IMG/VR virus record: IMGVR_UViG_3300048121_001678 | Span: 62,001 to 126,000 of that record | Length of the DNA: 64,000 nt | Direction: 5' to 3' (one strand) | Shown: piece by piece, positions 1-64,000 of the stretch | Numbering within the stretch: the stretch's first letter is position 1 | How the letters are laid out: each line of letters opens with the position of its first letter | Notes under the pieces: model-generated | What the model was told of the DNA's origin: nothing | What the model saw: only the letters and a program-made list of their open reading frames with translations | The model's database searches: none | Position numbers and translations under genes: made by a program

Positions 1-20
1 AAAGAAATATTAAAGTTTTT

Positions 21-1040
21 TTACTGTGTTTTAAAGTTATGACCTAATAATGATTTCATTCTATCGATATCCTCATTAATTTTCTTTTGTGACTTATCCT
101 CAGTTCCTTCAGACAATGCTGACATCACTTCGTCAGGTGACATTGCCGCCTTATCACTTTTAGATTTACCAGCCACATCCTCTACAGGTTGTACTGCTTT
201 GTTGTAAGATTGTTTCTTCAACTTAGCTAGCCAATTCTTCTTACGTCTGTCGTTAACCTTTTCGTTAGCATCAGTAGCAACCGCATTTGCATATTCCTGT
301 GAGTTACCTGTCTTTGAATCACCTAAGATGTTCATTTCAATCCAATCTTCGTTAGGTTTTATAGCATCATAATCCAAGTTTTCCATACCACCCGAACGAG
401 CAATTTGGTCAATATACTCTTCAACTGCGTCAGATGCGTGGTACTTCATACTCAAGTCCTCACCCATTTCACCATTTCCTTTAGGGAAATCTTTAGGGTC
501 TTCTTCATAACCTTCGTTAGAACCCGCTTTAACGTAGTCTTTCATTTTTTTGTTAACGTCCTTCATTGCTTCGTCGTTAACCTTCTTAGAATCTTTCAAT
601 ACTTTTTCAGTATCTTTCATTCCTTTAGCTTCTTTTTCTTCCATAACCAGTCTTTGGATAAGTTCAACCATTTCTGATTCAGTAAGTGTTATGGTCTTTT
701 TAGTTGACTCATTAACTTCATCTTCCTCTCCTTTAACTGGAAATTTTTTACCATCAACCTCAAAAGAATCTTCACCCTTCTTAATTGCTTCGTCTCTCGC
801 GCCACTGAAAGCGTTTCCTTCTTCCATTTCCTCTTCGTCCATTTCTTCTTCCATACGTTGTTTTTTGATGTCTGAATCGACACCTACAACTTCAGAATCA
901 CGTCCGTCAAACTCGTCTCTTTCTTCAGGCATTTTACCCATGTCTTCTGAAACCGCATCAACAGCTTCTTCTACTTTTTTTGACAATTCTTCATTTAAGA
1001 CCTTGTCAACAATTTTATTTATAGTTTTTTCAATATTCAT
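21..1040 (-). CDS. acidic hypothetical protein, putative internal head/virion protein
   Basis: 339 aa, E/D/K-rich; ITLTESEMVELIQRLV helix motif; C-terminal INEDIDRMKSLL; TATTTAT motif upstream. Confidence 0.6.
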   Translation of the reverse strand: MNIEKTINKIVDKVLNEELSKKVEEAVDAVSEDMGKMPEERDEFDGRDSEVVGVDSDIKKQRMEEEMDEEEMEEGNAFSGARDEAIKKGEDSFEVDGKKFPVKGEEDEVNESTKKTITLTESEMVELIQRLVMEEKEAKGMKDTEKVLKDSKKVNDEAMKDVNKKMKDYVKAGSNEGYEEDPKDFPKGNGEMGEDLSMKYHASDAVEEYIDQIARSGGMENLDYDAIKPNEDWIEMNILGDSKTGNSQEYANAVATDANEKVNDRRKKNWLAKLKKQSYNKAVQPVEDVAGKSKSDKAAMSPDEVMSALSEGTEDKSQKKINEDIDRMKSLLGHNFKTQ

Positions 1041-1070
1041 AATATTTCTTTTTATAATAAATATACGTGA

Positions 1071-2513
1071 TTATCTAAATCTCGCATATGGATTTATTCT
1101 AATACTTGAAAGGTACATACCCAAGCTTGTCATAACTCTATCAACATATTCCATATTATGCATAATAGCACTTTCAACTGGGTCACCTCTGTAAGATTCT
1201 TCTTCTTCCTCTGGCGGTAAGTAACGAGAAATCATTTCATAAAATTCAACAGGTACACTTTGACCTTTGTATTTCAAATCAGATAATTCTACCCATAATT
1301 CAGCATAATTACTATTACCAAAATCATAATCACTAGCCTTACCAAAGAATCCACCAATCTTACCTTTAGGACCAACATCAAGAATTTTTACCTTACCCGA
1401 TAAACCATTATTAGCATTAAACTCAAACTCCTTATCTTTCAACTCTTTGAGTAGAAATTGAGCCTTCTTATCAGGAACTGTTTCTAACCATTCTTTTTGG
1501 TGTTCCTCACTACTCTTTGGTTTATAATCATCGGGTAATTCAATAGTTATTATTTCACCGTCCTCTTGTTCTTGGATATATCCTAATTCCTTCGCTATGA
1601 TATTTCTAACAACATACTCTTCAACATTTGTCTTTTCAGCAGTATTCGAAACGATTTCCTTTACCATCTCTCTTTCAAAGAACTCTAACGCATTTATATC
1701 CCCCTGATTACAGTACGGAAACTTAGAACATTTCTTCTTTACCTTAACATACTTACCACCTTTACCTCCAAACTTTGGGAAGTTCTTGTCTCTAACAGAC
1801 CTTAACTCCTTCTCCACTGTGTCAGGGTTAGATAGTTTTAATGGGTCTTTCTTAGGACCTCCGAATGGTGCGTCATATACACCGGCTGATGCCGATGTTG
1901 TAGCTTCAGTAGCTTCACCACCAGTCTCCATACTCTCTAACTTAGTATAGTATTGTGGGTCTTCATATAAGTGGTCCAACGCAATCTCAATAGCAACCAT
2001 CATTTCTGAGGTATGTTCCATTTCATGTTGTATACCCTTTTTAAACTCATCATAGATTTCGTCTACATCCATATTATGCATCTTAGCGATGTCTTCGATA
2101 TCCATACCATCGGCTTTACCACCTTCAATTTTTTCCTCATTAACAAACCCACCCTCAGGTTTCGTAGTTAACTTAGACTCAGTACCTGGTTGGAACATTG
2201 TATTTTTCTTTGGTTCAGAAAATAATGGGGCTTCAAAACCGCCAGCACTACCAGCACCAGTAGCTTCAGTAGTTTCACCGTTTTCATTTCCTTCGTCCTT
2301 AACAATCTTCATTAAAATCTGATTTAGAACATCCGAGGATTCCTCGGTTGTTTCTTCTTCAACTTCTTCCTCAGCCATATTCTTAGCTTTAGTCAAACTG
2401 ATAAAATTATCAGTAATAGAATCATTACCACTTAACGAGGTCATGTTCTTTGAGAATGCCTTCTGCAAACTCGTTTTAATCATATCTTTAAGTTCTTGCT
2501 CGTTCAATTCCAT
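1071..2513 (-). CDS. acidic hypothetical protein with DUF5661-like domain, putative head protein
   Basis: GIQHEMEHT...EIALDHLYEDPQYYTKL motif; two copies of AT-x-A/S-x-SAG-x-F/Y-x-AP; start moved to MELNEQ at 2513 (TAATG overlap with upstream stop). Confidence 0.6.
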   Translation of the reverse strand: MELNEQELKDMIKTSLQKAFSKNMTSLSGNDSITDNFISLTKAKNMAEEEVEEETTEESSDVLNQILMKIVKDEGNENGETTEATGAGSAGGFEAPLFSEPKKNTMFQPGTESKLTTKPEGGFVNEEKIEGGKADGMDIEDIAKMHNMDVDEIYDEFKKGIQHEMEHTSEMMVAIEIALDHLYEDPQYYTKLESMETGGEATEATTSASAGVYDAPFGGPKKDPLKLSNPDTVEKELRSVRDKNFPKFGGKGGKYVKVKKKCSKFPYCNQGDINALEFFEREMVKEIVSNTAEKTNVEEYVVRNIIAKELGYIQEQEDGEIITIELPDDYKPKSSEEHQKEWLETVPDKKAQFLLKELKDKEFEFNANNGLSGKVKILDVGPKGKIGGFFGKASDYDFGNSNYAELWVELSDLKYKGQSVPVEFYEMISRYLPPEEEEESYRGDPVESAIMHNMEYVDRVMTSLGMYLSSIRINPYARFR

Positions 2514-2761
2514 TACTTCACTGATTTTAACGTTGGTTCCCAAAAACTTCTACGGGTCCACATAATTTTATAGAACTCACGCATTATCTTAACAACAATA
2601 TCATTTATATCTCCCTGTATTTTACCCCTCTGAATTTCCTTCTGAATGGTTTTAATCATCTTGTCCTCAAATTGTTTTAATGTGTTAGAATCCATGAAAT
2701 TTTTGATTTCTTTTCTAATCATCACTTCAATCTCTTTCTTATCTGAATTTGTAAGTGCCAT
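2513..2761 (-). CDS. hypothetical protein
   Basis: 82 aa ORF coupled to both neighbours by TAATG overlaps. Confidence 0.7.
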   Translation of the reverse strand: MALTNSDKKEIEVMIRKEIKNFMDSNTLKQFEDKMIKTIQKEIQRGKIQGDINDIVVKIMREFYKIMWTRRSFWEPTLKSVK

Positions 2762-3342
2762 TATTTACCTATTTTCCAATACATACGACCTGATAACACT
2801 GGTTGTAAATCTTGATTCACACCCAACCCTAAACCGAACATATTTTTTTGTTTATTTTTATACATAAATTCACCACCTAAATAATTAAGTTGGTCTTTCT
2901 TTCCTTGGAGACCTATACCCCAATAAAACTCTCTCTTATTAAGATATATTTCTTTTGTTATAGTTGTTGTCGGTATTTTAATGTTCGACACAAAACTTCT
3001 ACTTGAAATACTATTCATTGTTATAGTATCATTTAAAACTAAAAAACCTAACGTATCTAATGTTAGGGTGTCCACATAACTATATTTTGAATAGTAATCA
3101 TTTAATATCATCATCGTATCCACATATGATGGTACTGTATCGTGTTCAACAACAACCTTTGTTCTCCATTTTGGTACATACTCTGTCTGTACAACCTCAA
3201 CAGTATCCCATTTAGTCTCTATAGTTACAATAACCTCTGGTTCTACCACAGGTTTTTTTCTACTACATTGACTTTGGAATAATAGTATCACCACCAAAAC
3301 GATGATTAATATTGATTGTATTGAACTTAGATATTTCTTCAT
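2761..3342 (-). CDS. membrane-anchored protein, possible spanin-like lysis protein
   Basis: N-terminal hydrophobic helix followed by a Cys (LLFQSQC); C-terminal beta-strand-like region; two genes from the amidase. Confidence 0.4.
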   Translation of the reverse strand: MKKYLSSIQSILIIVLVVILLFQSQCSRKKPVVEPEVIVTIETKWDTVEVVQTEYVPKWRTKVVVEHDTVPSYVDTMMILNDYYSKYSYVDTLTLDTLGFLVLNDTITMNSISSRSFVSNIKIPTTTITKEIYLNKREFYWGIGLQGKKDQLNYLGGEFMYKNKQKNMFGLGLGVNQDLQPVLSGRMYWKIGK

Positions 3343-3950
3343 TACTCTTCTGTAGAATCTATATTTTTAGTTTTCTTTCTTTGTGATAATACTTTCGCCC
3401 ATTTAGACTTAAACTGCTCATAGTAAGATGTTAATTTATTAATTAATTCTATTAAAGAATCATCTAATTTAATCATATCACCATTAACGTACACTCCGTT
3501 ATTTTCACCTATCGAATAGAAAAATTCTAAATCAAAGTCAATCACCTTACCACTCCATTCAACATTATTTGGATAGATGTGTAAAGTACCGAAGTCTGAT
3601 AAATCAGATACTTGTTCAACAAAATCATCCATAGTCTCTTGAAACGATGACTTCTCTTCTGTAGATAACTCTAATTCTTGTTTATCTTTACCATGTAATG
3701 TAACGATACCACCAGACACTCTATAAGATTCGCTCTTATCCTCTTTAGGTGTTGTTTCAATATCAATTTCATCTTCAATGTCGGCACCAATATTTATAGG
3801 TTCATCCGTCAAGTCGGTTACGACCTTTTCTTCTTGTTCATTGAGTAGACCCATTCTTTTTAGCGTCTCTCTCGATTCTTTTAAGTTTTCTTTACCTAAC
3901 ATCCTCTTAGATGCACTAAGTAAAGATTTCATTTCATCATACTGATTCAT
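3342..3950 (-). CDS. acidic hypothetical protein
   Basis: 202 aa ORF overlapping neighbours; YDEMKSLL and LLNEQ motifs. Confidence 0.65.
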   Translation of the reverse strand: MNQYDEMKSLLSASKRMLGKENLKESRETLKRMGLLNEQEEKVVTDLTDEPINIGADIEDEIDIETTPKEDKSESYRVSGGIVTLHGKDKQELELSTEEKSSFQETMDDFVEQVSDLSDFGTLHIYPNNVEWSGKVIDFDLEFFYSIGENNGVYVNGDMIKLDDSLIELINKLTSYYEQFKSKWAKVLSQRKKTKNIDSTEE

Positions 3951-4542
3951 CTTCTAATACTTTTAAAAATTCTTCATAGTCAAAAGCTGGACTTAAATCT
4001 GTTACATCACTAGTGTAGTTACTTCTTGAAACTATACCTTCATATAATTCGACATTATCCACCTTTACATTATGACCTATACAGGTCTTTGGTATATCAA
4101 ACATATCACATAAATCTAAACATAATTCCTGTACAGATTTCATCTGAGATTCAGTATACGGGTCCCAAAAAAAGTTACCCCTCCACTTCCTGTTATACAC
4201 ACCTTTACTATAAATATTACCAATCCAGTTAATGTAAGAAGCATTTAGTGGGTTTTTCTTCAACCAGCCTAAATTCTCCAATGAAATAACAATAGTTTGT
4301 TTCTTATTTTTAAACCCTTTAAGATAATTAGAGTGTAACTCAGGGTCTATTAATTGAAAAATCCTCCCATCTTTTCTAATAAGATAGTGAGGAACTTTCA
4401 GGTATTTACCATTATGTCTATTTTTTAATGAGGTGATATAGTCACCACCTTCACGTGATGTATGAGTTAATAGTATTTGTTTTTTATTTTTCCACTTACC
4501 TACACTATTAAATCCTGTCAATTCTTGTATTTCTGTTAGCAT
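3937..4542 (-). CDS. N-acetylmuramoyl-L-alanine amidase (Amidase_2-like), putative endolysin
   Basis: ILLTHT, PHYLIRKDGRIFQL, ISLEN, YTESQMKS..L...L, DLSPAF motifs. Confidence 0.8.
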   Translation of the reverse strand: MLTEIQELTGFNSVGKWKNKKQILLTHTSREGGDYITSLKNRHNGKYLKVPHYLIRKDGRIFQLIDPELHSNYLKGFKNKKQTIVISLENLGWLKKNPLNASYINWIGNIYSKGVYNRKWRGNFFWDPYTESQMKSVQELCLDLCDMFDIPKTCIGHNVKVDNVELYEGIVSRSNYTSDVTDLSPAFDYEEFLKVLEDESV

Positions 4543-5671
4543 TACGAGGTTGATATCTCAAAGTCTTTATCTGAGGGGTTTTCACATCCTCAACTTTTAC
4601 TTCTTCTATTGTAGTATTTTTTTTAGAATTTTCAATGTTTTCTAACGATTGTCTTAACTTCTCAATATCCTGTTCGGTTGGATTTATTGGTGTCTTCTTA
4701 TCAATCTCAGGTTCTTTTAACTCATCAATATCCTCATTAGTTAATTCATTAACCACATCATTTAATTCGGTCCCCAATACTTTTTCTAAACCATTCTCAT
4801 CGTTTTCGTCAAAATCTTCTTTAACCACTTTTTTTGGTGTGTCAGTTTTTTTTACGTCTCTAATTCTATCAAACGCAAAATTCGCAGCAATCACCAACGA
4901 TATCGCTAAAGGGTCAAATACAAATATTATTATTAACATTAATATATTAACAACATTACCCATCGGTACGTTAGTCAATTCACTAATATATTTTAGTGGT
5001 CCAAGTTCTGAGGTAATTTCTGAATTACTCTCAACATCTAACACTTTTAATTCTATCGATGTAATAGAGTCTGTTGCGTTTTCTAATTTAGTACCCAACA
5101 AATCCCTAGACGTAACCGCGTCATTAAGTTCTTTTTGTAATGCCTTTCTTGTTGATGAGGACGTTGTTGTTATAATCTGACCTGTCTCTCTATCTTTGTA
5201 CTGAATCACATTGTTAGATAGACCATCTCTTAAATCTTTAATACTTAAATCTAACGATTTTTTCTCAGATAAATAATATTCTCTATTCTCAACAAAACGA
5301 GCCTTTTTAAGTTCTAACACCTTAACCTCCTTATCAACTACACTCGATAAGTTAGCCGTTTCTTGATATGCACCAGATAGAAAACCGTAAATACCTACAG
5401 ATGTTATAAGTATTAATACTATTGTCGCAATTGATAGATATGCCCTTAACACTTTATTGAGTTGACCCCAATATTGATATAGTAATGATGCAATTACTAA
5501 TTTAGCGAACTCTAACGTACTTGCCATTATTAGCACCTGTAACGAGGCTCCCGCAAATAATTTCGAGAGACCCGTTACTGAATAGAATGCTGCAGACGCA
5601 CTAACTGATAGTGCCGATAATGTAATTATTGTTGGAAATATCCTTTTTTGTATCCATTTTAAAATATTCAT
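4508..5671 (-). CDS. multi-pass membrane protein with central coiled coil
   Basis: three N-terminal TM segments, coiled coil, C-terminal TM (IIFVFDPLAI), acidic tail. Confidence 0.7.
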   Translation of the reverse strand: MNILKWIQKRIFPTIITLSALSVSASAAFYSVTGLSKLFAGASLQVLIMASTLEFAKLVIASLLYQYWGQLNKVLRAYLSIATIVLILITSVGIYGFLSGAYQETANLSSVVDKEVKVLELKKARFVENREYYLSEKKSLDLSIKDLRDGLSNNVIQYKDRETGQIITTTSSSTRKALQKELNDAVTSRDLLGTKLENATDSITSIELKVLDVESNSEITSELGPLKYISELTNVPMGNVVNILMLIIIFVFDPLAISLVIAANFAFDRIRDVKKTDTPKKVVKEDFDENDENGLEKVLGTELNDVVNELTNEDIDELKEPEIDKKTPINPTEQDIEKLRQSLENIENSKKNTTIEEVKVEDVKTPQIKTLRYQPRNANRNTRIDRI

Positions 5672-5713
5672 AGCTATGTTTTTTTAGGTTTACCCTATAC
5701 TATAAATAGTTTG

Positions 5714-6538
5714 TTATATGTAATCAAACAATTCTGAACTATCGTTACGTAATTTACGAAGTGCTTTCTCCTTAATTTGTCTTACTCTTTCTTTAGTTAA
5801 GTTAAAGTCTGTACCGATATCTTCAAGTGTACGTGCTGTACCTGATATACCATAATAGTCTTGAATAATATGTTTCTCACGTTCGTCCAATACGTTCATT
5901 ATTTCTAACATCTTATTCTTTAACAAACTTTTTGTACAAAATGACTCATCAGGTTGAACTGCATCCATGTTTTGAATTAAATCAACTAAGGTGTCACCTT
6001 CTTCATTTATATTCATATCCAAATCAATAACCTTTGGTAACCTACTAAACTTATCATCCAAATCCTTATTGGTTTTTTGTGCTTCTTTCTTAGCACGATG
6101 TAAATCTTGTACCACATTAACTGGTAGACGAATGGTACGTGAGTTTTCGTTAAGCGATTGGATAATTGATTGCTTAATCCACCACACGGCATAACTAATA
6201 AAACGTAGTTTCTTTGTCCAATCAAAGTTTTTAATCGCTTTCATCAATCCTAAATTACCTTCAGCAATTAAATCACTCATTGGTAATCCTTGATTCTGAT
6301 ATTGTTTTGCAACTGTTATGACAAACCTTAAATTACCCTGAAGTAGTTCTTGGTGGATGGCATCCATCTCCAACTCTGTTGGGTTACCTGAACAAACCAT
6401 CTCTGATAGTTCTTTTTCTCTTTCAGGTGTCATCACCTTAATCTTTCTAATGTCTGAAAGATACATCTGTATCTCATCTTGGTTCAATGGTGAACTCATA
6501 GTTTTCTCTGTTTTATTTTTGTTTATATTCATTTGCAT
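5714..6538 (-). CDS. RNA polymerase sigma factor, RpoD/SigA (sigma70) family
   Basis: region 1.2 YLSDI; region 2 NLRFVITVAKQY, DLIAEGNLGL, RFISYAVWWIKQSI; region 4 TLEDIG..FNLTKERVRQIKEKALRKLR; start may be 6532 or 6499. Confidence 0.95.
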   Translation of the reverse strand: MQMNINKNKTEKTMSSPLNQDEIQMYLSDIRKIKVMTPEREKELSEMVCSGNPTELEMDAIHQELLQGNLRFVITVAKQYQNQGLPMSDLIAEGNLGLMKAIKNFDWTKKLRFISYAVWWIKQSIIQSLNENSRTIRLPVNVVQDLHRAKKEAQKTNKDLDDKFSRLPKVIDLDMNINEEGDTLVDLIQNMDAVQPDESFCTKSLLKNKMLEIMNVLDEREKHIIQDYYGISGTARTLEDIGTDFNLTKERVRQIKEKALRKLRNDSSELFDYI

Positions 6539-7112
6539 ATTTGTCTAATAGTAATCTATCCTTCAAAGATAAGCTATCCACACCGTTTTCCATCATATTA
6601 TCTAATATTTCATCCATAGTAGGTTCAGTATCTTTTTTAACCATCATTGGGTCAACATCATCATCTTCTTCAAATTCAAAGTTTAATCCCATATCTTTTG
6701 TAAAGTAACTAATTAACTTATCTAACTCATCATCACCTTGCTTCGCTTGTCTTTGAACCTCTTCTAACGTTGGGATGTCCATAATCTTTACGTTTTCGTT
6801 TTCTTCATCCAAATCGAATAGATTCTCCGCCAATCCTTTAGGTAACTTAACCGAACTCTTCTCTGATAACGGCATTAAAAAATATTCATAAGTGTCCTCT
6901 TGTAAGGTTGTGTAAATAAATTGTTTAAACTCATCAAAAGGAATGTCAGTCGTTATTTTTAAAACCATATGATACGGTCCATATATATATTTAATTGTTT
7001 CATCATTACTAGTTAAGATGATTGACTCACCAACGTTGTACACACTACTTTCTGTCGTGAAGTTACCAAATACGAATAATAAGTATGTTTCAGTGTTATT
7101 TTCTTTATCCAT
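6513..7112 (-). CDS. hypothetical protein with short C-terminal DEILD..G.DSLS helical motif (DUF6576-like)
   Basis: ATG at 7112 preferred because the TTG at 7130 lies inside the promoter. Confidence 0.6.
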   Translation of the reverse strand: MDKENNTETYLLFVFGNFTTESSVYNVGESIILTSNDETIKYIYGPYHMVLKITTDIPFDEFKQFIYTTLQEDTYEYFLMPLSEKSSVKLPKGLAENLFDLDEENENVKIMDIPTLEEVQRQAKQGDDELDKLISYFTKDMGLNFEFEEDDDVDPMMVKKDTEPTMDEILDNMMENGVDSLSLKDRLLLDKYANEYKQK

Positions 7113-7127
7113 GTTATTTATTTTTTT

Positions 7128-7160
7128 CAAATATACGACTATTTATCTATTAAACCCAAA
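7128..7160 (-). promoter_or_regulatory. Bacteroidota-type housekeeping promoter (-33 TTTG / -7 TAnnTTTG)
   Basis: minus strand TTTG (7160-7157), 21-nt spacer, TATATTTG (7135-7128); upstream of the operon containing the sigma factor. Confidence 0.7.
7140..7146 (+). promoter_or_regulatory. TATTTAT putative phage late promoter motif
   Basis: same motif recurs in sense orientation upstream of about 12 transcription units. Confidence 0.5.
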
Positions 7161-7164
7161 GATT

Positions 7165-7809
7165 ATGAAAAAAATTTCATTAACTGAGTCTCAGTTGACA
7201 AATATAATACAAAAAGTTGTAACTAAGAAATTAAGTAAACTAAATGAGGATTCTGCCGACATTAATCAAGATGGTGTTATTTCACCAGAAGAATTATACG
7301 AACACTTTGACCTCGATGGTGACGGAGTGGTAACAATGGCGGATTACGCGGCTCACGTTGATTTTCATTGTGAGAACCCTGAATTACTTCAAAAAGAAAG
7401 AGAAACTGAAGATTACATATCCAAAATGGAACAAGACCGTGAACCGTTTGTAGCATTCTTTGGTGTTGACGGAATGGCTCCGATGATGGAGCAAGAAGAA
7501 GATGATTACGAAGAAGAAGACATGGACGAACAACCAGGAAAATACCCTGTTGAAGATGCAATGTTCGACTTAGACGATTCTGATGTTGCGGATATCATGT
7601 CAACTGACGGACCAACAAGAAGGTTCAGAGGTTCCATCTATATTGATGAACTTATCCCTGAGACTGACGATGTTGAGTATGACAGAAAACTAGCAATCAA
7701 AGTATTAGAGAATTACGCTAAGAAACTTCCAACCCATGAATACTACATTGGTGGGGCAGGATTTAAACAGAGAAGTTTAATCGAACCTTACGACAATATG
7801 GACTTCTAA
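7165..7809 (+). CDS. EF-hand-containing acidic protein
   Basis: DINQDGVISPEE and DLDGDGVVTMAD loops; N-terminal KISLTESQLTNIIQKVV; start set at ATG 7165. Confidence 0.75.
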   Translation: MKKISLTESQLTNIIQKVVTKKLSKLNEDSADINQDGVISPEELYEHFDLDGDGVVTMADYAAHVDFHCENPELLQKERETEDYISKMEQDREPFVAFFGVDGMAPMMEQEEDDYEEEDMDEQPGKYPVEDAMFDLDDSDVADIMSTDGPTRRFRGSIYIDELIPETDDVEYDRKLAIKVLENYAKKLPTHEYYIGGAGFKQRSLIEPYDNMDF

Positions 7810-7828
7810 CTAAACCACTATATATAAT

Positions 7829-7860
7829 AAAAAAACCCACCATTACAGTGGGTTTTTTTT
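7829..7860. terminator. bidirectional intrinsic terminator
   Basis: A-tract-CCCAC-loop-GTGGG-T-tract between convergent genes. Confidence 0.85.
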
Positions 7861-7862
7861 AT

Positions 7863-8588
7863 TTAGATAATTTCACAATTTATATCATTAATACCAAATT
7901 CCTTAGCAACCATCTCGATTCTTTTAATCTTAGTTACGTTAGAACCCCAAGTAGACATATATAACCCATTCTTCATCAAAACTCTATCATAAGGTTTGAT
8001 TGAGTCTCTGAAACTTTCAAAATCCTCTTTGAAGAACTGACCAAATGTTTCATTAACCTTTGTTTTTTCAATACCTTCAGTGATTTCGTTCATAACACCC
8101 ACATACGTTTCTTTAGCGGTACTATTCATATAAACTTTACTACCTAAGGTAACCTTAAGGTTTGTTGATTTAGCTCGACCGATAGTTTTCTTAACTACAC
8201 TCTTCTCCTCTTCAGTCAATGTCATATCATTATCAACACTGAAACCTAAATCAATTTCTTTAATGTCAAGGTATCCCACCATCTTATCAATTCTTTCATT
8301 GAAAGAGTCAATGTCTCCAACATTAAACCATTCAGTGGTAATATTTCTACGGTCATCGTATTCTTTAATCACTCGATAATCATCAAAACAGACGTGAAGG
8401 ATACCTTCCAACTTATTCATATCCTGAGTTTCAAATACTCTAATCATCAATACATCAAATGGTAGGTGAGTCGAATTAAGTTGAGTCTCACGAATCTTAT
8501 ATTGTTTTGACAATCCAATCTTGTGATAACCATTTACGAAGTTACCACCATGGTCAATAATTCTTGCAACATAAACATATCCTTCCAT
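7863..8588 (-). CDS. GIY-YIG/T5orf172-like nuclease domain protein
   Basis: GYVY...KIGLS...RETQLN...LEGILH...EWF. Confidence 0.8.
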   Translation of the reverse strand: MEGYVYVARIIDHGGNFVNGYHKIGLSKQYKIRETQLNSTHLPFDVLMIRVFETQDMNKLEGILHVCFDDYRVIKEYDDRRNITTEWFNVGDIDSFNERIDKMVGYLDIKEIDLGFSVDNDMTLTEEEKSVVKKTIGRAKSTNLKVTLGSKVYMNSTAKETYVGVMNEITEGIEKTKVNETFGQFFKEDFESFRDSIKPYDRVLMKNGLYMSTWGSNVTKIKRIEMVAKEFGINDINCEII

Positions 8589-8591
8589 ATC

Positions 8592-9191
8592 TTAATCTTT
8601 TAATCGTTCTCCTGTTTCTTTGATAGTGAATTGTGACATATTATTTGTACCACTACCACCTCTCTTACCGTTTACAAATTTAACAATTCCATTGTTATAA
8701 AGTTTGTTTGGAGTGTCAAAAGTTTCACCTTTGAAGTGTAATAATCCTTTTGTGTCTAATTTTACCTCATATTCTACACCCTTATACTTTCTGATTAGTA
8801 TAGTGTCCTGTCCTAATGATTCTGCCAATACCGAAAGTCTATTATCAACTTCAACAGAACTGTTTTCTTTCTCTTGCTCCATATCGAAGTGTTCCGCTTC
8901 GTATGCGTTCATAAAGTTGATGAATTCACCAGTCAATGTGTCTTCGTCATCTTTGAACCATTCTCCGTGGGTTCTACGACTATCTAAGATGGAATGTAAC
9001 ATCTTCTCCACCTTATTCATGTTATCGACCTTAAAGACAGTCACAACTTTGTAACCAACAGGTGACTTTGTTCTATTAAGTTGATTTTCTCTCTGTACAG
9101 GATTAATAGATAAACCAATTTTTTTGTCATTGATATCCATCTGTCTTCCCATAACATCGTATAATTCTCCTAAGTAAATATATCCCTCCAT
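8592..9191 (-). CDS. GIY-YIG/T5orf172-like nuclease domain protein
   Basis: GYIY...KIGLS..P..RENQLN...VEKMLH...R..GEWF. Confidence 0.8.
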   Translation of the reverse strand: MEGYIYLGELYDVMGRQMDINDKKIGLSINPVQRENQLNRTKSPVGYKVVTVFKVDNMNKVEKMLHSILDSRRTHGEWFKDDEDTLTGEFINFMNAYEAEHFDMEQEKENSSVEVDNRLSVLAESLGQDTILIRKYKGVEYEVKLDTKGLLHFKGETFDTPNKLYNNGIVKFVNGKRGGSGTNNMSQFTIKETGERLKD

Positions 9192-9448
9192 TATCCTAAG
9201 TGATTTTTAAATTCTCTCATCTCTTGTTCTTCGTATCTTTTGTATTGTTCTTCACGACGCAAGACACTCATAAAGTCGAAGATGTATTTCTTAACCTCGT
9301 TGAGGTGATTGTTAACGTCCATTCCACGGTCCAACATCTCTTGACTATCAGATAGGTTAGATGCCACTCGCATCAACACATCAGTGGTTTTCAACATTTC
9401 AGCCGGTAAAAATTCTCCGTACTTCTCACAAAATTCAACTTTGGTCAT
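9191..9448 (-). CDS. hypothetical protein
   Basis: 85 aa, TAATG-coupled to the downstream gene. Confidence 0.7.
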   Translation of the reverse strand: MTKVEFCEKYGEFLPAEMLKTTDVLMRVASNLSDSQEMLDRGMDVNNHLNEVKKYIFDFMSVLRREEQYKRYEEQEMREFKNHLG

Positions 9449-9471
9449 ATCTCTATCGTTTTATTATATTA

Positions 9472-9502
9472 CGAATATACAACAAAAAAGGGACTCTCAC
9501 AA
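9472..9502 (-). promoter_or_regulatory. Bacteroidota-type promoter variant
   Basis: TTG-N20-TATATTCG upstream of the ATG at 9448. Confidence 0.45.
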
Positions 9503-9510
9503 GTCCCTTT
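9485..9510 (-). terminator. intrinsic terminator after dCMP deaminase
   Basis: minus strand AAAGGGACT-TGTGAG-AGTCCCTTTTTT. Confidence 0.8.
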
Positions 9511-9514
9511 CAAA

Positions 9515-9964
9515 TTATTCATCATAAAAAATCACCTCCACACCACTTTCTTCAAACATTTGTTTTGAACGTTTGGCATGTTCGTCCCAATGTTCTCGGT
9601 TTCGTGTGGTATCCTGAGTCTTACAGTATATACGTCTTACCCCTGAACTGATAATCCCACGAGCACAATCACTACACGGAATACCACAGGTCAGATACAT
9701 TGTCGTATCTCTTAGACTAACACCGATACGTGCAGCATTATACAAAGCGTTACGTTCAGCATGTTCAAACCAAAAATACTTCTCTGGTCTTACCTGACGT
9801 TCTTCAACATCATCGTTGATACCACGAGGAAAGGAGTTATACCCAGTGGTGATAATCTCATTATCTTTTCCAACGATAACGGCACCTATCTGAGTTCGTT
9901 GGTCCTTTGACTTTAGTTTAACGGTCTCAGCGATGTTTAAAAAATACTTATCCCAATTCATCAT
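9515..9964 (-). CDS. dCMP deaminase
   Basis: TGYN, HAERNA and PCSDC zinc-binding motifs. Confidence 0.93.
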   Translation of the reverse strand: MMNWDKYFLNIAETVKLKSKDQRTQIGAVIVGKDNEIITTGYNSFPRGINDDVEERQVRPEKYFWFEHAERNALYNAARIGVSLRDTTMYLTCGIPCSDCARGIISSGVRRIYCKTQDTTRNREHWDEHAKRSKQMFEESGVEVIFYDE

Positions 9965-10097
9965 CTTCTTTTTTTACATACCACGATGGGTTTGGTAGAC
10001 CTGAATACTCATCCCACTCTTCATCAGGTATCCAATTTACTGTACTACCTGAGAGACGTTGTTCGTCTTCTCTATCTTTACTATTCCGTCTGCCCAT
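9948..10097 (-). CDS. small acidic protein (49 aa), not in ORF track
   Basis: manual translation MGRRNSKDREDEQRLSGSTVNWIPDEEWDEYSGLPNPSWYVKKEDDELG*; fills the apparent gap and overlaps both neighbours. Confidence 0.5.
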   Translation of the reverse strand: MGRRNSKDREDEQRLSGSTVNWIPDEEWDEYSGLPNPSWYVKKEDDELG

Positions 10098-12412
10098 TGT
10101 GATACCATTGGATTATGTGTAATTATTAATATTTTCTCGAAGTAGTCCTTAATCTTATGGAAGAATTCTGCAACCATCTCCAAGTTGTCGTTAGATATTT
10201 TACCGAATACCTCATCGAATACAACGATATTTGGTTTTGGTAGAGAACATACTTTTGATAGAACTGCTCTGAGTGCTAGTGACGCCATTGTTCTTTCAAA
10301 CCCTGAACCTGAAGACATCAACTTTTCAATACCAGTGTTGTTATCAATCATCCAAAACTCCACTTCATCTTTATCAGATATACGAACCTCTAACTTAAAC
10401 TCCGCAGAATCAACTAATAATCTTTGTAGTTCTGAGTTGATGACTGGCATCATACTTCTCATAATCATCTTTGATATACCTTTCTTACCAAACAGTTCCA
10501 AATATATTTTATAGATTTTAAGTTTCGACTCTTCTTCTTTGATTTTCTGAATTAATTCTTTAAAGTCTTCAATCTTCTCCTCATATTTTTTAATGTTGGC
10601 CTCGGAATTAGTGATTTCATAATTCACCCCATCTTTTTCTCTTTGAAGGTCTTCTAACCTCATATCAGCACGTAAGATTGTTTCATCAATTTTTTTATTC
10701 TCCTCAAACTTCTCCTTATCTTTATTAAAACGGTCCAACTTGTCTTGCACTTTTTCCCTTTTTAATGTTAAGGACTCCAATTGAATCTCATACTTTTCTT
10801 TAATGAGTTTATTTCTTTCATACTGGTCGAAATCTTTCTTTAAATTAACAAACGTTAACTCTTTCTTCGATAACTTATCAACCTCTTTGGTACTTACCTT
10901 AACTTTCTTATTAAGGTCTTTTACCTCATCTTTCTTTTTGTCAGCATAATCTGATTTAGCCAACTCTATCCCACAATATTGACAGGAGAAACCTCCCTCA
11001 AAATCCTTCAATTCATCGGTGATGTCTGAGATTTTTGATTCCATTGTTCTCAATGTAATTTTCTCCTCAGACAGAAGGTTCTTAACATCATCATGTTTAT
11101 CCTCGTGATAATACTCAGAAGGTTCAATAACTTTCACTCCTTTTAAGTCTGACTCAGTTGAGATGATTTTGGATTTAAACTCCTCAATATCTCTTTTCAT
11201 ATCGTCAGGTCTTATTTTTAATAACTCACTATCCAAACCAGTATGTTTCTGTTTCAAAAGCCCATCACGGTACTCCTGTCCTTTCTCAATTCTTTGGTTA
11301 ACGTCTTTGAGTTTTTCATTCTGACCTTTAATGTTATCTTCTTGACCTTTGATTTGTTCATTGTGCTCACCAATGTAACTTTTCAAAGACTCGATATCAT
11401 AAAGATTTGAAGTCATACTCTTTTGAAACTTTGATGACATTTCCTTTGCGGTGTCTTCTTTAAGTTTCAATGCGTCCAACCCTAAGAACCTTGAAAGGAC
11501 TTGCCCTCTCGCTGTTGGTTTGGCGTCAATTAACTCTTCTAAGTTACTTGATGTTGTTAAGATTGTCATCAAAAAGTCATCCATAGAACCTATAGATTTC
11601 TTAATGAAGTCTTCTGTTTCCCTTCTTTGTTCACCAGTGAAGTTCAATAGGCTACCGTCGGCAAGTTTTTTGAAGAAGTCCAAAGAAGTACTAACAGTGT
11701 AGTCTTTCTTATTTCTCTTCAACTTACGTGTTACCTCTCTGACGATGATATACTCCTCACCATCAATAAGAACTTCACCCTTTACTGTGACCTTATCCTT
11801 GTTTCTAAATCTATTAAAGATTTCTTCTGCCTTACTCGTCTTAGTAGTCTGGTTAAAGAAAAGGAAAAGAAGGAGGTCTACTGTCAATACGGTCTTTCCA
11901 CCAAAATTGGGGGGGTTGGATTCGACCGTTGATATCCCCTTGATTTTATTGAAGTCCAAAATCTGTCCGTCACCAAAAGATAAGAAGTTTGAAAACTCAA
12001 CCTTCTTAATGTACCATTTTTTAAATGGAGTAACTTCCGCTTTATCAGACGCAATCGCGTTCTCAACGGAATCATCCAATTTAAGTACATCATCACTAAA
12101 TTCTTTTAGTCCATTATTATCTAAAAACTTGACAATCAATTCCTTCTGGTAATTCTCATCCAAAATATTCATAGACACGTCTATTGACTGTAAATCACCT
12201 TCATCGGTTTTGACTTTAGTGACCACATTAACATTAGTGGATGAATATTTCTTCTGAAAATAAGTTCTAACTCTTTTTATTCTTTCCTGTGTGAAGTTTT
12301 CGGGGGTATCTTCCCACACAACCTGAATATAAGGATTAGACAAATCATCAGTTTTTAGTTTATGCGACATAAATTTATAGTTTAATTCTTTTGGCGGATT
12401 GAACAAATCCAT
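10037..12412 (-). CDS. Rad50/SbcC (gp46-like) SMC-family ATPase
   Basis: Walker A NFGGKT, long coiled coil, zinc hook CQYC, signature SGSGFE, Walker B VVFDE, H-loop ITH. Confidence 0.9.
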   Translation of the reverse strand: MDLFNPPKELNYKFMSHKLKTDDLSNPYIQVVWEDTPENFTQERIKRVRTYFQKKYSSTNVNVVTKVKTDEGDLQSIDVSMNILDENYQKELIVKFLDNNGLKEFSDDVLKLDDSVENAIASDKAEVTPFKKWYIKKVEFSNFLSFGDGQILDFNKIKGISTVESNPPNFGGKTVLTVDLLLFLFFNQTTKTSKAEEIFNRFRNKDKVTVKGEVLIDGEEYIIVREVTRKLKRNKKDYTVSTSLDFFKKLADGSLLNFTGEQRRETEDFIKKSIGSMDDFLMTILTTSSNLEELIDAKPTARGQVLSRFLGLDALKLKEDTAKEMSSKFQKSMTSNLYDIESLKSYIGEHNEQIKGQEDNIKGQNEKLKDVNQRIEKGQEYRDGLLKQKHTGLDSELLKIRPDDMKRDIEEFKSKIISTESDLKGVKVIEPSEYYHEDKHDDVKNLLSEEKITLRTMESKISDITDELKDFEGGFSCQYCGIELAKSDYADKKKDEVKDLNKKVKVSTKEVDKLSKKELTFVNLKKDFDQYERNKLIKEKYEIQLESLTLKREKVQDKLDRFNKDKEKFEENKKIDETILRADMRLEDLQREKDGVNYEITNSEANIKKYEEKIEDFKELIQKIKEEESKLKIYKIYLELFGKKGISKMIMRSMMPVINSELQRLLVDSAEFKLEVRISDKDEVEFWMIDNNTGIEKLMSSGSGFERTMASLALRAVLSKVCSLPKPNIVVFDEVFGKISNDNLEMVAEFFHKIKDYFEKILIITHNPMVSQWADGIVKIEKTNNVSQVVQ

Positions 12413-12414
12413 TC

Positions 12415-12675
12415 TTACAACTTAATCTCCAAAGGGGTATTTTCGTCTTCGTTTGGTGCACTTACTGCACCCATATCAATTTTAGCTGTTTTACCCTCAA
12501 CAACCATATCTTCTTGTGTCTTACCACTTAATTCTCTAAGCGATTCCATCTGTTTCATCATTTGGTCTTGCCACATTTTTTCCATCTGACGTTGAGCACT
12601 TTTGATGTTTTGATTTCTTGCTTGAACTCTCTTACGGTGTGCCTTAGCACCACCTCTTTTTTTTGATTTTCCCAT
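12415..12675 (-). CDS. small protein with basic N-terminus
   Basis: MGKSKKRGGAKAHRKRVQARN, 86 aa. Confidence 0.7.
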   Translation of the reverse strand: MGKSKKRGGAKAHRKRVQARNQNIKSAQRQMEKMWQDQMMKQMESLRELSGKTQEDMVVEGKTAKIDMGAVSAPNEDENTPLEIKL

Positions 12676-12677
12676 AC

Positions 12678-12689
12678 TATTTATAAATA
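12678..12689. promoter_or_regulatory. palindrome TATTTATAAATA, putative bidirectional promoter
   Basis: two overlapping opposite copies of TATTTAT in the 26-nt gap between divergent genes. Confidence 0.45.
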
Positions 12690-12701
12690 AATTATTTGTT
12701 T

Positions 12702-12908
12702 ATGAGAAATATAATAACAAAATTCATGAATAACAAGTGGGTTAAGCTCATTTTTTCAATATCTATTATAGTCTCATCTATACCCTCAATTATACAAGAT
12801 TTTCAGGTAGGAGTCAATAATGGATGGCACCATTATGGAATGTTGTTAATTGGTATAAACTATCTTTTAGAATCCCTACTTTGGGTTATTGACTTATGGA
12901 AAAAATAG
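12702..12908 (+). CDS. small two-TM membrane protein
   Basis: two hydrophobic helices; overlaps the start of the CorA-like gene. Confidence 0.6.
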   Translation: MRNIITKFMNNKWVKLIFSISIIVSSIPSIIQDFQVGVNNGWHHYGMLLIGINYLLESLLWVIDLWKK

Positions 12909-13306
12909 AATCATTTAGAAAACAAGTAACACTACTTGAAAGTTTAATTAGAAATGATAAAGACAGCTACGATGAATGGGACTTCTATCGTATAAAGAAA
13001 GATATGTTAGAATTTAAGTACTTAAATCCTGATAATTATGAAATTGATAAACTCATTTTATTATTAGAATCATTGGAAGAAGCACATAACAAATTACAGG
13101 ATAAAAAAATGAACCATAAGTTAAATCTATTAACTATATGGTCCACTATTTTCTTACCACTATCATTCTACACAGGTATGTGGGGAATGAACTTTGATGA
13201 CGTACCTTTACTCACTGGTGATGATGGATTTTGGGTATTTGCCACATTATCCGTCATAACTATTATAGTAATGTTCGCTTACTTCAAAAGAAACAAGTGG
13301 TATTAA
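12896..13306 (+). CDS. miniature CorA-family divalent cation transporter
   Basis: MNHKLNLLTIWSTIFLPLSFYTGMWGMNF (GMN signature), second TM, basic FKRNKW tail; only 136 aa. Confidence 0.85.
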   Translation: MEKIESFRKQVTLLESLIRNDKDSYDEWDFYRIKKDMLEFKYLNPDNYEIDKLILLLESLEEAHNKLQDKKMNHKLNLLTIWSTIFLPLSFYTGMWGMNFDDVPLLTGDDGFWVFATLSVITIIVMFAYFKRNKWY

Positions 13307-13632
13307 GATTCAAAATGGTCAACAATCGTATTGATTGCCCATACACCACCTGAAGCTAACATCCCATCAAAGAAGATTGCAGGTACTGTTGATAGACCCA
13401 TTTCATTACCCCAAATGGAGTAAATAAATGCACCCATAAAAAATCCTACCCACGTTGAACAACACATCATACAGGAAATAATTCCGTGAATAAAGTTGAA
13501 CAACGGTCCGATAACAGGGGTACTTGAGTTACCCATAGTCTCTACTGATGTACGTAATCCTTGAAATATGGAACCATATACAATTATCTGTGTCATTCCG
13601 TATGCGGCTACTAACCATGCTAATAATATCAT
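13303..13632 (-). CDS. membrane protein with CxxCxSxW motif (DUF1360-like)
   Basis: three hydrophobic segments; SCMMCCSTWVG. Confidence 0.65.
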   Translation of the reverse strand: MILLAWLVAAYGMTQIIVYGSIFQGLRTSVETMGNSSTPVIGPLFNFIHGIISCMMCCSTWVGFFMGAFIYSIWGNEMGLSTVPAIFFDGMLASGGVWAINTIVDHFES

Positions 13633-14495
13633 AATTTATTTTTTAAATTTGTTGATGCCAAAAATGTGGCGTTTTCTTTTTTAAACTCTTTATCTAATTC
13701 TAACATAATTTTTTCATATTGTGAAATAAAATTATCTTTTTCTCTAATTTTGTCTTTAAGCTTTTGAATAGTTTTTTGTAAACCTTTAAGTTTTTCAGGT
13801 GAACTATCACCCTTTATCTCTTTGATTACCTCCACTGGTACTTCTTTGATAATCTCGACTTCTTTGATGACTTCGACTTCCTTAACAACCTCTTTAGGTT
13901 TTTCCTCCAAAAGAATTTCCAACTCAGATAGTTGCTTCTCCAATTTTTTCTTTTCAGCATTTGTATTCTTTAGCTTCGTACTATATGTTTTATTTGACTT
14001 TTCCAACTTGGCAAGTTTTCCACCAAGTTCCTTTACCTGTTCGTCATCAGTAATATAAACCTCTTTGGTGACCACCTTTTCGATAGGTTTTTCTACCTCA
14101 ATAATCTTCTCAACTTCTTTAATTACCTCCACAGGTTTTTCAACCTCCACGATAACCTCTTTCTCGACCACCTTTTCGACAATCTTTTCAACAGGTACCT
14201 CTTTGGTAATAACCCTCTCAACCTCTTTGATAACCTCTACGGGGACTTCTATCTCGACAACCTTCTCTACCACCTTTTCAACAGGAACCTCCACACGGAC
14301 TTCTTTAACCACTTCTTTCTCAATGACCTTAACTCCATCGGCGTTTAACATCCCATACTTTTCAATCTGATAACCTTGGGCAAAACATTCTTTTGTGAAC
14401 TCATCAATGTTGAGTTCATTCAACTTACAAAACGCTTTAAGGTCCTTAAGTTCAGAGGACGAAAAATTAATAGTTGGTGAGTTGCTCTGTGCCAT
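13629..14495 (-). CDS. V/E/K/P repeat and coiled-coil protein
   Basis: tandem EVPVEK(V/I)VEK-type repeats plus heptad regions. Confidence 0.75.
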   Translation of the reverse strand: MAQSNSPTINFSSSELKDLKAFCKLNELNIDEFTKECFAQGYQIEKYGMLNADGVKVIEKEVVKEVRVEVPVEKVVEKVVEIEVPVEVIKEVERVITKEVPVEKIVEKVVEKEVIVEVEKPVEVIKEVEKIIEVEKPIEKVVTKEVYITDDEQVKELGGKLAKLEKSNKTYSTKLKNTNAEKKKLEKQLSELEILLEEKPKEVVKEVEVIKEVEIIKEVPVEVIKEIKGDSSPEKLKGLQKTIQKLKDKIREKDNFISQYEKIMLELDKEFKKENATFLASTNLKNKL

Positions 14496-15255
14496 TTTCT
14501 AAATCTTCTATATCTGTAATCTTAAAACTTAAGAATGGACGTGGGTTTGATAAATCAACAAACGAATACTTCTCATTCTCTACATCATAAACACCAAAAC
14601 CGTGTTTAGTTACTGATTCACCAAAGTTTTGTTGTATCGTTGAACCAACCATATACGCCTTTTTCTTATTTGGTATATCAATCACCTGACGTTTATGGAT
14701 ATCACCACATAACACAACATCTAACCCTTTAAAGTTTTCAATCTCATATGCATGGTCTCCAAAGTCGAAACCAGTATCTGTTGTTAGTCCCTGAATCGGG
14801 TCGTGGAATAACCCAATCTTATACCCTTCAGCATCAGAGATGTCGGGTTTGATGTTACCCTGAAACTGTGAATACACACACCAACTTATATTATTATCCT
14901 CATAAACCCCTCGGTCTCTGTAGTATACAATCTCAGAGTTTTTCAATGAATCAATAATAGGTGTCAGCGCATCCAAACGATTAAGATTGTTATTAAGGAA
15001 GTCATGGTTACCAGGAATAAGGACTGTCTTCGCAATCTTTGTACATTCTGTCAATGTCCATGCAACTATTTCAATAAGTTCAGGTGTCATCTGATTCTTA
15101 CTGTGAACCAAATCACCAGTGAAAACAATACGGTCAGGGGTAATCTCTTTAAACTTATCTAACATCTCTGTCAGAATCTGTCTATATAAATCGTGGTCCT
15201 TAAATAACCTTATATGAAGGTCTGAAAAATGTACAATCTTTTTTATCATAAACAA
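14467..15255 (-). CDS. Mre11/SbcD (gp47-like) metallophosphoesterase nuclease
   Basis: SDLH, GDLVH, GNHD, GDIH, GS..QQNFGE motifs. Confidence 0.9.
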   Translation of the reverse strand: MFMIKKIVHFSDLHIRLFKDHDLYRQILTEMLDKFKEITPDRIVFTGDLVHSKNQMTPELIEIVAWTLTECTKIAKTVLIPGNHDFLNNNLNRLDALTPIIDSLKNSEIVYYRDRGVYEDNNISWCVYSQFQGNIKPDISDAEGYKIGLFHDPIQGLTTDTGFDFGDHAYEIENFKGLDVVLCGDIHKRQVIDIPNKKKAYMVGSTIQQNFGESVTKHGFGVYDVENEKYSFVDLSNPRPFLSFKITDIEDLENGTEQLTNY

Positions 15256-16130
15256 CTAAAATATCTATCCCCTCTATCACATAGGAATGTTACTACTATA
15301 CCATCAGGATTATTCTTTTCAATCCATCTTTCTGAAGCCAAAATATTAGAACCTGCAGATATACCAACAAATATACCATGTTCCTTTGCTAATCTCTTAG
15401 ACCTTTTCTTTGCATCTTCAGTTGAAACCGTCATAACCTCATCGACTCTATTCATATCAACCAAAAACTTTGAGCCGTCTCCAATACCTTGTATACCATG
15501 TAACCCTGGCTCACCACCACTCATCACTGGTGATTCTTCAGGTTCAACAGCAACTATTTTTACTATCGGCATATAGTCTTTAATTTTCAATCCGGCACCC
15601 ATTAGTGTACCACCTGTCCCTGTACCTGTAACAAAAGCATATATAGGGAGATACTCTTCAGTGTGATAATGAATGTCACTTAATATCTCCTTAGCCGTGG
15701 TTTCTTCATGTGATTTTATGTTTAATGGATTATTAAATTGGTCACAGTTAAACCACCCATTTTCCTTCGCTAATTTATCTCTAAGATTAATAGCGGTATC
15801 AAACTCACCCGCTGGTACCTCAATAAGTTCAGCGCCATAATACTCCATAGTTTTCTTTCTTTCTTCTGACATATTAGACGGCATCACAATCACACAATGA
15901 TACCCTCTTTCTGCCGCCAACCAAGCGAATGACACACCCATATTACCTGATGTCGCCTCAATAATCGTATCCCCTTTTTTTAAAATTCCTCTATTTTCCG
16001 CATCATTTATAATATAAGATGCTGGTCTGTCTTTTATTGAACCTGTTGGATTGAATACCTCCGCCTTCGCATATAATTTTTCACTTAACTTAATAAGTGG
16101 TGTATTTCCTATTTTATCTGATAATCTCAT
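15246..16130 (-). CDS. cysK: cysteine synthase (CysK/CysM family, PLP-dependent)
   Basis: IGNTPL, NPTGSIKDR (PLP Lys), EATSGN, GTGGT, HGIQGIG, DRGDRY. Confidence 0.9.
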   Translation of the reverse strand: MRLSDKIGNTPLIKLSEKLYAKAEVFNPTGSIKDRPASYIINDAENRGILKKGDTIIEATSGNMGVSFAWLAAERGYHCVIVMPSNMSEERKKTMEYYGAELIEVPAGEFDTAINLRDKLAKENGWFNCDQFNNPLNIKSHEETTAKEILSDIHYHTEEYLPIYAFVTGTGTGGTLMGAGLKIKDYMPIVKIVAVEPEESPVMSGGEPGLHGIQGIGDGSKFLVDMNRVDEVMTVSTEDAKKRSKRLAKEHGIFVGISAGSNILASERWIEKNNPDGIVVTFLCDRGDRYFSCL

Positions 16131-16471
16131 CGTATTGATTTAAATTTTCCGTGAATATAATAATTAAATTGTTCCCACCAAGTTAGTTTAGTTCCCCACA
16201 TCACTCGGTCAATCATATCAATACACCAATTATCCCATTTTTCAAACAGGAAAAAGACATCAATAGTAAGTTCACCAGCATGAGTTACCGTTGGGAATGA
16301 CCATGTGATTTCAAATAGTGAGCCTTCCCAATGAATACCATTGTGGATATTCATGATTTGGAAACCAAACTTATCATGGTCACCACCCAAATACACATTG
16401 AATAATCCTATCTTAAGGTTCCATCGGTGGGTCTTCCACGCTATCTTCTGAAGTAGCTTTCTTATTTTCAT
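16127..16471 (-). CDS. Trp-rich hypothetical protein
   Basis: ORF; ATG at 16471 preferred over the GTG at 16537. Confidence 0.6.
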   Translation of the reverse strand: MKIRKLLQKIAWKTHRWNLKIGLFNVYLGGDHDKFGFQIMNIHNGIHWEGSLFEITWSFPTVTHAGELTIDVFFLFEKWDNWCIDMIDRVMWGTKLTWWEQFNYYIHGKFKSIR

Positions 16472-16541
16472 TTTTTTTTGTTTTTTCATTCCACATTTCA
16501 TCCCAAAAATAAAACTCTTGTTTATCCTTAAAATCACTCAT
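16413..16541 (-). CDS. small acidic protein (42 aa), not in ORF track
   Basis: manual translation MSDFKDKQEFYFWDEMWNEKTKKNENKKATSEDSVEDPPMEP*; ATGAGTGA overlap with upstream stop. Confidence 0.45.
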   Translation of the reverse strand: MSDFKDKQEFYFWDEMWNEKTKKNENKKATSEDSVEDPPMEP

Positions 16542-16758
16542 CCCCAAGAATATTAAACTCCTCATTCATGTGCCCACATTCTCTACATACATATGTTTCC
16601 ATCGGGACCAATTGGTCTTCAGGGGAACCTGTTAACAATTTACTAATTTTTTTTATAATTGTCACCTTTTCAAAGAAAATATTTTCACATTTCTCACATT
16701 TGATATTCGGTGAATCCATTACGTTCACCTGAATCTGTTTTCCTCCACTTAAATCCAT
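16534..16758 (-). CDS. small zinc-ribbon protein
   Basis: CEKC ... CREC. Confidence 0.75.
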   Translation of the reverse strand: MDLSGGKQIQVNVMDSPNIKCEKCENIFFEKVTIIKKISKLLTGSPEDQLVPMETYVCRECGHMNEEFNILGDE

Positions 16759-16772
16759 AATTTATTTGGCAT

Positions 16773-17411
16773 TTATCTTTTTAATTGGCAGAATGATACA
16801 ATAATGTATCTCTGACCTGTTAATACGGGTAAACCCCCGTGACGATGAGTTATTTGACCTGGATGTACCGATATATAACCTTTTTCACCTTTGAGTGATG
16901 TTTTTTGGTTTGGAAAATACGTACCACCACCAGTAAAATCTTCAGTATTTAATGTAACCACAACAGTTATTTGACTCGCATCGTGGTGTAAACCTAAATG
17001 ATATTGTGCATATGGGTGGTATCTCGCAATAAAGTTTTCCGAATGTAAATTCACCCATTCAGGTTCTTCTAATTTAAATAAATGTGCTGACATAGGCCAC
17101 ACATACTCCTCCAGTATCGATTGGTAAGTATCATGTAATCCCAAGGTTTCTAATACCATATCAGTTGTTGGATAATTCTCATGTCTATCAACGGTCCAAC
17201 AGTTACAGGCCTCCGCTTCTTGAACTATATAATCACAAAATAAATCTGTGAAACAAGGAATGGTATAGATATTAGGTAACTCTTCCTGTACATATAAATC
17301 CCAATTACCTGTTAGTAATTCAGGTCGTAAAAACTTCTCTTTCCACCCATCAGGGTCAGTAAAATAAGTATATAACTCAGGGTGTATTTTATTGGTTTTA
17401 ATATCTTCCAT
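16773..17411 (-). CDS. 2OG-Fe(II) dioxygenase resembling the PLOD lysyl-hydroxylase domain
   Basis: HHDAS, GGGT.F, HPGQITHRHGGLPV..G.RYIIVSF; N-terminal HPELY..F.DP..WKEKF. Confidence 0.85.
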   Translation of the reverse strand: MEDIKTNKIHPELYTYFTDPDGWKEKFLRPELLTGNWDLYVQEELPNIYTIPCFTDLFCDYIVQEAEACNCWTVDRHENYPTTDMVLETLGLHDTYQSILEEYVWPMSAHLFKLEEPEWVNLHSENFIARYHPYAQYHLGLHHDASQITVVVTLNTEDFTGGGTYFPNQKTSLKGEKGYISVHPGQITHRHGGLPVLTGQRYIIVSFCQLKR

Positions 17412-17562
17412 TTTCTTCTCCGTATTCTCTTGCTAATCTTAGACCCCATCCAATCATTAACCCACCAGCAAATGATGACCATAACCATGGATACATACAT
17501 AACCACATCCCTATAATAGCGAATATGCCTGAGTGTCCGTATTTAGTTATTTTTATTTTCAT
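17398..17562 (-). CDS. small two-TM membrane protein (54 aa), not in ORF track
   Basis: manual translation MKIKITKYGHSGIFAIIGMWLCMYPWLWSSFAGGLMIGWGLRLAREYGEENGRY*; short overlaps with both oxygenase genes. Confidence 0.55.
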   Translation of the reverse strand: MKIKITKYGHSGIFAIIGMWLCMYPWLWSSFAGGLMIGWGLRLAREYGEENGRY

Positions 17563-18154
17563 TACAATAATTAATCATATATTTCACATTATTATCTCTA
17601 ACCATTTTAACACCGTATCTGTGAGTTACTTGACCAGGAAAAATATATAAGTGTCCCTGTTTTGGTTTTATAACACAATCATACTTTTCAAAGTATAACT
17701 CACCACCATTATCTACATTCTTATCAAATTTTATTAATTTAGTTATATTAACAAAATCATGATGGAGTCTAATATCATCACCTTTTTCAAATGTTAGTAA
17801 CTCACTCTTGACATTCATCTCTCTAAAACCTCTACCTGATACGGACCAATAGTGATTCATCATTTCAAAACCATATTCCTCAATAACATCATAATAATCT
17901 TGATAGAATGAATGTTCATTAAATTCATACGACTTTAATCGTGTCCCCCATTTATTAGTTACCTGTACCTCTTCATTCTCAATATTTTCTAAGAATTTAT
18001 CACAGAACTCTTCAGTGAAAAAAGGAATTTCTAACACGTCAGTGCATGGGTTTCCTATCATTAAGTCCCATTCTTTGGATAATGCTTCCTTTCTCATGCA
18101 AAGAGCTTTCCATCGGTTAACGTTAGTAAAGTCAAATATTTCAGGGTATTTCAT
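17543..18154 (-). CDS. divergent PLOD-like 2OG-Fe(II) oxygenase paralog
   Basis: PCTDV...P.FTEEFCD, HHD, GGELYF, FPGQVTHRYG. Confidence 0.75.
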   Translation of the reverse strand: MKYPEIFDFTNVNRWKALCMRKEALSKEWDLMIGNPCTDVLEIPFFTEEFCDKFLENIENEEVQVTNKWGTRLKSYEFNEHSFYQDYYDVIEEYGFEMMNHYWSVSGRGFREMNVKSELLTFEKGDDIRLHHDFVNITKLIKFDKNVDNGGELYFEKYDCVIKPKQGHLYIFPGQVTHRYGVKMVRDNNVKYMINYCNENKNN

Positions 18155-18180
18155 AACAGATTAAAAATAATATATTTTAT

Positions 18181-19038
18181 CTACTTATCAAGATATTTGG
18201 TTATATCCATTTCCATAATAGTTTTTATAACATCTTTAGGAACTCTAAATTCCTTATAGTCCGATTCCTTAGTTACTAATACAACAATACAACCCATAAG
18301 TTTTAAATTCTCATATTTTGTACCCTCCAACATCTTTAATAGTAACTTACCATAGAAAGGTAACTGCAAATAGTAGTGACCTAGTGAGTTATCAGGTAAT
18401 TCTTGAAATGGTGATTTCATTTTTTTAGTCCACTTATTAGTTTCAAAGTTTTTAGGTTTGTTAGTTTTCCAATCAGTAATGACCAAACCAAAACCTGTTT
18501 TTTCTTTATTCATAACCAACCAAACTTTATCAGGTTGACCCGTGTACCCTAATTCGGGGTGACCCAACACCATTTCCGTATCTAATAATACGGCATCCCT
18601 ATCAACCATTAATTTAATGAATTTCTCACCGGCATTAATCATTGAGTTTGACTTCATTTCCTGTTCCAAATCGACCTCGAAGATTGGTTCACGAACATCT
18701 TTGTAGTCACCATTTTGTTCAATGATTTTCTTCTCCAAGATGTAGTGAACACGTGACCCCATATTAGTTGCGTATGAACCTGCCGCTGACCATTCGTCCA
18801 ATAGACGTTGCATCTCTACTCTATCTCCCTTCGCCTTCTTATATGCTATCTCATCAGCAGGAAATGGTTCATAAAATAACTTCAACAATTTAGAGACTGA
18901 CGGCCATTTAGAACTTGTTTCACCATCACTACCTCTCATAAAATAAGTGTGAGTGTCCTCAATAAAACTAAGGTTTAACTCTTCTTTCTTATTCTCAATA
19001 ATTTCTCTGATTTCCTCAGCGATTTTTTTTAATTCCAT
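18181..19038 (-). CDS. PD-(D/E)XK nuclease (phage exonuclease-like)
   Basis: G..VH..LE, E, GQPD, DWKT, YYLQL..Y. Confidence 0.85.
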   Translation of the reverse strand: MELKKIAEEIREIIENKKEELNLSFIEDTHTYFMRGSDGETSSKWPSVSKLLKLFYEPFPADEIAYKKAKGDRVEMQRLLDEWSAAGSYATNMGSRVHYILEKKIIEQNGDYKDVREPIFEVDLEQEMKSNSMINAGEKFIKLMVDRDAVLLDTEMVLGHPELGYTGQPDKVWLVMNKEKTGFGLVITDWKTNKPKNFETNKWTKKMKSPFQELPDNSLGHYYLQLPFYGKLLLKMLEGTKYENLKLMGCIVVLVTKESDYKEFRVPKDVIKTIMEMDITKYLDK

Positions 19039-19041
19039 ATT

Positions 19042-19968
19042 CTATCTTTCTAACTTAACAAAGCAACCTTCAGGTATTTGACCCCTTAAGTCACCTAAAT
19101 CCCTATCATCGGGTAATTTTATAATATCTATTCTACCGTAAAGTCTACCACCACTTAATTTGTGGTACAATTTTTTAGCATCCTCCCAAGCGTCACCATC
19201 TAAACAAATAATAATTCTACCTTTAGCTCTTTCATATAATGTTTCCCACAACATATCGGATAAGAACTTACCAAGTAGTGGTATCGAATTAGGTACGAAG
19301 AAACCATCAAAGACCCCTTCTACCAAATATATATCCTCATCCCAATTTATACGTGACTCATTAAAGATAAGCAATTCTTTCGGAGCAACAGGGTTTTTGT
19401 ATTTAAACTTTGAATATTTATCCCAACTCCTTGAAACGAAATAGTTTAACACCCCATTTAAATCATATGATGGAACGATAATACGTCCACCATATTCACC
19501 ATCGATGGCAAATCCAATATCGTATTTCTCAATCATTTCATCGGTTATACCTCTTTTCTTTAAATAATTATACGCCTGTGCTCGAGGTGGGTATATTGGA
19601 TTAACATCTTTGAATTTTTGATATTCTTTAGGTATACGAAGTTTTTCGTATTTCTTCTCTTTTCGTTCAAAATCATCAGGACGAACTAAAGTATAGTATT
19701 CTTTATCTTTCTTATTACCATACTCGTCAATTAATCTACCTAAGTGACCATAAGTACCATGAGTTTCAGCACAAGACCAACACTTATAAACGTGTTGTGC
19801 ATAATTAATTTCGAGATTACCCTTACCATCACCATCATCTAATCCTTTTATATCGTGTGAACAAACAGGACAATCAAAAGATACCTGTCCAGTAATCTCG
19901 TTGTGTTTACGATACTCACCGAAGATACCTTCAATTATATCTAATATTAATGATTCATCTCTCTCCAT
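19042..19968 (-). CDS. DNA primase (DnaG-like)
   Basis: zinc finger CPVC...CWSC, YLKKRG, TOPRIM VEGVFD and LDGD. Confidence 0.9.
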   Translation of the reverse strand: MERDESLILDIIEGIFGEYRKHNEITGQVSFDCPVCSHDIKGLDDGDGKGNLEINYAQHVYKCWSCAETHGTYGHLGRLIDEYGNKKDKEYYTLVRPDDFERKEKKYEKLRIPKEYQKFKDVNPIYPPRAQAYNYLKKRGITDEMIEKYDIGFAIDGEYGGRIIVPSYDLNGVLNYFVSRSWDKYSKFKYKNPVAPKELLIFNESRINWDEDIYLVEGVFDGFFVPNSIPLLGKFLSDMLWETLYERAKGRIIICLDGDAWEDAKKLYHKLSGGRLYGRIDIIKLPDDRDLGDLRGQIPEGCFVKLER

Positions 19969-19973
19969 CAGAG

Positions 19974-20004
19974 TAAAGATAATAAATAATTATTGAGTAG
20001 TCAA
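19974..20004 (-). promoter_or_regulatory. sigma70/Bacteroidota-like promoter for the primase operon
   Basis: TTG-N20-TATCTTTA (also reads TTGACT-N17-TATCTT), 5 nt before the ATG. Confidence 0.45.
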
Positions 20005-20005
20005 T

Positions 20006-20605
20006 TTACCAAAGACCTTGTTGTCTCATATAACCCTGAACACAGGTATATGCGTCCGCTTGGTCGAAACATTCTTTTTTCAATGTATTGTTTCGAGTGT
20101 ATAACCAAACAATTTGTGGTTCAGCCTCAGAAACTTTTTGCCACACAACTTCTTTCTTATCAATATCTTTTGGCATACCACCAAATAATACCTTTTTTCC
20201 TTTATTGTTTTCTTGCACCAATTCAGGCCAAGCAAACTTTCGTGAATTATATGTTGAAATATAATTAGGGACAATCCCTAAAATGTCATAAATTGATTTA
20301 GTTATCATTGAATTGTACCTTAATAAGGTACCTACGGTCCATACATTATTAGAATTAAGAAGTGGTTCTTCTATAATCACTTTGGTGATACCAATCCCCT
20401 TATACTCCTTTAACTTCTCTTCAAATGCATCGACTTTACCTAATAATTCCTCAATCTTATCTTCAGGTTTTGGTTTAATAACTGGTGATACATGAGTTAG
20501 TTCTAGTAGTTTTTGTGTTTGAATATCAAAAAGTGACCAACCAATAGTTTTGGTAGATATATCTAACCCCAATACTTTTGGAGCGTTCTTTAAATTATTT
20601 CTCAT
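20006..20605 (-). CDS. RuvC-like Holliday junction resolvase
   Basis: VLGLDISTKTIGW, IIEEP, DQADA acidic catalytic pattern. Confidence 0.8.
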   Translation of the reverse strand: MRNNLKNAPKVLGLDISTKTIGWSLFDIQTQKLLELTHVSPVIKPKPEDKIEELLGKVDAFEEKLKEYKGIGITKVIIEEPLLNSNNVWTVGTLLRYNSMITKSIYDILGIVPNYISTYNSRKFAWPELVQENNKGKKVLFGGMPKDIDKKEVVWQKVSEAEPQIVWLYTRNNTLKKECFDQADAYTCVQGYMRQQGLW

Positions 20606-20614
20606 ATTGTTTTT

Positions 20615-22822
20615 TTAGAAGTCAAATTTTATCGTATACTGTTGCACCCCTAATCTTTTTTCGGGAGACTGTACTTTTGATATAATCATAAGGTCTTTAT
20701 CTGAATTATAAAGACCAACTTCACTAACATAAGGATTTGAACCCGTCCATGTAGGGTTTGAACTATCAAGATATTGTGTTTGACCGAGATTTACCCGATA
20801 ATTCATTACATATATTGAGGCCGCGATATCACTTTTAAGTGTACCATAAAAGAAATACTCTTCACCAAAATTCATTTTATTACCTGAACTTTGAGGTATA
20901 TCGATATAATCCTCTAATACGTAATCAGTACCTCCTTCAAAATTTTCTTTGGTGATTTGGAATGTTGTATTTGCTAAACCCGCTGAGTTTAAATAACCAT
21001 TAGATGTGGTTGCTGATATTTGTGATGTTACACCTGATATTTCAACCCAAGAAGCAGGATTAGGTCTTGTATCACCAGTGACCTTTTGTACTAATATTGA
21101 TATTTCATTAGCACTAAATCCTGAAGGTACACCTGATGGTGTATTATTAAGGTATGGAAATTCAGGTCCAAAATCAAACGTAACATTCTTACTAGTACCA
21201 TCGCTACAATCATCATCCTCACCTTTTATCTTAGTGTAGTAATTACAATGTAATGACTCAGTAAACGCACTGTTATTAAATCTATATGTCACCCATAAAG
21301 TTTCGTTAGACCCCGTTAGGATTCCTTGAAAACCAGTAGAAATAGATTGTGAGTTAACTGGCGATATATACCCTAACTTAGGTGCCGGTAATGTCCAATT
21401 CCTGTTAGACTTATAACTCATAGCAGCAATTAATTCGTCATCATCAATAATCACAATTTTTAAGTCAGGAAAAACTTTACCCACACGATTAGGATATCCA
21501 TTACTATTCGTGTTAGTATCCCATAAGTGGTAATACCTAATACCTGGCTCATTCATATTACTATTTACATTAGACTCAAGATAGTGAGGTATGAAAAGTG
21601 AAAAATCAGAATAACCTGGAGGGTCAGTATAAAATGTTTCACCCATTGTACCACCTGAAGATTTATGCCACATTAACCACGGAATATCAATATTAAAATT
21701 ACGTGCACTACCCGTGTCTCCCGATAATGGAACTGATGGGTCTCTTTGTTTCTGAGCTATCTTCTCACCGTAGAAGTTATCAAGAGCATTATTCGTATAG
21801 TGAATTATTGCAATTGACTTTTGGTCTGAAGGTGAGAGATTAATCTTTTCATCGTATGAATTATAATAGTATGTTGAATCTGTATCTGTTTGACCAGTAT
21901 TTGAATTATATCCTAAATATTCTTTTGTACCTGTGTATCCTGTCGAACCGAAGAAGTTATAATCTAAATCATCTACAGTATAACCTGCTGGTGACTCAGT
22001 CCATGGAATGTTCATATTCCATATCTTAACATCTTGACCTGTACTACAATTAGTTTCAAAATTTAATTCTTCTATTTGAGCATAACTTAAAGGTGTGTTT
22101 GAATCATACATTGCCGTCATACCTGAAGGAAAGAAATGTACACGTCCATTACCACCTAATGGCATCGATGAAAAATCAGGTAACTTTCTATCCACCTTAA
22201 CGGTTACATTACCCGTCGACGCGGTTGTTGAACCAGTTATACCTTCAATTCGATAAACTAACATTGGGAAGTTACCTGTCCACGTGTTACAGTTCGCAGT
22301 ACCATCCATCCATATTGATAGATAATCACCTATCTGTGTATCAGCACTAAAAGAACCATTACAGTTTAAGTAAGTGGCTGTGAAGGTATCCGTAGCGTTA
22401 AGTGTTGATAAATTAACTATCCAATTTGAGGATAAAGTATACGCAGAAGTAGTATTATGATAAAATGAATCTGTAGTACCAGTAAAAAATCCTCTCGGGC
22501 TTGAACTATTATATATTTCATCAACTTTTGGTTCTGAAAACGGAATACCAAAAAATGATGTTTTATTTGAGTCCACATAAAGTGGGTATTTTATATTTGA
22601 TTGATTTTTTTCGGGTAAAGGTGTTTTGTTTTGTGCGTTAAACGCTGGCTTTAAAACTTCTAACGTGGAAAGGTCTGCATTTTCAATACAATCATAACAC
22701 ACTTCACTATCCCCAACCTGAAAATAGGTGATATTAAAATTACCCATAGAAATTGCTCTACGACCTGCATCGGTAATTACCGAATTAATTAATGCTGAAG
22801 TATCTTTTATATTATATCCCAT
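20615..22822 (-). CDS. putative baseplate/tail structural protein
   Basis: N-terminal ITDAGR..I..G...ITYFQVGD and C-terminal SEVGLYNS..DL..ISK, typical of tail/baseplate proteins. Confidence 0.65.
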   Translation of the reverse strand: MGYNIKDTSALINSVITDAGRRAISMGNFNITYFQVGDSEVCYDCIENADLSTLEVLKPAFNAQNKTPLPEKNQSNIKYPLYVDSNKTSFFGIPFSEPKVDEIYNSSSPRGFFTGTTDSFYHNTTSAYTLSSNWIVNLSTLNATDTFTATYLNCNGSFSADTQIGDYLSIWMDGTANCNTWTGNFPMLVYRIEGITGSTTASTGNVTVKVDRKLPDFSSMPLGGNGRVHFFPSGMTAMYDSNTPLSYAQIEELNFETNCSTGQDVKIWNMNIPWTESPAGYTVDDLDYNFFGSTGYTGTKEYLGYNSNTGQTDTDSTYYYNSYDEKINLSPSDQKSIAIIHYTNNALDNFYGEKIAQKQRDPSVPLSGDTGSARNFNIDIPWLMWHKSSGGTMGETFYTDPPGYSDFSLFIPHYLESNVNSNMNEPGIRYYHLWDTNTNSNGYPNRVGKVFPDLKIVIIDDDELIAAMSYKSNRNWTLPAPKLGYISPVNSQSISTGFQGILTGSNETLWVTYRFNNSAFTESLHCNYYTKIKGEDDDCSDGTSKNVTFDFGPEFPYLNNTPSGVPSGFSANEISILVQKVTGDTRPNPASWVEISGVTSQISATTSNGYLNSAGLANTTFQITKENFEGGTDYVLEDYIDIPQSSGNKMNFGEEYFFYGTLKSDIAASIYVMNYRVNLGQTQYLDSSNPTWTGSNPYVSEVGLYNSDKDLMIISKVQSPEKRLGVQQYTIKFDF

Positions 22823-22883
22823 GTCTTTATAAATACATTATTTAATCTTTTTATTTTAATTATAGTTAAATCAACACCATTTA

Positions 22884-24269
22884 TTATGGTCCAACATTAA
22901 CACTCGCCGAAACAGAATTACTAACAAGTACATTTCCACAGTTACTTGTGCTCAATACCGGATTTATTATTTGTACAGTATGATTATCATCTCCGAAAGC
23001 AGGACAATCATTTATCACCGATGGATTACTATTTTGAACTCCAAATGTATTTAAACCTGTTATCGTACCACCTGAAAGTGTTACACTATATGTTTTAGAT
23101 ATACCACTAAATATCGTACCACCACCCATTAATTGTGTGCCATTACATAATCTAGTATTTGTCTGTGATGTGATAACTTCATTACCATTGGTATTAATCA
23201 CCGCATTTCCATTAGTAGTAACACTATAATTTCTATTTAACTGTATTTGTTGTTGAGAATTATAGTTGTTCGTGAAGTTATTCGTAATTAATATGTCCGC
23301 AGTTATTGAAACACCCACAGGAAGTGCAGGTGATACAGATAGTGTCCATCCCACTGACTTTGTATTGTTACTCGAAGACGAAGTTACTGTATTGATACTC
23401 GAACTTAATACTAAATTATATGTGGTCGGTGCTGGCCCTGCAAGTATATTATACCCTCTTATGACGATAAGACCTGTCGTGTCTGTAATATGAACACTAC
23501 CGATACCTGCAGGTAATCCAGTAAATGTTGGTGATGATTGATATGTTAATCCACCATCAATAGAATAACTATAAGGTGGTACACCTGCCCACGCAGTCAC
23601 TGTTATTGTACCATCATTTGAATTAGCACAGGTCTCCATTGTTTTAGATACACTGGCATTTAACGCAACAGTTTCACAAGTACCCGTTGTCATAATCCAT
23701 GTATTACTTGTTCCCAATTCAGTCCATAAACCTTGTGGAATACTAATGTTAGATTGTAGAACAATGTTACCAGGAGTATATCCACTGATTTCCCAACGTG
23801 GTGGTGTATTAGTATTATTATATACAACATCATAAGTTGAACCTGTCCATGACGGTTTACCATTTACAATACCCTTATACCCAAACGCATATTGAGTATT
23901 CGGTGCTTGATATTTAGTCAAACATAATTCAGATGGATATGAAGGAGCCGGTGATGGTGTTGGTGTCGGAGTTGGACTCGATGTTGGAGTTGGTGTCACC
24001 GCATTTACAATACATGTTGTAGACCCACTGTAATCACCATAATTATCAATTACTGTCGCAGTATACGTACCGCTGGCTAAATTTGTTAATGTAGTTACAC
24101 CTACATCACCTGTTGACCAATTTATTGTATAAGGTGGTGTCCCCCCTGTGATAAATAAGGTCATAGTGCCCCCATAACCACTATTGTTGGCATCTGTTGT
24201 TGTACACGACACCCCTAATGGGAGAACGGTAAAAACATCACAGTTATTTGTAGGTATAAGATTACTCAT
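22884..24269 (-). CDS. SprB-repeat protein with short TP linker, putative virion adhesin
   Basis: GGTPPYTINWSTG..L.NL.SGTY...V.D and GVPPYSYSIDGG repeats. Confidence 0.7.
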   Translation of the reverse strand: MSNLIPTNNCDVFTVLPLGVSCTTTDANNSGYGGTMTLFITGGTPPYTINWSTGDVGVTTLTNLASGTYTATVIDNYGDYSGSTTCIVNAVTPTPTSSPTPTPTPSPAPSYPSELCLTKYQAPNTQYAFGYKGIVNGKPSWTGSTYDVVYNNTNTPPRWEISGYTPGNIVLQSNISIPQGLWTELGTSNTWIMTTGTCETVALNASVSKTMETCANSNDGTITVTAWAGVPPYSYSIDGGLTYQSSPTFTGLPAGIGSVHITDTTGLIVIRGYNILAGPAPTTYNLVLSSSINTVTSSSSNNTKSVGWTLSVSPALPVGVSITADILITNNFTNNYNSQQQIQLNRNYSVTTNGNAVINTNGNEVITSQTNTRLCNGTQLMGGGTIFSGISKTYSVTLSGGTITGLNTFGVQNSNPSVINDCPAFGDDNHTVQIINPVLSTSNCGNVLVSNSVSASVNVGP

Positions 24270-24299
24270 ATGGTTATATATATCTTTTTTTCATGTTAT

Positions 24300-25649
24300 T
24301 TATGTCCTTTGAAAAAACTTAAGATACGCCCAATTTTGGTCTGTAGTAAATCCACCACCGGAAGATGCTAAGTTCGGTCTTAAATTTCCATTCTTGAAAT
24401 AGTTGGTGGTTGGAACTGACCATGAAGTATTTGGGTCTGAATCATCAGGAAAATTAAACATAGGTGCACCACCCGGTTCGAGTTCAAAACCATAAGCTTG
24501 TTGCACTCCGTTTACATAGTAATCCCACGATGGCACTCTTCTTATAATCTTATAAAGGTATAATATACATCTTGTTGCAGGTGCAGAACTATTGACATTT
24601 GTCCAAACATCATCCAAATCTACTATTGCGAGATACCAATTTGAAGTCCCACCTGACGGTATCATGTCCAATGCAGTCGAGAAGTTTTGATATGTTAAAT
24701 TATTCACATTAAAAGAAGTCGGATTCGCTTTTTTTCCTACCATAATTGAATTGAAATAAGAAAACTTCAAGTCACCAGTAGACTCATATAATTGATTACC
24801 ACTCGAGTCTGTCATCGGGGCACCTCCATAGTTATACGATTGATATCCTGATGTTTGAATCGGATAATTAGTTGGACCACTGGCACCTGAGTAAACAAAT
24901 CCACCATCATACGCATGGAATGTAGAACTTTGACTAGCATCACGAATACCGAAAGTCCATCTATCTGGAAATGAAAAAGGACCTGATGGTGCCTTTTTTT
25001 GTAAGAACGTACCCAAATTTTGGTCTGCGAACCAAGACTGACCTGAAACTTGCGGTGTTGACGAACCACCGAATGCAGATGGAGGTGTCGGAAGGAGAGA
25101 AGCAATATTACCCTGTTTACTCATATATGAAAATTCAGGAGCAGGTGAGTTTGGTTTCAAGTCAGTAATATCTTTACCACATTTATGACAGAATAAAGTT
25201 CTACTATTGGCGTTTTGACCCTTCCTGGCAGTAGCCGTTTGTAAAACACTCTGATTAGCATTATTATTAGTATTGAGGTAATCACTCAAAGCATTATAAT
25301 ATTGAACGGCAACATTATCAGGCATAGGACCTTCAGGGGTTATAACTGTATTATATGTAGTATCTCTAAGTGCAAAAATAGACGCTTGATTTTCCGTTGG
25401 GCAATTCTGACATTGGACGGTAACATTCTCCACACTAGTAGAACCGTTAGTACATATCGTTACAATTTGATAGTAATAGTTTTTAAATGGTGAAGGGTCA
25501 ACCGTATTATCATACCATGTCCCAAGATATCCAGGAACACTACCCAATAGAGTCCACGGTCCATTACTACTATCTGACCTATAAATTTTATAAGACAAAG
25601 CGTTACTACTAGTTGTCCATGTTACTTTTATTCTTGCTGATTCTGCCAT
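24300..25649 (-). CDS. putative virion protein with N-terminal FN3-like domain
   Basis: VTW......YKIYRS.....W..L......D.......YYYQI pattern. Confidence 0.55.
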   Translation of the reverse strand: MAESARIKVTWTTSSNALSYKIYRSDSSNGPWTLLGSVPGYLGTWYDNTVDPSPFKNYYYQIVTICTNGSTSVENVTVQCQNCPTENQASIFALRDTTYNTVITPEGPMPDNVAVQYYNALSDYLNTNNNANQSVLQTATARKGQNANSRTLFCHKCGKDITDLKPNSPAPEFSYMSKQGNIASLLPTPPSAFGGSSTPQVSGQSWFADQNLGTFLQKKAPSGPFSFPDRWTFGIRDASQSSTFHAYDGGFVYSGASGPTNYPIQTSGYQSYNYGGAPMTDSSGNQLYESTGDLKFSYFNSIMVGKKANPTSFNVNNLTYQNFSTALDMIPSGGTSNWYLAIVDLDDVWTNVNSSAPATRCILYLYKIIRRVPSWDYYVNGVQQAYGFELEPGGAPMFNFPDDSDPNTSWSVPTTNYFKNGNLRPNLASSGGGFTTDQNWAYLKFFQRT

Positions 25650-25661
25650 ACTATGATGTTA

Positions 25662-27140
25662 TTAACTCGGCCAAACAAAGTCGGTCAAATATTGATTTTC
25701 TACGTTTATGTTACTCGCACCTATACATGCTGGTGTTGGGGTCACAAGGTCAGTAATACACTGACTACAATCGCTATAATAAATGGAAGGATTACCAAAT
25801 ATATTAGTACTAGATGTTGTTAACACATGATTTGGTGGTGCAACATATGGTTTTTGGAACATACCAACAACCGTCCAACAAGTAGTAAGAGGAGGAACAG
25901 TATATTTGAATGTTGTACCAATTGAAAGAGGACCTACAGACACATCTTGAGCGACAATACTATTTGAACTACATGCACTATACACAAATGTATATTGAGG
26001 TTGACCCTGTGACGATGAAGGTGTGATTGAAGGTGTATTAGGTGGTGTAGATGTTTGTGTAGGTGTTTGTGTAGGTGTAGGTGTTGGTGTACTACATACA
26101 CATCCTGTGTCAGGAGTTGCACTACCTCCTACACCACCACTTAAAATAATTACGTTTATTGCACATACAGTAATCACAGTATATGGATTAACATATACAT
26201 TATACGAATTACCATCACAATCAATAACCGTAAAATTAGTACCATAATTATCGTCATATCCACCATATAAGTCCCAATCTGTACAACATAGTGGTGTTGA
26301 TGATGGTGTCACTGTTGGTGTAGGTGTTGGTGTACTACATACACATCCTGGGTCAGGTGTTGCAGTACCAGTAAAATAGTTACCAGGTATTGGCATTGCG
26401 CTTACCGCACATACCGTAACCACAACAAATGGATTCACATATAAAACATACACATTACCATTACAATCTGTAACTATAAATTCAGTACCATAATCATAAC
26501 CACCGTATAATCCCCAATTTGTACAACAATCGGAACCTGTTGAAGGTGTCACCGTTGGTGTCACCGTTGGTGTTGGCGTTTGACTATGTGAGGGCGTGAC
26601 CGTTGGTGTTCTTGTTGGGCTTGAAGTAATTGTTGGCGTTAAAGTCTGAGTTTGAGTTGGTTCAGGAGTAACTGTTTGTGTGAAAGAAGGTGTTATTGTT
26701 GGTTGAGGTGTACCTGTTGGTGACGAGCCAGGTGTTGCAGACAAAGAAAGTGTTGGGGTGACACTTTGAGTAACTGAAGGTGTTAATGTATTAGTAGGTG
26801 TATGTGTTGGTGTTGGGGTTACTGAAGATGTCGGTGTCGGGCTCGGTATAATCGAATCTTCACAATCTTCACATGAAGTATAGACGTTATTAATTGAGTT
26901 TAAAATTGTGTCAGGTGAACCAGTAACATCACTATCATAATATAAACATAAAAATGAAGTACCATTTGCGTTTGTTATCGCACCATAAAACACCCCACCA
27001 ATATTAATTTGTGTTTGTCCAAATATTAAATCATCAATAATATAAAAAGCATTATTAGTACCACACTCAATAAGCTTCTTTACCGTATCACAGTCAGTCG
27101 ATTCTCTAAATATGTCAAATTTTATACTTCCAGTTATCAT
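25662..27140 (-). CDS. mucin-like Thr/Pro-rich protein with duplicated Cys-rich modules
   Basis: TP repeats; two CCTxWxLYGGYD..GTxFxVxDCxGN modules. Confidence 0.75.
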   Translation of the reverse strand: MITGSIKFDIFRESTDCDTVKKLIECGTNNAFYIIDDLIFGQTQINIGGVFYGAITNANGTSFLCLYYDSDVTGSPDTILNSINNVYTSCEDCEDSIIPSPTPTSSVTPTPTHTPTNTLTPSVTQSVTPTLSLSATPGSSPTGTPQPTITPSFTQTVTPEPTQTQTLTPTITSSPTRTPTVTPSHSQTPTPTVTPTVTPSTGSDCCTNWGLYGGYDYGTEFIVTDCNGNVYVLYVNPFVVVTVCAVSAMPIPGNYFTGTATPDPGCVCSTPTPTPTVTPSSTPLCCTDWDLYGGYDDNYGTNFTVIDCDGNSYNVYVNPYTVITVCAINVIILSGGVGGSATPDTGCVCSTPTPTPTQTPTQTSTPPNTPSITPSSSQGQPQYTFVYSACSSNSIVAQDVSVGPLSIGTTFKYTVPPLTTCWTVVGMFQKPYVAPPNHVLTTSSTNIFGNPSIYYSDCSQCITDLVTPTPACIGASNINVENQYLTDFVWPS

Positions 27141-27221
27141 TTTAATTTTCTATCACTTTCTAATAAATATCTTAGATGTCATTTCCTTTATAATAATATA
27201 ATAATGTAACAACTAAACTGA

Positions 27222-30200
27222 TTAACAGCAGTTATTACATATTGTAGTTAAATTATATGTTATCGGATTATAAAGTGCCGGTATCACAACCGTATTGTCC
27301 TGAGCACATATTGTAATTGTTGTCGGTACATTTATTATTACACCACTTACCTGTCTCTCTAAACCACATAAAGTATCATCACATTCCGTATAGTAGTACT
27401 CAAAGGTCTGTGAATTACTAAACCCTGTAACCGTTAATTCATATTGTGAACAGAATAAAACTGACGGTGTAGAACTTGGTGTTGGCGTATAAGTTGAAGT
27501 TACAGATGGAGTAACTGTATTTGTAGGTGTAACAGAGGATGTAAGTGTTTGTGTTGGTGTCGGAGTCGATGTTGCATCCAATGATGAAGATGGTGTGACT
27601 GACGCTGTCGGTGTTGGTGTCGATGTTGGAGTCGCACCTGGTGTTGAAGTTACCGTCGGTGTCGCTGTTAATGTAGGTGTAACGGATGGTGTCGGCGTAT
27701 TAGATGACGTCACAGTTACCGTTTGTGTCGGAGTGATTGTGGATGTCGGAGTTGATGTAGGAGTTCCACCAGGTGTCTCTGATGGTGTCACAGTCTGTGT
27801 TACGGTAACAGTTGGCGTAAATGTTGGAGTGATACTTGATGTGATTGATGGAGTCACCGTTAAAGTAGGTGTTACCGATGCCGTTGTTGATGGTGTCAAT
27901 GTCGGAGTAACAGATGGTGTTGCCGATGCAGTTGGAGTAACTGTTGAAGTCTGTGTTGGTGTATTTGTCTGTGTAACATCCGGTGTTTCAGAAGGTGTAA
28001 CTGTTTGTGTAGGTGTTGAAGTTGGAGTCTCAGAAGCAGTAACCGTTGGAGTAACTGAACCTGTAGGTGTATTGGTATTTGTAACCGTTGGTGTTACCGA
28101 AGCAGTCGTAGATGGTGTAGGTGTAATAGATGCCGTTGGGGTAACTGACGATGTAGGAGTTATCGTTTGTGTCGGAGTATTAGATGGTGTTACCGTAACT
28201 GTTTGAGTCGGTGTATTAGTAGGTGTTGAACCTGGCGTTTCAGATGGTGTCACTGTTTGTGTCTGTGTAACCGTCGGAGTAATACTTGCCGTCAATGTTG
28301 GAGTTACTGACGCAGTTGGTGTAATAGTATTAGTAACCGTTGGAGTAACTGATGAAGTCACCGATGGTGTAGGAGTTACTGATGAGGTTGGTGTAACCGT
28401 AGATGTTGGAGTGACAGAAGATGTTGGGGTTACTGTTGACGTTTGAGTGACAGTCTGAGTTGGTGTAGATGTTGGTGTAACACCTGGTGTTTCAGAAGGA
28501 GTTACCGTTTGTGTTTGAGTAACTGTTGGAGTCACACTCGAAGTTAATGTTGGAGTTACTGAAGCAGTTGGAGTAACAGATGAAGTTACCGTAGCAGTTA
28601 CCGATGGTGTTGGCGTATTTGACGTTGTTGGTGTTATTGTCGCAGTTGGTGTCACGGTTGAAGTCTGAGTAACCGTTTGTGTCGGAGTATTAGTTGGGGT
28701 TACCCCTGGTGTTTCAGAAGGAGTGACAGTCAATGTCGGTGTCTGTGTTGGTGTTTCACTCGCAGTCACTGTAGGTGTTACAGATGCCGTTGGGGTAACT
28801 GTAGAAGTAATAGTAGCAGTAACCGATGGAGTCGGTGTAACTGATGATGTTGGTGTCACAGATGCAGTTGGGGTAACTGTTGAAGTCTGAGTAACTGTTT
28901 GTGTTGGGGTGTTTGTAGGTGTAGATACAGGAGTCGATGATGGTGTTACCGTTTGTGTTTGAGTTACTGTCGGAGTTACACTCGAGGTAATAGTTGGTGT
29001 TACTGATTCGGTCGGTGTAACTGATGCCGTCACAGTAGCAGTAACTGAAGGTGTTGGTGTATTTGATGTAGTTGGTGTAACTGAAGCTGTTGGTGTTACC
29101 GATGATGTTGGAGTTACTGAAGCCGTTTGTGTAACCGTTTGAGTTGGTGTATTAGTAGGTGTTGAACCTGGCGTTTCAGAAGGCGTTACTGTCTGTGTTT
29201 GAGTTATTGTCGGTGTGATAGTAGCCGTTAATGTCGGAGTCACTGACGCAGTTGGTGTTACTGTCGATGTTACCGTCGCAGTCACCGATGGTGTTGGAGT
29301 ATTTGACGTTGTTGGTGTAACTGAAGCTGTTGGTGTGATTGAAGCAGTCGGAGTGACAGAACTTGTAGGGGTATTAGTTGGTGTTGAGACTGGCGTCTCT
29401 GAAGGAGTAACTGTTTGTGTTTGAGTTACCGTTGGTGTGTTACTCGCGGTCAATGTTGGTGTAACCGACGCTGTCGGAGTTACCGTTGAAGTTATAGTCG
29501 CGGTTACAGATGGTGTCGGCGTATTAGAAGTTGTAGGAGTAACCGATGCCGTTGGAGTAACAGACGATGTTGGAGTAACAGACGCAGTTTGTGTTACCGT
29601 TTGAGTCGGTGTTGATGTTGGAGTTACCCCTGGTGTTTCAGAAGGAGTAACCGTTTGAGTCTGGGTTACCGTTGGTGTAATAGTCGCCGTAACCGTTGGC
29701 GTAATAGAAGCTGTCGGAGTAACTGATGATGTAACCGTCGCAGTAACTGATGGAGTTGGTGTGTTTGATGTAGTAGGTGTGACTGACGCAGTTGGAGTAA
29801 CAGATGCGGTTGGTGTAACAGAACTTGTTGGTGTATTAGTTGGTGTCGATATTGGAGTTTCAGAAGGAGTTACCGTCTGAGTTTGAGTTACGGTCGGTGT
29901 ATTACTTGCTGTCAATGTTGGCGTAACTGACGCAGTTGGTGTGACTGAAGCAGTATTTGTTGGAGTTACACTTGCCGTTGGCGTAACTGAAGATGTTGGG
30001 GTTACCGAAGCCGTTGGTGTATATGTTGGAGTGACTGACGGTGTTGGAGTGACCGATGCAGTTGGTGTAGGTGTTGGTGTCGGAGCAATGAAGATAACAT
30101 CAACAGGACATATACAAGCCGAAGTATCAACATTAGTAACACCCCAACTACTAATCACCTCACCTGGAGGAAGAATAGAGTTGAAGTTATACTCAACCTG

Positions 30201-33200
30201 ATGGTCACCTTGTGGCCATGTTCTTGTACCTGAATATGTAAATCCTGAACTACCAACCATAAACCCATCAACCTCATAATCACATAAGGACTCAGCAGGT
30301 ATGGTAAACCCAGTATCTTTCCAAAGATTCAATCTAATCTTATCACCCTGAACAACATAACCTGTTAAATATTGTGTCGTTTGAGAACATGTTGTAGATG
30401 GAGTAACTGTTTGAGTTGGTGTAATTGTTTGAGTTTGAGTGACTGTCGGAGTAACAGAAGCCGTAGGAGTAACAGAGGCAGTTGGAGTCACAGATGCGGT
30501 AACTGTTTGAGTAGGAGTAACAGACGCAGTTGGTGTAACCGATGATGTTGGAGTATTAGAAGGTGTTACCGTAACTGTTTGAGTCGGTGTATTAGTAGGT
30601 GTTGAACCTGGCGTTTCAGAAGCAGTTACAGTCTGAGTAGGAGTAAATGTCGGAGTTACGGTTGCCGTTACCGTTGGTGTAATACTTGCCGTTGGTGTTA
30701 CACTCGCAGTTATCGTTGCCGTTACTGACGGTGTCACTGTTTGAGTCGGAGTAACTGAAGCAGTTGGTGTAACCGATGAAGTTGGAGTAACTGAAGCAGT
30801 CACCGTTTGAGTTGGGGTGATTGATGCGGTTGGTGTCACACTCGCAGTTGGCGTAACTGATGAAGTAGGTGTATTTGTTTGTGTTACCTCAGGTGTTTCA
30901 GATGGAGTGACCGTTTGAGTAGGTGTATTAGTTGGCGTTTCACTTGCTGTCAATGTTGGAGTAACAGACGCAGTTGGTGTTACAGATGCCGTCACAGTAG
31001 CGGTAACCGAAGGTGTTGGAGTATTTGTTGGTGTTTCTGTCGGTGTTGGGGTAACTGAAGACGTTGGTGTTACTGATGATGTAGGAGTGACAGATGCCGT
31101 TACCGTCTGTGTTGGAGTGATAGTTGCCGTTTGAGTAACAGTTGAAGTCGGAGTATTAGTTGGCGTACTTACAGGTGTTGACGAAGCAGTAACTGTTTGT
31201 GTAGGGGTAAATGTCGGTGTTACAGTTGCAGTGACTGTTGGTGTGATTGAAGCGGTTGGCGTAACCGACGCAGTTACTGTCGCAGTAACAGAAGGTGTTG
31301 GAGTATTAGACGCAGTTACTGTTTGTGTTGGTGTTACAGAAGCCGTTGGGGTGTTAGTTGGTGTGGTAGTATTAGATGGTGTGACAGTATTTGTTGGAGT
31401 TAGACTAGCGGTCGGAGTAACTGACGATGTTGGTGTATTTGTTGGAGTTGATACAGGTGTTTCTGAAGGCGTTACCGTTTGTGTTTGAGTAACTGTTGGT
31501 GTCACACTAGCAGTCACTGTTGGAGTAATAGACGCAGTTGGTGTAACCGATGATGTAACAGTCGCCGTTACTGTTTGCGTAGGAGTATTTGTTGGTGTTT
31601 CAGTCGGTGTTGGAGTTACCGATGATGTAGGAGTAACTGAAGCCGTCGGTGTTACTGAAGCAGTAACTGTTTGAGTCGGTGTCAATGTCGCAGTTGGAGT
31701 AACTGATGATGTTGGTGTATTTGTCGGAGTAACGGCTGGTGTTGATGAAGCTGTTACGGTCTGTGTCGGAGTAAATGTTGGAGTCACAGTTGCAGTAACA
31801 GTTGGCGTGATACTCGCAGTTGGTGTGTATGTTGGTGTTACAGTCGCAGTAATAGATGGCGTTACAGAAGCAGTTGGCGTAACTGATGCCGTTGGAGTGA
31901 CCGAAGATGTTGGGGTCACAGAAGCAGTCACAGTTTGAGTTGGTGTAACTGTATTAGTAGGTGTTACACTTGCAGTCGGAGTTACAGATGCAGTTGGAGT
32001 ATTTGTAGGAGTAACCGCAGCCGTTTGAGTCGGAGTATGTGTCGGTGTTACTGTAGATGTTGCAGTTACAGATGGTGTCGGAGTAACAGAAGATGTCGGA
32101 GTTACCGACGCAGTTGGAGTATTAGTAGGTGTTACACTTGCAGTCGGAGTTACAGATGCAGTTGGCGTATTTGTTGGTGTCACCGTATTCGATGGAGTAA
32201 CAGTATTTGTTGGAGTAACGGATGCCGTTGGCGTAACCGAAGCTGTCGGTGTATTTGTTGGTGTAACTTGAGCAGTCTGAGTAGGAGTATTAGTTGGTGT
32301 GACGGTAGACGTCGCAGTCACCGATGGTGTAGGAGTCACAGATGAAGTAGGGGTTACCGAAGCGGTTGGAGTGTTCGTAGGGGTAACACTTGCAGTTGGT
32401 GTTACCGATGATGTCGGAGTATTCGTAGGAGTAACACTCGAAGTTGGAGTAACTGAAGCAGTTGGCGTATTTGTTGGAGTTACAGTGTTTGACGGAGTAA
32501 CTGTATTTGTTGGAGTTACACTCGCAGTCGGAGTAACCGATGCTGTAGGTGTATTAGTTGGAGTTACCGCGGCCGTTTGTGATGGTGTCACAGATGCAGT
32601 TGGAGTATATGTTGGGGTTACTGTGGCCGTTCTTGTCGGAGTATTAGACGGAGTGACGGTATTTGTCGGTGTATTGGTTGGTGTAACTGTATTAGATGGG
32701 GTAACCGACGATGTTGGTGTATTTGTTGGAGTAACGGTATTAGACGGTGTAACAGTATTAGTAGGTGTATTCGTAGGCGTCTCACTCGCTGTCGGTGTTA
32801 TAGTTCTAGTTGGTGTATTAGAAGGCGTAACTGTATTCGTAGGAGTATAAGTAGGAGTAACAGTATTCGATGGCGTAACCGATGCAGTAACAGTTGCAGT
32901 CGGTGTTATAGTTCGAGTAGGTGTATTTGTTGGAGTAACGGTATTAGACGGTGTAACCGTATTCGTAGGGGTAAAGGTCGGAGTAACAGTATTCGAAGGC
33001 GTGACTGAAGCAGTTACCGTTGCCGTTGGAGTTATTGTCCTCGTTGGGGTATTTGTTGGGGTAGCGGTGTTAGAAGGGGTGACTGACGGAGTAGCCGTAG
33101 TTGAAGGGGTTAATGTAGCAGTTTTAGTCTGAGTAATAGTTGCGGTAATAGTAGGGGTCACCGAAGCAGTAGGTGTATATGTTGGAGTTACAGTATTTGT

Positions 33201-34721
33201 AGGTGTATTTGTTGGCGTAACAGTATTAGATGGTGTAACTGACGCAGTAGGTGTGACTGTCCTAGTTGGTGTATTAGAAGGCGTAACCGTATTCGTAGGA
33301 GTATAAGTAGGAGTGACAGTATTTGTTGGAGTGACCGTAGGTGTCGGCGTAGCGGTTCTAGTCGGCGTCCTTGTAGGACTTACCGAAATACTTGGAGTGA
33401 CTGAAGGAGTAACCGTCGCAGTTCTAGTCGGAGTCCTCGTAGGACTTACAGAAATACTTGGTGTAACCGTAGCGGTTCTCGTAGGTGTTCTGGTTGGACT
33501 TACAGAAATCGAAGGTGTAACCGTCGGAGTTGCCGGTGGAGTTCGAGATGGAGTAACACTCGAAGTTGGTGTTACAGCTGGAGTTCGAGACGGGGTCTTC
33601 GTCGGAGGAGGAGTACTCGTTGGAGTCCTTGTTGGAGTTCTTGTTGGAGTTCTTGTTGGGGTTGGTGGTATCGGGGTAGTTGACGGAGTTGGAGTTGGAG
33701 TTACAGGTTCATCAGAACAACATTCTTCACATGTCTCGTATACACTAGCCGAACAGTCAACAACCGCTTCACAATCAGGTACAACACCCTCAATAAAATA
33801 ACAACATCCGTCACAACTATCTAATTTAACAACTTGACCAGCATTCGGACATGGATTTAAATTAGTGACTTTAACAAACTGAGCATGATATTGATAATTA
33901 CACTCACATTCGGGTTCTATAAAGTCACACCTAACTAAATAAAGACAACACGGTTCACCTAAGTTAGTCACATCATAACCCTGATTAGGTTCCATACCAG
34001 GTTCATATGGTGTTGGCTCATTAGTATTACCCAAACCTAAACACTCATCACAACCATTTGGAAAAAGAGTATTAACTGAACCTATAAATGATATGTTAGC
34101 GGTAGGACAGTTTTCGGCACAACTTCCAACAGCGATTACTTCCCAACAAACATTTATATTATCAGAAAATGCGTCACCGACACTAAAATTATAAACATTT
34201 TGAATACAAGCGACTGATGTTTGCGTTAGACAGTCCCGAATACATGCATATCCAATATTATGAACAATATATCCGTTTAAAACATAATAACTTGGACCAC
34301 TAAGTGTTATGTTATATAAAGATTCTTCAGAGTATACAATTTCCTTACTAACAACAGGTTCATGAATGATGTCACCATCAACCATTTTAACCATATCATA
34401 TTCACCATCAACAACTAAATCTATTGTAGATATAAACTGATATCTATCATCATTTTTATGATACGCTAAGACATTTTCGTCTATAACACCTAATCCATTA
34501 ATTTGAAGATAGTTACCCTCATCATTATAGATGTCTGTAACCTCAGGTGATTGTATATTATCAACATTAAGAGTTAGTGATTCGATTTCACGGAAGTCAA
34601 TTCCTGCGATAATTTCAGGTATATCAAAAGAGTATACACTGTCACCTAATTGAACATCTTCAATGTTCTTTACGGCACCATTTGAAAGTAATACTTTTTG
34701 TCCTAATTTATAACCAGCCAT
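27222..34721 (-). CDS. giant mucin-like protein: N-terminal Hint domain, Cys-rich region, ~2000 aa Thr/Ser/Pro/Val repeats
   Basis: 2499 aa uninterrupted ORF; Hint ends YNITL....[11 protein letters not shown]; repeat tract interrupted once by a ~100 aa globular module; Cys-rich C-terminus. Confidence 0.85.
27480..33700 (-). repeat. degenerate coding tandem repeat, TP(T/S)x(S/T)V hexapeptide with higher-order units
   Basis: recurrent gttggNgtNac units on the plus strand; interrupted at about 30085-30390. Confidence 0.9.
34257..34721 (-). other. Hint (intein-like) domain, residues 1-155
   Basis: [27 protein letters not shown] matches block A without Cys1; terminal His-Asn. Confidence 0.75.
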
Positions 34722-34767
34722 TTATCGATGTAATTAACCTATAAATAATAGGTTGAACCCTTTTATA

Positions 34768-37128
34768 CTAAGATTCCTTCCTTAAACTTCCATCATAATG
34801 GTCAAACCTATCATGTTCAGTTGGTGATAGTAATAAAATACCTGGTTTAATATTACCTATTATCGTTTCTTGAAACATATATGACATCCAAGTCTGCTCA
34901 TAAGGTCGAGCCCATTTCTCAGTTAAGAACATTTTTTCATTACCATATTTTGACACCACCTGTGGCCAATTACAATAATAAATTTCACCATGTGCAAATG
35001 GTATACCTTGGAAGCTGTCTATTTTTGTGATTTTAGTTTTTGGTGCATTAGGGTCTAATCCTTGGATAGGTAATAATGGTTTTTCAGGCCAATGCTGTTC
35101 TCTAATTTTTTGAGGTACGTTATACCAAGCCCATTGAACTGTATTGTCACCGTAAAACTCAGTATATGATAACTTTAAAAAGTCAAAGTTGTTTTTCTTA
35201 GCAATTTTAAGCGAATTTCTATATAGGTTTTTAACATATCTGTTAAAACCATTTTTATCTACCTCACCCTCTTTAGGATAAAAGAACATATCATCCTCAA
35301 AAAAGAAATAATAATCATATCCATTTTCTTCAGCGTGTTCTGCAACCCATTGTCTACCACCACAAATACCTAAATTATCTTTTTTAACGTGTTCAATATT
35401 ATATTCTTTACAAAGTTCAACATATTCTTCAGTTGTCGATAAATCCGTAGAGTTATCTAACATCACCCATTGTGGTTTAGTTACAAAGTCCTCATCATAT
35501 TGTTTCATAGATTGAATCAATGTCTTTACCTGATTTGGACTATTAAATGTAATCACATAAAGTGCAACATTATCAATATCTAAATCATTAGTAATAACAT
35601 CAAACTTTAACTCATTAAGTGGTTTATGTGTATCATTTTTAACGTCTTCAAAAAACTTACTAATTAATCCATTACCCTCAATTGGGAAATACTGATAGTT
35701 TTCAGGATATCTATACAGTAAAATAGTGAAAAGAGACTCTTCAGTACCCATATAGCCCGAATTAAGAGTGTTTTTCATTAAATTGTAGTACTCATTGTTA
35801 AAATCTGCAATAGATTCTACAGGACCACCAAAGAAACCACCACGACAAACTTTATTTACTTTAGTACTTGTCATTTCACAAATCTTATCATAATCGAATC
35901 CATGAATTTCTGTCTCCGTTTCATAAGGGAATGCGATGTAACTAATTTTGTCTATTTTTGTTAATTTATCCAATACTTTATCGTGTGTAAAGTATCCAGA
36001 ATGTACGGTATTGGTAATCCCCGCATCTAACCAAAATAAATGTGTTGAATTAAATTGGTCCATTATTTTAGCATCATGTAAAAGATATGGTTTAGACATA
36101 ACCAGTGGATTATACATGTCAAGTTTAGCCTGTGTTGACTCACCTAACCAACCAACCTGATTTATCCAATCAGGATTATTTCTAATAGTTTGTATTGAGT
36201 TGTAAAACTCACCTTTAAACCATTCTTGGTCACGTGTTATAAACATAGTATTATCTCTACTACGTCTTTCAAAAACAAACTCCTCTAATTCTGCATCACC
36301 AAATACTATAAGGTTATAAGGTATTTCCAAAAATTGAGAAAACTTCTCTAAATAATGTTCAAAACTTCTTGACCATCCCTCGGCTAATTCATCTCTTTTA
36401 ATGTTCCATAACCCAGTAACTATTGTAATTCCACTTTCATTCATATCTTCATATATCTCGTTATATATTTCTTTGATGATACCTACTATGTCTTCAGATT
36501 CTTTACCATAAACGTATCCGTTATCATCAAAAGTTTTTATTATTTGTTGTTTTTCTTCATCAGATAGACTTGACCACTCTAATCTAACTACTTTAGGTCT
36601 ATACTTTGAAAAATCAATCTGTTTAAATATTTCATAATCATGTCCTTCGGCATCAATTTTTATAACGTCAAATTCAACAATATTATGTTTTTCTAATAAC
36701 CTTTCAAAAGTAATACACGGTACCTTTACTCTAAGTCCATATTTTTCAACAGTATCTCTATCACCATCACTACCCAATCCATTTTTTGGTGGATATATTG
36801 CACTCATACCCATAAAACAAGTATGCATCTTACCTTCTTGTATCGCTGAAGGACTGATAGTAATCATTTCCACATCACCATTATATGTTGAGATTGCAGA
36901 GTTTTCATACTTATTTTCATCCCCAAAGTTTTTCTTTAATTTTTCAAAATAGTATGGAATTGGTTCCACATATAAACCTTTAAAATCATAAGCATTTGAA
37001 TACCCACTTAACTCATCAAATGTTTGACCATCCATAGCCCCAATATTAATGGTAAATAATCTATGACCTTTCTTACCTAAATGATGTAATATATCATTAA
37101 AATAATCTGTATTTTTTAACTGTATCAT
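34768..37128 (-). CDS. fusion of FkbM-family methyltransferase, HtrL/YibB-like domain and GT2-like glycosyltransferase
   Basis: IGAMDG, VEP, KIDAEGHD (FkbM); TIVTGLW, YNPLVMSK, FWLDAG (HtrL); DNST, NLGICGGR, FFEDD (GT-A); start at 37128 by TAATG overlap. Confidence 0.8.
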   Translation of the reverse strand: MIQLKNTDYFNDILHHLGKKGHRLFTINIGAMDGQTFDELSGYSNAYDFKGLYVEPIPYYFEKLKKNFGDENKYENSAISTYNGDVEMITISPSAIQEGKMHTCFMGMSAIYPPKNGLGSDGDRDTVEKYGLRVKVPCITFERLLEKHNIVEFDVIKIDAEGHDYEIFKQIDFSKYRPKVVRLEWSSLSDEEKQQIIKTFDDNGYVYGKESEDIVGIIKEIYNEIYEDMNESGITIVTGLWNIKRDELAEGWSRSFEHYLEKFSQFLEIPYNLIVFGDAELEEFVFERRSRDNTMFITRDQEWFKGEFYNSIQTIRNNPDWINQVGWLGESTQAKLDMYNPLVMSKPYLLHDAKIMDQFNSTHLFWLDAGITNTVHSGYFTHDKVLDKLTKIDKISYIAFPYETETEIHGFDYDKICEMTSTKVNKVCRGGFFGGPVESIADFNNEYYNLMKNTLNSGYMGTEESLFTILLYRYPENYQYFPIEGNGLISKFFEDVKNDTHKPLNELKFDVITNDLDIDNVALYVITFNSPNQVKTLIQSMKQYDEDFVTKPQWVMLDNSTDLSTTEEYVELCKEYNIEHVKKDNLGICGGRQWVAEHAEENGYDYYFFFEDDMFFYPKEGEVDKNGFNRYVKNLYRNSLKIAKKNNFDFLKLSYTEFYGDNTVQWAWYNVPQKIREQHWPEKPLLPIQGLDPNAPKTKITKIDSFQGIPFAHGEIYYCNWPQVVSKYGNEKMFLTEKWARPYEQTWMSYMFQETIIGNIKPGILLLSPTEHDRFDHYDGSLRKES

Positions 37129-37658
37129 TATTCTATTACTATAAAGTTCTTTTGCCAACCTTTATATTCCGTCCAAGTCTTACCCAAAATCTCTGCGGTT
37201 TCAACTGCAAAATTATATTCATCTTCTCTGTGTGTGTCATCCATAATAATTGGAACTGATGTATTCAATCTATCCCAGTATTTTGCAATATTATTTCTAG
37301 TCTTAACTTGGTCTAAATTTGGTGGTCCATCAACAATAATTAACGAATATTCTTCAGGTAAACTATTGAATACAACTTCAGAATTATACCATCCGTCCAC
37401 AATATCCGCTAAGATGTAATTAGCCTTTGGTGCCAAACGTGTAAATCTTTCTTGGTGTTCAATAGCATATACGTTATGATACCTACTCAGCTCCATAGTA
37501 CCACTACCACTACCAAACTCAATGATTGTCTCACCCTTTTCAATATTTTCATCAATCCAAGAATAACACTCCATAGATATTGCCCAACCATCAAGGTTAT
37601 TCATATTAACATCCAATTCCTTTAACTTAGGAAATATATAATTTAAATCTGTATTCAT
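37128..37658 (-). CDS. class I SAM-dependent methyltransferase
   Basis: IIEFGSGSGT, IIVDGPP, IMDDT.R. Confidence 0.75.
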   Translation of the reverse strand: MNTDLNYIFPKLKELDVNMNNLDGWAISMECYSWIDENIEKGETIIEFGSGSGTMELSRYHNVYAIEHQERFTRLAPKANYILADIVDGWYNSEVVFNSLPEEYSLIIVDGPPNLDQVKTRNNIAKYWDRLNTSVPIIMDDTHREDEYNFAVETAEILGKTWTEYKGWQKNFIVIE

Positions 37659-38533
37659 AATTGCTCAAAAAACTTATAAAAACTTATTTTACCATCCAAA
37701 AATTCAGGAGTAACAGACTTATCAGTTAAGTTTGAATCGTCGTGATACCACGTATTAAATTTGAATGAGTGATAGTTTTCAGGTTTATCATACACCATTG
37801 TAGACATCATTGCTTCATGATTAAGAAGAAATTCTTTACTTAAACACATCTGAGAGTATTCCTCAAATCTTTGAAATAAATTAGGTAACTTACTCACATG
37901 ACCACCTATTATACCACCAATAGAAAGGGAGTCATACATGTGGTCTTTTTCTAAAACTTCATTCAACTTTCTATGGTCATGAAAAAATAATGTGTTTCTA
38001 ATATCAATTAATTTATCACCAAGCCAGTTGTTAATTTTAGGTATTGTATTTTCATTAAAAATACCATCATAGGTGTATCTATATTTGTTCATTGATAATC
38101 CTGTGATTTTATCCGCATTTGAATTATACCTTCTCGGATATAAACCAATATGTGATAAACCACAGTCAAACCAATATAAGTACTCTAAACCTTCTACCAT
38201 TTCGTCTTCCATCAAAGCAATTTTAGCCCATCCAACTTCTAAATAAAATTTAAACAATTCAGGGTTTTTTTCTTTGACTTCAATCATCTTTTTACTATGT
38301 CTTATATCTTGTAATTCTTTGACTTTAATAGTCACATTAGTTACTCCATTTTCATCTAAAATTTCTTGTAGTGATTCCGCAGTATTAGACCCAGTATAAC
38401 AAATAATTTGAACATTCATCTGAGATAATTGTACTAATGAATGAGTATATCTATCCCATCTTGCCTGTACTTTATGTCCAAAGAATGGGAAGTCTCCAAT
38501 TCCGAAATATAAAAAAGTTACAATTTTTGTCAT
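37655..38533 (-). CDS. HtrL/WlaTC-like glycan-modifying protein
   Basis: KIVTFLY, YWFDCGL, GGIIGG; paralogous pattern to the middle domain of 34768..37128. Confidence 0.6.
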   Translation of the reverse strand: MTKIVTFLYFGIGDFPFFGHKVQARWDRYTHSLVQLSQMNVQIICYTGSNTAESLQEILDENGVTNVTIKVKELQDIRHSKKMIEVKEKNPELFKFYLEVGWAKIALMEDEMVEGLEYLYWFDCGLSHIGLYPRRYNSNADKITGLSMNKYRYTYDGIFNENTIPKINNWLGDKLIDIRNTLFFHDHRKLNEVLEKDHMYDSLSIGGIIGGHVSKLPNLFQRFEEYSQMCLSKEFLLNHEAMMSTMVYDKPENYHSFKFNTWYHDDSNLTDKSVTPEFLDGKISFYKFFEQL

Positions 38534-40101
38534 TTTCTAAAGTAATAGTCTTCTAATAATAAACAGTCCATTTTAGTCTTATCATAGACCTTCAACGCAT
38601 CCGTGTATCTTGATAGGATAGGTTTTCCATTTACATTAAATGAAGTGTTTAATAATACACCTATACCTGATTTTTTCTCAAACTCCGTCAGTAGATTATA
38701 TAGCCAAGGATTTTGCTCTTCAGTTACAGTTTGAACACGAGCAGTACCATCAACGTGAGTTATAGAAACTAATCTCTCTCTCCATTCTTCTTTAACCGTT
38801 GGACAGAAACCCATCCATCTACTCTCACCCTCAAAGTCAAAGTATTTAGACACATCCTCTAATTTACATACAGGTGCAAATGGTCTATACCATTCTCTAT
38901 TCTTAACCTTAGCATTCAATATGTCTTTCATATCAGGATAAGCAGGATTGCAAATAATACTACGATTACCCAACGCTCTTGGTCCATGTTCTGATGTACC
39001 TCTAACAACACCAACAATTTTACCATCATTTAGGTCGTCTGTTAATCTTTCCAAATCTAACTCACTACCTCTACGTTCTTCAACGTGGGACATTAATGTG
39101 TGTTTATCTAAGATAGGTATACCAGCATATGTCACATCAACCGCCTTTTCAGGTTTCATATGATTCAAAATCATACCCGTAGCAATACCACAATCATTAG
39201 GGTTAGGTGGAACAAAAACAGGACGGTCTAATACTTGTTGTAACTTGGTATTAAGTAGAATATTAAGAGCACATCCTCCAACTGTTATCAACGGTATATT
39301 AGGATATTCATCTAAGAACGGCTGAGCCATCTCCATAAACACATTTTCAAACGCAGTCTGTGATGTTTTAGCAACATCCCATGAAGTTTGACCTGTTAAT
39401 CTATTCTGAATATCAAATACCAATCCTGTTTGTTCACCTAATTCACCCAAAAACTCAATATAGTTCAAACCGTCAGGTTTTCTTCTATAGTAGTTTTCAA
39501 AGTGTGGTAACCATTCATTATTCACGTTACCATAAGAACAAAGTCCCATGATTTTACCTGAATAAACTAAGTTACCAATATTTAATGCCGGTTCCTTACG
39601 AATATCCCCCATATAGTCACCAAATGACATATAAGGAAATCCTAAATCTAAATTGTATTTATCTAATAATGTAATTTCTGTTCTACCAGACGCTAAATAC
39701 ACGTTATAAAAACCATCATTACCACCACCATCAAAAGATATTATTAATGCGTCATCATAATCTGTCTGATACAGACCACATGCGGCATGACTAAGGTGAT
39801 GTAATTGATTTACGTGTTTTTTAGCAGGTATAAGTTGTTCATAGTGTACTTTGGTACCTCCTTCCAATGTATCCGAATTTAAGTAGTAACACGTATCGTA
39901 TTCACTGATACCAAATTCATCTTCAATGTATTTTAATATTTCTTTTAAAAGATAAGGTCTTGTGTAAGAAACGAGGTACTGTGCGTACCCCGCATTCTTT
40001 TCACTTAAAAATCTTTCAACTTCAATTACCGTAATTAATTCTCCATTCTCTTCAACCGCAACCGCAGCATTGTGAGAACCGTAAAATGATATATTTGCCA
40101 T
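38530..40101 (-). CDS. O-carbamoyltransferase (NodU/CmcH family)
   Basis: SHNAA, EVER, HHLSHA, DGGG, GKIMGL, GGCALN, D.G, GPRALGNRSI, RPFAP, HVDGTARVQT, NTSFN. Confidence 0.93.
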   Translation of the reverse strand: MANISFYGSHNAAVAVEENGELITVIEVERFLSEKNAGYAQYLVSYTRPYLLKEILKYIEDEFGISEYDTCYYLNSDTLEGGTKVHYEQLIPAKKHVNQLHHLSHAACGLYQTDYDDALIISFDGGGNDGFYNVYLASGRTEITLLDKYNLDLGFPYMSFGDYMGDIRKEPALNIGNLVYSGKIMGLCSYGNVNNEWLPHFENYYRRKPDGLNYIEFLGELGEQTGLVFDIQNRLTGQTSWDVAKTSQTAFENVFMEMAQPFLDEYPNIPLITVGGCALNILLNTKLQQVLDRPVFVPPNPNDCGIATGMILNHMKPEKAVDVTYAGIPILDKHTLMSHVEERRGSELDLERLTDDLNDGKIVGVVRGTSEHGPRALGNRSIICNPAYPDMKDILNAKVKNREWYRPFAPVCKLEDVSKYFDFEGESRWMGFCPTVKEEWRERLVSITHVDGTARVQTVTEEQNPWLYNLLTEFEKKSGIGVLLNTSFNVNGKPILSRYTDALKVYDKTKMDCLLLEDYYFRK

Positions 40102-40102
40102 G

Positions 40103-41371
40103 TTATAGTGTTCCTGTTAATCTGTCACACCAACCTTTAGATGACGAATAAGGCCATACAACCCAATAAGCTGGTTTTTCAGTTATGTTAAATTGTCTCC
40201 AAACTTTACAATAACCATCTGGGTCATTCATCATTCGGTCTATTTCTGCCCTATCAGCATCCTTTCTGTGAATAGTGTTATCTTCGCTATCGTGGAAAGC
40301 AACTACCCAATATTCATAATCTTTTTCAGGTACTTGCTCATAACCCACATCAATACAATGTTTATAGATAGTCGCAAAACTTTCTAACCATTCTTCTTTA
40401 CTCTCAAAAGTATCGATACCTGGGTTAGGTGGGTAATGTTTATCTAACGTATATTGTTGTACTCCTCTTACACCAAACTTTAATCCTGAATACTCTTCGT
40501 ACTCCTCCAAAGTTCTATTAGGACCAAAACCATACTTACCATCATGACCTTCTTGAGATTCACCATCCATACCAAATAGCTTTCTATTAGTTAAGTGAGA
40601 ATGACTGTTTTTGTTACCCCATTCTTTGTCATCATCCCATTGCTTAGTTCTACCCTTACGAGTATATTCATGCCAAATTAAGACTTTATGTGGGTGGAAC
40701 ATATCATAACCCCATGTGAATGCTCTTGCAGCTATTGAAATCTCCTCACCGTGGAAGTAATACTCAGGATTGTGTTGTACCTCTTCACTGAACTCACCTA
40801 ATGTGAAACAGAAGTGAGCAGAGTAGAATCTTGCGGGTACTGGTGTGTCTAACTCTCTCCAATTTGGAATTGTCTCAGGTAAAAAGAATACCGCACCTTC
40901 AGGAATAAATCGGTCAAATGCCATTCTCCATGGCTCTTGTACTCTAGCACCTGGGTCATTATCAGGGTCAAATGATGAAACATATCCTGTCAATAATGGT
41001 TTTGGTATCCCCATACCTTGGAGTTGTTTTACCATTTTAATCATCTCAACATCCCAATCTTTTGCAAATCTCATATGTGAGTCAATCTGTAAAGTATACA
41101 TCTCTCCTCCATATAATTGTTGAATCGAGTGTCTTGCCCAACACGCACCTTTAGAGTCCTCATAAGGGATGTCTAAAATACGAAAACGTTCGTCATCTCT
41201 ATATTTATCTAAATTGTCAAATCCATCTTCAGAATGATATTGTCTACAAATACCAAATACTAAGTTTTGTGGTCTTTTCGCATTCATTATCATATCCTCA
41301 ATTGTGTTAACTAACTCAGGGTCTCGATATGACGCCACTTGTATGAAAATCTTTTGTGCTCTTCTTGCCAT
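40103..41371 (-). CDS. GT60-like GlcNAc transferase (GlcNAc family)
   Basis: IFIQVASYRDPEL, KGACWAR, LQIDSHMRF..DWD, FHGEEI...ARAFTWGYD.FHP....WHEY. Confidence 0.85.
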   Translation of the reverse strand: MARRAQKIFIQVASYRDPELVNTIEDMIMNAKRPQNLVFGICRQYHSEDGFDNLDKYRDDERFRILDIPYEDSKGACWARHSIQQLYGGEMYTLQIDSHMRFAKDWDVEMIKMVKQLQGMGIPKPLLTGYVSSFDPDNDPGARVQEPWRMAFDRFIPEGAVFFLPETIPNWRELDTPVPARFYSAHFCFTLGEFSEEVQHNPEYYFHGEEISIAARAFTWGYDMFHPHKVLIWHEYTRKGRTKQWDDDKEWGNKNSHSHLTNRKLFGMDGESQEGHDGKYGFGPNRTLEEYEEYSGLKFGVRGVQQYTLDKHYPPNPGIDTFESKEEWLESFATIYKHCIDVGYEQVPEKDYEYWVVAFHDSEDNTIHRKDADRAEIDRMMNDPDGYCKVWRQFNITEKPAYWVVWPYSSSKGWCDRLTGTL

Positions 41372-41433
41372 AATTTTTTTCTTTTATTAAACAATAAACA
41401 AAGAATATTCATAATAAAGTGATATTTATGAAT

Positions 41434-41607
41434 ATGAAACTATTAAAAACAATAAAAGGTTTGGTTAAAGAATCTGAAGACAATTTAGAAAAAGCATTAA
41501 ATTCTAATGTTAATTCTAAAGAGTTAGAAGTACTAAAGGAAAATTATGAAAATTCCCTTAACCTAATATCATTATACGAAAACTTAGAAAACGAAAAAGA
41601 GGATTAA
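41434..41607 (+). CDS. small acidic helical protein
   Basis: MKLLKTIKGLVKES...; TATTTAT at 41423-41429; start could be 41428. Confidence 0.55.
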   Translation: MKLLKTIKGLVKESEDNLEKALNSNVNSKELEVLKENYENSLNLISLYENLENEKED

Positions 41608-41627
41608 TTTCTTAACCCTCTCTTTTT
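41594..41627. terminator. possible bidirectional terminator
   Basis: imperfect inverted repeat AAAAAGAGGATTAA/TTAACCCTCTCTTTTT between convergent genes. Confidence 0.45.
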
Positions 41628-41651
41628 ATTTTTTATATTTTTGTATGGTTT

Positions 41652-44600
41652 CTATTTTGTAATATACTCCACTTCAATCTTATCAATATCTTTTCTTTCT
41701 GCTTGTATAAAGTAATAACAATCAATTTTATTACTAAATAAGTTACCGTTACCAATATGAACTACGTTGTTCTCAATTTTTTTAACATATAAATTTTGAT
41801 GTGAACCTATAGATGTTAATTGAACAGTAATCGTATCGGGGTCTACTAAATCTAACCAATATTCAGGTAATTCAATCTCCTTATCATTAAGTTGTCTACC
41901 TCTAATGTAAACACCGTGTTCTGGTCCCTCCAAGTTACCATGCTTCAGTCTCATTCCCTGTTCTTTCTTCTCGTTATTTGGGTGAGGAATATCAAAGGCC
42001 TTTGACGTGGCAGTTAAGTTACCTTGACCATCCACTCTAAATACAGGTGCCTGATTTGAATCATATCCCGTAGCTATCGCAACTGTTGGAGCCGAACTTA
42101 ATAGTGATAACACGTCACTATATACATCATCTGCCTCGATAAATACTCTAGGTACATTTAACGGTGTCGAAATAGATTTAAATATGTTTAGACTTTCGTT
42201 TGCACTTGACGCAAAATCAAGATTATTACTACCCTGAGTTATAGTACGAAGTGAAGATAATGTACCATCTGTAGAATAAATGTTAGTATTACCCGCAGAA
42301 GTTATATATCCCGCGTCGTTATTAAATCCACTATTACTAATATTACCCTTAGTAAGTTTCTTCTGATTATTTGAGGAATCTACAACCACAAAGAAATCAC
42401 CGTCCCCATTGGATGTCGATGTCGTTAATTCAGATAAGTCAACATTAACATTACTACCATCAACATCAATAAGAGTACCAGCACCTACATTTAAGGATAC
42501 TGAACCACCCAAGGAAGCTGAACCACCACCTGTTAATCCATTACCACCAGTAACAGTGATAGATGAGTTCGCTAACGAACTATTAGGTACATTGGATAAT
42601 CCTAATGCAATCGTACCATTTGTTGTGATTGGCGAACCTGAATCAACATCGATACCGTCTGAACCTGAAATAGCCACAGAAGTAACTGTACCCTGACTAT
42701 TAGTATATGGTAATGCGGCTATTAATGCTTTTTTAGCATTATTGTCAGAATCACTGACAAGTATATAATCAGTATCCTCAATATCATTTGGATATGCACC
42801 CGCGGCAAGAATAATGTTATCAGTACCTAAGTAATCAACATCCACAGTAATCGAACCAGATGTCCCCCCACCCGATAAACCTGTACCCGCAGTTACATTA
42901 GTTATATCACCAACGGTTATAGAACCCCCTAATGATGTTGAAGTACCATTAATGGTTATACTTGAATTTGCCAGTGAACTATTAGGTACGTTGGATAATC
43001 CTAAGGCAATTGTGCCTGAACTTGTGATTGGCGAACCTGAATCTATATCTATACCATCTGAACCTGAAATTGCAACTGATGTTACTGTACCCGACGTATT
43101 TGTATATGGTAAATCAGAAACTAAACCTTTCTTAACATTATTATCACTAGCATCATGGTAAACTATAGTATCGCTTAATCCAATACCTGTACCTTCTAAA
43201 TTAGTCGCAGAATCAATGAAATTATCGGTTCCTGTATAATCTAAAGAGACCGTCACTGAACCAGATGCACCACCACCTGATAAACCTGTACCTGCGGTTA
43301 TATTAGTAATGTCACCAACTGTCACAGTACCACCTAATGATATGGAACTACCATTAATAGTAATACTACTATTAACGAGTTGTGAGTTAGTAATTTGACC
43401 GGCACTAACATCAGAAATAATATCATCACCAGCTATTTGACCACCTAATGAAATATCACTTCCCGCAATATCAATAGAAGAATTAGTTAATGAACTATTA
43501 GGTACGTTTGATAATCCTAATGTTATTGTTCCATTTGTTGTGATTGGCGAACCTGAATCAACATCGATACCATCTGTACCCGAAATTGCAACAGATGTAA
43601 CTGTACCATCATTTGTTGTAAACCCAGCATCGTTATTAAATCCACTTAATTTAATATTAGCTTTAGTAAGTTTTCTTTGTACATTTGAAGAATCTATTAC
43701 CGCGAAGAAATCACCATCACCATCAGATACTGATGTTGCCAATTCTGAAAGGTCCACAGATATTGTATCTGCAGCGACATCAATAAGTGAACCCGCACCA
43801 ACATTAAGTGTAACTGCTCCTGAAGTACCCCCACCTGTTAAACCGTTTCCTGCACCTACTGAGGTAATATCACCCTGATTATTACTGAATGGTAAATCAG
43901 AAACTAATCCGAAATTAACCAACTGTGAACCATCACTAAATAATATATGTGAACTAAGTCCGATTGATTGTGAACTTGCATCAGTTGCAGATAAAATAAT
44001 ATTATCAACACCCGTATAATCAACATTAAGGGTAACCGCACCTGATGTACCACCACCAGTTAAACCATTTCCAGCACTCACACCTGTTATGTCTCCAACA
44101 TTAATTGAACCACCTAAAGATACTGATGTACCATTAATAGTTATAGATGAGTTTGATAATGAACTATTAGGTATACTATTAAGGTTAGCACCACTACCAC
44201 TGAACGAACCAATCACTTGACCTTGGAATGTCGCATCTTTACTCGAAGAGTCAAAGGTCACTGCAGTTCCTGTTTCACCATTGGTTGATAATATTAAATT
44301 ATTATTAGAGAATATTCTGAAATTGTTGGACCCATCATTGTCAAATGCCCCGACATTGGTCATTCTAAGACCGTCCCCATTCTGTGAAATTCTTAAAACG
44401 CTATTAGCATAAACAGTATCCGCAGTTATTGAAGTAAGACCCGCAATAGAAGATGCGGTCCCTCCAAGTGATACAGAAGTAGAACCAATAGTAATACTTG
44501 AATTGTCTAAAGATGCGTTTGGAATAGTCGAGAAAGAAAGTGAACCTGAACCGTTAGTTAATAATACAGTATTCGCTGACCCATCAGATGTTGGGAAAGA

Positions 44601-44717
44601 ATAATCTTCGTTAAATTGTATTGACCCGTTATTAGCTATGCTAAGACGCGTTGTTGTATTTGTTCTCAGATTAATACCTGATATATTACTATAGAAAACT
44701 CCGTTTTTTGTTGCCAT
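41652..44717 (-). CDS. tail fibre protein with internal repeats and C-terminal chaperone-like domain
   Basis: G/S/T-rich GDITxVxAGxGLxGGG repeats; C-terminal KAFDIPHP...HGNLEGPE.GVY.RG...LPEYW..LV. Confidence 0.8.
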   Translation of the reverse strand: MATKNGVFYSNISGINLRTNTTTRLSIANNGSIQFNEDYSFPTSDGSANTVLLTNGSGSLSFSTIPNASLDNSSITIGSTSVSLGGTASSIAGLTSITADTVYANSVLRISQNGDGLRMTNVGAFDNDGSNNFRIFSNNNLILSTNGETGTAVTFDSSSKDATFQGQVIGSFSGSGANLNSIPNSSLSNSSITINGTSVSLGGSINVGDITGVSAGNGLTGGGTSGAVTLNVDYTGVDNIILSATDASSQSIGLSSHILFSDGSQLVNFGLVSDLPFSNNQGDITSVGAGNGLTGGGTSGAVTLNVGAGSLIDVAADTISVDLSELATSVSDGDGDFFAVIDSSNVQRKLTKANIKLSGFNNDAGFTTNDGTVTSVAISGTDGIDVDSGSPITTNGTITLGLSNVPNSSLTNSSIDIAGSDISLGGQIAGDDIISDVSAGQITNSQLVNSSITINGSSISLGGTVTVGDITNITAGTGLSGGGASGSVTVSLDYTGTDNFIDSATNLEGTGIGLSDTIVYHDASDNNVKKGLVSDLPYTNTSGTVTSVAISGSDGIDIDSGSPITSSGTIALGLSNVPNSSLANSSITINGTSTSLGGSITVGDITNVTAGTGLSGGGTSGSITVDVDYLGTDNIILAAGAYPNDIEDTDYILVSDSDNNAKKALIAALPYTNSQGTVTSVAISGSDGIDVDSGSPITTNGTIALGLSNVPNSSLANSSITVTGGNGLTGGGSASLGGSVSLNVGAGTLIDVDGSNVNVDLSELTTSTSNGDGDFFVVVDSSNNQKKLTKGNISNSGFNNDAGYITSAGNTNIYSTDGTLSSLRTITQGSNNLDFASSANESLNIFKSISTPLNVPRVFIEADDVYSDVLSLLSSAPTVAIATGYDSNQAPVFRVDGQGNLTATSKAFDIPHPNNEKKEQGMRLKHGNLEGPEHGVYIRGRQLNDKEIELPEYWLDLVDPDTITVQLTSIGSHQNLYVKKIENNVVHIGNGNLFSNKIDCYYFIQAERKDIDKIEVEYITK

Positions 44718-44816
44718 GTTTAACTCTCTTTTTTTTATTTAAGGCTTCGGGAGAGGTTTAACCCCCTCCCTGTATTATCTAAAGATAAATACTTGTATAA
44801 TAATTTACAGAGTAAA

Positions 44817-47800
44817 TTATATTACTTGTACCCATCCAAACGATTTATAAATGTAGACACCCTCGTCTCCATCGGTTTGGTACACCAACAAACCTGTTGC
44901 CGGACTTCCGATTGCGTCTCTCTGTGTTTCTGTCATCCTTGGGAATAAGAAACCTTTTGTTGTTGACGACACTTCAAGAACTGCACTTGCTGCTGGTGCC
45001 GAAGCTCCGATTGCGACTGCAGATGCACTCTCATCAACTACTAATGTAGTTCCATCAACTGTGAAGTCACCACCAGTAAACGCTAACGTATTACTATCTT
45101 GTGTAACTGTTCTATTACCACCTAATGTTCCATCACTATTAAAGATGTTAGTGTTAACTGACGCACCAACTATAATATCCACAGTATTTGAACCTGTACC
45201 ATTGATGGTTACAGATGAATCTGAAGATGTGAAGTTTAACGTATCAGTGTTTGAACCCGCTGTTGGGTCAACACCTGAAGGTAAATTTATCGTTTTAAAG
45301 ATGTTCTGAGTAGAACCTAAATCAGTGTTAGTGATTGTAAAGTTAGGATACGTACCTGAAGTTGTTATACCTGTACCGTTAGATAAAGAAACTACTTTAT
45401 CGTAAAGGTTAGTTGAACCTTCAGCGATATCATCAGTATCTAAAACAACAGCACCTGTCGCTCCATTTACAGAACTTACTGAGTCAGTATTATCAATCTT
45501 GTCCCATTCAGCACCATTATAAAGAAGGTAGTCACCAACCTGAAAATCAATTGTACCACTACCTAAATCTTGATTACCTGCAACAGAAACACGATACATA
45601 TCACCCGCATCACCTGTTCCATCAGCTAATGTTGGAGTGTTAGTAGCCGCATTCCAGTTACCTTTGTATTCAAATGCTGAAGAAGGTAATTGTGAAGAAG
45701 GTACTCTACCGTTAGCATCAAGTGCCGCGTAACCGTTAGCTGAACCTTTTCTTGAAACAACCTCAACGAATGTATCATCAACAGAAATAACCATTGTATC
45801 CGTCGCCTGTGCAACAGTATCAATACCGTCACCACCTTGGAATGTAGATGTATCACCCAAATCTAATGTTTGAGTTCCACTATCACCCGCCAATGTTAAT
45901 GATGAGTTAGCTAACTTAGCGTTAGATACAGAAGAATCAACTAATTGTGAACCGTTTATTGTTTTGTTTGTTAATGTTTGTGAACCGTCTAATGTTACTA
46001 CTGTAGAATCAATAGCAATTGTTAAATCATCACCTGAAACTGAAGTACCAATACCTGTTCCACCAATCCATGTGATTGTTGAACTACCATTTGGAGTAAC
46101 TGAACCTGTATCACCTGAAATTGCAAATAAAGATATATTTCCCGCATTTACAGAGAAGTCAATCGCACCAGCACCATCAGCAACTATTTCTGCCGAATTA
46201 TCAGCCGATGTAAATGACAATGTACCACCAAGAGCAGTACTATTATTAGACGAACCAGCTCCATCAGCACTTGTAGTGAATGATGAGTTAAGTAATTTAG
46301 CATTTGTTACATTACCGTTAAGAATCTTATCAGTAGTTACAGAATCATTATCAATTGAAGCACTCAATACAACTGCACCTGTACCATCAAATGAAACTGC
46401 TGGTGCAGTTATATCACCTGAGATAGAGAAGTTTTGTGCCGATGCCAATGAACCTGCAGTACCACTAGCATTACCTGTTAAGCTACCAACAAAAGATGTT
46501 GAGGTAACCGAAGTTAAACCAGCGAGTGTAGTTGAAGATGCACCTAAACTAATTGATGTTGTACCAACTGTTAGACTTGAATTAGCTAATTTAGCATTTG
46601 TTACATTACCATCAAGAATTTTAATCGTAGTAACCGCATCCGAATCAATTGAAGCACTCAATGCAACTGCACCTGTACCGTCAAACGAAATTGCTGACGC
46701 TGTGATATCACCACTAATTGAGAAGTTTTGTCCCGACGCTAAAGCCGTAGCCGTATCAGCGTTACCTGTAACATCACCTGTTAAGTCACCACTAAACGCA
46801 GTAGAAGTTACAGATGTTAAACCAGCTAACGTAGTTGAAGACGCACCTAAGACAATTTCCGTCGTACCAACAGTTACACTGTCATTTACTAAAGCTGAGT
46901 TTGGAACATTTGTCCAAATACCAGCAATATCAACAGTATTACCATCATTTCTTGTTAATGTTGCAGTACCACTTGAGAACGTCGCACCTGTTACAAAAGT
47001 ATCAGACGCTGAAGTTGCGAAACCACTAATTACAATGTCAGACTCAAGACCACCATTAATAGAAAGTGTTAAATCACCTGTAGGTATATCTAATGAACCC
47101 GCAGTAATAAATGGTAATTCAAATGAACTTGAGATTGTACCTGTACCCCCGACAGTTAAACCATATGTTCCATCGTAAGACAAATCATCAATTGCGTTTA
47201 CTGTCAATGTGTTACCATTACCCTTGTTATCAGTTAATGTAATTACGTTATCCGCAATAGCACCTGATTCAATTAGGTCAATTGAACCAGTTAACTGAAC
47301 AGATTGTCCGTCATTTCTAGTTACTTCAATAATACCTGTTGATTGGGTATAAGAACCACCTGATACGAAAGTATCCGTACCATCGATTCCTGTAATTGTT
47401 ATATCTGATTCGTCAGAACCATTTACCGATAATGTGATTGTTCCTGCGTTATAAGAACCCGACGTAATGAAGGGTAATGCAACAGGAGTTGCACCAATAG
47501 TTCCTGAACCTGCCAAAGCAACATCCCAAGAACCACCATAAGTTACACCTGTCACTGCTTGTACAGTTAAAGATGTGTTTGTACCGTCAATATCAGATAA
47601 CGTTATTGTATTGTTTGCAATTGCACCCGATACTAATACGTCATCACGGTAAGACATTACACCGTTTACGTCAGACGCTAAAACCCTCACATCTGTTCCT
47701 GATGCAAGACCTTCAATTCTAACTGGTGTTGTACTTCCAGAGATGTGTACTAACGTAGCTGGCGATAGTGTACCAAACCCGTGTCTACCACTGTTGTCAA

Positions 47801-47873
47801 TGATTTCGCGAGTAATTTCGTTAGTTGTGAATTTCAATCCCGTAGAAGAAGAATTTAAACCATTTGTAGCCAT
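44817..47873 (-). CDS. tail fibre/adhesin protein
   Basis: VTNAKLAN repeats, GYAALDANGRVP..QLP, YKGNWNA.TNTP.L, C-terminal SSTTKGFLFPRMT..QRDAI.SPATGL. Confidence 0.8.
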   Translation of the reverse strand: MATNGLNSSSTGLKFTTNEITREIIDNSGRHGFGTLSPATLVHISGSTTPVRIEGLASGTDVRVLASDVNGVMSYRDDVLVSGAIANNTITLSDIDGTNTSLTVQAVTGVTYGGSWDVALAGSGTIGATPVALPFITSGSYNAGTITLSVNGSDESDITITGIDGTDTFVSGGSYTQSTGIIEVTRNDGQSVQLTGSIDLIESGAIADNVITLTDNKGNGNTLTVNAIDDLSYDGTYGLTVGGTGTISSSFELPFITAGSLDIPTGDLTLSINGGLESDIVISGFATSASDTFVTGATFSSGTATLTRNDGNTVDIAGIWTNVPNSALVNDSVTVGTTEIVLGASSTTLAGLTSVTSTAFSGDLTGDVTGNADTATALASGQNFSISGDITASAISFDGTGAVALSASIDSDAVTTIKILDGNVTNAKLANSSLTVGTTSISLGASSTTLAGLTSVTSTSFVGSLTGNASGTAGSLASAQNFSISGDITAPAVSFDGTGAVVLSASIDNDSVTTDKILNGNVTNAKLLNSSFTTSADGAGSSNNSTALGGTLSFTSADNSAEIVADGAGAIDFSVNAGNISLFAISGDTGSVTPNGSSTITWIGGTGIGTSVSGDDLTIAIDSTVVTLDGSQTLTNKTINGSQLVDSSVSNAKLANSSLTLAGDSGTQTLDLGDTSTFQGGDGIDTVAQATDTMVISVDDTFVEVVSRKGSANGYAALDANGRVPSSQLPSSAFEYKGNWNAATNTPTLADGTGDAGDMYRVSVAGNQDLGSGTIDFQVGDYLLYNGAEWDKIDNTDSVSSVNGATGAVVLDTDDIAEGSTNLYDKVVSLSNGTGITTSGTYPNFTITNTDLGSTQNIFKTINLPSGVDPTAGSNTDTLNFTSSDSSVTINGTGSNTVDIIVGASVNTNIFNSDGTLGGNRTVTQDSNTLAFTGGDFTVDGTTLVVDESASAVAIGASAPAASAVLEVSSTTKGFLFPRMTETQRDAIGSPATGLLVYQTDGDEGVYIYKSFGWVQVI

Positions 47874-47918
47874 TTTTCTTTTTTGTTTTTGTTTTATTTT
47901 TTAATCCTTTTAAAAGGC

Positions 47919-49793
47919 CTATAGCACGTTTACCCAACCTTGAGACTTATACATATACATACCTTCTTCTCCGTTTGAGTCAGAGTCTGTACAGTATACC
48001 AATAGTCCTGGTAAGGGTGTGTTTATAGCTAATCGTTGTACTTGAGTCATCCTTGGTATCAGAAGACCTTGATTTGTACTAGCTAATTCTAATAACGCAC
48101 ATACTGGTGATGTTGTCTCAGTACCCATCGATACTGAACCACCACTAAACGTTAAACTATTTGAGTTTTGGTCAACAACTCTATTACTCTCTAATTGACC
48201 ATCAGCACTGTATAGATTACCTGAAGTCGTAAAACCAGTAATTTCTACAGAACCATTAGTGTTATCTAACAGTGATAAGGTACCATTACTCAATGTACCA
48301 CCAGTTATTTCAGGTGCAAAACCACCTACATTAAACTCAGTACCATCATTCATACCTAACGTTAACGTAGTCGGTGTATATGTTGCACCTGTTAAGTATG
48401 TATCATCTTCAGCACCACCATAATTAGGTATGTTTAATACCCCATCTGAAAGAGTCGCAACTCCTGTTGTTCCCGTAGTAGTTAAACTTGTAAAATTAAT
48501 ATCAGGAAATGTTTGTAATGCAAAAGTACCATCCACATATTGAGTATTATTACCTTGTGCAGTAAAATTCAATTGTGCGGTAGGACCACTTGGATTTGTC
48601 TGTGACAAATTCATTGCAGGGTTTGCCGGAGTTGGGAAAGATGTTGTTATCGTCTCAACAGTTGTTGCCGGTAATGTTGGGAATGTTTGAAGTTTAAATT
48701 CACCATCTATATACTGAGTATCATTACCTTGTACAGTCCAATTAAGTTGTGAAATAGGTCCACTTGTATTTGTCTGTGACAAACTCATTGCAGTACCAGC
48801 ATAATTAGGCCAAGATGTGGTTATCTCTTCTATAGTTCCTTGTGGAAGTGTTGATAAAGCAATTAAATCACCTGACCCATTTATATAGTCAGTTGATGCA
48901 CCGGCAAAGGTAAATGATAAATTGGGTCTACTAGTCTCATTTGCAACTGAGACATCTAAAGCTGTACCAACTGTAGTTGCGGTTACAGATGTCACTGTTC
49001 CTACACCATTTTCCCATGGTACATTAACCACCAACTGTTGATTTTCATTAAACTGAATACCATAAGTTCTTTCTACAACCTCACTTACCTCCTGTGCTGG
49101 TATATTTTGAGGAATATCACTAAATAGTTTACCTAATCCAAGCACATTAGAACTCATTGGTCCATAAGTTTCTGAGGTAAACCCTGTTACGTTGATTGTA
49201 CCACCCGTATTGTTATCTAGTGATAAAGTACCTGTTCCTGAGTTGTAAGTACCACCAGTTATTTCCCAATCCGTACCGTAGAAAATTTTCCAACGTGCAT
49301 TTTCTCGTGTAACACCACCCTGACCTTCGACTGAAGAATCTAACCAAGCATCAATAAAATTTGTACCCCCATCAGTACTAGTACTTACAGTTGTAGTATA
49401 ATCAGATTCAGTAGTTGAACCTGAGGCGTTATTCCATAAAGTTTCAAAATTAGAGATTGTATACTGATAAGTTAGTTGTGTTTCATGTACATAAACTAAC
49501 ATACCTAATCTTCTACGTCCCGATGAAATATTATCAGAGTTAAGAGTTAAGTTATCAGGTAAGAATGGTAAAGTCCTCTTAGAATAGTTAACAGGAATAG
49601 TATTACCCGTAAATTCAATTTGACCAGTATCACCATCAGGTATTGTAAAGTTAAGGTCAGAAAGATTATAAACCTCCATGTACCCACCTGTTTGAAGGAC
49701 ACTGAAGTTCGTACCAAATACCTTCTCTCTGCCGACTGAATCAGTTGCGGTTATCTGTGTGGATGAAATTGGATTTTTATAGGTAAAACTCAT
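47919..49793 (-). CDS. tail fibre/adhesin protein
   Basis: RRRLGMLVYV, repeated TQYIDG modules, C-terminal STNQGLLIPRMT..QR.AI.TP..GL. Confidence 0.75.
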   Translation of the reverse strand: MSFTYKNPISSTQITATDSVGREKVFGTNFSVLQTGGYMEVYNLSDLNFTIPDGDTGQIEFTGNTIPVNYSKRTLPFLPDNLTLNSDNISSGRRRLGMLVYVHETQLTYQYTISNFETLWNNASGSTTESDYTTTVSTSTDGGTNFIDAWLDSSVEGQGGVTRENARWKIFYGTDWEITGGTYNSGTGTLSLDNNTGGTINVTGFTSETYGPMSSNVLGLGKLFSDIPQNIPAQEVSEVVERTYGIQFNENQQLVVNVPWENGVGTVTSVTATTVGTALDVSVANETSRPNLSFTFAGASTDYINGSGDLIALSTLPQGTIEEITTSWPNYAGTAMSLSQTNTSGPISQLNWTVQGNDTQYIDGEFKLQTFPTLPATTVETITTSFPTPANPAMNLSQTNPSGPTAQLNFTAQGNNTQYVDGTFALQTFPDINFTSLTTTGTTGVATLSDGVLNIPNYGGAEDDTYLTGATYTPTTLTLGMNDGTEFNVGGFAPEITGGTLSNGTLSLLDNTNGSVEITGFTTSGNLYSADGQLESNRVVDQNSNSLTFSGGSVSMGTETTSPVCALLELASTNQGLLIPRMTQVQRLAINTPLPGLLVYCTDSDSNGEEGMYMYKSQGWVNVL

Positions 49794-49821
49794 TAGTTAT
49801 ATGTTTAATTATAAATAGTTA

Positions 49822-52800
49822 TCACGATACTAAACCACCCTTAAAGAATATGGTTGTTGTCGTATTATCCAATCTAAAGTCTTCCGAACCATAAGTAGTG
49901 TAAACTCTGTATGTACCATTTAAATACCCTGTTGGATTAACAACCGTATAGTTAAAGTATGCAGTAGTCATAACTTTATTCGATAATCCTTGTGCACCCG
50001 AACCATAGGAAACTTCAATTTCTCTTGCTCTGTTAGCGGTACCTGGCCCACCTATTGATTCATCAGGTATTAACCAAGTATACCATGCGTTACCGCTAAC
50101 AGTACCTGAAGGTATTTCGACCGTTAAGAACTTATATTGTTCAATTGGATTACCAAATGAATCCTCACCACCTGAAGTTTGAGGTATATCTGATGTCACA
50201 ATTGCCGGTACTAATTCTGTACCCGCATTTTGATTAAAGTAACTCATATATGATGCCATATCACTACTACTTGTTGGTCCACTACCATTATTGAACCCAT
50301 AGAAAGCAGCACCAGCATTAAACATAAACGTTCCTATATTTGTTGCATCCGCCTCATTTTCAATTAATAAATAGGCCGGTGAATTAGCCGCACTTGACGG
50401 GGTTACCGTCGGAGTTTTAGTTGGCGTTGGAGTAAACGAAGTCGTTGGAGTCATTGAACTCGTAACACTTGGTGTCGGTGTAAGCGATGTAGATGGCGTC
50501 ACACTAATACTCGGAGTCACTGTTGGTGTTGGAGTAGTTGTCGGTGTACTTGTCGGAGTAGCCGATGGTGGTACTGGACACTCAGCAATTTGAGTAATAA
50601 CACCTTGATTATTAATTTGGAACTTAGTCACACCTAAACCATTTAATGTGTTACCAGCATCATACCATAAATCTAAACCATTAAATGGTGTAGCCAAATC
50701 AGAGTCTAAGAAAATTACATCACCGACCAAAGCATCTAACACATTAATGAATCTATTTGTGTAGATTGTAAAGTCTACAGTTTCACATAACTCTTCAGGA
50801 CTCGGTCTACCTAATTCAGGACCCGCACTTAAGAATGAATCTTGAATCTCAGGTGGAGTCGTTGATGGCGTCACTGTTGGTGTTGGTGATTTAGTCGGAG
50901 CAGGTGTACCCGTAACTGAAGGAGTTACTGAAGACGTTGGTGTCACTGAAGGAGTAACCGTAACTTCAGGTGTACTCGATGGAGTCACTGTTGGTGTACT
51001 TGTCGGAGTAGCCGATGGTGGTACTGGACACTCAGCAATTTGAGTAATAGCACCCGAAACATCAATTCTAAACTTAACAGTTCCAAGACCATTTAATGTG
51101 TTACCAGCATCATACCATAAATCTAAACCATTAAATGGTGTTGCTAAATCAGGGTCTAAGAATACTAAGTCCCCTACAGATGCGTTACTAACATTAATGA
51201 ATCTATTTGTGTAAACTGAGAAATCTACAGTTTCACATAACTCTTCAGGATTTTCTTTACCTAATTCAGGACCAGCATTAAAGTAAACTTGCTGAATCTC
51301 TGGCGGAGTCGATGACGGAGTTACCGTCGGCGTTGGTGACTTAGTCGGTGCCGGTGTTCCTGTAACTGAAGGAGTTACTGAAGACGTTGGTGTCACCGAT
51401 ATCGATGGAGTCACTGAAGAAGTTACTGTTGGTGTTGATGTTCTTGTTGGTTGAGGTGTAGATGTAACCGATGCCGTAACTGAAGGAGTTACCGTACTAG
51501 TCGGTGCCGGAGTCGATGTTGCTCCAGGTGTAGATGATGGAGTAACTGAAGCAGTAACTGACGGTGTTGGTGTCACATCAGCCGTTGGTGATGGAGTAAC
51601 CGATGAAGTTACTGATGGAGTAGGTGTCACATCAGCCGTTGGTGATGGAGTAACCGATGAAGTTACTGATGGAGTAGGTGTACTACCAGGTGTACCTGTC
51701 GGTGTACTTGTCGGTGTACTTGTCGGTGTACTTGTTAATGTTACTGAAGGAGTAACTGTCGGCGTAACCGATGAAGTAACCGATGGCGTATTTGTTGGTG
51801 TAACATCAGGAGTAGACGAAATTGTCGGCGTTGGAGTCTGACTAACACCTGGTGTATCAGAAACCGATACCGTTGGTGTTGGTGTAGAGTCAGGTGTTGA
51901 AGTAACAGATGCAGTTACAGTAGGTGTTGGTGTTAATGTAGCATTAGGTGTCTGTGTCGGTGTAGCGGTGTTAGACGGTGTAACCGTTACAGTTGATTGA
52001 GGTGTGGATGTTGGTGTAACACTATTAGTTGGTGTTGGAGTCTGACTAACACCTGGAGTATTAGATGGTGTTGGAGTTACCGTTGACACTGGCGTACCTG
52101 TTGGCGTTGAAGTCACTGTCGATGTAGGTGTCGGTGTTTGAGTATTTGAAGCGGTAACTGTCGGAGTATTTGTTGAAGTAGTAACAGGAGTACCTGTTGG
52201 TGTACTTGTCGAAGTAACTGCAGGTGTGTTAGACGGTGTTACAGTATTAGTTGGTGTTGGAGTCTGACTAACACCTGGAGTATTTGATACTGAAACTGAC
52301 GGAGTAACCGATGGAGTAACTGTCGATTGTGGAGTCGATGTTACCGTTGCTGTTGGTGTTTGAGACACACCAGGTGTGTTAGACACCGAAACAGAAACTG
52401 TCGGAGTTGGTGTAACACCACTAATTGTAGATGATGGAGTAACACTTGGAGTCACCGTACTTGTAGGTGTTGGTGATACTACAACACCACTTGAAGGTGT
52501 TGGAGTCGGCGTTGATGTAGGAGTCGGAGATGGTGTACCTGAGAATGTAATACCATTAATACTACCAAAATCACCACCTATAGATGGTTGACCATTATAT
52601 AAAAAATCACTGTAACTAACATTTCCTCTGTCAACTAAATCATAATTTAAAGGATTAATTAATTCATCTGATTGACCACTTAATTGACCGGCTAAAATTG
52701 TTATGGTAGGTGAAAATGTTATTGAACCACCTACTGTCGTACCAATAGTATTACTAAACTTAACGACTAAATCTTCAGATTTCACCAATGGAATTGACGC

Positions 52801-53148
52801 AGAGTAAATTGCGTGTGTTGAATTACCCTCAAAAACCTCAGCACTAATAACCACAATCTCACCTTGACCATCAACACTAATAACTTTCTCAATTGCATTA
52901 TCATTACAATTAGGGTCGTTATTCTCTACCCTAACCGTGTATTGGGTTCCGGCTTGTGTACCAACAAGTTCGGTAATAGGAATACCACCCTTTAAATCTT
53001 CTCTTGTTATATTTGAAACAGGCGAGGTTAGACCATTTATAAGTGGGAGAGCACCTGTCCAATTGTCAGGGTCAGGAGGTGTTACGGTTACAGTAAACGG
53101 ACCAAGTGAATTCGATGATAGGGTTAACCTTAGTATAATTGATGACAT
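49822..53148 (-). CDS. mucin-like Thr/Pro-rich virion protein with duplicated globular module
   Basis: ~400 aa TP tract; two AGPELG...PEELCETVDF...FNGLDLWYDAGN modules. Confidence 0.8.
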   Translation of the reverse strand: MSSIILRLTLSSNSLGPFTVTVTPPDPDNWTGALPLINGLTSPVSNITREDLKGGIPITELVGTQAGTQYTVRVENNDPNCNDNAIEKVISVDGQGEIVVISAEVFEGNSTHAIYSASIPLVKSEDLVVKFSNTIGTTVGGSITFSPTITILAGQLSGQSDELINPLNYDLVDRGNVSYSDFLYNGQPSIGGDFGSINGITFSGTPSPTPTSTPTPTPSSGVVVSPTPTSTVTPSVTPSSTISGVTPTPTVSVSVSNTPGVSQTPTATVTSTPQSTVTPSVTPSVSVSNTPGVSQTPTPTNTVTPSNTPAVTSTSTPTGTPVTTSTNTPTVTASNTQTPTPTSTVTSTPTGTPVSTVTPTPSNTPGVSQTPTPTNSVTPTSTPQSTVTVTPSNTATPTQTPNATLTPTPTVTASVTSTPDSTPTPTVSVSDTPGVSQTPTPTISSTPDVTPTNTPSVTSSVTPTVTPSVTLTSTPTSTPTSTPTGTPGSTPTPSVTSSVTPSPTADVTPTPSVTSSVTPSPTADVTPTPSVTASVTPSSTPGATSTPAPTSTVTPSVTASVTSTPQPTRTSTPTVTSSVTPSISVTPTSSVTPSVTGTPAPTKSPTPTVTPSSTPPEIQQVYFNAGPELGKENPEELCETVDFSVYTNRFINVSNASVGDLVFLDPDLATPFNGLDLWYDAGNTLNGLGTVKFRIDVSGAITQIAECPVPPSATPTSTPTVTPSSTPEVTVTPSVTPTSSVTPSVTGTPAPTKSPTPTVTPSTTPPEIQDSFLSAGPELGRPSPEELCETVDFTIYTNRFINVLDALVGDVIFLDSDLATPFNGLDLWYDAGNTLNGLGVTKFQINNQGVITQIAECPVPPSATPTSTPTTTPTPTVTPSISVTPSTSLTPTPSVTSSMTPTTSFTPTPTKTPTVTPSSAANSPAYLLIENEADATNIGTFMFNAGAAFYGFNNGSGPTSSSDMASYMSYFNQNAGTELVPAIVTSDIPQTSGGEDSFGNPIEQYKFLTVEIPSGTVSGNAWYTWLIPDESIGGPGTANRAREIEVSYGSGAQGLSNKVMTTAYFNYTVVNPTGYLNGTYRVYTTYGSEDFRLDNTTTTIFFKGGLVS
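50545..51395 (-). repeat. ~400 bp direct repeat, two copies about 450 bp apart
   Basis: long identical stretches such as gtacttgtcggagtagccgatggtggtactggacactcagcaatttgagtaata at ~50546 and ~50996. Confidence 0.85.
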
Positions 53149-53235
53149 TTTATTTTCTTTTATAATAAATAGTTTATATTTCGTAAATTACCCCTTAAAA
53201 TACTTTACTTTTTTAAATGTTTTCCATTTAAATAG

Positions 53236-53258
53236 AAAATCCCTCCGTAGAGGGGTTA
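53236..53258 (-). terminator. intrinsic terminator with cUACGg tetraloop
   Basis: minus strand CCCTC-TACG-GAGGG followed by ATTTTCTATTT. Confidence 0.65.
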
Positions 53259-53275
53259 TTTTCAATTTATTTTTT

Positions 53276-56200
53276 TTATGCTTGGCAACTTGTACATGAA
53301 TTCCATGGACCACCTGAAAGTGTCACATTTGGTGTGTTATCCACATAAGACTGAACCATATAACATACTAAATTAGTTCCCTTAACAAAATCATTAATTT
53401 GAGGTGGTGTACTTAATCCTGAAATATCACCATAATATACAGTAGTTGGACCTGTACAGTTATTGAAATCGTTAATTTCAATCATAGACACAACACCTGT
53501 ATTACACAATTCACACGATACATTTTGTTGAGTAACTGTGAGTGTCGGTGTAGCGGTGGTCGTAGATTTAACAATATAACACTTATTATCTTGTGATACC
53601 TTAACATATGAGTTAATATTTAACGGACCAATACTTGAAGATGCCACGTAATCTAATTCAACCTCCGAACATGAGCTACCATATAACACTTCCCTAAGTA
53701 CATAATTAGTTACCTGAGGACATGGATGTTCTTCAGCTGATGTACATACTTCACAGTCTAAGTATGCATCCTCAGGGACACCAGTCCACGGACCACCGTT
53801 AACATCTATAAATTCACCACTAATAATACCTAAATTAGTTTCTGAACCTGTACCTGGTTCATAGAAACTTACACATTGGTCACTGATTCCCGCTTGATTT
53901 TGTAAATACAATGTAGTGTTACCGAAAGCAATCGCTTGACTAATCTCACTTGCTAATACTGGTGAGACACTCATTCTAAATACCTGAGTATCTCCTGACT
54001 CACAACATCCTGAGAAGTATATCTCAACATAATTTGGTGATGGTGTAGGTGTTTGACTTACTGATGGTACTGAACTACTTGGTGTTACTGTTATTGTAGG
54101 TGTATATGTCGGAGTTATTGTTGGGGTTGTCGTTTCACTAATTGATGGTGTTACGGATGGTGTTGGTGTATTTGTATTACTTGGTGTTACCGTCAATGTC
54201 GGTGTTGCCGTTTGACTAACCTCTGGCGTATCAGAAACCGACACTGTTGGGGTAGTTGTTGGCGTGACATCAGGTGTCGACGTTACTGAAGCAGTATTTG
54301 TCGGAGTAATTGTTGGTGTAACATCAGGTGTCGACGTTACTGAAGCAGTATTTGTCGGAGTAATTGTTGGTGTAACATCAGGTGTCGATGAAATTGTCGG
54401 CGTCGGAGTTTGACTAACCCCTGGTGTATCAGAAACCGATACCGTTGGAGTCATTGTTGGCGTGACAGACGCAGTCTCAGTATGTGTCGGTGTTATTGTA
54501 TTAGTTGGTGTTACCGTTACCGTTGATTGCGGTGTACTTGTTGGTGTATTACTAATTGTTGGTGTAGGTGTTTGACTAACACCCGCAGTATTACTAGGTG
54601 TAATTGTATTAGTTATTGTTGGACTAATACTTGGAGTTTGTGTCACCGTACTTGTTACTGTTTGTGTTGGTGTCATTGTTGGTGTTTCAGACTGAGTAAT
54701 ACTCGGTGTAGGTGTTGCAGTTTGAGACACACCAGGTGTGTTAGACATTGTTGGTGTCTGAGTTACCGTCTGAGTATTAGTAATTGTCGGTGTAGGTGTT
54801 TGTGTTGGTGTGGATGTTTGTGTAGGTGTAGGTGTTTGTGTAACCGGCGGTTCAGGACAATCTAATACATAGTCAATGATTACATCTATATCTACAAACT
54901 CATTAGTTTCACAATCCCCCGTTATTTTTACACTATTAGTTATAGGGTCAACACTGACTCCTTGTATTCCAGGTAATAATATGATAACAGACTCCAGTGT
55001 ATTTGCCCATAAAATATCTGATGGTACATCATTTAATGTGTAACCAGTATAAAAACTACCTGTTGCGGTACTACCATCATAACTAATATCATAATTAAAC
55101 ACTGCACTTACTAATGTACACCCTGTTAAACCTAAACTATCAACTAAATCTAAGTAACCATCATTTAATAACTCATAGAACCCTCGTTTAGTCATAACCG
55201 TAGTATCAAAAGTATCGCTACATATATTAACTAATGGGAATGAACTTACAGCTTCTTTAACATCACTAATCGTGTATGTCGCAACACCTTCACATCCATT
55301 ACTATCAGTTACAGTTACACTGTACGTACCAACAGTACTTGCACTTATTGTGGTTCCTGTTGAACCATCGTTCCATAAATATGTAAATGGTGCAACACCA
55401 CTTAATGTCGTAGCACTTAATACATCTGGCGTTGAATAGGTTCCTGGAGTTACAGTAATGACTGTATTAACACCTGTGGTACCACTTAGGTATCTTACTT
55501 GACTAACACTACAACCTAAAGCATCTATAACAGTCACTGTGTAATTACCCATTGGTAAGTTACTAAAGGTGAATGCACTTAATGGTGTATCAATTATTGA
55601 TTGTCCATCAGAAAGAATATAATCTAATGGTCCTGTATAACCACTATTAGGTATAACCTGAATCGACCCATTATCAAAACCACAAGTACTACCTGTTAAA
55701 TTAACATCTATTGTGAACTTAGGTGTTGGTGTGACTATTGTTTGTCCTGTATAACAACACCCATCAGATGTTTTAACAGAGTAGTCATATGTATCACCAA
55801 CTAAGTTATTAAATTGTGTTTGGGTGTTAGATGTGGTAATAGTAGATGTTCCACCCGAAGTTTGTCCAGTATACCCGTAGGTATAAGGACCCCCATTACC
55901 AACAACAGTTAAAGTTAATACACCTAAACTATTACAGTTAATATAGTTTAATTGGGGACTAACACTAGATATACCACCAACATTCCCAATAAAAACATTA
56001 TCATTGTAAGTACAGCTTTGCGAATCTGTTATTGAAAATGTAAAATTACCTGATGAACACCCAGTAAATGTGAAATTTGTATTAGAAGTGGTACCTGAAT
56101 GACCATTTTGACCTAAATATGTATATGGTGCAGTCCCTCCACTTATAAATACCGTAACTTCACCATCTTGACTTAAGCATGAAGTTGGTATAGATTCATA

Positions 56201-58930
56201 AGATATCACCCCTATCGGGTCTGATGGGTTAACTACCCCACTCTTGGTTAATTCACAATCGTTAGCATCTGTAACAGTTACAAAATAATTACCAACCGTT
56301 AACCCGCTAATACTTGATGTTGTTTCATTATTACTCCACAAATAAGTGTACGGTGGTGTACCCGTTAATCCTGTTATACTAATACTACCACCACCTATTC
56401 CACAATAAGAAGTATTTTTAACATCAAGGCCGTATTCCAACGTACTTATAGATGTAATAACAACACTCTGTGTTTGTGCACTACTACCACCATAATCGGT
56501 TACAACAGAGTAGTATGTTCCATTAGGTAGTCCAACTATTGTGAAAGGATTATTACTAGTTGACCCATTAGTATATAAAATACCATCTTTATAAATCTGA
56601 TAATTATACGGTAAATCATCTGTACTACCACTTACACTAATATATCCATTATCTTGACCACATGTTGTACCTGAAAAATCATTAATAGTCGCACTAAGAC
56701 AACCATCAATAATCACATTAATATTAATTTGGTTATTTACATCACCTAAACTATCGTTTAGTACAAAGGTATAAGTACCCTCACTTAATCCAGTCCATGA
56801 GAATGGATTTACTGATGTACCTCCAGATAATGTGCCAGGAATTACGTTAGATATAGTATACGGAGGAACACCACCTGTAGGGAATATTGTTATTGAACCA
56901 AATCCTGATTCACAAGTACCCGTAGTTGAAAAGGTATACGCCAAATCTGTAGGATTACAATCCTGTGTAGTTAACGAACCTAAGGTTATTACATCAGCAT
57001 AGTAAAAATATAAGGTATTAATCTTAACAGATATTGGTTCCTGAGTAAAACCTTGTTGATATACATCACAACAATCTACATACTCATATGAACCACTAAT
57101 AATCGCATTATAACAATCTCCACTAGCTGATGGTGATGGTGTAACTGTTGGCGTTGGTGTTGGCGTTTGAGTAACGAAATCCTGTGGACACACCACATCA
57201 ATCGCATCCAAGAAGTTACCACCTGCCTGTGCCGAAGTAGCCGAGAACACAAGATTATAATCTGTCTCAGTCGCAGTAAAGTTAATAGCGTTTAGTACCC
57301 AAGCACTTGTAGAGCCCGTGTATTCGTCAGGGAAGAATACTAATCCACTCGTTGAACCACTAAGACCTACTTTTAACGTATTAAGAAAATTTGTCCTACC
57401 TCTGTGAGCGAATTGAACTTGATAACTAGCACCACTGACAGCAGTAAATGTTTGGAATAATGATTGAGCTGCCGATGACTGCGCATTAATCTCAGCAAAG
57501 TGACTACCTTGATAAGCAGGAACCCCTTGATATCCTGATGCCCATATTTCAATTAAGCTACTCGAGTCAGTTGTTTCCCAACCAGGAATACATTCTTCAG
57601 GATAAAAGTTGAACGTAGTAGCCGAGGTACAATTTGTCCCATCAGAAGTTGACCCCCCACCTGTTGTTGTACCAGTACACTCAGATGGACATGGGCCTAA
57701 ATCCGACATAAAGATATCAAATGAAGGGTTTACCAATCTATTACATGGAGTTGTAGGTGTTGGTGTTGGTGTTGGCGACCCACCAGGTGTTTCACTCGGA
57801 GTATTTGTTGGTGTTTGAGTAGGTGTAACCGATAAAGTAACTGACGGTGTATATGTTGGTGTATATGTTGGGGTCACTGATTGTGTTGGTGTTACTGATT
57901 GTGTTGGTGTTGGTGTATCACACGGTGGACATTCAATATCACCACATCCATTCGGCATTCGAACAGGATTACCTATACCTGAAAATATAAATGTTGGACC
58001 TAACCCTGAATAAGGAACTATAGTGGCACAAACAAAATTAACATTATCATAGTTGAAGTTATAGGTATCTCCAAGAATTAGAGGTCCGAACTCATTATCA
58101 TATCCACTAAAAATAAAATAACTACCATCACAACAATACTGAAGTTGGTAATCACCCACTTGTGAAGTCGTTATGGTAGGTGTTATAGTTGGTGTATACG
58201 TTGGAGTATGTGTCGGCGTAACTGACTGTGTCGGTGTTGGAGTTATCACACATAATGGGTCTTCACATCCACTCAACGGTGAAGTCACTTCTCCTGTTAA
58301 ATCAAAGGGAGGGTCAGACGGCACTTCATTAATTAAAGTATAACATCCTTCGGGAATTATATCGTCATTTTCTATAAATACTGTACCTGTAGTTGGTGCA
58401 GGAGTCCATGTTGAATAATTAACCATATATACCGTAACACCAGTACAAGCAGAAAGCCATACATAGGTAGGAACAGATGATGTTGGTGTAACCGAAGCCG
58501 TTGGAGTATATGTTGGAGTAACTGATGGCGTTAGTGTAACCGAAGCCGTTGGAGTATATGTTGGCGTTGGTGTTTGAGTATATGTTGGTGTGTTTGTTGG
58601 TGTGTTTGTTGGAGTAGGTGTTGGGGTGACAGCTTCCAAAACATCGGTACAGTTACCTATCTTTGGTTCGGCTAAATAACACTGACTACAATTAACATAT
58701 GCCCCACCAGTAAATAAAGCACTAACAGGAACGGTATATCCCCACGTACCAGAATAAGTACAGGGAGAACTTAAATGAATTACCTTAAAACATGAACTCT
58801 TACCTGCGACAGAAATAGAGTATATATTATTTACCGCAATATTCGCCGGAAAGTTGGTTTGACTACTATCGATTCTCGCCCTTACAGCACTGTTATCACA
58901 ACATTCTAATATCGCACACTGACCGACCAT
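53276..58930 (-). CDS. large mosaic virion protein: Cys-rich modules, TP tracts, carbohydrate-binding-like domain, SprB repeats
   Basis: 1884 aa; LVNPSF...IPGW..T....IEIW...FAEIN...FAHRGR...GNFLD domain; multiple GxxPYTYLW repeats. Confidence 0.8.
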   Translation of the reverse strand: MVGQCAILECCDNSAVRARIDSSQTNFPANIAVNNIYSISVAGKSSCFKVIHLSSPCTYSGTWGYTVPVSALFTGGAYVNCSQCYLAEPKIGNCTDVLEAVTPTPTPTNTPTNTPTYTQTPTPTYTPTASVTLTPSVTPTYTPTASVTPTSSVPTYVWLSACTGVTVYMVNYSTWTPAPTTGTVFIENDDIIPEGCYTLINEVPSDPPFDLTGEVTSPLSGCEDPLCVITPTPTQSVTPTHTPTYTPTITPTITTSQVGDYQLQYCCDGSYFIFSGYDNEFGPLILGDTYNFNYDNVNFVCATIVPYSGLGPTFIFSGIGNPVRMPNGCGDIECPPCDTPTPTQSVTPTQSVTPTYTPTYTPSVTLSVTPTQTPTNTPSETPGGSPTPTPTPTTPCNRLVNPSFDIFMSDLGPCPSECTGTTTGGGSTSDGTNCTSATTFNFYPEECIPGWETTDSSSLIEIWASGYQGVPAYQGSHFAEINAQSSAAQSLFQTFTAVSGASYQVQFAHRGRTNFLNTLKVGLSGSTSGLVFFPDEYTGSTSAWVLNAINFTATETDYNLVFSATSAQAGGNFLDAIDVVCPQDFVTQTPTPTPTVTPSPSASGDCYNAIISGSYEYVDCCDVYQQGFTQEPISVKINTLYFYYADVITLGSLTTQDCNPTDLAYTFSTTGTCESGFGSITIFPTGGVPPYTISNVIPGTLSGGTSVNPFSWTGLSEGTYTFVLNDSLGDVNNQININVIIDGCLSATINDFSGTTCGQDNGYISVSGSTDDLPYNYQIYKDGILYTNGSTSNNPFTIVGLPNGTYYSVVTDYGGSSAQTQSVVITSISTLEYGLDVKNTSYCGIGGGSISITGLTGTPPYTYLWSNNETTSSISGLTVGNYFVTVTDANDCELTKSGVVNPSDPIGVISYESIPTSCLSQDGEVTVFISGGTAPYTYLGQNGHSGTTSNTNFTFTGCSSGNFTFSITDSQSCTYNDNVFIGNVGGISSVSPQLNYINCNSLGVLTLTVVGNGGPYTYGYTGQTSGGTSTITTSNTQTQFNNLVGDTYDYSVKTSDGCCYTGQTIVTPTPKFTIDVNLTGSTCGFDNGSIQVIPNSGYTGPLDYILSDGQSIIDTPLSAFTFSNLPMGNYTVTVIDALGCSVSQVRYLSGTTGVNTVITVTPGTYSTPDVLSATTLSGVAPFTYLWNDGSTGTTISASTVGTYSVTVTDSNGCEGVATYTISDVKEAVSSFPLVNICSDTFDTTVMTKRGFYELLNDGYLDLVDSLGLTGCTLVSAVFNYDISYDGSTATGSFYTGYTLNDVPSDILWANTLESVIILLPGIQGVSVDPITNSVKITGDCETNEFVDIDVIIDYVLDCPEPPVTQTPTPTQTSTPTQTPTPTITNTQTVTQTPTMSNTPGVSQTATPTPSITQSETPTMTPTQTVTSTVTQTPSISPTITNTITPSNTAGVSQTPTPTISNTPTSTPQSTVTVTPTNTITPTHTETASVTPTMTPTVSVSDTPGVSQTPTPTISSTPDVTPTITPTNTASVTSTPDVTPTITPTNTASVTSTPDVTPTTTPTVSVSDTPEVSQTATPTLTVTPSNTNTPTPSVTPSISETTTPTITPTYTPTITVTPSSSVPSVSQTPTPSPNYVEIYFSGCCESGDTQVFRMSVSPVLASEISQAIAFGNTTLYLQNQAGISDQCVSFYEPGTGSETNLGIISGEFIDVNGGPWTGVPEDAYLDCEVCTSAEEHPCPQVTNYVLREVLYGSSCSEVELDYVASSSIGPLNINSYVKVSQDNKCYIVKSTTTATPTLTVTQQNVSCELCNTGVVSMIEINDFNNCTGPTTVYYGDISGLSTPPQINDFVKGTNLVCYMVQSYVDNTPNVTLSGGPWNSCTSCQA

Positions 58931-58932
58931 TA

Positions 58933-61872
58933 TTATCCACAGTTAATTGTTATGTTTATACCCACGTTCAAGGTGATTGTTTTGTTTGTAAAATTTGGGT
59001 CACACCCTATATTTGTAAAAGTTATTGTGTTTCCACTTATAGTGTAACTTAAACCATATTGATATAAATACTGGAAATGTGTAATTGCCGCATTTAACCA
59101 ATCATTATTTGTTGGTGACGATGAGAATCCGTACCCCGTAAAAAATTGTTGTTGAACTAATATATTACCATCTAACCTTAAATCTATATACCAATCAGAA
59201 ACAATACTATTTAAATCACATTCATTAGTAGTATATCCACTTGATGATACAATAGTGTTTACTTGTTGGTTTAGTATACTTTGGAAGGTCGATGATGGAT
59301 AAAAATCACAATCAACAATTTGTTTAGCACAATCGTACTTCCATAACGGACCTTCAATTTCACAAGGCTCACATTCTATGTCAACAATCTCACAACCCCT
59401 TTGTAGTTTATAGTTATGTTTTTGTCTATGGAATTCTGAGTTCTCCATTTTCTGACCACCCAACCACAATGTTGACGCCGGAACAACTTGTTCCACTAAT
59501 CTCATCCAATAGTCACCAATACCATTAGTGAAGTCAATCATCTTTTGGTACGTGTATTGATTTGATGGTATATTTACATCCACTCCCGACGTTAAATATT
59601 TCCAATATAATGACGATAACGTTACATACCCACCACTCGATGTTTGTCGGTTTCTAACATTAATCATATTCTTATAGAATGTCTGAGCAAACTCAAAGAA
59701 TGATTTCTCTTTTGGTCTTGGATTTATAACCGTCCAATCAATACCACCAACAGTAGGGTAAGGATAAGTTAATCCAGTTGCAGGTATTGGGTATCCAGTA
59801 TTTCTACTCATGTCCCAAACATCATACTCCAATCCCTGACCCATATTGAGGTATAACTCAATATTCTTTCTATTTAATACTAATCTTTCATCGGTTACAT
59901 CATAATAAGAATTGAAAATACCGTTACTTTTTCTTAACCCTGTTTCGGTACTCGACCATGATTTTAAGTTATCTTTAATCGGTGTTAAGGTATACCCTAA
60001 ATCCATATTAGGGAAGTCTCTAAACCTATTAAAGTATTTTTCACCAAAACTATATGGTTCTAATGATGTTTGTATATTTGTGTTCTGACCTGTAAAGTTA
60101 GAATTCTGTATATCAATGGTTTCATTTGACCTATGTTTAGGTGTTTGTTCGAACCATCCTGAACCCATCTCGAAAAAATAACTGTCCGTTTGTGGTACCG
60201 CAGTAGGATATCCGTATTCATCCATAGGATAGTCAGTTCTTACATCCTCAACAAAAGATGTTATGGCTTGTGGAGTAAATCCTGTATATGTAACTCCTTT
60301 AACGTTGTATGTGTCACTAGGTACTAATACAGGTAAAATATTTAATTTAGTCCCACTAGTTATCTCATCATACTCTTGATTAAATTGTTTAAGGTTTATA
60401 GGTCCATCCGCCACATAAACGGTCTCATTAAATTCAATTAATGCTTTTGGTGCACCCACCATCCTCATTAAGAAATCTATTGCGGTTCTTGTTCCTTTTG
60501 ACTTATATAAAAATCCTGAATTGATTATTATCTTTCTGTAATATTCGTAATCTAATTCCTGAGGTGTTTTATCTCTAGTTTGACCAGGATATATGGATTG
60601 ATTCTTTGTCCCGAATACTGCAGTTAAAAAGTCATCCTGACTTATTGGCGAATTATTTGTTTCAAACCCTAATGTTTGCGCTAAATTCTTTAATAATACA
60701 GACGGTATATCATTTTTAGGGTTATAATTAACATTATTCATAAATGCTAAGGCATCTATGAATTTTTTTGTCTCATCAAAACTTCTACCATAAATTTGTA
60801 GAACTTTCTCCATCTTTTGGTCAGACGTATCGAAATCTTTAAATGAACCTGTTACTAAAAATCTACTGATTAGGTTTGTTTTATAACGGTCCATTAGTTC
60901 CGCCACTTCATTAATCCTACTTAAGTAATTTTCATATCCTACAGTCTGCGTATCTAAATTCCATAAACCTAATACCGGCCAAGTAATATTTTCAACAGAC
61001 GTATAATACTTACCCTGTTCAGTTTCTCTAGGAACCCTAAACATTGCAGTGTATTTTGGAGATATTAACCTATTTAATAAGAATTTCTCAATTTCGTCAA
61101 ATGAATCATCAAAAATTTCTTCAGTATAGAATTTACTAGGTCGTAATGTAATGTCCTCAGTTGAAAAAGTAACCCCACTATATGGATTACCGGCTACCAC
61201 AACCTCTAAAGTACCTGAAGATAATGAAGTTGACGGTGTAAAGTCCTGTAATTTATATTCCGTCTCACCTGTTCCAATAAATAAAGAATACTTTAAGAAT
61301 TGTCTAGTTAAGTTTCTGTACGGAGAAACATCCATTGGTCGAAGTGACATATTCCTGTCAGCCATCGTACTATAATCAATATCAAATGGATTTTTTATAC
61401 GAGCAACATCAATATTAAATGTAGTTTCGTCATCTATAATATCATAAGAAATATTATATACCGTATTTGCAGTTGTAAAATCTGTATAAATTTTATCAAC
61501 CTCTAATGCCGCAGGGAAATAATTAATTATCTTTGTAATTGATGATGAAAGTCTCTTTTGTAATGAACCATATAAAGAAAAGTTAGTTACAACAGAAATA
61601 TCATAGTTTGGGTAAACACCGTAGTTACGAGCAATAATTTTTCTCGACTCTTCCAAACTAACCAAATCCATATTCTCCAATGTGAACGGATTTGAAAATA
61701 CACCTGTGTTAAAGGTTCTATTAACCTTTTCGACAACTGAAGTCGTGAACTCAAAATTACCCTGAGTTAAACCACCACCATCAACAAGTTGAAACCCAAC
61801 CAAATCGGGTGAGAATGTGTCCTGTCCTGAAGGTGGAGCGGGTGGAAAACGATATTTTTTATTACTAGCCAT
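58933..61872 (-). CDS. putative baseplate/structural protein
   Basis: 979 aa; LKNLAQTLG and LYKSKGTR.AI.F motifs reminiscent of baseplate wedge proteins. Confidence 0.55.
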   Translation of the reverse strand: MASNKKYRFPPAPPSGQDTFSPDLVGFQLVDGGGLTQGNFEFTTSVVEKVNRTFNTGVFSNPFTLENMDLVSLEESRKIIARNYGVYPNYDISVVTNFSLYGSLQKRLSSSITKIINYFPAALEVDKIYTDFTTANTVYNISYDIIDDETTFNIDVARIKNPFDIDYSTMADRNMSLRPMDVSPYRNLTRQFLKYSLFIGTGETEYKLQDFTPSTSLSSGTLEVVVAGNPYSGVTFSTEDITLRPSKFYTEEIFDDSFDEIEKFLLNRLISPKYTAMFRVPRETEQGKYYTSVENITWPVLGLWNLDTQTVGYENYLSRINEVAELMDRYKTNLISRFLVTGSFKDFDTSDQKMEKVLQIYGRSFDETKKFIDALAFMNNVNYNPKNDIPSVLLKNLAQTLGFETNNSPISQDDFLTAVFGTKNQSIYPGQTRDKTPQELDYEYYRKIIINSGFLYKSKGTRTAIDFLMRMVGAPKALIEFNETVYVADGPINLKQFNQEYDEITSGTKLNILPVLVPSDTYNVKGVTYTGFTPQAITSFVEDVRTDYPMDEYGYPTAVPQTDSYFFEMGSGWFEQTPKHRSNETIDIQNSNFTGQNTNIQTSLEPYSFGEKYFNRFRDFPNMDLGYTLTPIKDNLKSWSSTETGLRKSNGIFNSYYDVTDERLVLNRKNIELYLNMGQGLEYDVWDMSRNTGYPIPATGLTYPYPTVGGIDWTVINPRPKEKSFFEFAQTFYKNMINVRNRQTSSGGYVTLSSLYWKYLTSGVDVNIPSNQYTYQKMIDFTNGIGDYWMRLVEQVVPASTLWLGGQKMENSEFHRQKHNYKLQRGCEIVDIECEPCEIEGPLWKYDCAKQIVDCDFYPSSTFQSILNQQVNTIVSSSGYTTNECDLNSIVSDWYIDLRLDGNILVQQQFFTGYGFSSSPTNNDWLNAAITHFQYLYQYGLSYTISGNTITFTNIGCDPNFTNKTITLNVGINITINCG

Positions 61873-62777
61873 TAATCAATTACATCATTGAAGTTTTTAC
61901 TGAAATCGATATTATCACCTCTATCCTGACGAACCTCATACAATAGATTATTAAACTCATCTCTAATCTCAAACAAGTTATATTGTTTGTAGATATTATT
62001 TGATGGGTCATAAATTGTGTAAATACCATCTTCCATACTCTTAGTCTGATTACCGTAAAGTGCAATCGCTAATGTATCGATATCATGTTCAGCCATTTCA
62101 ATATCTAATGTAATTGGATTAAAATATGTATTAGTAATTATAATGTCTTGGTCAGGTTGACCAATGAATGGTGTTGCGTTAGGTTTGTTTGACGGAGCAC
62201 TTGAAGGTGATAACGTACAGAACAATAAATCACTACCATTCTCAACATATCGATATCGAATACTTTTTTGTGAACTATTAGTTAAATTAGTAGTTACTGG
62301 CTCACAATAAAATGAAGATGTTACAATTCTGTAAAAGTTAGGTATTTTAGTTCCATTATCGTTTAGATATTCAACTCTAAACCCAACTAATCCTTGTGCC
62401 ACAAATTTATTTCTAAACTTGGCATCAACATTATTTAAATCAACAATAATACCTTTAACGTTAGGTAACGCAGATAAAACACCACAATCTGTTATTGTTG
62501 TTCTAATCTCTGCAGGACGAATATATAGTGTATATATACCTGTTTGATTAAATTCATTTGCGGGTAAACGTAAATTATACATACCACCCAAAATTTCATT
62601 TGTATTCCCACCAGTGTCGTTGTTGTGGAAATAAGGCGTCAATAAAGAAGCCGCATCTAATTCTTTAAGTACAAAGTCTTCAGTCACATCTCTACTTGGT
62701 GTGTAGTTCATAATGATTTCAACGTCTTCTGGAGACATATCTGCGGGTCTTGTAATTCCGTAAGTTCCTAATGCCAT
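61872..62777 (-). CDS. putative structural protein
   Basis: 301 aa beta-rich ORF coupled within the structural operon. Confidence 0.55.
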   Translation of the reverse strand: MALGTYGITRPADMSPEDVEIIMNYTPSRDVTEDFVLKELDAASLLTPYFHNNDTGGNTNEILGGMYNLRLPANEFNQTGIYTLYIRPAEIRTTITDCGVLSALPNVKGIIVDLNNVDAKFRNKFVAQGLVGFRVEYLNDNGTKIPNFYRIVTSSFYCEPVTTNLTNSSQKSIRYRYVENGSDLLFCTLSPSSAPSNKPNATPFIGQPDQDIIITNTYFNPITLDIEMAEHDIDTLAIALYGNQTKSMEDGIYTIYDPSNNIYKQYNLFEIRDEFNNLLYEVRQDRGDNIDFSKNFNDVID

Positions 62778-62780
62778 TTT

Positions 62781-63863
62781 TTAAGTTTCATTAATTTTAT
62801 AGAAACCATAACCATATCTAGTTAGGTCTCCAAGGTTATCAACTTCACCCAATCTTTCTAATCCTTCAAAAGCTGAGTTCTTGCCTCTGTCTATAAATAC
62901 TTCACTCTGTATTTCTGGTGAAGAAACCATGTCTAATAATACCTCTTGTTTTGTAATCGCACTAACACTGATGTCATTTTCAGTAATTCCTGAGGATTTT
63001 TGAATATATATTGTCGACCCATCTGGGTAATCATAATAAGTAACCTCATTAATAGTATATGCGGTATATTGTGGGTTTATCTCATCTATCACACCCAATA
63101 AATCACCGTTTTTAAAAATAGGGACGTTAGTTGCGTACCTAATAGAACCATAACTACTTAAAGTTGTTAACTGACTTATAGTATACCCTGAAACTAAAAA
63201 AGGTACAGACACATAATTTGATGAAATTTGCGAATTTATATTATTCTCCGCGTCACCACTAAAAATAAAGTTGTAATTTAATGGTGTTCCTGACCAACTA
63301 CCTCCTTGAGGTGTAAAAGTTATATTACCTTGTTGATTTGATATCGTAACTCCGGTCATCGGAATAGTAATAGTTTTTTTAACTTCAGTTGTACCCCATG
63401 GATTCGTTTGAGTAATGGTTATTTTATAATCACCGCTACTTGCATAGGTGTGCGTTAAGAATGAAGGTGTTGTATCATTAATTGTTTGTGTAGATAACCC
63501 GTCTCCCCAATCAATAACATAGTTGGCTAACTTTAAAAACTTTTTAAAATCCCTATCAGACGTATTAAAGACTTTAATATCATAACCACTTGCAGTACTT
63601 GCAGAATAAACAAAGTTATTGACCACATCTTTCTGTAAAAGATAACCGTCAAATGGTGTGTAGTAACCCAAATCATTAAAGGATTGTGTAAACACTAATG
63701 GTATGGTTAAACCAGTTAATAATGAAGAACCACCCGTACCACCACTAAGTATTTCACTCATACCCGAATATACACCAAAAGTATTACCACTATAAGTTTC
63801 CTGAACAATGTCATCTTTTAACACTTCAGGTGAAATTTTAATATATGTTCTATCGGTCTTCAT
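62781..63863 (-). CDS. putative structural protein with PKD-like domain
   Basis: IDWGDG.....THTY..SGDY.ITIT. Confidence 0.65.
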   Translation of the reverse strand: MKTDRTYIKISPEVLKDDIVQETYSGNTFGVYSGMSEILSGGTGGSSLLTGLTIPLVFTQSFNDLGYYTPFDGYLLQKDVVNNFVYSASTASGYDIKVFNTSDRDFKKFLKLANYVIDWGDGLSTQTINDTTPSFLTHTYASSGDYKITITQTNPWGTTEVKKTITIPMTGVTISNQQGNITFTPQGGSWSGTPLNYNFIFSGDAENNINSQISSNYVSVPFLVSGYTISQLTTLSSYGSIRYATNVPIFKNGDLLGVIDEINPQYTAYTINEVTYYDYPDGSTIYIQKSSGITENDISVSAITKQEVLLDMVSSPEIQSEVFIDRGKNSAFEGLERLGEVDNLGDLTRYGYGFYKINET

Positions 63864-64000
63864 TATGGATTAACGTATTCGTAAAACTTCACAGGATTAT
63901 CTGTTGTACCAATTCTTATACCATTTAAATCAGTTAGTTTATATTGATAATTATCATAGTCGAGTACTATTTTACTATAAAACTTATCCTCTTTATTAAA
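63863..64000 (-). CDS. 3' end of an upstream gene (partial)
   Basis: open frame ...IRIGTTDNPVKFYEYVNP* running off the window edge; TAATG overlap with the next gene. Confidence 0.7.
   Translation of the reverse strand, partial: FNKEDKFYSKIVLDYDNYQYKLTDLNGIRIGTTDNPVKFYEYVNP

Follow-up and report, generated by a model that had tools for sequence, protein, structure and literature searches.

Organization of the locus

The window, that is, the whole 64,000-nucleotide stretch of DNA analysed here, belongs to a 297-kb marine jumbo phage in which a PLOD-type lysyl hydroxylase (LH) gene (ORF-A) and an altered paralog (ORF-B) lie side by side (Table 1). An earlier note on this DNA had placed both ORFs exactly and spoken of tandem domains. 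Both are indeed of LH type, but they are two separate genes divided by a 131-nt spacer. In the orthologous B-A pairs of other contigs, the two genes are spaced by as much as about 130 nt or overlap by as much as 11 nt, and the ORF-B-type gene is located immediately upstream of the A-type gene in 13 of 13 loci (L007-L012 and L089-L095, several of which are near-identical). Conversely, a sister lineage carries ORF-A in the same slot without ORF-B, indicating that B is not required for A.

The LH pair is surrounded by genes of replication and repair, which encode a primase, an exonuclease, a RuvC-like resolvase and Mre11/Rad50. The phage may infect a marine member of the Bacteroidota, as suggested by SprB repeats, a TonB-dependent receptor and a GC content of 34%. 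A promoter and terminator scan of the pair region gave no signal above shuffled expectation. Parts of ORF-A, of ORF-B and of the spacer are present in contigs from RNA libraries that are near-identical to the window, a single one of which spans positions 17282-17651; they give neither strand nor level, and DNA carry-over is possible, making them weak evidence of expression. Among GenBank phages, the sole match of the nucleotide search was CysK of an uncultured 635-kb phage, and the protein search returned two matches at ~30% identity for ORF-A and none for ORF-B. In the literature covered, which lacks most subscription journals, we found no earlier description of a phage lysyl hydroxylase, hydroxylysine or procollagen-lysine.

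Table 1. Positions of the LH pair and of the collagen-like and glycosylation genes in the window or in the phage genome
Feature	Position	Strand	Description
ORF-A, 212 aa	window 16773..17411	-	Stand-alone PLOD-type LH domain with full catalytic set (Y131, H142, D144, H191, R201)
Spacer, 131 nt	window 17412..17542	-	ORF-B upstream, ORF-A downstream
ORF-B, 203 aa	window 17543..18154	-	Divergent LH-fold paralog; Tyr180, Phe122 and Lys191 at the distal-His, 2OG-Tyr and Arg729 positions
Glycosylation cluster	window 34768-41371		FkbM methyltransferase/HtrL, carbamoyltransferase and GT60 (PF11397, E 4e-68)
Three tandem collagen-like fibre genes, 1315-1619 aa	genome 30.6-43.7 kb		~35-48 kb from the LH pair
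GT25 (ColGalT family)	genome 236.4-237.2 kb		No significant PDB match other than ColGalT1 (E 2e-6)

ORF-A is a PLOD-type LH domain

All the motifs previously quoted for ORF-A are present in its product (HPELYTYFTDPDGWKEKF, ENYPTTD, NFIARY, HHDAS and HPGQITHRHGGLPVLTGQRYIIVSF). phmmer searches of the PDB matched ORF-A to human LH3 across the whole LH domain (E 1.6e-29, 33% identity) and to mimivirus L230 (E 4e-25). Pfam matches comprised 2OG-FeII_Oxy (PF03171) and the OGFOD2-like family PF25238 (33.5 bits for a cut-off of 31), the latter corresponding to the LH-specific N-terminal extension of the DSBH fold. Furthermore, Foldseek aligned the AF2 model of ORF-A (pLDDT 91.6) with LH3 at TM 0.86-0.89 and with L230 at TM 0.82-0.89, rmsd 1.8-2.0 Å, the next family reaching 0.54. 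ORF-A consists of a single LH domain, unlike PLOD1-3 and L230 with their multidomain GT-AC-LH architecture. In the tree, its clade is placed among GT-LH fusions, and the fusion partners in the sister clade are GT4/GT25 domains rather than GT_PLOD. Sequence and fold bear out the earlier assignment of ORF-A to the PLOD-type LH domains, as opposed to generic or base-modifying 2OG oxygenases.

Residues were mapped to LH3 through a HMMER alignment, on which all correspondences given here rest. H142, D144 and H191 of ORF-A are equivalent to LH3 His667, Asp669 and His719, R201 to Arg729, and Y131 to Tyr656. The roles of these Fe and 2OG residues are established in LH3, where mutating them abolishes LH activity (PMC6082870). 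The catalytic positions are invariant in 85 homologs of ORF-A and essentially invariant across ~130 diverse LH representatives, and dN/dS for ORF-A is 0.05-0.12. At the dimer interface, ORF-A has I187 at the Leu715 knob position, which is mostly hydrophobic in the family, and all 34 A-family members have an aromatic residue at the Phe639 pocket position. The gating loop (LH3 590-610) carries a 9-residue deletion in which Asp597 and Arg599 are gone, H77 and D84 being kept. The second Fe site of LH3 (His595, Asp597, Asp611, His613) is incomplete, as His613 is replaced by Val in ORF-A and by Val, Leu or Ile in the family. ORF-A is probably active as a PLOD/L230-type lysyl 5-hydroxylase that depends on Fe(II) and 2-oxoglutarate.

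ORF-B is a divergent paralog with an altered active site

ORF-B resembles LH3 (E 9.5e-7) and ORF-A (E 1.2e-20, 24% identity), and its AF2 model (pLDDT 85.4) aligned with LH3 and L230 at TM 0.80-0.84 versus ~0.6 with P4H/PHD. The LHHDF, THRYG and VKY motifs pointed out in the earlier note were recovered. H131 and D133 are kept, and Y180, K191 and F122 stand in place of His719, Arg729 and Tyr656 of LH3, respectively; both the Fe(II) triad and the 2OG Arg and Tyr set are incomplete. This alteration extends to the whole family: Tyr replaces the distal His in all 36 family-B members, Arg replaces the His of the HxD motif in 5 of the 36, and the Tyr656 equivalent is Phe, Leu or Met, hydrophobic in all members. 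A change from Arg to Lys was dropped as a family trait since 28 of 30 members have either Arg or Lys at the Arg729 position.

Family B contains 24 invariant columns; H132, D133, H178, R129, K157 and W103 are invariant and E152 nearly so. The dN/dS of ORF-B is 0.06-0.10 (~0.07), indicating purifying selection as strong as on ORF-A, and together with the invariant columns this rules out a decaying pseudogene. The family is monophyletic (support 99). We also rejected a recent tandem duplication of ORF-A, as ORF-B and P0259 branch on a long stem outside the 108-tip microbial LH clade, although this outside position may result from long-branch attraction. One tandem pair (L110) has a B-lineage member that retains intact residues. 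The residue losses, the purifying selection and the linkage to ORF-A are those of a pseudoenzyme paralog, the inactivity of which is predicted from sequence.

Alternatively, ORF-B could be catalytically active as an oxygenase whose site departs from the canonical one, using for instance H131/D133 and H178 for the metal and Lys/Arg for 2OG, and could introduce a second, different modification in the fibres described below or act on another substrate, with or without ORF-A. The basic residue at the Arg729 position and the invariant H178 suggest that family B could still bind 2OG and a metal, and the strong constraint on H132, D133, R129, K157 and E152 and the low dN/dS fit this reading. Yet the distal His and the Tyr656 equivalent have been replaced in every member and the HxD His in some, whereas the five catalytic positions, whose mutation abolishes LH activity, show essentially no variation among the ~130 LH relatives. 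We consider an active ORF-B somewhat unlikely.

The earlier suggestion that the two proteins form a heterodimer is plausible, given that B always lies directly upstream of A and that interface positions are kept (W103 at the Phe639 pocket position, and Ile or Val in 30 of 30 family-B members at the Leu715 knob position), but complex prediction was only weakly supportive. The A+B complex scored 0.57 versus 0.00 for the best control. In the calibration, 58 of 80 solved complexes and 2 of 110 mismatched pairs attained the mark; at scores of 0.60 or less, only 7 of those 80 solved complexes did so, along with both mismatches. The runs agreed in at least 79% of contacts with a partner pLDDT of at least 89, and the score may stem from the predictor having memorised solved LH homodimers. 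ORF-B would be an old LH paralog in which the canonical distal His and the 2OG-binding Tyr have been lost and the fold and interface positions preserved. Most likely, it forms a pair with ORF-A, with which it would be co-produced, as a non-catalytic or differently acting subunit.

LH genes are linked to Lys-rich collagen-like fibre genes

It had been noted that the window contains no collagen repeat. This is true of the 64 kb, but a search of the rest of the genome, as the earlier note had recommended, revealed three giant collagen-like genes outside the window. In the 729 G-X-Y triplets of these ORFs, Lys occupies Y 287 times and X never, Pro occurs at Y only 7 times, and the K/R ratio at Y is 7.2 versus 2.2 in the rest of the proteome. 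Because collagens in general prefer Lys at Y and the AT content of this genome also promotes the use of Lys, this enrichment is suggestive rather than proof. Pfam identified Collagen domains and, at the end of each ORF, Peptidase_S74, an intramolecular-chaperone domain typical of trimeric phage fibres. All five related jumbo fragments with a B-A pair carry giant collagen ORFs ~40 kb away; GT25 was found in one of these fragments, a count that carries no information since they are only 32-60% complete.

In other uncultured phages, a collagen-like ORF is located just upstream of the LH gene and on the same strand in 19 of the 21 dereplicated viral loci with enough flank. Together, these collagen-like ORFs contain 834 Lys residues at Y, compared with 7 at X. 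The A-type LH of these loci is usually fused to glycosyltransferases, and the module is ordered as collagen, PKHD-type oxygenase, GT2 and then a GT4(-GT25)-LH fusion; GT25-LH and GT25-GT_PLOD-LH fusions were also found. An ortholog of the module's PKHD-type oxygenase (E 3e-48) and a GT17 gene lie beside the collagen-like genes of the jumbo phage. Across hundreds of uncultured phage contigs, shared synteny, domain fusion and co-occurrence tie LH both to ColGalT-family glycosyltransferases and to genes for Lys-rich collagen-like fibres.

The closest relatives of ORF-A are the GT4-GT25-LH and GT4-LH fusions of uncultured T4-like phages (P0137-P0151, L013-L086), which form its sister clade at ~50% identity. 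They have the same catalytic residues as ORF-A, and their genes directly follow Lys-at-Y collagen-like genes and that of the PKHD-type oxygenase. Unlike the jumbo phage, in which these functions are split over dispersed genes and ORF-B is added, the T4-like phages have no family-B paralog.

The window also encodes a glycosylation cluster, to which the earlier note had linked the LH pair by analogy with PhyA-Gnt1. This link was not supported in the form proposed and is less likely. The GT60 cluster directly adjoins a gene for a 2499-aa Thr/Pro mucin-like protein (33% Thr, TASVTPT repeat, no Lys-Gly), which is its likelier target and which led us to judge the cluster an unlikely consumer of hydroxylysine or hydroxyproline. 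Furthermore, although a GT60 is present, the oxygenases are of the LH type and not of the PHD type expected for a PhyA/Gnt1-type pathway. The 287 Y-position Lys residues of the collagens, together with the relatives' GT4/GT25-LH fusions beside collagen genes, make collagen the likelier LH substrate.

ORF-A could instead hydroxylate a phage or host protein other than collagen, candidates being translation factors, ribosomal proteins and the Thr/Pro-rich structural proteins, by analogy with bacterial P4H on EF-Tu or, as the earlier note suggested, PhyA-Gnt1 on Skp1. The location of the pair among replication and repair genes away from the collagen genes, the gating loop unlike that of LH3 and the presence of a cluster of the Gnt1 family (PF11397) in the window, kept in three of the five related fragments, are in keeping with such a target. 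However, the model of ORF-A is far closer to LH3 and L230 than to P4H/PHD (TM at most 0.54), the GT-LH fusions among which its clade nests lie directly beside collagen genes, and O-glycosylation of the mucin-like protein, which is devoid of Lys, needs no hydroxylation. A non-collagen target is therefore unlikely. Finally, modification of nucleic acid by the pair, by AlkB- or TET/JBP-like base hydroxylation or repair, is extremely improbable, since the replication and repair neighbours and weak PHROG matches to families labelled 'DNA endonuclease' are outweighed by a best PHROG match to 2OG-Fe(II) oxygenase phrog_61, by LH-specific sequence and fold, by GT-fused relatives adjoining collagen genes and by the lack of any AlkB, TET or JBP match in the Pfam, PDB sequence and Foldseek lists.

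Comparison with known collagen-modifying systems

The collagen lysyl hydroxylase/glucosyltransferase L230 of Acanthamoeba polyphaga mimivirus (PDB 6AX6, 6AX7, 9NEV) resembles ORF-A in being an LH domain encoded by a virus; the two share their fold (30-31% identity) and their Fe and 2OG residues, and mimivirus, like this phage, encodes its own collagen-like proteins and glycosyltransferases. In contrast, L230, from a virus of eukaryotes, measures ~890 aa and includes fused GT domains, whereas ORF-A is a stand-alone bacteriophage protein paired with a degenerate paralog, the glycosyltransferases being encoded by separate genes. The LH domain of human LH3/PLOD3 (and PLOD1/2) works with ColGalT1, a GT25, and the phage likewise has a GT25. 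ORF-A shares with LH3 the conserved Tyr656, His667, Asp669, His719 and Arg729 as well as a hydrophobic residue at Leu715 and an aromatic one at Phe639. It differs from LH3 by the lack of GT and AC domains, the shorter gating loop, Thr in place of Cys691 and its location in the bacterial cytoplasm instead of the ER. The viral collagen prolyl 4-hydroxylase of PBCV-1 (vCPH) and bacterial P4Hs are 2OG oxygenases that act on proline-rich or collagen-like repeats; unlike ORF-A, they belong to another subfamily (TM 0.54) and target Pro, and the phage collagens examined here are nearly Pro-free at Y.

Discussion

We propose, with a probability of roughly 0.6, that ORF-A hydroxylates Lys residues of the phage's collagen-like fibres and that ORF-B is its non-canonical partner subunit. 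The likely substrate would be the Y-position Lys (X-Lys-Gly) of the three giant fibre proteins, which would be modified in the infected cell prior to trimerisation of the chains. The resulting hydroxylysines would probably then be O-glycosylated by phage glycosyltransferases, GT25 being the best candidate. Fibres of this phage may therefore carry hydroxylysine, which is considered absent from prokaryotic collagens.

A broader and more tentative proposal, to which we give somewhat less than even odds, is that many uncultured aquatic phages produce long collagen triple-helix fibres whose Y-position Lys is hydroxylated and then glycosylated by phage PLOD-type enzymes, the complete pathway operating in the bacterial cytoplasm, and that in the jumbo clade the hydroxylase is a heterodimer of an active and a degenerate LH. 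To our knowledge, such an arrangement is unknown for lysyl hydroxylases.

Prokaryotic and phage collagen-like proteins are described in reviews as essentially unmodified, and mimivirus is the only viral case of collagen hydroxylation and glycosylation cited (PMC8968730). Furthermore, genes annotated as 2OG oxygenase or P4H are common and widely listed among phage auxiliary metabolic genes, with a cryptic function (PMC9301287). If the link between LH and collagen-like fibres is real, these genes would be attributed to the maturation of virions and no longer to host metabolism. The link would also provide compact LH enzymes of ~210 aa that can be expressed in bacteria and come with their natural substrates, of use for recombinant collagen engineering and structural work on LH, and the conserved degenerate paralog would offer a natural test of the need of LH activity for dimerisation. 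Finally, such a link would be relevant to the microbial origin of the enzymes with which animals modify collagen.

Two lysyl hydroxylase-like genes in a tailed phage

The source is a tailed bacteriophage represented by an IMG/VR record of 297,164 bp (~99% complete, 34% GC), of which the window spans bases 62001-126000. Its gene products include a sigma-70 factor, peptidoglycan amidases, a primase, a RuvC-like resolvase, an Mre11/Rad50 pair and tail proteins. Many independent studies recovered near-identical DNA in seawater and marine metagenomes; the RNA evidence consists of contigs from RNA libraries. The TonB-dependent receptor, glutamine-synthetase-like and SprB-repeat proteins, together with the 34% GC, hint at a marine Bacteroidota host. 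The sigma-70 factor has regions 1.2, 2 and 4, and the T5orf172/MUG113-domain genes are likely homing-endonuclease-like. The CysK-like gene keeps its position in related contigs (LH-bearing locus L089) and is the only part of the region matching a GenBank record, that of a 635-kb uncultured phage.

The coordinates in the earlier note match two minus-strand ORFs exactly, and all of its quoted motifs were found in them. However, its tandem domains belong to two separate genes, ORF-A and ORF-B, rather than to one protein.

Features of the phage genome, in window or whole-record (genome) coordinates; L087 and L088 are locus handles
Feature	Position	Strand	Details
ORF-A	window 16773-17411	-	212 aa
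ORF-B	window 17543-18154	-	203 aa; upstream of ORF-A, 131-nt spacer
Collagen-like ORF 1	genome 30629-34687	-	1352 aa
Collagen-like ORF 2	genome 34687-38634	-	1315 aa
Collagen-like ORF 3	genome 38818-43677	-	1619 aa
PKHD/PiuC-type 2OG oxygenase and GT17 glycosyltransferase	genome 27634-29776 (L087:3634-5776)		205 and 489 aa; adjoin collagen genes
Fourth oxygenase, 2OG-FeII_Oxy_3	genome 284369-284968	-	199 aa
GT2_5-GT4 fusion	genome 190136-192610	+	824 aa
GT1-like and GT2 genes	genome 198320-200184	+	
Mucin-like protein	window 27222-34721	-	2499 aa
Glycan-tailoring cluster	window 34768-41371	-	members listed below; four identifiable functions
FkbM methyltransferase fused to HtrL-like domain	in cluster	-	796 aa
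Carbamoyltransferase	in cluster	-	523 aa
PF11397 (Gnt1/GT60) GlcNAc-transferase	in cluster	-	422 aa, E 4e-68
Two ORFs without assigned function	in cluster	-	
CysK-like PLP-dependent enzyme	window 15246-16130	-	PALP, E 1e-67; amid replication/repair genes
V/E/K/P-repeat protein	window 13629-14495	-	288 aa, largely repeats such as VEKVVEKEV...EVIKEVE; no family match
Two adjacent T5orf172/MUG113-domain genes and sigma-70 factor	window 7863-9191 and 5714-6538	-	
SprB-repeat protein	window 22884-24269		
Glutamine-synthetase-like protein and full TonB-dependent receptor	genome 45482-50708 (L088:1482-6708)		376 and 852 aa (Plug and barrel); outside window

ORF-A resembles animal and mimivirus lysyl hydroxylases

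A phmmer search of PDB sequences with ORF-A returned only lysyl hydroxylases (LH), including human LH3 (PLOD3; E 1.6e-29 over residues 6-208) and mimivirus L230 (E 4e-25), and Pfam detected an LH-associated OGFOD2-like domain and 2OG-FeII_Oxy. The AlphaFold model (pLDDT 91.6) superposed on LH3 with a TM of 0.86-0.89 and on L230 with an rmsd of 1.8-2.0 Å, the next family being PBCV-1 prolyl hydroxylase (0.54). Residues were mapped onto LH3 through a HMMER alignment, using the roles given in the LH3 structure paper (PMC6082870). The Fe ligands His667, Asp669 and His719 correspond to H142, D144 and H191, the 2OG-binding Arg729 to R201, the 2OG-pocket residues Tyr656 and Cys691 to Y131 and T164, and the dimer knob Leu715 and dimer pocket Phe639 to I187 and F112. 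None of the five catalytic residues varies among 85 close homologs, and across about 130 diverse representatives they stay essentially invariant. Compared to LH3, ORF-A has a gating loop shorter by 9 residues and devoid of Asp597 and Arg599, carries Val instead of His613, and lacks GT and AC domains. Sequence, fold and residue mapping agree with the PLOD assignment, the HxD...H triad and the 2OG Arg proposed earlier: ORF-A is a canonical PLOD-type LH domain. We judge, without computing it, the probability that it is an LH-type protein hydroxylase to be about 0.95.

ORF-B is a conserved paralog with an altered site

ORF-B matched LH3 (E 9.5e-7) and ORF-A (E 1.2e-20, 24% identity), and its model (pLDDT 85.4) is nearest to LH3 and L230 (TM 0.80-0.84), with P4H and PHD enzymes at about 0.6. 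Judging from sequence and model, it is a real LH-fold paralog whose site is altered across its family. The Tyr noted earlier at the distal His position is common to 36/36 examined members of this family (family B), five of which also have Arg in place of the first His of HxD. The Lys reported in place of Arg729 holds for this genome and its close clade, but not across the family, where Arg or Lys occupies the position in 28/30 when a one-residue alignment shift is allowed for. Phe, Leu or Met stands in for Tyr656, and the Cys691 equivalent is hydrophobic. Family B has its own invariant residues (H101, W103, R129, H132, D133, K157, H178, Y180 and G181), and E152 is nearly invariant. Furthermore, purifying selection is as strong on ORF-B as on ORF-A (dN/dS of 0.068 and 0.050, respectively, for loci L009/L012, a pair with unsaturated dS).

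A B-type gene lies directly upstream of an A-type gene in 13/13 loci (L007-L012 and L089-L095, several near-identical), the two genes overlapping by 11 nt in some. In a sister lineage, the same syntenic slot holds ORF-A but no ORF-B. Family B forms a monophyletic group (support 99) in a tree of 172 LH domains and, with the homologous protein P0259, falls outside a 108-tip microbial and phage clade; the clade of ORF-A (support 100) is nested among GT-fused phage enzymes. P0259 belongs to the ORF-B lineage, keeps HHD...HxH...R, and is the upstream member of a tandem pair of apparently intact LH paralogs (L110:1357-2612, on the 268-kb contig NCBI GCA_947501375.1). Since P0259 keeps these residues and is also followed by an A-like gene, the tandem arrangement seems to predate the degeneration of B, and the L110 pair may show what preceded that loss.

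The altered site, the gene linkage and the retained dimer-interface positions of ORF-B (W103 for Phe639, I137 for Phe673; Ile or Val for Leu715 in 30/30 family members) are consistent with the heterodimer with a pseudo-enzyme proposed in the earlier note, which complex prediction supports weakly. The median A+B score was 0.57 (runs 0.48, 0.81 and 0.57; best of three controls, 0.00), and 58/80 solved complexes and 2/110 mismatched pairs reached the mark; only 7 of those 80 complexes, but both mismatches that passed, reached it with a score of 0.60 or less. Contact agreement between runs was at least 79% and partner pLDDT at least 89; memory of solved LH homodimers may have inflated the score. 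We consider the odds about even that ORF-B is a non-catalytic partner of ORF-A.

Collagen-like fibres are probable substrates

As noted earlier, the window contains no G-X-Y run; a search of the whole genome revealed three tandem collagen-like ORFs outside it. Each matches Pfam Collagen (E 1e-54 to 4e-61) and carries a C-terminal Peptidase_S74 intramolecular-chaperone domain, a combination that marks trimeric phage fibres. The established target of collagen LH is X-Lys-Gly. Among the 729 G-X-Y triplets of the three ORFs, Lys occupies Y in 287 (39%) and X in none, whereas Pro occupies X in 168 and Y in 7; K/R at Y is 7.2 in these ORFs vs 2.2 in the remaining proteome. In bacterial collagens, Thr is the usual Y residue (PMC8968730).

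ORF-A relatives were found on 419 IMG/VR contigs. Of 21 loci (dereplicated at 95% LH identity, upstream flank of at least 3.3 kb), 19 have a collagen-like ORF directly upstream of LH on the same strand. Together, their collagen-like ORFs contain 4585 triplets, with Lys at Y in 834 and at X in 7, and Pro at Y in 58. In these T4-like phages the module runs from collagen gene(s) through a 200-aa oxygenase, GT2 and a GT4-LH or GT4-GT25-LH fusion to tail sheath genes; other relatives are GT25-GT_PLOD-LH fusions. The five related jumbo-phage fragments with a B-A pair all carry several giant collagen ORFs ~40 kb away, as here. We therefore regard the collagen-like fibres as the probable substrates of ORF-A.

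The 205-aa oxygenase and GT17 beside the collagen genes are further candidate modifying enzymes. The former is an ortholog of the 200-aa oxygenase of the T4-like module (39% identity, E 3e-48), and X-position Pro is one possible substrate for it. A separate GT25 gene has significant PDB matches to human ColGalT1 only. The fourth oxygenase, the GT2_5-GT4 fusion and the GT1-like and GT2 genes add to the modification genes elsewhere in the genome.

The glycan-tailoring cluster has another probable target

The earlier note had linked the LH pair to the glycosylation operon by analogy with PhyA-Gnt1. The GT60 of this cluster also occurs in 3/5 of the jumbo-phage fragments. However, the cluster directly adjoins the gene of a mucin-like protein of 2499 aa, in which Thr makes up 33% and Pro 14% of residues, TASVTPT-type repeats number in the hundreds and Lys-Gly is absent. 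Its N-terminus is globular and its C-terminus rich in Cys, and the repeats account for the strong GC skew and the locally raised GC (about 45%) of its gene. The cluster probably has this Thr-rich protein as its natural target, not hydroxylysine or hydroxyproline, and the PhyA-Gnt1 analogy is therefore not favored. The original observation is confirmed, and its interpretation survives for LH identity and the altered paralog.

Relation to known enzymes

Among 50,697 GenBank phage records, ORF-A had no close homolog and just two matches (29-32% identity), and ORF-B had no homolog. In the full texts searched, neither a phage lysyl hydroxylase nor hydroxylysine in the fibres of a phage was described. 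Modification of collagen-like proteins had been predicted for other bacterial dioxygenase families by Iyer and colleagues (2010), and the role of phage P4H genes was termed cryptic in a 2022 paper (PMC9301287). For ORF-A and ORF-B, we infer activity, substrate, glycosylation and heterodimerization alike. The enzyme class itself is already known; the novelty lies in finding it in a bacteriophage, as a stand-alone LH with a conserved degenerate partner and linked to Lys-rich fibres.

Follow-up and report, generated by a model that had tools for sequence, protein, structure and literature searches.

A GT60-type glycosylation cassette beside a giant Thr/Pro-repeat gene in an environmental jumbo phage: a candidate system for mucin-like O-glycosylation of virion proteins

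Why would a phage keep five genes for glycan synthesis inside its tail module, directly ahead of a gene for a 2,499-residue protein made largely of repeats? The question is raised by a stretch of 64,000 nucleotides (the window), which covers 64 of the 297 kb of an environmental jumbo phage. The original prediction, made from the letters of this DNA, was that the five genes form an operon dedicated to the glycosylation of mucin-like, Thr/Pro-rich (TP) virion proteins. The answer that we favor, and hold to be reasonably probable, is that the phage encodes machinery for protein O-glycosylation in the cytoplasm and that this machinery modifies the TP tracts of its fibre proteins and adhesins.

The cassette consists of five overlapping genes (41371-34768), and these, like all of the TP-tract genes discussed here, lie on the minus strand. 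Neighbouring genes overlap or abut by 1–4 nt, as tightly coupled as had been claimed, and the 2,499-aa ORF begins 46 nt 3' of the last of them. Tail PHROG matches were found upstream of the cassette, which therefore lies inside the structural module, also as predicted. A terminator-like hairpin with a 14-pair stem and a T run (41594..41625, minus strand) follows the upstream tail gene, a 220-nt gap separates it from the first cassette gene, and it probably marks the start of a separate transcription unit.

The first gene (40103..41371) encodes a GT60-type glycosyltransferase of 422 aa that matches phrog_24687 (E 8e-165) and, over profile positions 96–350 of 352, PF11397 (E 4e-68; 230.9 bits against a cut-off of 21), a family carried by 120 of the 120 GT60 homologs listed. 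The D-x-H/D-x-D metal-binding motif of GT-A enzymes was sought, and D97-S98-H99 was found to be invariant in 15 sequences. The confident N-terminal part of a structural model matches GT-A enzymes, including polypeptide GalNAc-T1/T2, at a TM of ~0.3; the model has low confidence (pLDDT 54), and sequence searches detected no relative of solved structure, so that donor and acceptor specificity are assigned from family membership. GT60 has been described as the family whose polypeptide alpha-GlcNAc transferases initiate O-glycosylation of the mucin type in protists (PMC8724618), and we propose that the phage protein may be a UDP-GlcNAc:polypeptide GlcNAc transferase, the initiating enzyme of the pathway.

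The second gene (38530..40101) encodes a NodU/CmcH-type O-carbamoyltransferase of 523 aa (phrog_1601, E 5e-121) with both expected domains, the Kae1-like N-domain (PF02543, E 1e-18) and the YrdC-like C-domain (PF16861, E 2e-63). Its score against the NodU model (E 5e-46) is far under the equivalog cut-off, so it is not NodU itself. The third product (37655..38533, 292 aa) is a putative glycosyltransferase resembling HtrL/YibB (WlaTC/HtrL; TIGR02192, E 3.6e-6) and the HtrL domain of the fusion described below (BLASTP E 8e-6). The fourth (37128..37658, 176 aa) has no Pfam match and is a probable class I SAM-dependent methyltransferase, having a G-x-G-x-G motif and a PDB match to a SAM-methyltransferase at E 0.039. 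The last ORF (34768-37158) joins FkbM (E 6e-18), HtrL (E 3.5e-13) and GT-A-like domains and probably starts at the ATG at 37128, which gives 34768..37128 and 786 aa. Its third domain, which contains an EDD motif, is weakly GT-A-like (phrog_842, E 1e-5; TAGT, PF20691, E 1e-3 and 19.4 bits, below the cut-off of 27.5). Among the enzyme identities first suggested, those of the GT60, carbamoyltransferase and FkbM proteins stood; those of the 292-aa HtrL-like protein, the methyltransferase and the GT2-like (GT-A) domain are weak. None of the five enzymes or the TP proteins has a TM segment or a signal peptide, so any modification must be cytoplasmic, where virions assemble.

What would such enzymes act upon? 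The giant protein (27222-34721, 2,499 aa) has 1,902 residues in Thr/Pro/Ser-rich windows, in agreement with the ~2000 residues of T/S/P/V repeats claimed for it. The tracts are 37% T, 19% P, 14% S and 11% V, and all 33 Cys lie outside the Thr/Pro/Ser-rich windows. After a Hint-superfamily domain (residues 1–155; 34257..34721) and a Cys-rich globular region that lacks a family match (156–332; 33726..34256) comes a first Thr/Pro/Ser/Val repeat tract (333–1420; 30462..33725) with degenerate higher-order DNA repeats of 66–282 bp. An internal Cys-containing globular domain (1421–1542; 30096..30461) separates it from a second TP tract (1543–2425; 27447..30095) with higher-order repeats of 222–252 bp. 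The C-terminal Cys-rich domain (2426–2499 plus the stop codon; 27222..27446) is a candidate distal or binding tip. The repeat region also differs in composition, with a GC of 0.46 against about 0.33 and an inverted GC skew. As for the term mucin, the architecture bears it out (long tandem Pro/Thr/Ser-rich domains with Cys-rich domains between them); no homology to mucin domains (vWF-D, CysD or cystine knot) was found, the Cys-rich domains having no Pfam match, and the resemblance is architectural only.

Pfam matches of the N-terminal domain are sub-threshold (Intein_splicing E 4e-4), and the domain ends in an invariant G-Y-(I/V)-V-H-N. A profile built from six homologs retrieves 279 proteins, and of ten sampled, five carry Hint, Hom_end_hint, Intein_splicing or PT-HINT, two carry collagen repeats and three have no Pfam match; by this profile similarity the domain appears to belong to the Hint superfamily. 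It recurs at the N-termini of proteins with collagen repeats and the tail-fibre S74 chaperone domain, which, together with the tail-PHROG setting, supports our inference that the giant protein is a virion fibre. A splicing intein was considered and rejected: the domain starts with Met-Ala/Val-Gly, has no N-extein or N-terminal Cys/Ser nucleophile, and is followed by Ile/Val/Asp at +1. At most, C-terminal cleavage might be possible.

TP tracts were also confirmed in all four of the further tail-module genes for which they had been claimed. A 461-aa protein (22884..24269; PHROG 'virion structural protein') has SprB repeats and a 42-residue TP linker, and a 492-aa protein (25662..27140) has three TP tracts, 151 residues in all, between duplicated Cys-rich domains. 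Of the two larger proteins, one of 1,108 aa (49822..53148) combines 563 TP-tract residues with a duplicated globular domain (450-bp tandem repeat), and the other, an adhesin-like protein of 1,884 aa (53276..58930), has SprB-type repeats, a DUF642 domain and 427 TP-tract residues in seven linkers. No TP tracts occur in 22 replication-module ORFs or in the cassette enzymes. The TP proteins are presumably located in the virion.

Are the enzymes and the repeats linked beyond this one genome? A pattern scan for close GT60 relatives found 531 contigs among the 2.9 million in the collection; in IMG/VR the family is thus on at least 531 contigs, and its protein clusters number about 6,800. Linkage was assessed in 39 non-redundant IMG/VR loci with a GT60 cassette, and gene content over 83 loci. 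In 35 of the 39 loci, a TP-rich ORF is no more than two genes away from the cassette, with none further off, and the remaining 4 have no adjoining TP gene. By position, TP-rich ORFs occupy -1 in 23/38, -2 in 16/36 and +1 in 10/36 of these loci; none was found at -7 to -13 (0/96), at +3 to +9 (0/89) or inside the cassettes (0/202). The side varies by lineage, being upstream in some and downstream in others. The linkage was also approached from the repeats, with 120 IMG/VR stretches chosen solely by a (TP)5-coding pattern. A GT60 homolog lay within about 7 kb in 8 of them, five of the eight being just 30–39% identical, and in 5/5 stretches that contain both, GT60 and TP-rich ORF are no more than three genes apart; divergent GT60s thus keep the same company. 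The other 112 TP loci have no GT60 in the fetched flank, so TP tracts do not need a GT60 enzyme. The genomic linkage of the cassette with TP-repeat genes is conserved, and its tightness in relatives, in distant phage lineages and in bacteria (below) agrees with the prediction of an operon dedicated to TP proteins.

The cassette itself is variable within fixed ends. The HtrL plus GT-A part is the conserved end in 79/83 loci, and the genes between it and the conserved first gene, GT60, are readily exchanged among relatives, so that diversifying selection probably acts on the glycan. HtrL/YibB-like proteins are the commonest accessory family (32/39 loci), and GT25, GT10, PLOD-GT and FkbM types also occur; the accessory genes of the relatives' cassettes include no sugar-nucleotide synthesis genes, flippases or polymerases. 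GT60 is conserved at 72–92%, against 33–65% for the N-terminus of the adjoining fibre. Carbamoylation and methylation had been predicted as part of the system; the genes are present here as lineage-specific extras outside the core, the carbamoyltransferase in 7/83 loci and the small 176-aa methyltransferase in 2/83, the two closest cassette relatives only.

Bacterial chromosomes carry the same pairing. In Cytophagales isolates and MAGs, GT60, a carbamoyltransferase and the same FkbM-HtrL-GT-A fusion adjoin a TP-tract protein that bears an RR signal; in Verrucomicrobia and Congregibacter, GT60 adjoins Tat-signal TP-repeat proteins; and in Burkholderiaceae, it sits within T6SS clusters, next to VgrG proteins whose tails are (PT)n. 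Of the ORFs at distance 1–3, 17/303 are TP ORFs, against 2/275 of those further off (p 8e-4); the genomes counted include MAG-derived and related ones, which are not independent of each other phylogenetically. A substrate class is thereby suggested for bacterial GT60 enzymes, namely TP-repeat proteins, with VgrG tails and Tat-exported repeat proteins among them, of which we found no description in the literature searched.

Experimental observations exist for Xanthomonas phage XacN1, which has the same five-gene cassette at 46–47% identity. In XacN1 and Xanthomonas phage Xoo-sp13, GT60, carbamoyltransferase, a 286-aa protein, a 246-aa protein and an HtrL-containing 546-aa protein follow in the same order as the cassette genes of the window, beside baseplate genes; for Stenotrophomonas phages CM1 and RAS14, GT60 alone was compared (45.5% identity). 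The Xanthomonas/Stenotrophomonas cassettes differ in their 45–48% identity to ours, a longer carbamoyltransferase (765 aa), the lack of the FkbM fusion and short PT tracts. In the 78 kb of XacN1 searched (record positions 146,001-224,000), real PT tracts occur only in the giant ORF325, which adjoins the baseplate genes and is four genes away from the cassette. XacN1 virions contain at least two periodate-Schiff-positive proteins, the stained bands not being assigned to proteins, and the authors suggested virion glycosylation. The cassette had never been analysed or linked to repeat substrates.

The same genes could instead remodel glycans of the host envelope during infection (LPS core, capsule or S-layer), for instance as a barrier to superinfection, with the TP tracts being unglycosylated flexible linkers that merely share the module. 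Jumbo-phage glycosyltransferase clusters have been so interpreted before (PMC7824862), HtrL/YibB and GT25 are classically annotated as LPS-related, and the hypervariable cassette recalls O-antigen loci. We nevertheless regard this as improbable. The conserved first enzyme comes from a family described as polypeptide transferases (PMC8724618); an initiating phosphoglycosyl transferase, flippase, polymerase and TM proteins are all absent; the cassette belongs to the late tail module and is separated from the fibre gene by 46 nt; its adjacency to TP genes persists through rearrangement, also in bacteria and T6SS clusters; and XacN1 has glycoproteins on its virions. These glycoproteins would also fit glycosylation of capsid or tail-tube subunits as in mycobacteriophages, with the TP adjacency reflecting a shared structural module. 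The known phage precedent, as it is cited in PMC12619734, is the glycosylated C-termini of capsid and tail-tube proteins, and the stained XacN1 bands would allow it. We give this no better chance than envelope remodelling, because TP genes are enriched solely at the positions directly adjoining the cassette, not across the flanking genes, and because bacterial GT60 loci that lack phage structural genes still adjoin TP-repeat proteins.

Far less credible is DNA hypermodification, in which hydroxymethyl-pyrimidines would be glycosylated and carbamoylated to evade restriction. Phage carbamoyltransferases can produce 5-carbamoyloxymethyl-cytosine (PMC8670742), the C-terminal domain of the fusion is weakly like TET-associated and T4 hmC glucosyltransferases, and 2OG oxygenases are present in the window. 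However, the TAGT match is under the Pfam cut-off (19 vs 27.5 bits), and the match of the oxygenases (E 2e-29) is to collagen lysyl hydroxylases rather than to TET/JBP. DNA-modifying carbamoyltransferases accompany thymidylate-synthase homologs, whereas those of unmodified contigs are flanked by glycosyltransferases (PMC8670742); here, the neighbours within 3 kb are glycosyltransferases, and among the window ORFs searched (64 of 297 kb), neither a thymidylate-synthase nor a TET family turned up. XacN1 DNA is cut by restriction enzymes, having been mapped with BssHII, NaeI and SpeI digests. Host LPS and DNA bases, the competing targets named at the outset, have thus both lost ground.

A variant of the favored O-glycosylation of TP tracts concerns the acceptor. 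Two paralogous 2OG-Fe(II) oxygenases (16773..18154, minus strand) are related to procollagen lysyl hydroxylase LH3 and Mimivirus L230. The 212-aa one matches LH3 at E 1.6e-29, over the LH catalytic domain, and L230 at E 4e-25, and its paralog matches at E 1e-6; structural ORFs of the window contain no collagen G-x-y repeats. With two collagen-hydroxylase-like oxygenases in the window, the acceptor may be hydroxyproline instead of Thr. They might make Hyp in T-P motifs to which GT60 adds GlcNAc, just as prolyl hydroxylase and Gnt1 act in turn in the Skp1 pathway of the cytoplasm, with an extensin- or arabinogalactan-protein-like product. Both lie 3–4 kb past the adhesin module, and prolyl-4-hydroxylase-like genes occur inside carbamoyltransferase/GT60 cassettes adjoining TP genes in phage lineages L121 and L130. 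We consider this variant rather unlikely, and the link of the oxygenases to the cassette tentative: they are 17 kb away from it, within the replication module; their nearest solved relatives are lysyl, not prolyl, hydroxylases; other relatives (44–53% identity) are on cyanophage-like contigs that lack GT60 and TP genes; and in the other GT60 loci fetched from phages and bacteria, BLASTP found no relative of the two. They could possibly hydroxylate the same substrates as the cassette.

How might O-glycosylation of the TP tracts proceed? The operon and the 2,499-aa fibre gene would be transcribed as a single unit, and the soluble GT60-type enzyme would add the first sugar, from host UDP-GlcNAc, to residues of the TP tracts, either Thr/Ser, the acceptors in mucin-type glycosylation of protists, or hydroxyproline, should the hydroxylase-like oxygenases act beforehand. 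HtrL-type and GT-A-type transferases would extend the glycan, and the NodU-type carbamoyltransferase and the FkbM-type and small methyltransferases would decorate it. The products may be extended, protease-resistant, hydrated 'bottle-brush' shafts and linkers (a 1,900-residue tract, if fully extended, would span roughly 0.5 micrometre), anchored to the particle by the N-terminal Hint-like domain and bearing Cys-rich or SprB/Ig-like binding modules. As first proposed, such filaments might serve as a shield, an adhesin or a bait. That enzyme and repeat recur together in bacteria as well as in hundreds of phages suggests an as yet undescribed means by which viruses and bacteria make sugar-coated filaments. 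More speculatively, GT60 plus a TP-repeat protein may be a widespread, uncharacterised prokaryotic and viral form of 'mucin-type' (or hydroxyproline-type) cytoplasmic O-glycosylation for cargo that exits pre-modified and folded, as lysis-released virions, T6SS VgrG spikes or Tat substrates. In jumbo phages of freshwater Bacteroidota, it might have grown into half-micrometre glycan-coated fibres, the island between conserved initiator and terminal enzyme being shuffled from strain to strain as part of a glycan arms race against hosts or grazers.

Phage self-glycosylation is documented for few phages, and there only on short tails of capsid and tail-tube proteins; the present system, if true, would be virion glycosylation on a mucin scale, with an initiating enzyme from a family that has so far been studied in protists. 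Confirmation would change the view of how abundant freshwater jumbo phages adhere to particles and are grazed, and of the chemistry of their surfaces. Glycoengineering of the mucin type in the bacterial cytoplasm would gain a compact operon, and the reason for the long PT linkers on phage and bacterial surface proteins, an old question, would become open to direct test.

Several known systems offer partial parallels. The GT60 enzymes of Dictyostelium and Trypanosoma cruzi share PF11397, the presumed Ser/Thr/Pro-repeat acceptors and the presumed first sugar, GlcNAc, but are type II membrane proteins of the Golgi that modify secreted mucins, whereas the present enzyme is soluble, viral or bacterial, encoded in the same operon as its presumed substrate and would act in the bacterial cytoplasm. 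The Skp1 pathway (PhyA, Gnt1 and further cytoplasmic transferases) is likewise soluble, cytoplasmic and stepwise, with separate nucleotide-sugar transferases and a starter from PF11397, a family founded on the Skp1 Hyp-GlcNAc transferase; the phage's hydroxylase-like oxygenases and the fucosyl-/galactosyl-transferase-like genes of related cassettes add to the likeness. It places one glycan on one residue of a regulatory protein, in contrast to thousands of potential sites on structural repeats. Nearest in prokaryotic logic are the serine-rich repeat adhesins (GspB, Fap1; GtfA/GtfB), where the gene of a giant Ser/Thr-rich fibrillar adhesin adjoins a cassette that adds cytoplasmic O-GlcNAc and then strain-variable sugars; these are non-viral, with Ser-rich repeats, initiation by a GT4 (GT-B fold) pair and accessory SecA2/Y2 export. 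Mycobacteriophages Che8, Corndog and Myrna also use phage transferases to O-glycosylate their own virion proteins in the cytoplasm, but on short C-terminal extensions of capsid and tail-tube subunits, and GT60, a giant repeat protein and carbamoyl/methyl decoration genes are not described there. Mimivirus, with its fibrils and L230, and the chloroviruses coat surface fibres with glycans by virus-encoded machinery, although these are eukaryotic giant viruses with other transferase families and collagen-like or non-repeat substrates; the L230 hydroxylase domain is homologous to the window oxygenases (E 4e-25), and relatives of the phage carry PLOD-GT and GT25 genes.

The window derives from an uncultivated jumbo phage of 297,164 bp, and a search of GenBank phages gave no near-identical DNA. 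Nearly all of its long ORFs lie on the minus strand. Replication and recombination genes occupy 1-20.6 kb (primase, exonuclease, an SbcC-like protein, metallophosphoesterase, sigma factor and amidase), and 20.6-64 kb holds a tail and adhesin module, with PHROG assignments of minor tail protein, tail protein and virion structural protein and with SprB, PKD and DUF642 domains. No tRNAs were found in the window. The replication module also encodes a T5orf172/MUG113 (GIY-YIG-related) domain protein (8592-9191) and a phage sigma factor (5714-6538; phrog_351, E 2e-50), both unrelated to the genes discussed below.

Within the tail module lies a cassette of five genes (41371-34768, minus strand), each overlapping or abutting the next by 1-4 nt. 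It is preceded by a gap of 220 nt and, before that, by a terminator-like hairpin (41625-41594) that closes the tail gene upstream. A scan for sigma-70-type promoters returned sites not in excess of those in shuffled sequence. The first gene encodes a PF11397/GT60-type glycosyltransferase (E 4e-68; phrog_24687, E 8e-165), a member of the PF11397 family as judged by sequence. The second is a carbamoyltransferase in which both domains of the family are present (phrog_1601, E 5e-121), and the third, of 292 aa, is a weak relative of HtrL/YibB (TIGR02192, E 3.6e-6) that also matches the HtrL domain of gene 5 by BLASTP (E 8e-6). Gene 4, of 176 aa, has a G-x-G-x-G SAM-binding motif and a marginal methyltransferase match (PDB, E 0.039). 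Gene 5, whose likely start is the ATG at 37128, fuses an FkbM methyltransferase with HtrL and GT-A-like domains. Neither hydrophobic segments nor signal peptides were detected in any of the five proteins. No relatives of the GT60 with solved structures were found by single sequence or profile query; its AlphaFold model was of low confidence (pLDDT 54), which we attribute to a shallow alignment, and gave Foldseek matches only to generic GT-A folds. The enzyme labels of the original prediction are thus largely confirmed, with weak support for the small methyltransferase and for the GT2 label on the last domain of the fusion, and its description of the operon and of the Thr/Pro-rich (TP) tract genes is borne out at the window loci.

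The ORF for a protein of 2,499 aa (27222-34721, minus strand) starts 46 nt past the end of the cassette. Its residues 1-155 (34257-34721) form a Hint-superfamily domain and residues 156-332 are Cys-rich, after which Thr/Pro/Ser/Val repeats occupy residues 333-1420 and 1543-2425 (TP windows, 1,902 residues), separated by a Cys-containing globular domain and followed by a Cys-rich C-terminal domain. A Pfam search of the Cys-rich domains gave no match. The repeat DNA consists of degenerate higher-order units of 66-282 bp, with GC content up to 0.46 versus ~0.33 and an inverted GC skew. Plus-strand ORFs at 27595-28206, 31935-32850 and 33313-33801 were rejected as genes, being antisense artefacts of low-complexity repeat sequence. 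Four further genes (at 22884, 25662, 49822 and 53276) carry 42-563 residues of the same type of tract between globular modules, and no TP tracts occur in the 22 replication-module ORFs or in the cassette enzymes. In a protein of 1,108 aa, a 450-bp tandem duplication (50539-51396, 83% match) has doubled a globular domain plus the TP linker that flanks it.

The assignment of the 2,499-aa protein as a fibre is based on its Hint-like N-terminal domain. A word-index homolog search with the N-terminus gave no matches, its AlphaFold model was of low confidence, and its Foldseek matches, to Hedgehog Hint and BIL domains, fell short of significance; the identity of the domain was decided by profile search and not by the structure model. 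A profile built from six homologs of the N-terminus retrieved 279 proteins, and five of ten sampled matches carry Hint, Hom_end_hint, Intein_splicing or PT-HINT domains. The domain has an invariant C-terminal His-Asn and no N-terminal nucleophile, and a splicing intein was rejected for the latter reason; the domain may be limited to self-cleavage or to a role as an anchor. In two sampled proteins, a Hint-like domain at the extreme N-terminus is followed by collagen repeats, and one of them ends in an S74 chaperone domain typical of phage tail fibres. Since the same domain heads such proteins elsewhere, a Hint-like head on a fibrous shaft seems to be an undescribed architecture that recurs among phage fibres.

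A scan of IMG/VR for close relatives of the GT60 identified 531 contigs, and 80 fetched loci were grouped into 39 clusters at 95% GT60 identity. GT60 is always first in a run of 2-9 same-strand genes, which in 79 of 83 loci is closed by an HtrL plus GT-A protein; few loci include the carbamoyltransferase (7 loci) or the small methyltransferase (2 loci). The original prediction named a lack of association between cassette and TP-repeat genes in relatives as a refuting result, and it withstands this test in the locus counts. TP-rich ORFs are found at position -1 relative to the cassette in 23/38 relatives' loci, at -2 in 16/36, at -3 in 9/34 and at +1 in 10/36, compared with 0/96 at -7 to -13, 0/89 at +3 to +9 and 0/202 within cassettes; a TP ORF is no more than two genes away in 35 of 39 loci. 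The TP genes are upstream of the cassette in most lineages and downstream in that of the window; therefore, the adjacency has outlasted rearrangement. The GT60 is 72-92% conserved, versus 33-65% for the neighboring fibre N-terminus. The reverse test used 120 IMG/VR stretches selected solely for encoding (TP)5. In eight of them a GT60 homolog lies at most roughly 7 kb away, with an identity of only 30-39% in five cases, and in all five stretches that contain both, GT60 and a TP-rich ORF are at most three genes apart. The other 112 have no GT60 homolog within roughly 7 kb, which indicates that TP tracts as such can occur without GT60.

Between GT60 and the HtrL plus GT-A gene of the relatives (loci L004-L083) lies a hypervariable island of 133 proteins in 39 sequence clusters, resembling the diversification of O-antigen loci. 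Its accessory genes include GT25, two GT10 fucosyltransferase-like genes, a PLOD-type GT and FkbM, and support the idea of a strain-variable glycan that is lengthened stepwise in the cytoplasm.

Bacteria were scanned for GT60 using one genome per species. The closest relatives (65-71% identity) are on low-GC MAG contigs labelled Saprospiraceae, Bacteroidia or Bacteroidetes (L205-L211), among them the 230-kb contig CALJOK010000014.1; these probably belong to jumbo phages and were binned along with host DNA. They and the SprB repeats point to a Bacteroidota host for the phage of the window, perhaps Saprospiraceae. A published group of Bacteroidota jumbo phages, the moraphages, has four core glycosyltransferase families. 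More distant relatives (30-55%) are on real chromosomes. Among Cytophagales, in the isolate Jiulongibacter sediminis JN14-9 and in an Arcticibacterium MAG, GT60, carbamoyltransferase and the same FkbM-HtrL-GT-A fusion as in the window face a protein of 262-326 aa, in which an RR-type signal is followed by ~150 residues of TP tract and, at the C-terminus, by a small domain. GT60 likewise adjoins a protein with TP repeats behind a textbook Tat signal in a Verrucomicrobia MAG, and one with a Tat-like signal, TP repeats and C-terminal anchor in Congregibacter; such pairings of GT60 with small twin-arginine/TP-repeat proteins were seen at chromosomal loci L224 (Jiulongibacter), L234, L232 and L240. 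A coherent route would be glycosylation in the cytoplasm, after which the folded cargo would leave by Tat. In Rhodocyclaceae, a GT60-methyltransferase fusion precedes a TP(E)-repeat protein. In Achromobacter, Trinickia, Cupriavidus and Paraburkholderia (L241, L246, L258, L243), GT60 is within a T6SS cluster (TssF, E 1e-224), and the adjoining VgrG has a C-terminus of long (PT)n, (PEPST)n or acidic repeats, which suggests that the spikes of these clusters may be glycosylated. Over 63 bacterial loci, TP-rich ORFs number 17/303 at distances 1-3 versus 2/275 farther out (Fisher p 8e-4; loci not phylogenetically independent); high-GC genomes inflate spurious Pro/Thr-rich frames in these counts, and the named examples are clear proteins.

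Among cultured phages, the Xanthomonas phages XacN1 and Xoo-sp13 have the same five-gene order as the window, with a GT60 47-48% identical, and their cassette is convergent with baseplate genes and with the gene for a protein of 3,313 aa. Stenotrophomonas phages CM1 and RAS14 have GT60 homologs 45.5% identical (GT60 match only). In the 78 kb of XacN1 searched (record positions 146,001-224,000), genuine PT tracts occur only at the C-terminus of the 3,313-aa protein. The XacN1 virion contains at least two periodate-Schiff-positive proteins, which were ascribed to phage glycosyltransferases, one of them the GT60 homolog (PMC5852040).

We lean towards O-glycosylation of the TP tracts, initiated by GT60 and built by the cassette. 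The cassette and fibre gene would be transcribed together, late; the soluble GT60 would initiate O-glycans on TP tracts with host UDP-GlcNAc as donor, the HtrL-type and GT-A transferases would lengthen them, and the carbamoyltransferase and methyltransferases would cap them, each step being assigned from family membership alone.

Hypermodification of phage DNA by the cassette is possible in principle, and a phage carbamoyltransferase does make 5-carbamoyloxymethyl-cytosine (PMC8670742). However, in that study DNA-acting carbamoyltransferases adjoined thymidylate-synthase homologs, and those on unmodified contigs were flanked by glycosyltransferases, as in the cassette (PMC8670742); resemblance to TAGT was under threshold. 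The XacN1 genome was mapped with BssHII, NaeI and SpeI digests (PMC5852040), a result unexpected for DNA with glycosylated hydroxymethyl-cytosine. Jumbo-phage glycosyltransferase clusters have been interpreted as remodelling host envelope glycans (PMC7824862), and HtrL and GT25 carry LPS-type annotations, but this reading does not explain that the conserved first enzyme belongs to a polypeptide-transferase family (PMC8724618), that a membrane component is absent, that the cassette sits within a late structural operon, or that adjacency to TP genes recurs in unrelated contexts. A further, less probable alternative is that the cassette glycosylates virion proteins other than the TP proteins; the bacterial GT60/TP loci argue against it.

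Glycosylation of TP tracts may also involve the two paralogous 2OG-Fe(II) oxygenases at 16773-17411 and 17543-18154, the first of which is homologous to the lysyl-hydroxylase domain in human LH3 (E 1.6e-29) and in Mimivirus L230 (E 4e-25). No collagen G-x-y runs were found in the structural ORFs, and the TP tracts could be the substrate. At two other TP-tract phage loci (L121, L130), prolyl-4-hydroxylase-like genes are inside the carbamoyltransferase/GT60 cassette, making possible a Skp1-like route of proline hydroxylation and then GlcNAc addition to hydroxyproline. In marine contigs of about 170-186 kb (L287-L348), oxygenase homologs (44-53%) form the C-terminal part of ~560-600-aa proteins in a conserved block; the contigs look like T4-like cyanophages and have neither GT60 nor TP genes near the homologs, so the link between oxygenases and cassette is tentative.

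The cassette system would be a form of virus-encoded virion glycosylation, its chemistry being predicted; the nearest viral precedents are glycosylation of mycobacteriophage capsids and tail tubes and of Mimivirus fibrils. Glycosylation of serine-rich-repeat adhesins in Gram-positive cocci works most alike, although its initiating family differs from GT60. The phage system also resembles the protist GT60 mucin pathway, but in the bacterial cytoplasm. Literature searches for GT60/PF11397 in phages, mucin-like phage proteins and glycosylated VgrG found no precedent, and those for TP-repeat substrates of bacterial GT60 found no description; the sole account of the cassette in the literature searched is a two-sentence suggestion in the XacN1 paper (PMC5852040). 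The TP-tract protein is not a mucin by homology. Mucin domains extend ~0.25 nm per residue in general, which for the TP tract of the 2,499-aa protein, if extended, would give a length of about 0.5 micrometre.

Follow-up and report, generated by a model that had tools for sequence, protein, structure and literature searches.

A Hint domain without an N-extein caps a giant Thr/Pro-rich protein of a marine jumbo phage and may remove itself by asparagine cyclisation

An uncultured marine jumbo phage encodes a giant Thr/Pro-rich protein that opens with a Hint domain, and, judging from the residues that this domain has kept and lost, we lean towards the view that it is a single-turnover Asn-cyclisation domain (an asparagine peptide lyase) that removes itself. 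The DNA analysed (the window, 64,000 nucleotides) is part of a 297 kb record that is ~99% complete, and almost all of its genes lie on the minus strand at a GC content of ~32–38%. The positions of the relevant features are collected in Table 1.

Table 1. The Hint-capped ORF, its parts and the neighbouring genes discussed in the text (positions are those of the window)
Feature	Position	Strand	Remarks
Giant ORF	27222-34721	(-)	2,499 aa (2499 codons), Thr/Pro-rich
Hint domain, residues 1-155	34257..34721	(-)	~17 kDa; M1-A2 alone precede Hint position 1 (G3)
Putative scissile junction Asn155/Ile156	34254..34259	(-)	Codons AAT ATT; cleavage proposed
Cys-rich beta domain, residues 156-340	33702..34256	(-)	185 aa, directly after the Hint; predicted structure
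Remainder of the 2499-aa ORF	27222..33701	(-)	Thr/Pro/Ser/Val-rich repeats and Cys-containing domains
Start codon ATG with in-frame TAA directly 5'	34719..34724	(-)	Sequence
Upstream gene	34768..37158	(-)	FkbM methyltransferase, HtrL_YibB and weak TAGT glycosyltransferase match, fused
Carbamoyltransferase	38530-40101	(-)	
PF11397 'GlcNAc' glycosyltransferase	40103-41371	(-)	
2OG-Fe(II) oxygenase	16773-17411	(-)	17 kb downstream of the Hint-capped gene

Several aspects of the giant ORF are apparent from its layout. First, an earlier reading of this DNA from its letters (the sequence-only reading) had placed the Hint domain at the start of the ORF, and its coordinates, strand and residues are correct as given; the terminal sequence GYIVHN is followed past the junction by IGYACIRDC, with no cysteine in the Hint and a Cys-rich composition in the 185 residues that come after it. 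Secondly, no N-extein can be encoded, as had also been claimed, because the in-frame TAA abuts the ATG and leaves only Met-Ala ahead of Hint position 1. The gene upstream stops 46 nt before the ATG in another frame, and an N-extein acquired through fusion to that gene, read-through or recoding was rejected on the grounds of this frame difference and the abutting TAA. Thirdly, two long Thr/Pro/Ser/Val repeat regions flank a small Cys-containing domain (~aa 1440–1560), and another Cys-containing domain forms the C-terminal end of the protein. We note that the repeats (27222–33700) have a GC content of 45%, compared to ~32% in their flanks, with a strong positive GC skew on the plus strand, and that long antisense ORFs occur within them on that strand (e.g. 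27595–28206, 32299–32850 and 33313–33801); these seem to arise incidentally from the ACN/CCN-rich repeats and not to be genes. The Cys-rich domain that adjoins the Hint is predicted with a pLDDT of 92 and a pTM of 0.86, and contains 17 invariant positions, 9 of which are cysteines; neither the PDB nor the AlphaFold DB clusters contain a match to its fold, and the model suggests that this fold may be new.

The proposal that the protein begins directly with a Hint-like fold is borne out. An AlphaFold2 model of residues 1–340, built from an alignment of 29 sequences, has a mean pLDDT of 84, and all 50 of its 50 best Foldseek matches in the PDB are the Hint domains of inteins, bacterial intein-like (BIL) domains or Hedgehog proteins, each with a probability of 1.0. 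Superposition on these domains with VIA-align gives Z scores of 14–17.7 and an rmsd of 1.7–2.0 Å over ~130 residues, and pairs residues 3 to 155 of the model with the first to the last residue of the intein (Mtu RecA, Prp8, PI-SceI and Ssp DnaE). The predicted structure thus confirms, far beyond chance, that residues 1–155 fold as a Hint domain. Single-sequence matches to Pfam and NCBIfam profiles are all below threshold and are consistent in register: PF14890 (Intein_splicing) has an E value of 5e-4 and 20 bits against a gathering score of 35.8, with profile position 155 of 155 falling on Asn155, and there are sub-threshold matches to PF05203 at residues 7–30 and to TIGR01443 (intein_Cterm) at residues 136–155. 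A single-sequence search of solved structures with the Hint as query gave no match, and a search with the family profile gave weak matches only, in the right register. In a phmmer search over 1.8 billion representatives 44 proteins were found, ~35 of them with E values of 1e-10 to 1e-4; all nine of those that were scanned (9/9) are multi-Hint proteins, carrying PT-HINT, Hint_2, Intein_splicing and Hom_end_hint domains above threshold. Residues 3–155 are therefore a member of the Hint superfamily by sequence homology and by fold. With MAFFT, Gly3 sits under the Cys of the CFAKGS motif of a Cys1-bearing relative, and from this alignment together with the VIA-align ranges it follows that Hint position 1 is Gly3 and the last position Asn155. 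The 297-kb genome contains no other Hint, and no part of it matches the PT-HINT profile; a split intein was ruled out, as the whole fold lies within one polypeptide.

With the register fixed, the catalytic positions can be read off in turn. Cys1 is replaced, as the sequence-only reading had stated, although its domain boundary, drawn between MAG and YKLG, is one residue off and belongs between MA and GYKLG; position 1 is Gly in all 29 distinct sequences, and the Cys, Ser or Thr of class 1 is absent. The place of the block B TxxH motif aligns with V79-I-D-E82/N83 (within the GVIDENV of the earlier reading, which rightly reported the motif as missing), and neither Thr nor His occurs there in any clade. 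Block F (21 residues) was aligned with VFDLTVPGLHNFVANNIIVHN of the Npu DnaB intein, and in this alignment the F:4 Asp is replaced by Asn137 and the F:13 His by Ser144; across the family F:4 is Asn, Ser or Arg, and F:13 (residue 144) is S, N, F or D and never His. The block F Cys of the class 3 WCT motif is likewise missing, with zero Cys in the Hint of every family member. The claim of an intact terminal His-Asn holds throughout the family, since H154-N155 of block G, at the end of the last beta-strand, is invariant (29/29 distinct sequences). The +1 residue, correctly called as Ile in the window, is V in 20 sequences, I in 6, F in 2 and D in 1, and never C, S or T. One to three residues precede Hint position 1 in the family, so that the domain is not an insertion between two extein halves. 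Because of the Gly1, the lone upstream Met-Ala, the lack of any Cys and of block B Thr/His, and the Ile/Val at +1, the N-S acyl shift, transesterification and ligation are impossible; class 2 and class 3 intein chemistry was considered separately and is ruled out by the Cys-free domain and the non-nucleophilic +1. The view that the domain cannot splice therefore extends from the window to the whole family, and to judge from these residues splicing by the class 1, 2 and 3 routes is excluded, with only the third step, Asn cyclisation, still possible.

Relatives of the Hint number 41 sequences, 29 of them distinct, which form three to four sub-clades sharing 26–35% identity and were drawn from IMG/VR, a metagenome collection and two protein databases. 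Their sources are viral contigs (184 kb at the longest) and metagenomes of marine or estuarine origin, among them those of TARA. No relative was found in isolated phage genomes (by megablast, or by tblastn of the region and of residues 1–340), and there are no prophage or cellular copies among 185,579 prokaryotic species genomes. Complete members begin M-x(-x)-G-[YF]-K-x-G-Q-x-V, and a stop codon lies only a few codons before this start; the Hint ends in His-Asn at residue 154, 155 or 158 in every member, and all members with enough sequence are proteins of >2000 aa containing 25–35% Thr and 12–17% Pro. Two members show breaks in their reading frames. In L010 (3044–6788) the 212-aa stretch with the Hint and the Cys-rich part is not in frame with the Thr/Pro-rich part, an apparent +1 shift falling near base 3645. 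In L009 (7700–9600) frameshifts run through several genes, which probably points to errors in a long-read assembly.

The pattern of conservation within the family is uneven. There are 22 invariant positions among the 29 distinct sequences (M1, G3, K5, G7, Q8, V10, I20, E21, G26, P35, I74, N75, L77, F96, V111, E121, L148, G150, Y151, V153, H154 and N155), and the last six of these lie within the last 8 residues of the Hint. Conservation then breaks off at the junction, with positions +2 to +5 varying, and block B, F:4 and F:13 likewise vary freely from member to member. In L044 and L045, two independent metagenome contigs, the 185-residue Cys-rich domain is lacking altogether and the Hint is unchanged through the Asn. 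From base 3001 these contigs read HN followed by FALLPGH, with Phe at +1, and continue with small CC...ECY...C modules and PTNT repeats. Such an asymmetry, in which the Hint is conserved and its downstream partner is swapped exactly at the Asn, resembles what would be expected of a processing junction. The reverse situation was not encountered, as there are no Hint-less orthologs of the Cys-rich domain in IMG/VR and the Hint is present at all six loci found (6/6). The Nei-Gojobori dN/dS of the Hint is 0.13–0.21 within clades, similar to or below that of the adjacent Cys-rich domain, at a dS of ~1–1.7 where synonymous sites are near saturation.

In the self-removal that we favour, the giant protein would be made with the ~17-kDa Hint as an N-terminal cap. 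The cap would fold first and be present while the Cys-rich domain and the Thr/Pro-rich shaft fold, are modified or are assembled; His154-Asn155 would cyclise to a succinimide and the Asn155–Ile156 bond would be broken, with the cap detaching once and without a protease, such that the mature protein would begin I/V-G-Y-x-C. The cap could thereby act as a folding aid, a solubility aid or an assembly timer for a long, low-complexity and probably glycosylated fibre protein. The cleavage, its timing and the role of the cap are what we infer here. The earlier suggestion of a chaperoning or timing role is purely conjectural, and that of a domain competent for C-terminal cleavage alone is partly supported, in that it is chemically legitimate and fits the conservation pattern.

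Chemically, Asn cyclisation can proceed apart from the N-terminal steps, and it underlies the C-terminal cleavage of type A BILs (PMC4031507, PMC7765530); asparagine peptide lyases cleave only themselves, right after the Asn (PMC3207474). The main conserved helper is His G:6, with His F:13 being dispensable in some inteins, and in the Pho RadA intein cyclisation of the Asn is held back by Asp F:4 (PMC4031507). With His154 left as helper and no F:4 brake, the domain would most likely remove itself once and expose I/V156.

Several considerations count against self-cleavage. Uncatalysed Asn cyclisation is slow (PMC4031507), and His F:13, often an aid to it, is missing. The GY[IV]VHN strand could be conserved for structure alone. 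In several inteins a preceding branched intermediate speeds up the C-terminal step, and such an intermediate cannot form in this Hint. A Phe at +1 would create a bacterial N-degron after cleavage in the cytoplasm (the N-end rule), and the +1 Phe of L044 and L045 is thus a possible N-degron. We also note that in the AlphaFold2 model the Cys-rich domain starts at +2 with no linker after the Hint, and that the two might stay packed together even if cut.

The main rival explanation, which we think rather unlikely, is that the Hint is catalytically dead and stays on as a structural N-terminal module, for instance one docking to the particle or to a partner, with its His-Asn kept only to close the last beta-strand. 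The N-terminal domains of phage fibres are commonly attachment modules, most of the catalytic helpers (block B Thr/His, F:4 Asp and F:13 His) are gone, and no linker precedes the next domain, all of which would suit such a role. Purifying selection spans the whole domain and not block G alone, and non-catalytic residues (G26, N75, L77, F96 and E121) are invariant as well; however, a purely structural requirement sits poorly with a His-Asn pair that has 0 substitutions in 29 distinct sequences from clades with 26–35% identity to each other, while the other catalytic residues have drifted or been lost. Nor does it account readily for conservation that ends exactly at the Asn and a downstream partner that can be swapped, and attachment leaves unexplained why a Hint with Gly1 occupies the extreme N-terminus in every member.

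A further explanation, which we regard as improbable, accepts that the Hint cleaves but takes the released Hint to be the product, or has its C-terminal succinimide captured by a nucleophile of another protein in a conjugation or transfer device comparable to Tetrahymena BUBL. Tetrahymena BIL2, which mediates enzyme-free conjugation (PMC8616854), ranks with the top structural matches (Z 17.6 with VIA-align, E ~1e-6 with Foldseek), and the BUBL reaction nonetheless uses an N-terminal thioester that is impossible here without Cys1 and an N-extein. Phages encode many stand-alone Hint-only proteins (159–308 aa), and the Hint is conserved as well as its cargo, but no precedent for capture of a succinimide by a foreign nucleophile was found in the literature, and no candidate partner was found. 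Least probable of all is that a mobile intein or BIL lost its N-extein by 5' truncation or rearrangement and left a tolerated, non-functional remnant: the N-terminal catalytic residues are indeed absent and the nearest relatives are Cys1-bearing Hints, but the M-x-G-[YF]-K start, the length and the junction are kept in three to four clades at a dS of at least 1, the Cys-rich domain has no ortholog in IMG/VR that is free of the Hint, and the low within-clade dN/dS indicates purifying selection and hence not a decaying domain.

The genes around the Hint-capped ORF were compared between the window and the scanned relatives L005, L007, L009 and L010, which come from three sub-clades. In the window and in all four relatives the gene directly upstream of the Hint-capped one encodes an HtrL_YibB protein, a PF11397 gene lies upstream in the window, L005, L007 and L009, and the carbamoyltransferase and FkbM methyltransferase are common to the window and L009. 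PF11397 is the family of the Skp1 hydroxyproline GlcNAc-transferase, and the neighbourhood, taken with the 2OG-Fe(II) oxygenase of the window, suggests that phage enzymes hydroxylate and/or O-glycosylate the Thr/Pro repeats. The sequence-only reading had called the protein a virion mucin, and we use both terms with reservation. 'Mucin' reflects only the Thr/Pro composition and the conserved glycosyltransferase neighbourhood, and 'virion' only the neighbouring very large ORFs with their PHROG tail or structural matches and SprB/PKD repeats, so that each is best read as putative. These ORFs (1021, 1018, 624, 1108, 1884 and 979 aa) follow each other at 41652–61872 on the minus strand, and include a Gordonia/Vibrio phage minor-tail-protein domain, SprB repeats, DUF642 and a recurring phrog_15511 module; together they probably constitute a fibre/tail module. 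The best matches to the primase, tail-protein and glycosyltransferase genes are to jumbo phages of Flavobacterium, Microcystis and Xanthomonas, at 31–48% identity.

Outside the family, the nearest relatives are tandem Hints, each with CF.AGT at the start and VHN followed by Lys-Gly-Gly at the end. This combination of Cys1, His-Asn and a non-nucleophilic +1 is, as a set of motifs, the signature of type A BILs, in which cleavage occurs at His-Asn without a +1 nucleophile (PMC4031507, PMC7765530). Most simply, the cap would descend from a type-A-BIL-like Hint that shed its N-terminal flank and its N-terminal chemistry. In the ESM Atlas, phage clusters with Hints on their own or in tandem are numerous. 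Three to six tandem Hints of the form CF.AGT...VHN-K-G-G are found in P0012, P0021, P0028, P0049 and others, and among the metagenomic tandem-Hint proteins some carry Tim44-like domains and one is 4119 aa long. Such type-A-BIL-like arrays seem to be frequent and to have received little study.

Hint domains are familiar as agents of splicing in inteins, of cleavage at their N-terminal junction in Hedgehog and PT-HINT, and of dual cleavage in BILs. Neither the fold nor the chemistry discussed here is therefore new; what is new is the architecture, a Hint at the extreme N-terminus with no extein, Gly1, no Cys and His-Asn only, always on a giant Thr/Pro-rich phage protein. A natural extein-less N-terminal Hint that keeps the Asn-cyclisation step alone was found neither in the literature searched nor in isolated phage genomes. 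The giant Thr/Pro-rich protein and its Skp1-type GlcNAc-transferase neighbourhood make up a widespread and seemingly undescribed marine phage module. If the cleavage is real, it would be a new use of the Hint fold in virus assembly, would reveal which residues suffice for Asn cyclisation (the block B His, F:4 Asp and F:13 His all being absent), and would provide a compact, Cys-free, natural self-cleaving tag. More tentatively, and at somewhat less than even chances, we speculate that these domains form a natural and dedicated 'C-cleavage-only' class of Hints, extein-less, Cys-free and at the extreme N-terminus, serving as protease-independent self-removing chaperones or timers for the giant glycosylated fibre proteins of marine jumbo phages, and representing the first Hint lineage with Asn-lyase cleavage as its sole chemistry. 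Such a class would offer a ready minimal scaffold for removing tags tracelessly, with neither the block B His nor the F:13 His required.

Among known systems, the type A BILs, reportedly described by Amitai in 2003 and Dassa in 2004, share the most with the cap. The type A BIL of C. thermocellum (PDB 2LWY) has the same Hint fold (Z 16.9, rmsd 1.8 Å), type A BILs share the C-terminal His-Asn and the non-nucleophilic +1, and like the cap they are housed in hypervariable, repeat-rich, non-essential proteins and not in conserved enzymes; they differ in having Cys1, an N-terminal flank and an N-terminal thioester, where the cap has Gly1, Met-Ala only, no Cys and no block B Thr/His. Engineered C-terminal-cleavage inteins (e.g. 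the Cys1Ala mini-inteins used for tag removal) have their N-terminal chemistry disabled and free their cargo by Asn cyclisation. The principle is set out in PMC4031507, and the logic, with the Hint N-terminal to its cargo, is the same as that proposed here; these are, however, laboratory constructs that keep the block B His and usually the F:13 His, whereas the cap is natural and has neither. With the class 1–3 inteins (MEROPS N9–N11) the cap has in common the fold, the layout of blocks A, F and G, and the terminal His-Asn chemistry of the third splicing step (PMC3207474). Unlike them it has no nucleophile at position 1 or +1, no block F Cys and no homing endonuclease, and there is no conserved host protein around it and nothing to ligate. 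The Hint of the Hedgehog Hog domain again has the same fold (Z 17.7 to Drosophila Hh-C with VIA-align), and Hedgehog and PT-HINT (pretoxin) domains also release an adjacent domain once by autoproteolysis, although they do so at the N-terminal junction through Cys1, the opposite polarity to that of the cap. The peptidase S74 chaperones are likewise self-removing auxiliary domains on long, low-complexity phage fibres (PMC7824862), as the cap is proposed to be. They are C-terminal and trimeric, of unrelated fold, and act by Ser-Lys hydrolysis, in contrast to the N-terminal position and proposed Asn-lyase activity of the cap, which by analogy would do at the N-terminus, as an Asn lyase, what the S74 chaperone of tail spikes and fibres does at the C-terminus.

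Follow-up and report, generated by a model that had tools for sequence, protein, structure and literature searches.

The window analyzed here is the whole 64,000-nucleotide stretch of an IMG/VR virus record (IMGVR_UViG_3300048121_001678, positions 62,001 to 126,000) that belongs to a 297-kb freshwater jumbo phage. It encodes a glycosyltransferase of the GT60 type in one operon with a giant protein built of Pro/Thr (PT) repeats. This arrangement raises the question of what such an enzyme does in a phage and whether the repeat protein is its substrate. The family GT60 is assigned to "prokaryotes and protists" in PMC7185993, and in the literature searched, functions are known only for the protist members, with nothing that ties PF11397/GT60 to phages or to bacterial substrates. 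The characterized GT60 enzymes in that literature are polypeptide GlcNAc-transferases, and biochemical evidence is lacking for all prokaryotic and phage members. The reading that we consider likely, with moderate confidence, is that the phage enzyme is an initiating cytoplasmic polypeptide HexNAc-transferase for the phage's own PT-repeat proteins; its activity, donor, acceptor residue, and order of action are inferred. The operon and its boundary comprise the following features.

41594-41625, minus strand: terminator-like hairpin, 14 pairs and a T run, between the upstream fiber-like gene and the GT60 operon
40103-41371, minus strand: GT60-type (PF11397) GT-A glycosyltransferase, 422 aa, ATG start, soluble
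38530-40101, minus strand: NodU/NolO-type O-carbamoyltransferase, 523 aa (Pfam Carbam_trans_N and Carbam_trans_C; PHROG 1601; NCBIfam NodU, partial)
37655-38533, minus strand: 292-aa protein, weakly HtrL/YibB-like, with a 4-nt overlap with each neighbor
37128-37658, minus strand: 176-aa protein, class I SAM methyltransferase-like (Methyltransf_24 or sugar O-methyltransferase-like), a lead only
34768-37158, minus strand: 796-aa fusion of an FkbM methyltransferase and two tandem GT-A domains
27222-34721, minus strand: 2,499-aa PT-repeat protein, the proposed main acceptor, beginning 46 nt past the stop of the fusion gene

The product of the first gene is a GT-A glycosyltransferase of the PF11397/GT60 type by sequence, motif, and fold. 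It matches the Pfam family "GlcNAc" (230.9 bits, cut-off 21, E 4e-68) over profile positions 2-43 and 96-350, and PHROG 24687, "glycosyltransferase", with an E-value of 8e-165. After the catalytic domain (about residues 6-300) comes a beta-rich C-terminal domain (about 333-422) that is conserved. The ASYRD (13-17), DSH (97-99), and GEE (208-210) motifs fall on conserved columns of a 43-sequence alignment, in which D97, H99, E209, E210, and H234 are invariant and A13, Y15, R16, D17, and G208 are at least 90% conserved. A DxH motif in place of DxD is a trait described for families GT27 and GT60 (PMC7185993), and the phage protein has both the DxH (D97-S-H99) and the distal C-terminal histidine (H234) that characterize it. 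No hydrophobic segment is present, the highest 19-residue Kyte-Doolittle mean being 0.76, and by hydropathy the protein lacks a signal anchor of the Golgi type II kind found in Gnt2 and the OGNTs. Only one of 162 homologues reaches a 19-residue hydropathy of 1.6, and that segment is internal. An earlier note, made without database searches, had reported this ORF, the three motifs, a GT60/GlcNAc family membership, and the absence of a signal anchor; all of these claims held, and the HMM check that it had suggested was positive with Pfam.

A sequence search of the PDB gave no solved relative. A structure model (pLDDT 95) predicts a Rossmann-like GT-A core. The top Swiss-Prot fold match is Dictyostelium Gnt1 (Q8T1C6, E 6.7e-25; next match 3e-10), followed by about 25 GT27 polypeptide GalNAc-transferases (ppGalNAc-Ts), which also account for all of the top 20 matches in the PDB. 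AFDB clusters named "Glycosyltransferase family 60 protein" match the model as well. Gnt1 is the sole GT60 entry in Swiss-Prot, so the ranking cannot separate hydroxyproline-type from Thr-type enzymes. An identity as a GtfA/GtfB enzyme of the serine-rich repeat protein (SRRP) type, which are GT-B proteins of family GT4, is excluded, since the model and every fold match are GT-A. No profile match to DNA glycosyltransferases (TAGT, T4 a/b-GT type) was found in the ORF.

The GT60 ORF heads a tightly packed operon that ends in the 2,499-aa PT protein, with successive intergenic distances of +1, -4, -4, -31, and +46 nt; the carbamoyltransferase starts 1 nt past the GT60 stop. The 796-aa fusion consists of an FkbM domain (about residues 1-230), an HtrL_YibB-type GT-A domain (240-495), and a second GT-A domain (about 520-796) that bears an invariant E-D-D motif. 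Its two-GT-A part is the conserved partner of GT60 enzymes elsewhere, referred to below as the partner; it is predicted to fold as two GT-A domains, with top matches to LH3 and COLGALT1, which act in collagen glycosylation, and to the polymerase K4CP. The 176-aa protein has no Pfam or NCBIfam match, and a homologue of the 292-aa protein, ORF332, occupies the equivalent position in phage XacN1. The hairpin is a probable operon boundary, which rests on a pattern match only, as regional counts of such sites do not exceed those in shuffled sequence; a promoter scan of the region likewise gave nothing above shuffles. Nucleotide-sugar epimerase genes were looked for in the phage genome and none was found, so the phage presumably uses host UDP-sugars.

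The proposed main acceptor is 33% Thr and 15% Pro and contains 249 TPT, 61 TPS, and 86 SVTPT motifs. TPTVT and TPSVT units, which the earlier note had seen in the adjacent proteins, are indeed present (21 and 18 copies, respectively, in this protein). A weak Hint/intein-like N-terminus and Cys-rich globular islands accompany about 2,000 residues of TPT/SVTPT repeats. The repeats form diverged higher-order units of 222, 252, and 282 nt with 65-80% matches; this divergence, together with lengths that are all multiples of 3, indicates old coding repeats and not an assembly artefact. Besides this protein, the window encodes three further PT-repeat proteins, listed here, and the rest of the genome two.

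25662-27140, minus strand: 492-aa protein with PT linkers joining Cys-rich modules, a proposed acceptor
49822-53148, minus strand: 1,108-aa protein with long PT tracts, a proposed acceptor
53276-58930, minus strand: 1,884-aa protein with PT tracts and weak SprB-repeat, DUF642, and Y_Y_Y matches, a proposed acceptor

PHROG and Pfam scans of the large neighboring ORFs gave almost no structural annotation, and nothing but the position of the PT proteins among tail-fiber-like genes points to a virion location.

The association of GT60, the partner, and PT proteins is not confined to this phage. GT60 and the partner form a conserved module in two jumbo-phage lineages and in many bacterial phyla. 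Among close phage relatives, the partner is found in 76 of 80 loci and a PT ORF in 40 of the 43 loci with full flanks, and nearly all of these relatives have both GT60 and PT content; in a few relatives (L012, L017, L047), no PT ORF lies within 10 kb. Within 1 kb of GT60, 53 PT ORFs are found in these loci against 10.7 expected. Bacterial loci give 16 PT ORFs within 1 kb where 4.2 are expected (Poisson 8e-6). Overall, PT proteins of unrelated architecture adjoin GT60 4-5 times more often than they occur further out in the same loci. The p-values are too favorable because the loci lack phylogenetic independence. Off-frame PT-like ORFs in high-GC loci (L141, L143, L111, and L095 at 13544-13807) are artefacts and were excluded as support; the background counts still include them, so that the enrichment test errs on the conservative side.

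No match came up when the locus was compared by megablast with 50,697 phage records, and the only cultured phages matched by tblastn were XacN1, Xoo-sp13, and the Stenotrophomonas phages CM1 and RAS14. XacN1-like jumbo phages constitute the second lineage (35-49% identity) and share a module of GT60, carbamoyltransferase, HtrL-like protein, and partner, which adjoins either a baseplate-proximal giant protein with PT linkers or PT-rich ORFs. XacN1 virions contain at least two PAS-positive glycoproteins, for which the XacN1 authors name ORF334 as a candidate, the bands themselves being unidentified. ORF334 is a homologue of the phage enzyme described here.

On bacterial chromosomes, the PT ORFs adjacent to GT60 are scattered over many clades and phyla of the tree, and the neighboring proteins are unrelated apart from the repeat. 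One class comprises small PT proteins with a twin-arginine signal. On a genuine Saprospiraceae chromosome, a PT protein sorted by the type IX secretion system (T9SS) lies by a GT60 that shares 71% identity with that of the phage. VgrG spikes whose tails are of the (TP)n, (EPTP)n, or (SEEPPP)n type are found near GT60 in nine Burkholderiales genomes, and one such pair of GT60 and VgrG-(TP)n sits within a type VI secretion (T6SS) cluster; a literature search on VgrG with glycosylated PT repeats gave nothing useful. Natural fusions of GT60 and the partner occur at two loci (L138, L154). About 50 of the 80 bacterial loci have no PT neighbor within 10 kb. The one such context examined by Pfam, from Tunturiibacter of the Acidobacteriaceae (L136), places GT60 beside a GT9 heptosyltransferase, an HldE-like kinase/adenylyltransferase, and an epimerase, an arrangement that resembles an LPS-core locus.

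The nearest characterized relative by fold is Gnt1, which belongs to the same Pfam family, is 24% identical over residues 1-332, and, like the phage enzyme, is a soluble protein of about 420 aa with a DxH motif; Gnt1 is cytoplasmic. The beta-rich C-terminal domain of the phage enzyme is extra and lies outside the aligned region. Gnt1 is the UDP-GlcNAc:hydroxyproline-Skp1 GlcNAc-transferase, and its acceptor, Hyp143 of Skp1, is absent from bacteria and phages, Skp1 being a eukaryotic protein. An orthologue of the Skp1 pathway was considered and rejected, as no linked prolyl 4-hydroxylase turned up in about 180 GT60 loci and there is no Skp1 acceptor. Trypanosoma cruzi OGNT1/2 and Dictyostelium Gnt2 share a CAZy family by name with the phage enzyme. 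The T. cruzi OGNT has GlcNAc-alpha-O-Thr activity on mucin repeats that are rich in Thr and contain Pro, and other transferases extend the first sugar. Dictyostelium Gnt2 likewise starts mucin-type O-glycans on Thr, with PsA as an acceptor; the earlier note had stated this, and a modB/PsA literature search gave nothing useful. Both OGNT1/2 and Gnt2 are type II Golgi membrane proteins, whereas the phage enzyme is anchorless and so must act in the cytoplasm.

Other systems resemble the phage locus in part. The GT27 ppGalNAc-Ts form a sister family to GT60 with a GT-A fold, a DxH motif and distal His, and an accessory domain C-terminal to the catalytic one, but they are only 10-15% identical and Golgi-resident, and their ricin-type lectin domain is not convincingly matched (rmsd about 12 Å with the C-terminal domain included). 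Virion glycosylation in mycobacteriophages (Freeman et al. 2023) and in chloroviruses and mimivirus also relies on virus-encoded cytoplasmic glycosyltransferases that act on the virus's own structural proteins and are encoded beside structural genes. Those enzymes belong to other families, and their targets are reportedly capsid and tail-tube C-termini, or N-glycans of the major capsid protein; neither a giant PT-repeat "mucin" substrate nor a GT60 enzyme is known from any of them. In the serine-rich repeat (SRR) adhesins of Gram-positive bacteria, GtfA/GtfB start O-GlcNAc addition in the cytoplasm on a huge low-complexity repeat protein, accessory glycosyltransferases encoded by the substrate gene extend the glycan, and SecA2/Y2 export tolerates the modified cargo. 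Their GtfA/B are, however, non-homologous to the phage enzyme, and their repeats are Ser-rich and not Pro/Thr.

In the mechanism that we propose, the GT60 product would be a soluble, Mn2+-dependent (DxH), retaining GT-A enzyme active in the cytoplasm of the infected cell. The first sugar would most likely be a HexNAc taken from a UDP-sugar of the host, for example UDP-GlcNAc, and placed on Thr/Ser within the Pro/Thr repeats of giant fiber-like proteins of the phage itself, which would be the 2,499-aa protein and five or more further PT-repeat proteins. The double GT-A enzyme of the operon may then extend the glycan, and the two methyltransferase-type proteins and the NodU-like carbamoyltransferase may decorate it, to give mucin-like, glycan-coated virion appendages. 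The donor is not fixed by family, as Glc is the suspected donor of a T. brucei GT60. For the earlier note's inference that the enzyme initiates glycosylation of the PT repeats, the support is comparative only, namely the recurrent PT adjacency and the XacN1 glycoproteins, and the LPS-heptose context in Acidobacteriaceae stands against it. GlcNAc as the sugar, Thr rather than Ser or hydroxyproline as the acceptor, and a first-acting role, all proposed in that note, remain inference.

The strongest competing explanation, which remains possible, is that GT60 and its partners serve the synthesis or modification of a non-protein glycan, such as the host LPS core or another envelope polysaccharide, perhaps for superinfection exclusion or receptor masking, the PT proteins being mere neighbors in a structural module. 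In its favor, HtrL_YibB, which both the partner and the 292-aa protein match, takes its family name from the LPS-core locus of E. coli; the Acidobacteriaceae GT60 has GT9, HldE-like, and epimerase genes on its flanks, and a GT9 gene lies near the XacN1 module; and NodU-type enzymes carbamoylate oligosaccharides. Against it, the characterized relatives that come nearest in sequence and fold are polypeptide transferases without exception, the PT association recurs with unrelated proteins in bacteria, which have no phage structural module, and GT60 occurs within a T6SS cluster, adjoining VgrG-(TP)n. It is unlikely that the enzyme works in the manner of Gnt1 on hydroxyproline, and not Thr/Ser, after a phage 2OG-Fe(II) prolyl hydroxylase has acted on the PT repeats. 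The top fold match is the Skp1 hydroxyproline GlcNAc-transferase, the genome has two or three PF13640-type 2OG-Fe(II) oxygenases (one at 17543-18154 of the window), and algal GT60 domains are fused to a "procollagen-lysine 5-dioxygenase". The oxygenase in the window is, however, below the Pfam cut-off, the phage oxygenases lie at least 20 kb from GT60, and about 180 loci have no oxygenase homologue near GT60, the single match (L183) being weak and 8 kb off.

There is also little to commend the view that the acceptor is a different protein, be it one of the phage, such as capsid or tail tube, or a host factor, with PT adjacency reflecting shared late expression. Mycobacteriophage glycosyltransferases are reported to target capsid and tail-tube C-termini, and the identity of the XacN1 glycoprotein bands is not established, yet a P/T-rich repeat is the only feature common to GT60 neighbors across phages and bacterial phyla. 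Least credible is hypermodification of phage DNA by glycosylation of hydroxymethylated bases. The third domain of the 796-aa protein weakly matches TAGT (E 0.0011, 19.4 bits against a cut-off of 27.5) and PHROG 842, "beta-glucosyl-HMC-alpha-glucosyltransferase" (E 1e-5), and the genome has a ThyA-family gene. The ThyA match, however, is a full-length one to thymidylate synthase (321 bits) with nothing indicating a hydroxymethylase, bacterial chromosomes carry the module in T6SS and surface-protein contexts, and the GT60 relatives act on polypeptides.

A bolder reading can be considered, which taken as a whole we hold to be rather more doubtful than probable. GT60 and the double GT-A partner would form the center of a cytoplasmic system for mucin-type O-glycosylation of Pro/Thr repeats that is widespread in prokaryotes and phages and has so far gone undescribed. 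Only routes that tolerate modified cargo would let its substrates out of the cytoplasm, and these may be twin-arginine export (sometimes followed by T9SS sorting), T6SS firing of VgrG-(TP)n, or virion assembly of giant PT fibers. Jumbo phages would have taken the module from their hosts at least twice, from Saprospiraceae-like Bacteroidota for the present phage and from Burkholderiales-like donors for the XacN1-like phages.

Should the proposed mechanism be correct, bacteria and phages would have a cytoplasmic equivalent of eukaryotic mucin-type O-glycosylation. This would account for the Pro/Thr "linkers" of phage fibers, VgrG spikes, and twin-arginine-exported surface proteins, which have long been noted without an explanation, and would identify the enzyme responsible for the virion glycoproteins of XacN1, likewise unexplained to date. 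A glycan coat on the fibers could, in turn, alter adhesion, host range, and resistance to proteases, as well as recognition by grazers or immune systems.

The gene at 40103-41371 (minus strand, 422 aa) very likely encodes a member of the PF11397/GT60 family, as indicated by every feature testable here. Its product matches Pfam PF11397 "GlcNAc" with 230.9 bits (cut-off 21) and PHROG 24687 "glycosyltransferase" with an E-value of 8e-165, and the ASYRD, DSH and GEE motifs reported in an earlier note are present exactly as described. The alignment used here, of 43 homologues with identities down to 34%, shows no variation at D97, H99, E209, E210 or H234; replacement of DxD by DxH is a published hallmark of GT27 and GT60 (PMC7185993). 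The AlphaFold model built from this alignment (mean pLDDT 95) has as its top Swiss-Prot match the Dictyostelium Skp1 hydroxyproline GlcNAc-transferase Gnt1 (E 6.7e-25, 24% identity, residues 1-332), followed by a long series of GT27 polypeptide GalNAc-transferases. Each of the 20 best PDB matches is a ppGalNAc-T, and the matched AFDB clusters include entries called "Glycosyltransferase family 60 protein". No segment hydrophobic enough for a membrane anchor was found in this protein or in 161 of 162 homologues; since the enzyme is soluble, it is inferred to act in the cytoplasm.

GT60 comes first in an operon on the minus strand whose genes are tightly packed, at spacings of +1, -4, -4, -31 and +46 nt.

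Genes of the GT60 operon, in order
Gene 1, 40103-41371, minus strand: GT60 enzyme
Gene 2, minus strand: NodU/NolO-type carbamoyltransferase
Gene 3, minus strand: 292-aa protein, weakly HtrL/YibB-like
Gene 4, minus strand: 176-aa protein with the look of a class I sugar-type methyltransferase (language-model features only)
Gene 5, minus strand: 796-aa fusion of an FkbM methyltransferase and a region of about 560 aa
Gene 6, 27222-34721, minus strand: 2,499-aa protein with Pro/Thr (PT) repeats
Gene 7, minus strand: 492-aa PT protein

The region of about 560 aa in the fusion, referred to here as the partner, is modelled as two tandem GT-A domains (pLDDT 91), the second with an invariant E-D-D motif, and it is closest in fold to LH3, COLGALT1 and K4CP, which are two-domain enzymes. 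Between the operon and the fibre-like genes upstream lies a terminator-like hairpin; those genes have weak PHROG "minor tail protein" matches. Two fibre-like proteins of about 1,020 aa (41652-44717 and 44817-47873) contain internal repeats of the type NSSL-NSSIT-xG-S-SLGG, are rich in Ser, Thr and Gly, not Pro, and have C-terminal PHROG matches to unknown function and minor tail protein.

The PTVT-type repeats that the earlier note had seen in neighbouring genes were likewise confirmed, as the 2,499-aa protein (33% Thr, 15% Pro) contains 249 TPT and 86 SVTPT units. Three further proteins with PT tracts are encoded in the window and two elsewhere in the genome, and the repeat DNA is made of diverged higher-order units with lengths in multiples of three. 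GC rises to 0.45 at 26000-34000 and GC skew is strongly positive (+0.35 to +0.43) despite a minus-strand gene like its neighbours; the ACN/CCN codons of the repeats account for this shift, and a strand switch or foreign island was rejected. The N-terminus of the 2,499-aa protein (33687-34721) has a weak, below-cut-off match to a Hint/intein-splicing domain (E 0.003), and Cys-rich islands of unknown function lie at residues about 160-340, about 1335-1470 and in the final 70. About 50-55 kb past the window end are two giant PT-repeat proteins of 1,126 and 1,675 aa (genome 174235-177612 and 177643-182667), the latter partly concanavalin/LamG-like by eye; two GT2-type genes follow 8-17 kb further on (genome 190193 and 199453).

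The source IMG/VR record (297,164 bp; CheckV completeness 99%), of which the window covers bases 62001-126000, represents a jumbo phage of low GC (about 0.33-0.38). A close GT60 homologue is encoded on more than 500 related viral contigs, and homologues in protein databases number in the thousands, many from contigs of about 300 kb. The recently described "moraphages" are a freshwater lineage of 200-307 kb with predicted Bacteroidota hosts and four core glycosyltransferase families; the present phage answers to that description and may belong to the lineage. A 1,884-aa PT protein (53276-58930) has weak matches to SprB-repeat, DUF642 and Y_Y_Y domains, and since these typify Bacteroidota surface and gliding proteins, a Bacteroidota host is compatible.

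Among 80 close phage relatives (72-92% identity), 76 have the partner within 10 kb of GT60. Of the 43 loci with complete flanks, 40 contain a PT-rich ORF, which often ends no more than about 100 bp from the GT60 start or comes straight after the partner. In one relative (L022, 9189-9971), the ORF immediately upstream of GT60 has a collagen-like (GTS)n repeat, not PT repeats. The module of GT60, carbamoyltransferase, HtrL-like protein and partner recurs at 35-49% identity in a second, distant jumbo-phage lineage that includes two phages of Xanthomonas (XacN1 and Xoo-sp13), two of Stenotrophomonas and uncultured contigs measuring 270-317 kb. Facing it in XacN1 are the genes for the baseplate and for a protein of 3,313 aa that contains PT linkers; in five uncultured relatives (L171, L176, L177, L179 and L183) a PT-rich ORF lies on the opposite strand, 5-7 kb downstream of GT60. 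Stretches coding for PTPTPTP occur at several sites in XacN1 and in Xoo-sp13, with none for the reversed-pattern control. In the XacN1 virion, at least two periodate-Schiff-positive proteins were reported by the authors of that phage, who named ORF328 (GT9) and ORF334 as candidate enzymes (PMC5852040); ORF334 is a homologue of the present GT60.

Species-representative bacterial genomes yielded more than 550 homologues, and analysis was limited to the best 80, from Bacteroidota, Acidobacteriota, Gemmatimonadota, Verrucomicrobiota, Pseudomonadota, Myxococcota, Actinomycetota and others. The partner adjoins GT60 in 34 of these 80 loci, and in two the enzymes form a single ORF (L138, 7351-11802, 1,484 aa; L154, 17-3646, 1,210 aa), natural fusions which argue that both act in one pathway. 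Sixteen PT-rich ORFs lie within 1 kb of a bacterial GT60, versus 4.2 expected from the remainder of the same loci (Poisson 8e-6, which overstates significance because the loci are not independent). In a maximum-likelihood tree, the PT-adjacent homologues are spread over many clades and phyla, and their neighbours have only the PT repeat in common. Small PT proteins, in which a twin-arginine-like N-terminus precedes pure PT repeats, occur in Myxococcota, Vicinamibacterales, Halieaceae, Acidimicrobiaceae, Alphaproteobacteria and Ectothiorhodospiraceae.

Small PT proteins beside bacterial GT60 genes, by locus (nearly all twin-arginine-like)
L090 8525-9670
L091 2687-3442
L095 8000-9769
L121 6591-7466
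L125 6925-7449
L127 9147-9494
L129 11491-12252
L134 8424-9998
L135 6748-7473
L138 858-2696
L140 6807-7469
L151 11494-12129
L153 11283-11873

These signals (RRxF/L-L/V-x plus a hydrophobic stretch) were judged by eye without a Tat predictor, and are compatible with glycosylation in the cytoplasm followed by Tat export. The Halieaceae proteins also have, by eye, a C-terminal TM helix and basic tail resembling a sorting signal.

In Saprospiraceae and Lewinellaceae, T9SS-sorted PT proteins adjoin GT60. One Saprospiraceae MAG contig of 230 kb (L090, 8525-13113) is genuinely chromosomal (UvrB, NAD kinase, Omp85, OmpA, NIF3). Here GT60 and partner, each 71% identical to the phage proteins, adjoin a sulfotransferase and a PT protein that bears a T9SS sorting domain; the segment has the GC of the phage (0.34), and it offers a lead to a host in these two families as well as a sign of recent gene exchange. 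In nine Burkholderiales genomes, a T6SS VgrG spike lies 1-6 kb from GT60 and ends in 50-130 residues of (TP)n, (EPTP)n, (TEPPP)n, (SEEPPP)n or (EEPAASD)n.

VgrG genes with repeat tails, by locus
L132 12288-15152
L112, L131, L142, L149, L161, L162, L164, L167: about 15-17.6 kb in each

The T6SS cluster of Ralstonia sp. 25C runs TssF, TssA, fimbrial-like gene, GT60, VgrG, TssM. Further PT neighbours include LamG-like proteins as well as one that is peptidase-like and has a mucin-like tail; another PT protein is preceded by a gene for a TMEM260-like protein O-mannosyltransferase. In Gemmatimonadaceae (L101, 8438-9232; L103, 9227-9967), the ORF directly upstream of GT60 shows a further repeat-bearing architecture: about 100 aa at the N-terminus resemble a PqqD domain by eye, a hydrophobic segment is present, and the tail is PT-rich. 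In the tree, the phage clade falls within Bacteroidota and that of XacN1 with Burkholderiales, a placement suggesting that phages acquired the module from bacteria on two separate occasions.

Most bacterial GT60 loci have no PT neighbour. The sole such context examined by Pfam, on the Tunturiibacter lichenicola chromosome (Acidobacteriaceae; L136, 4971-11257), places GT60 divergent from genes for a GT9 heptosyltransferase, HldE-like PfkB/cytidylyltransferase, epimerase and ATP-grasp protein, an LPS-core-like context without a PT protein; the acceptor may therefore differ within the family. Since HtrL/YibB is itself an LPS-locus family, a lipid or glycan acceptor is plausible for at least some members; as an explanation of the present enzyme we regard it as unlikely. 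A role of the cluster in DNA modification has nothing but sub-threshold matches in the partner to support it and is contradicted by the bacterial contexts of the module. Hydroxyproline remains a possible acceptor that cannot be excluded, because the phage genome encodes three 2OG-Fe(II) oxygenases of the prolyl-hydroxylase type (PF13640).

Oxygenase genes
Window 17543-18154 (scores below the Pfam cut-off)
Genome 26916-27191
Genome 272129-272440

Against it, none of the three is near the glycosyltransferase cluster, and no oxygenase is linked to GT60 in any of about 180 loci. With neither a Skp1 acceptor nor a linked hydroxylase, the phage enzyme was rejected as a Gnt1 orthologue, and without an anchor it was rejected as a Golgi-type OGNT or Gnt2.

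Mycobacteriophages are known to encode glycosylation of their virions, and chloroviruses are known for self-glycosylation. These systems rely on other enzyme families and act on other targets. The literature searched yielded no mention of GT60/PF11397 in a phage and none of a substrate in bacteria. The earlier note had interpreted GT60 as a cytoplasmic initiating GlcNAc transferase for the neighbouring repeats, a reading that is supported and extended here, still without biochemical proof. On balance we lean towards GT60 glycosylating PT-repeat polypeptides; whether the sugar is GlcNAc could go either way. The following steps are inferred from family, fold and neighbourhood, and none has been shown. 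GT60 would transfer the initial sugar to Pro-flanked Thr/Ser of the repeats, and a HexNAc donated by a host UDP-sugar is probable (the phage genome has no epimerase-type nucleotide-sugar gene); the partner would add further sugars and, in this phage, methyltransferases would O-methylate and the NodU-like enzyme O-carbamoylate the glycan. GT60 would work as mucin-type initiators do and, by analogy, as the non-homologous GtfA/B of serine-rich-repeat adhesins. Its place of action would be the cytoplasm; virions and T6SS spikes are assembled there, and the Tat pathway exports from it proteins that have already folded.
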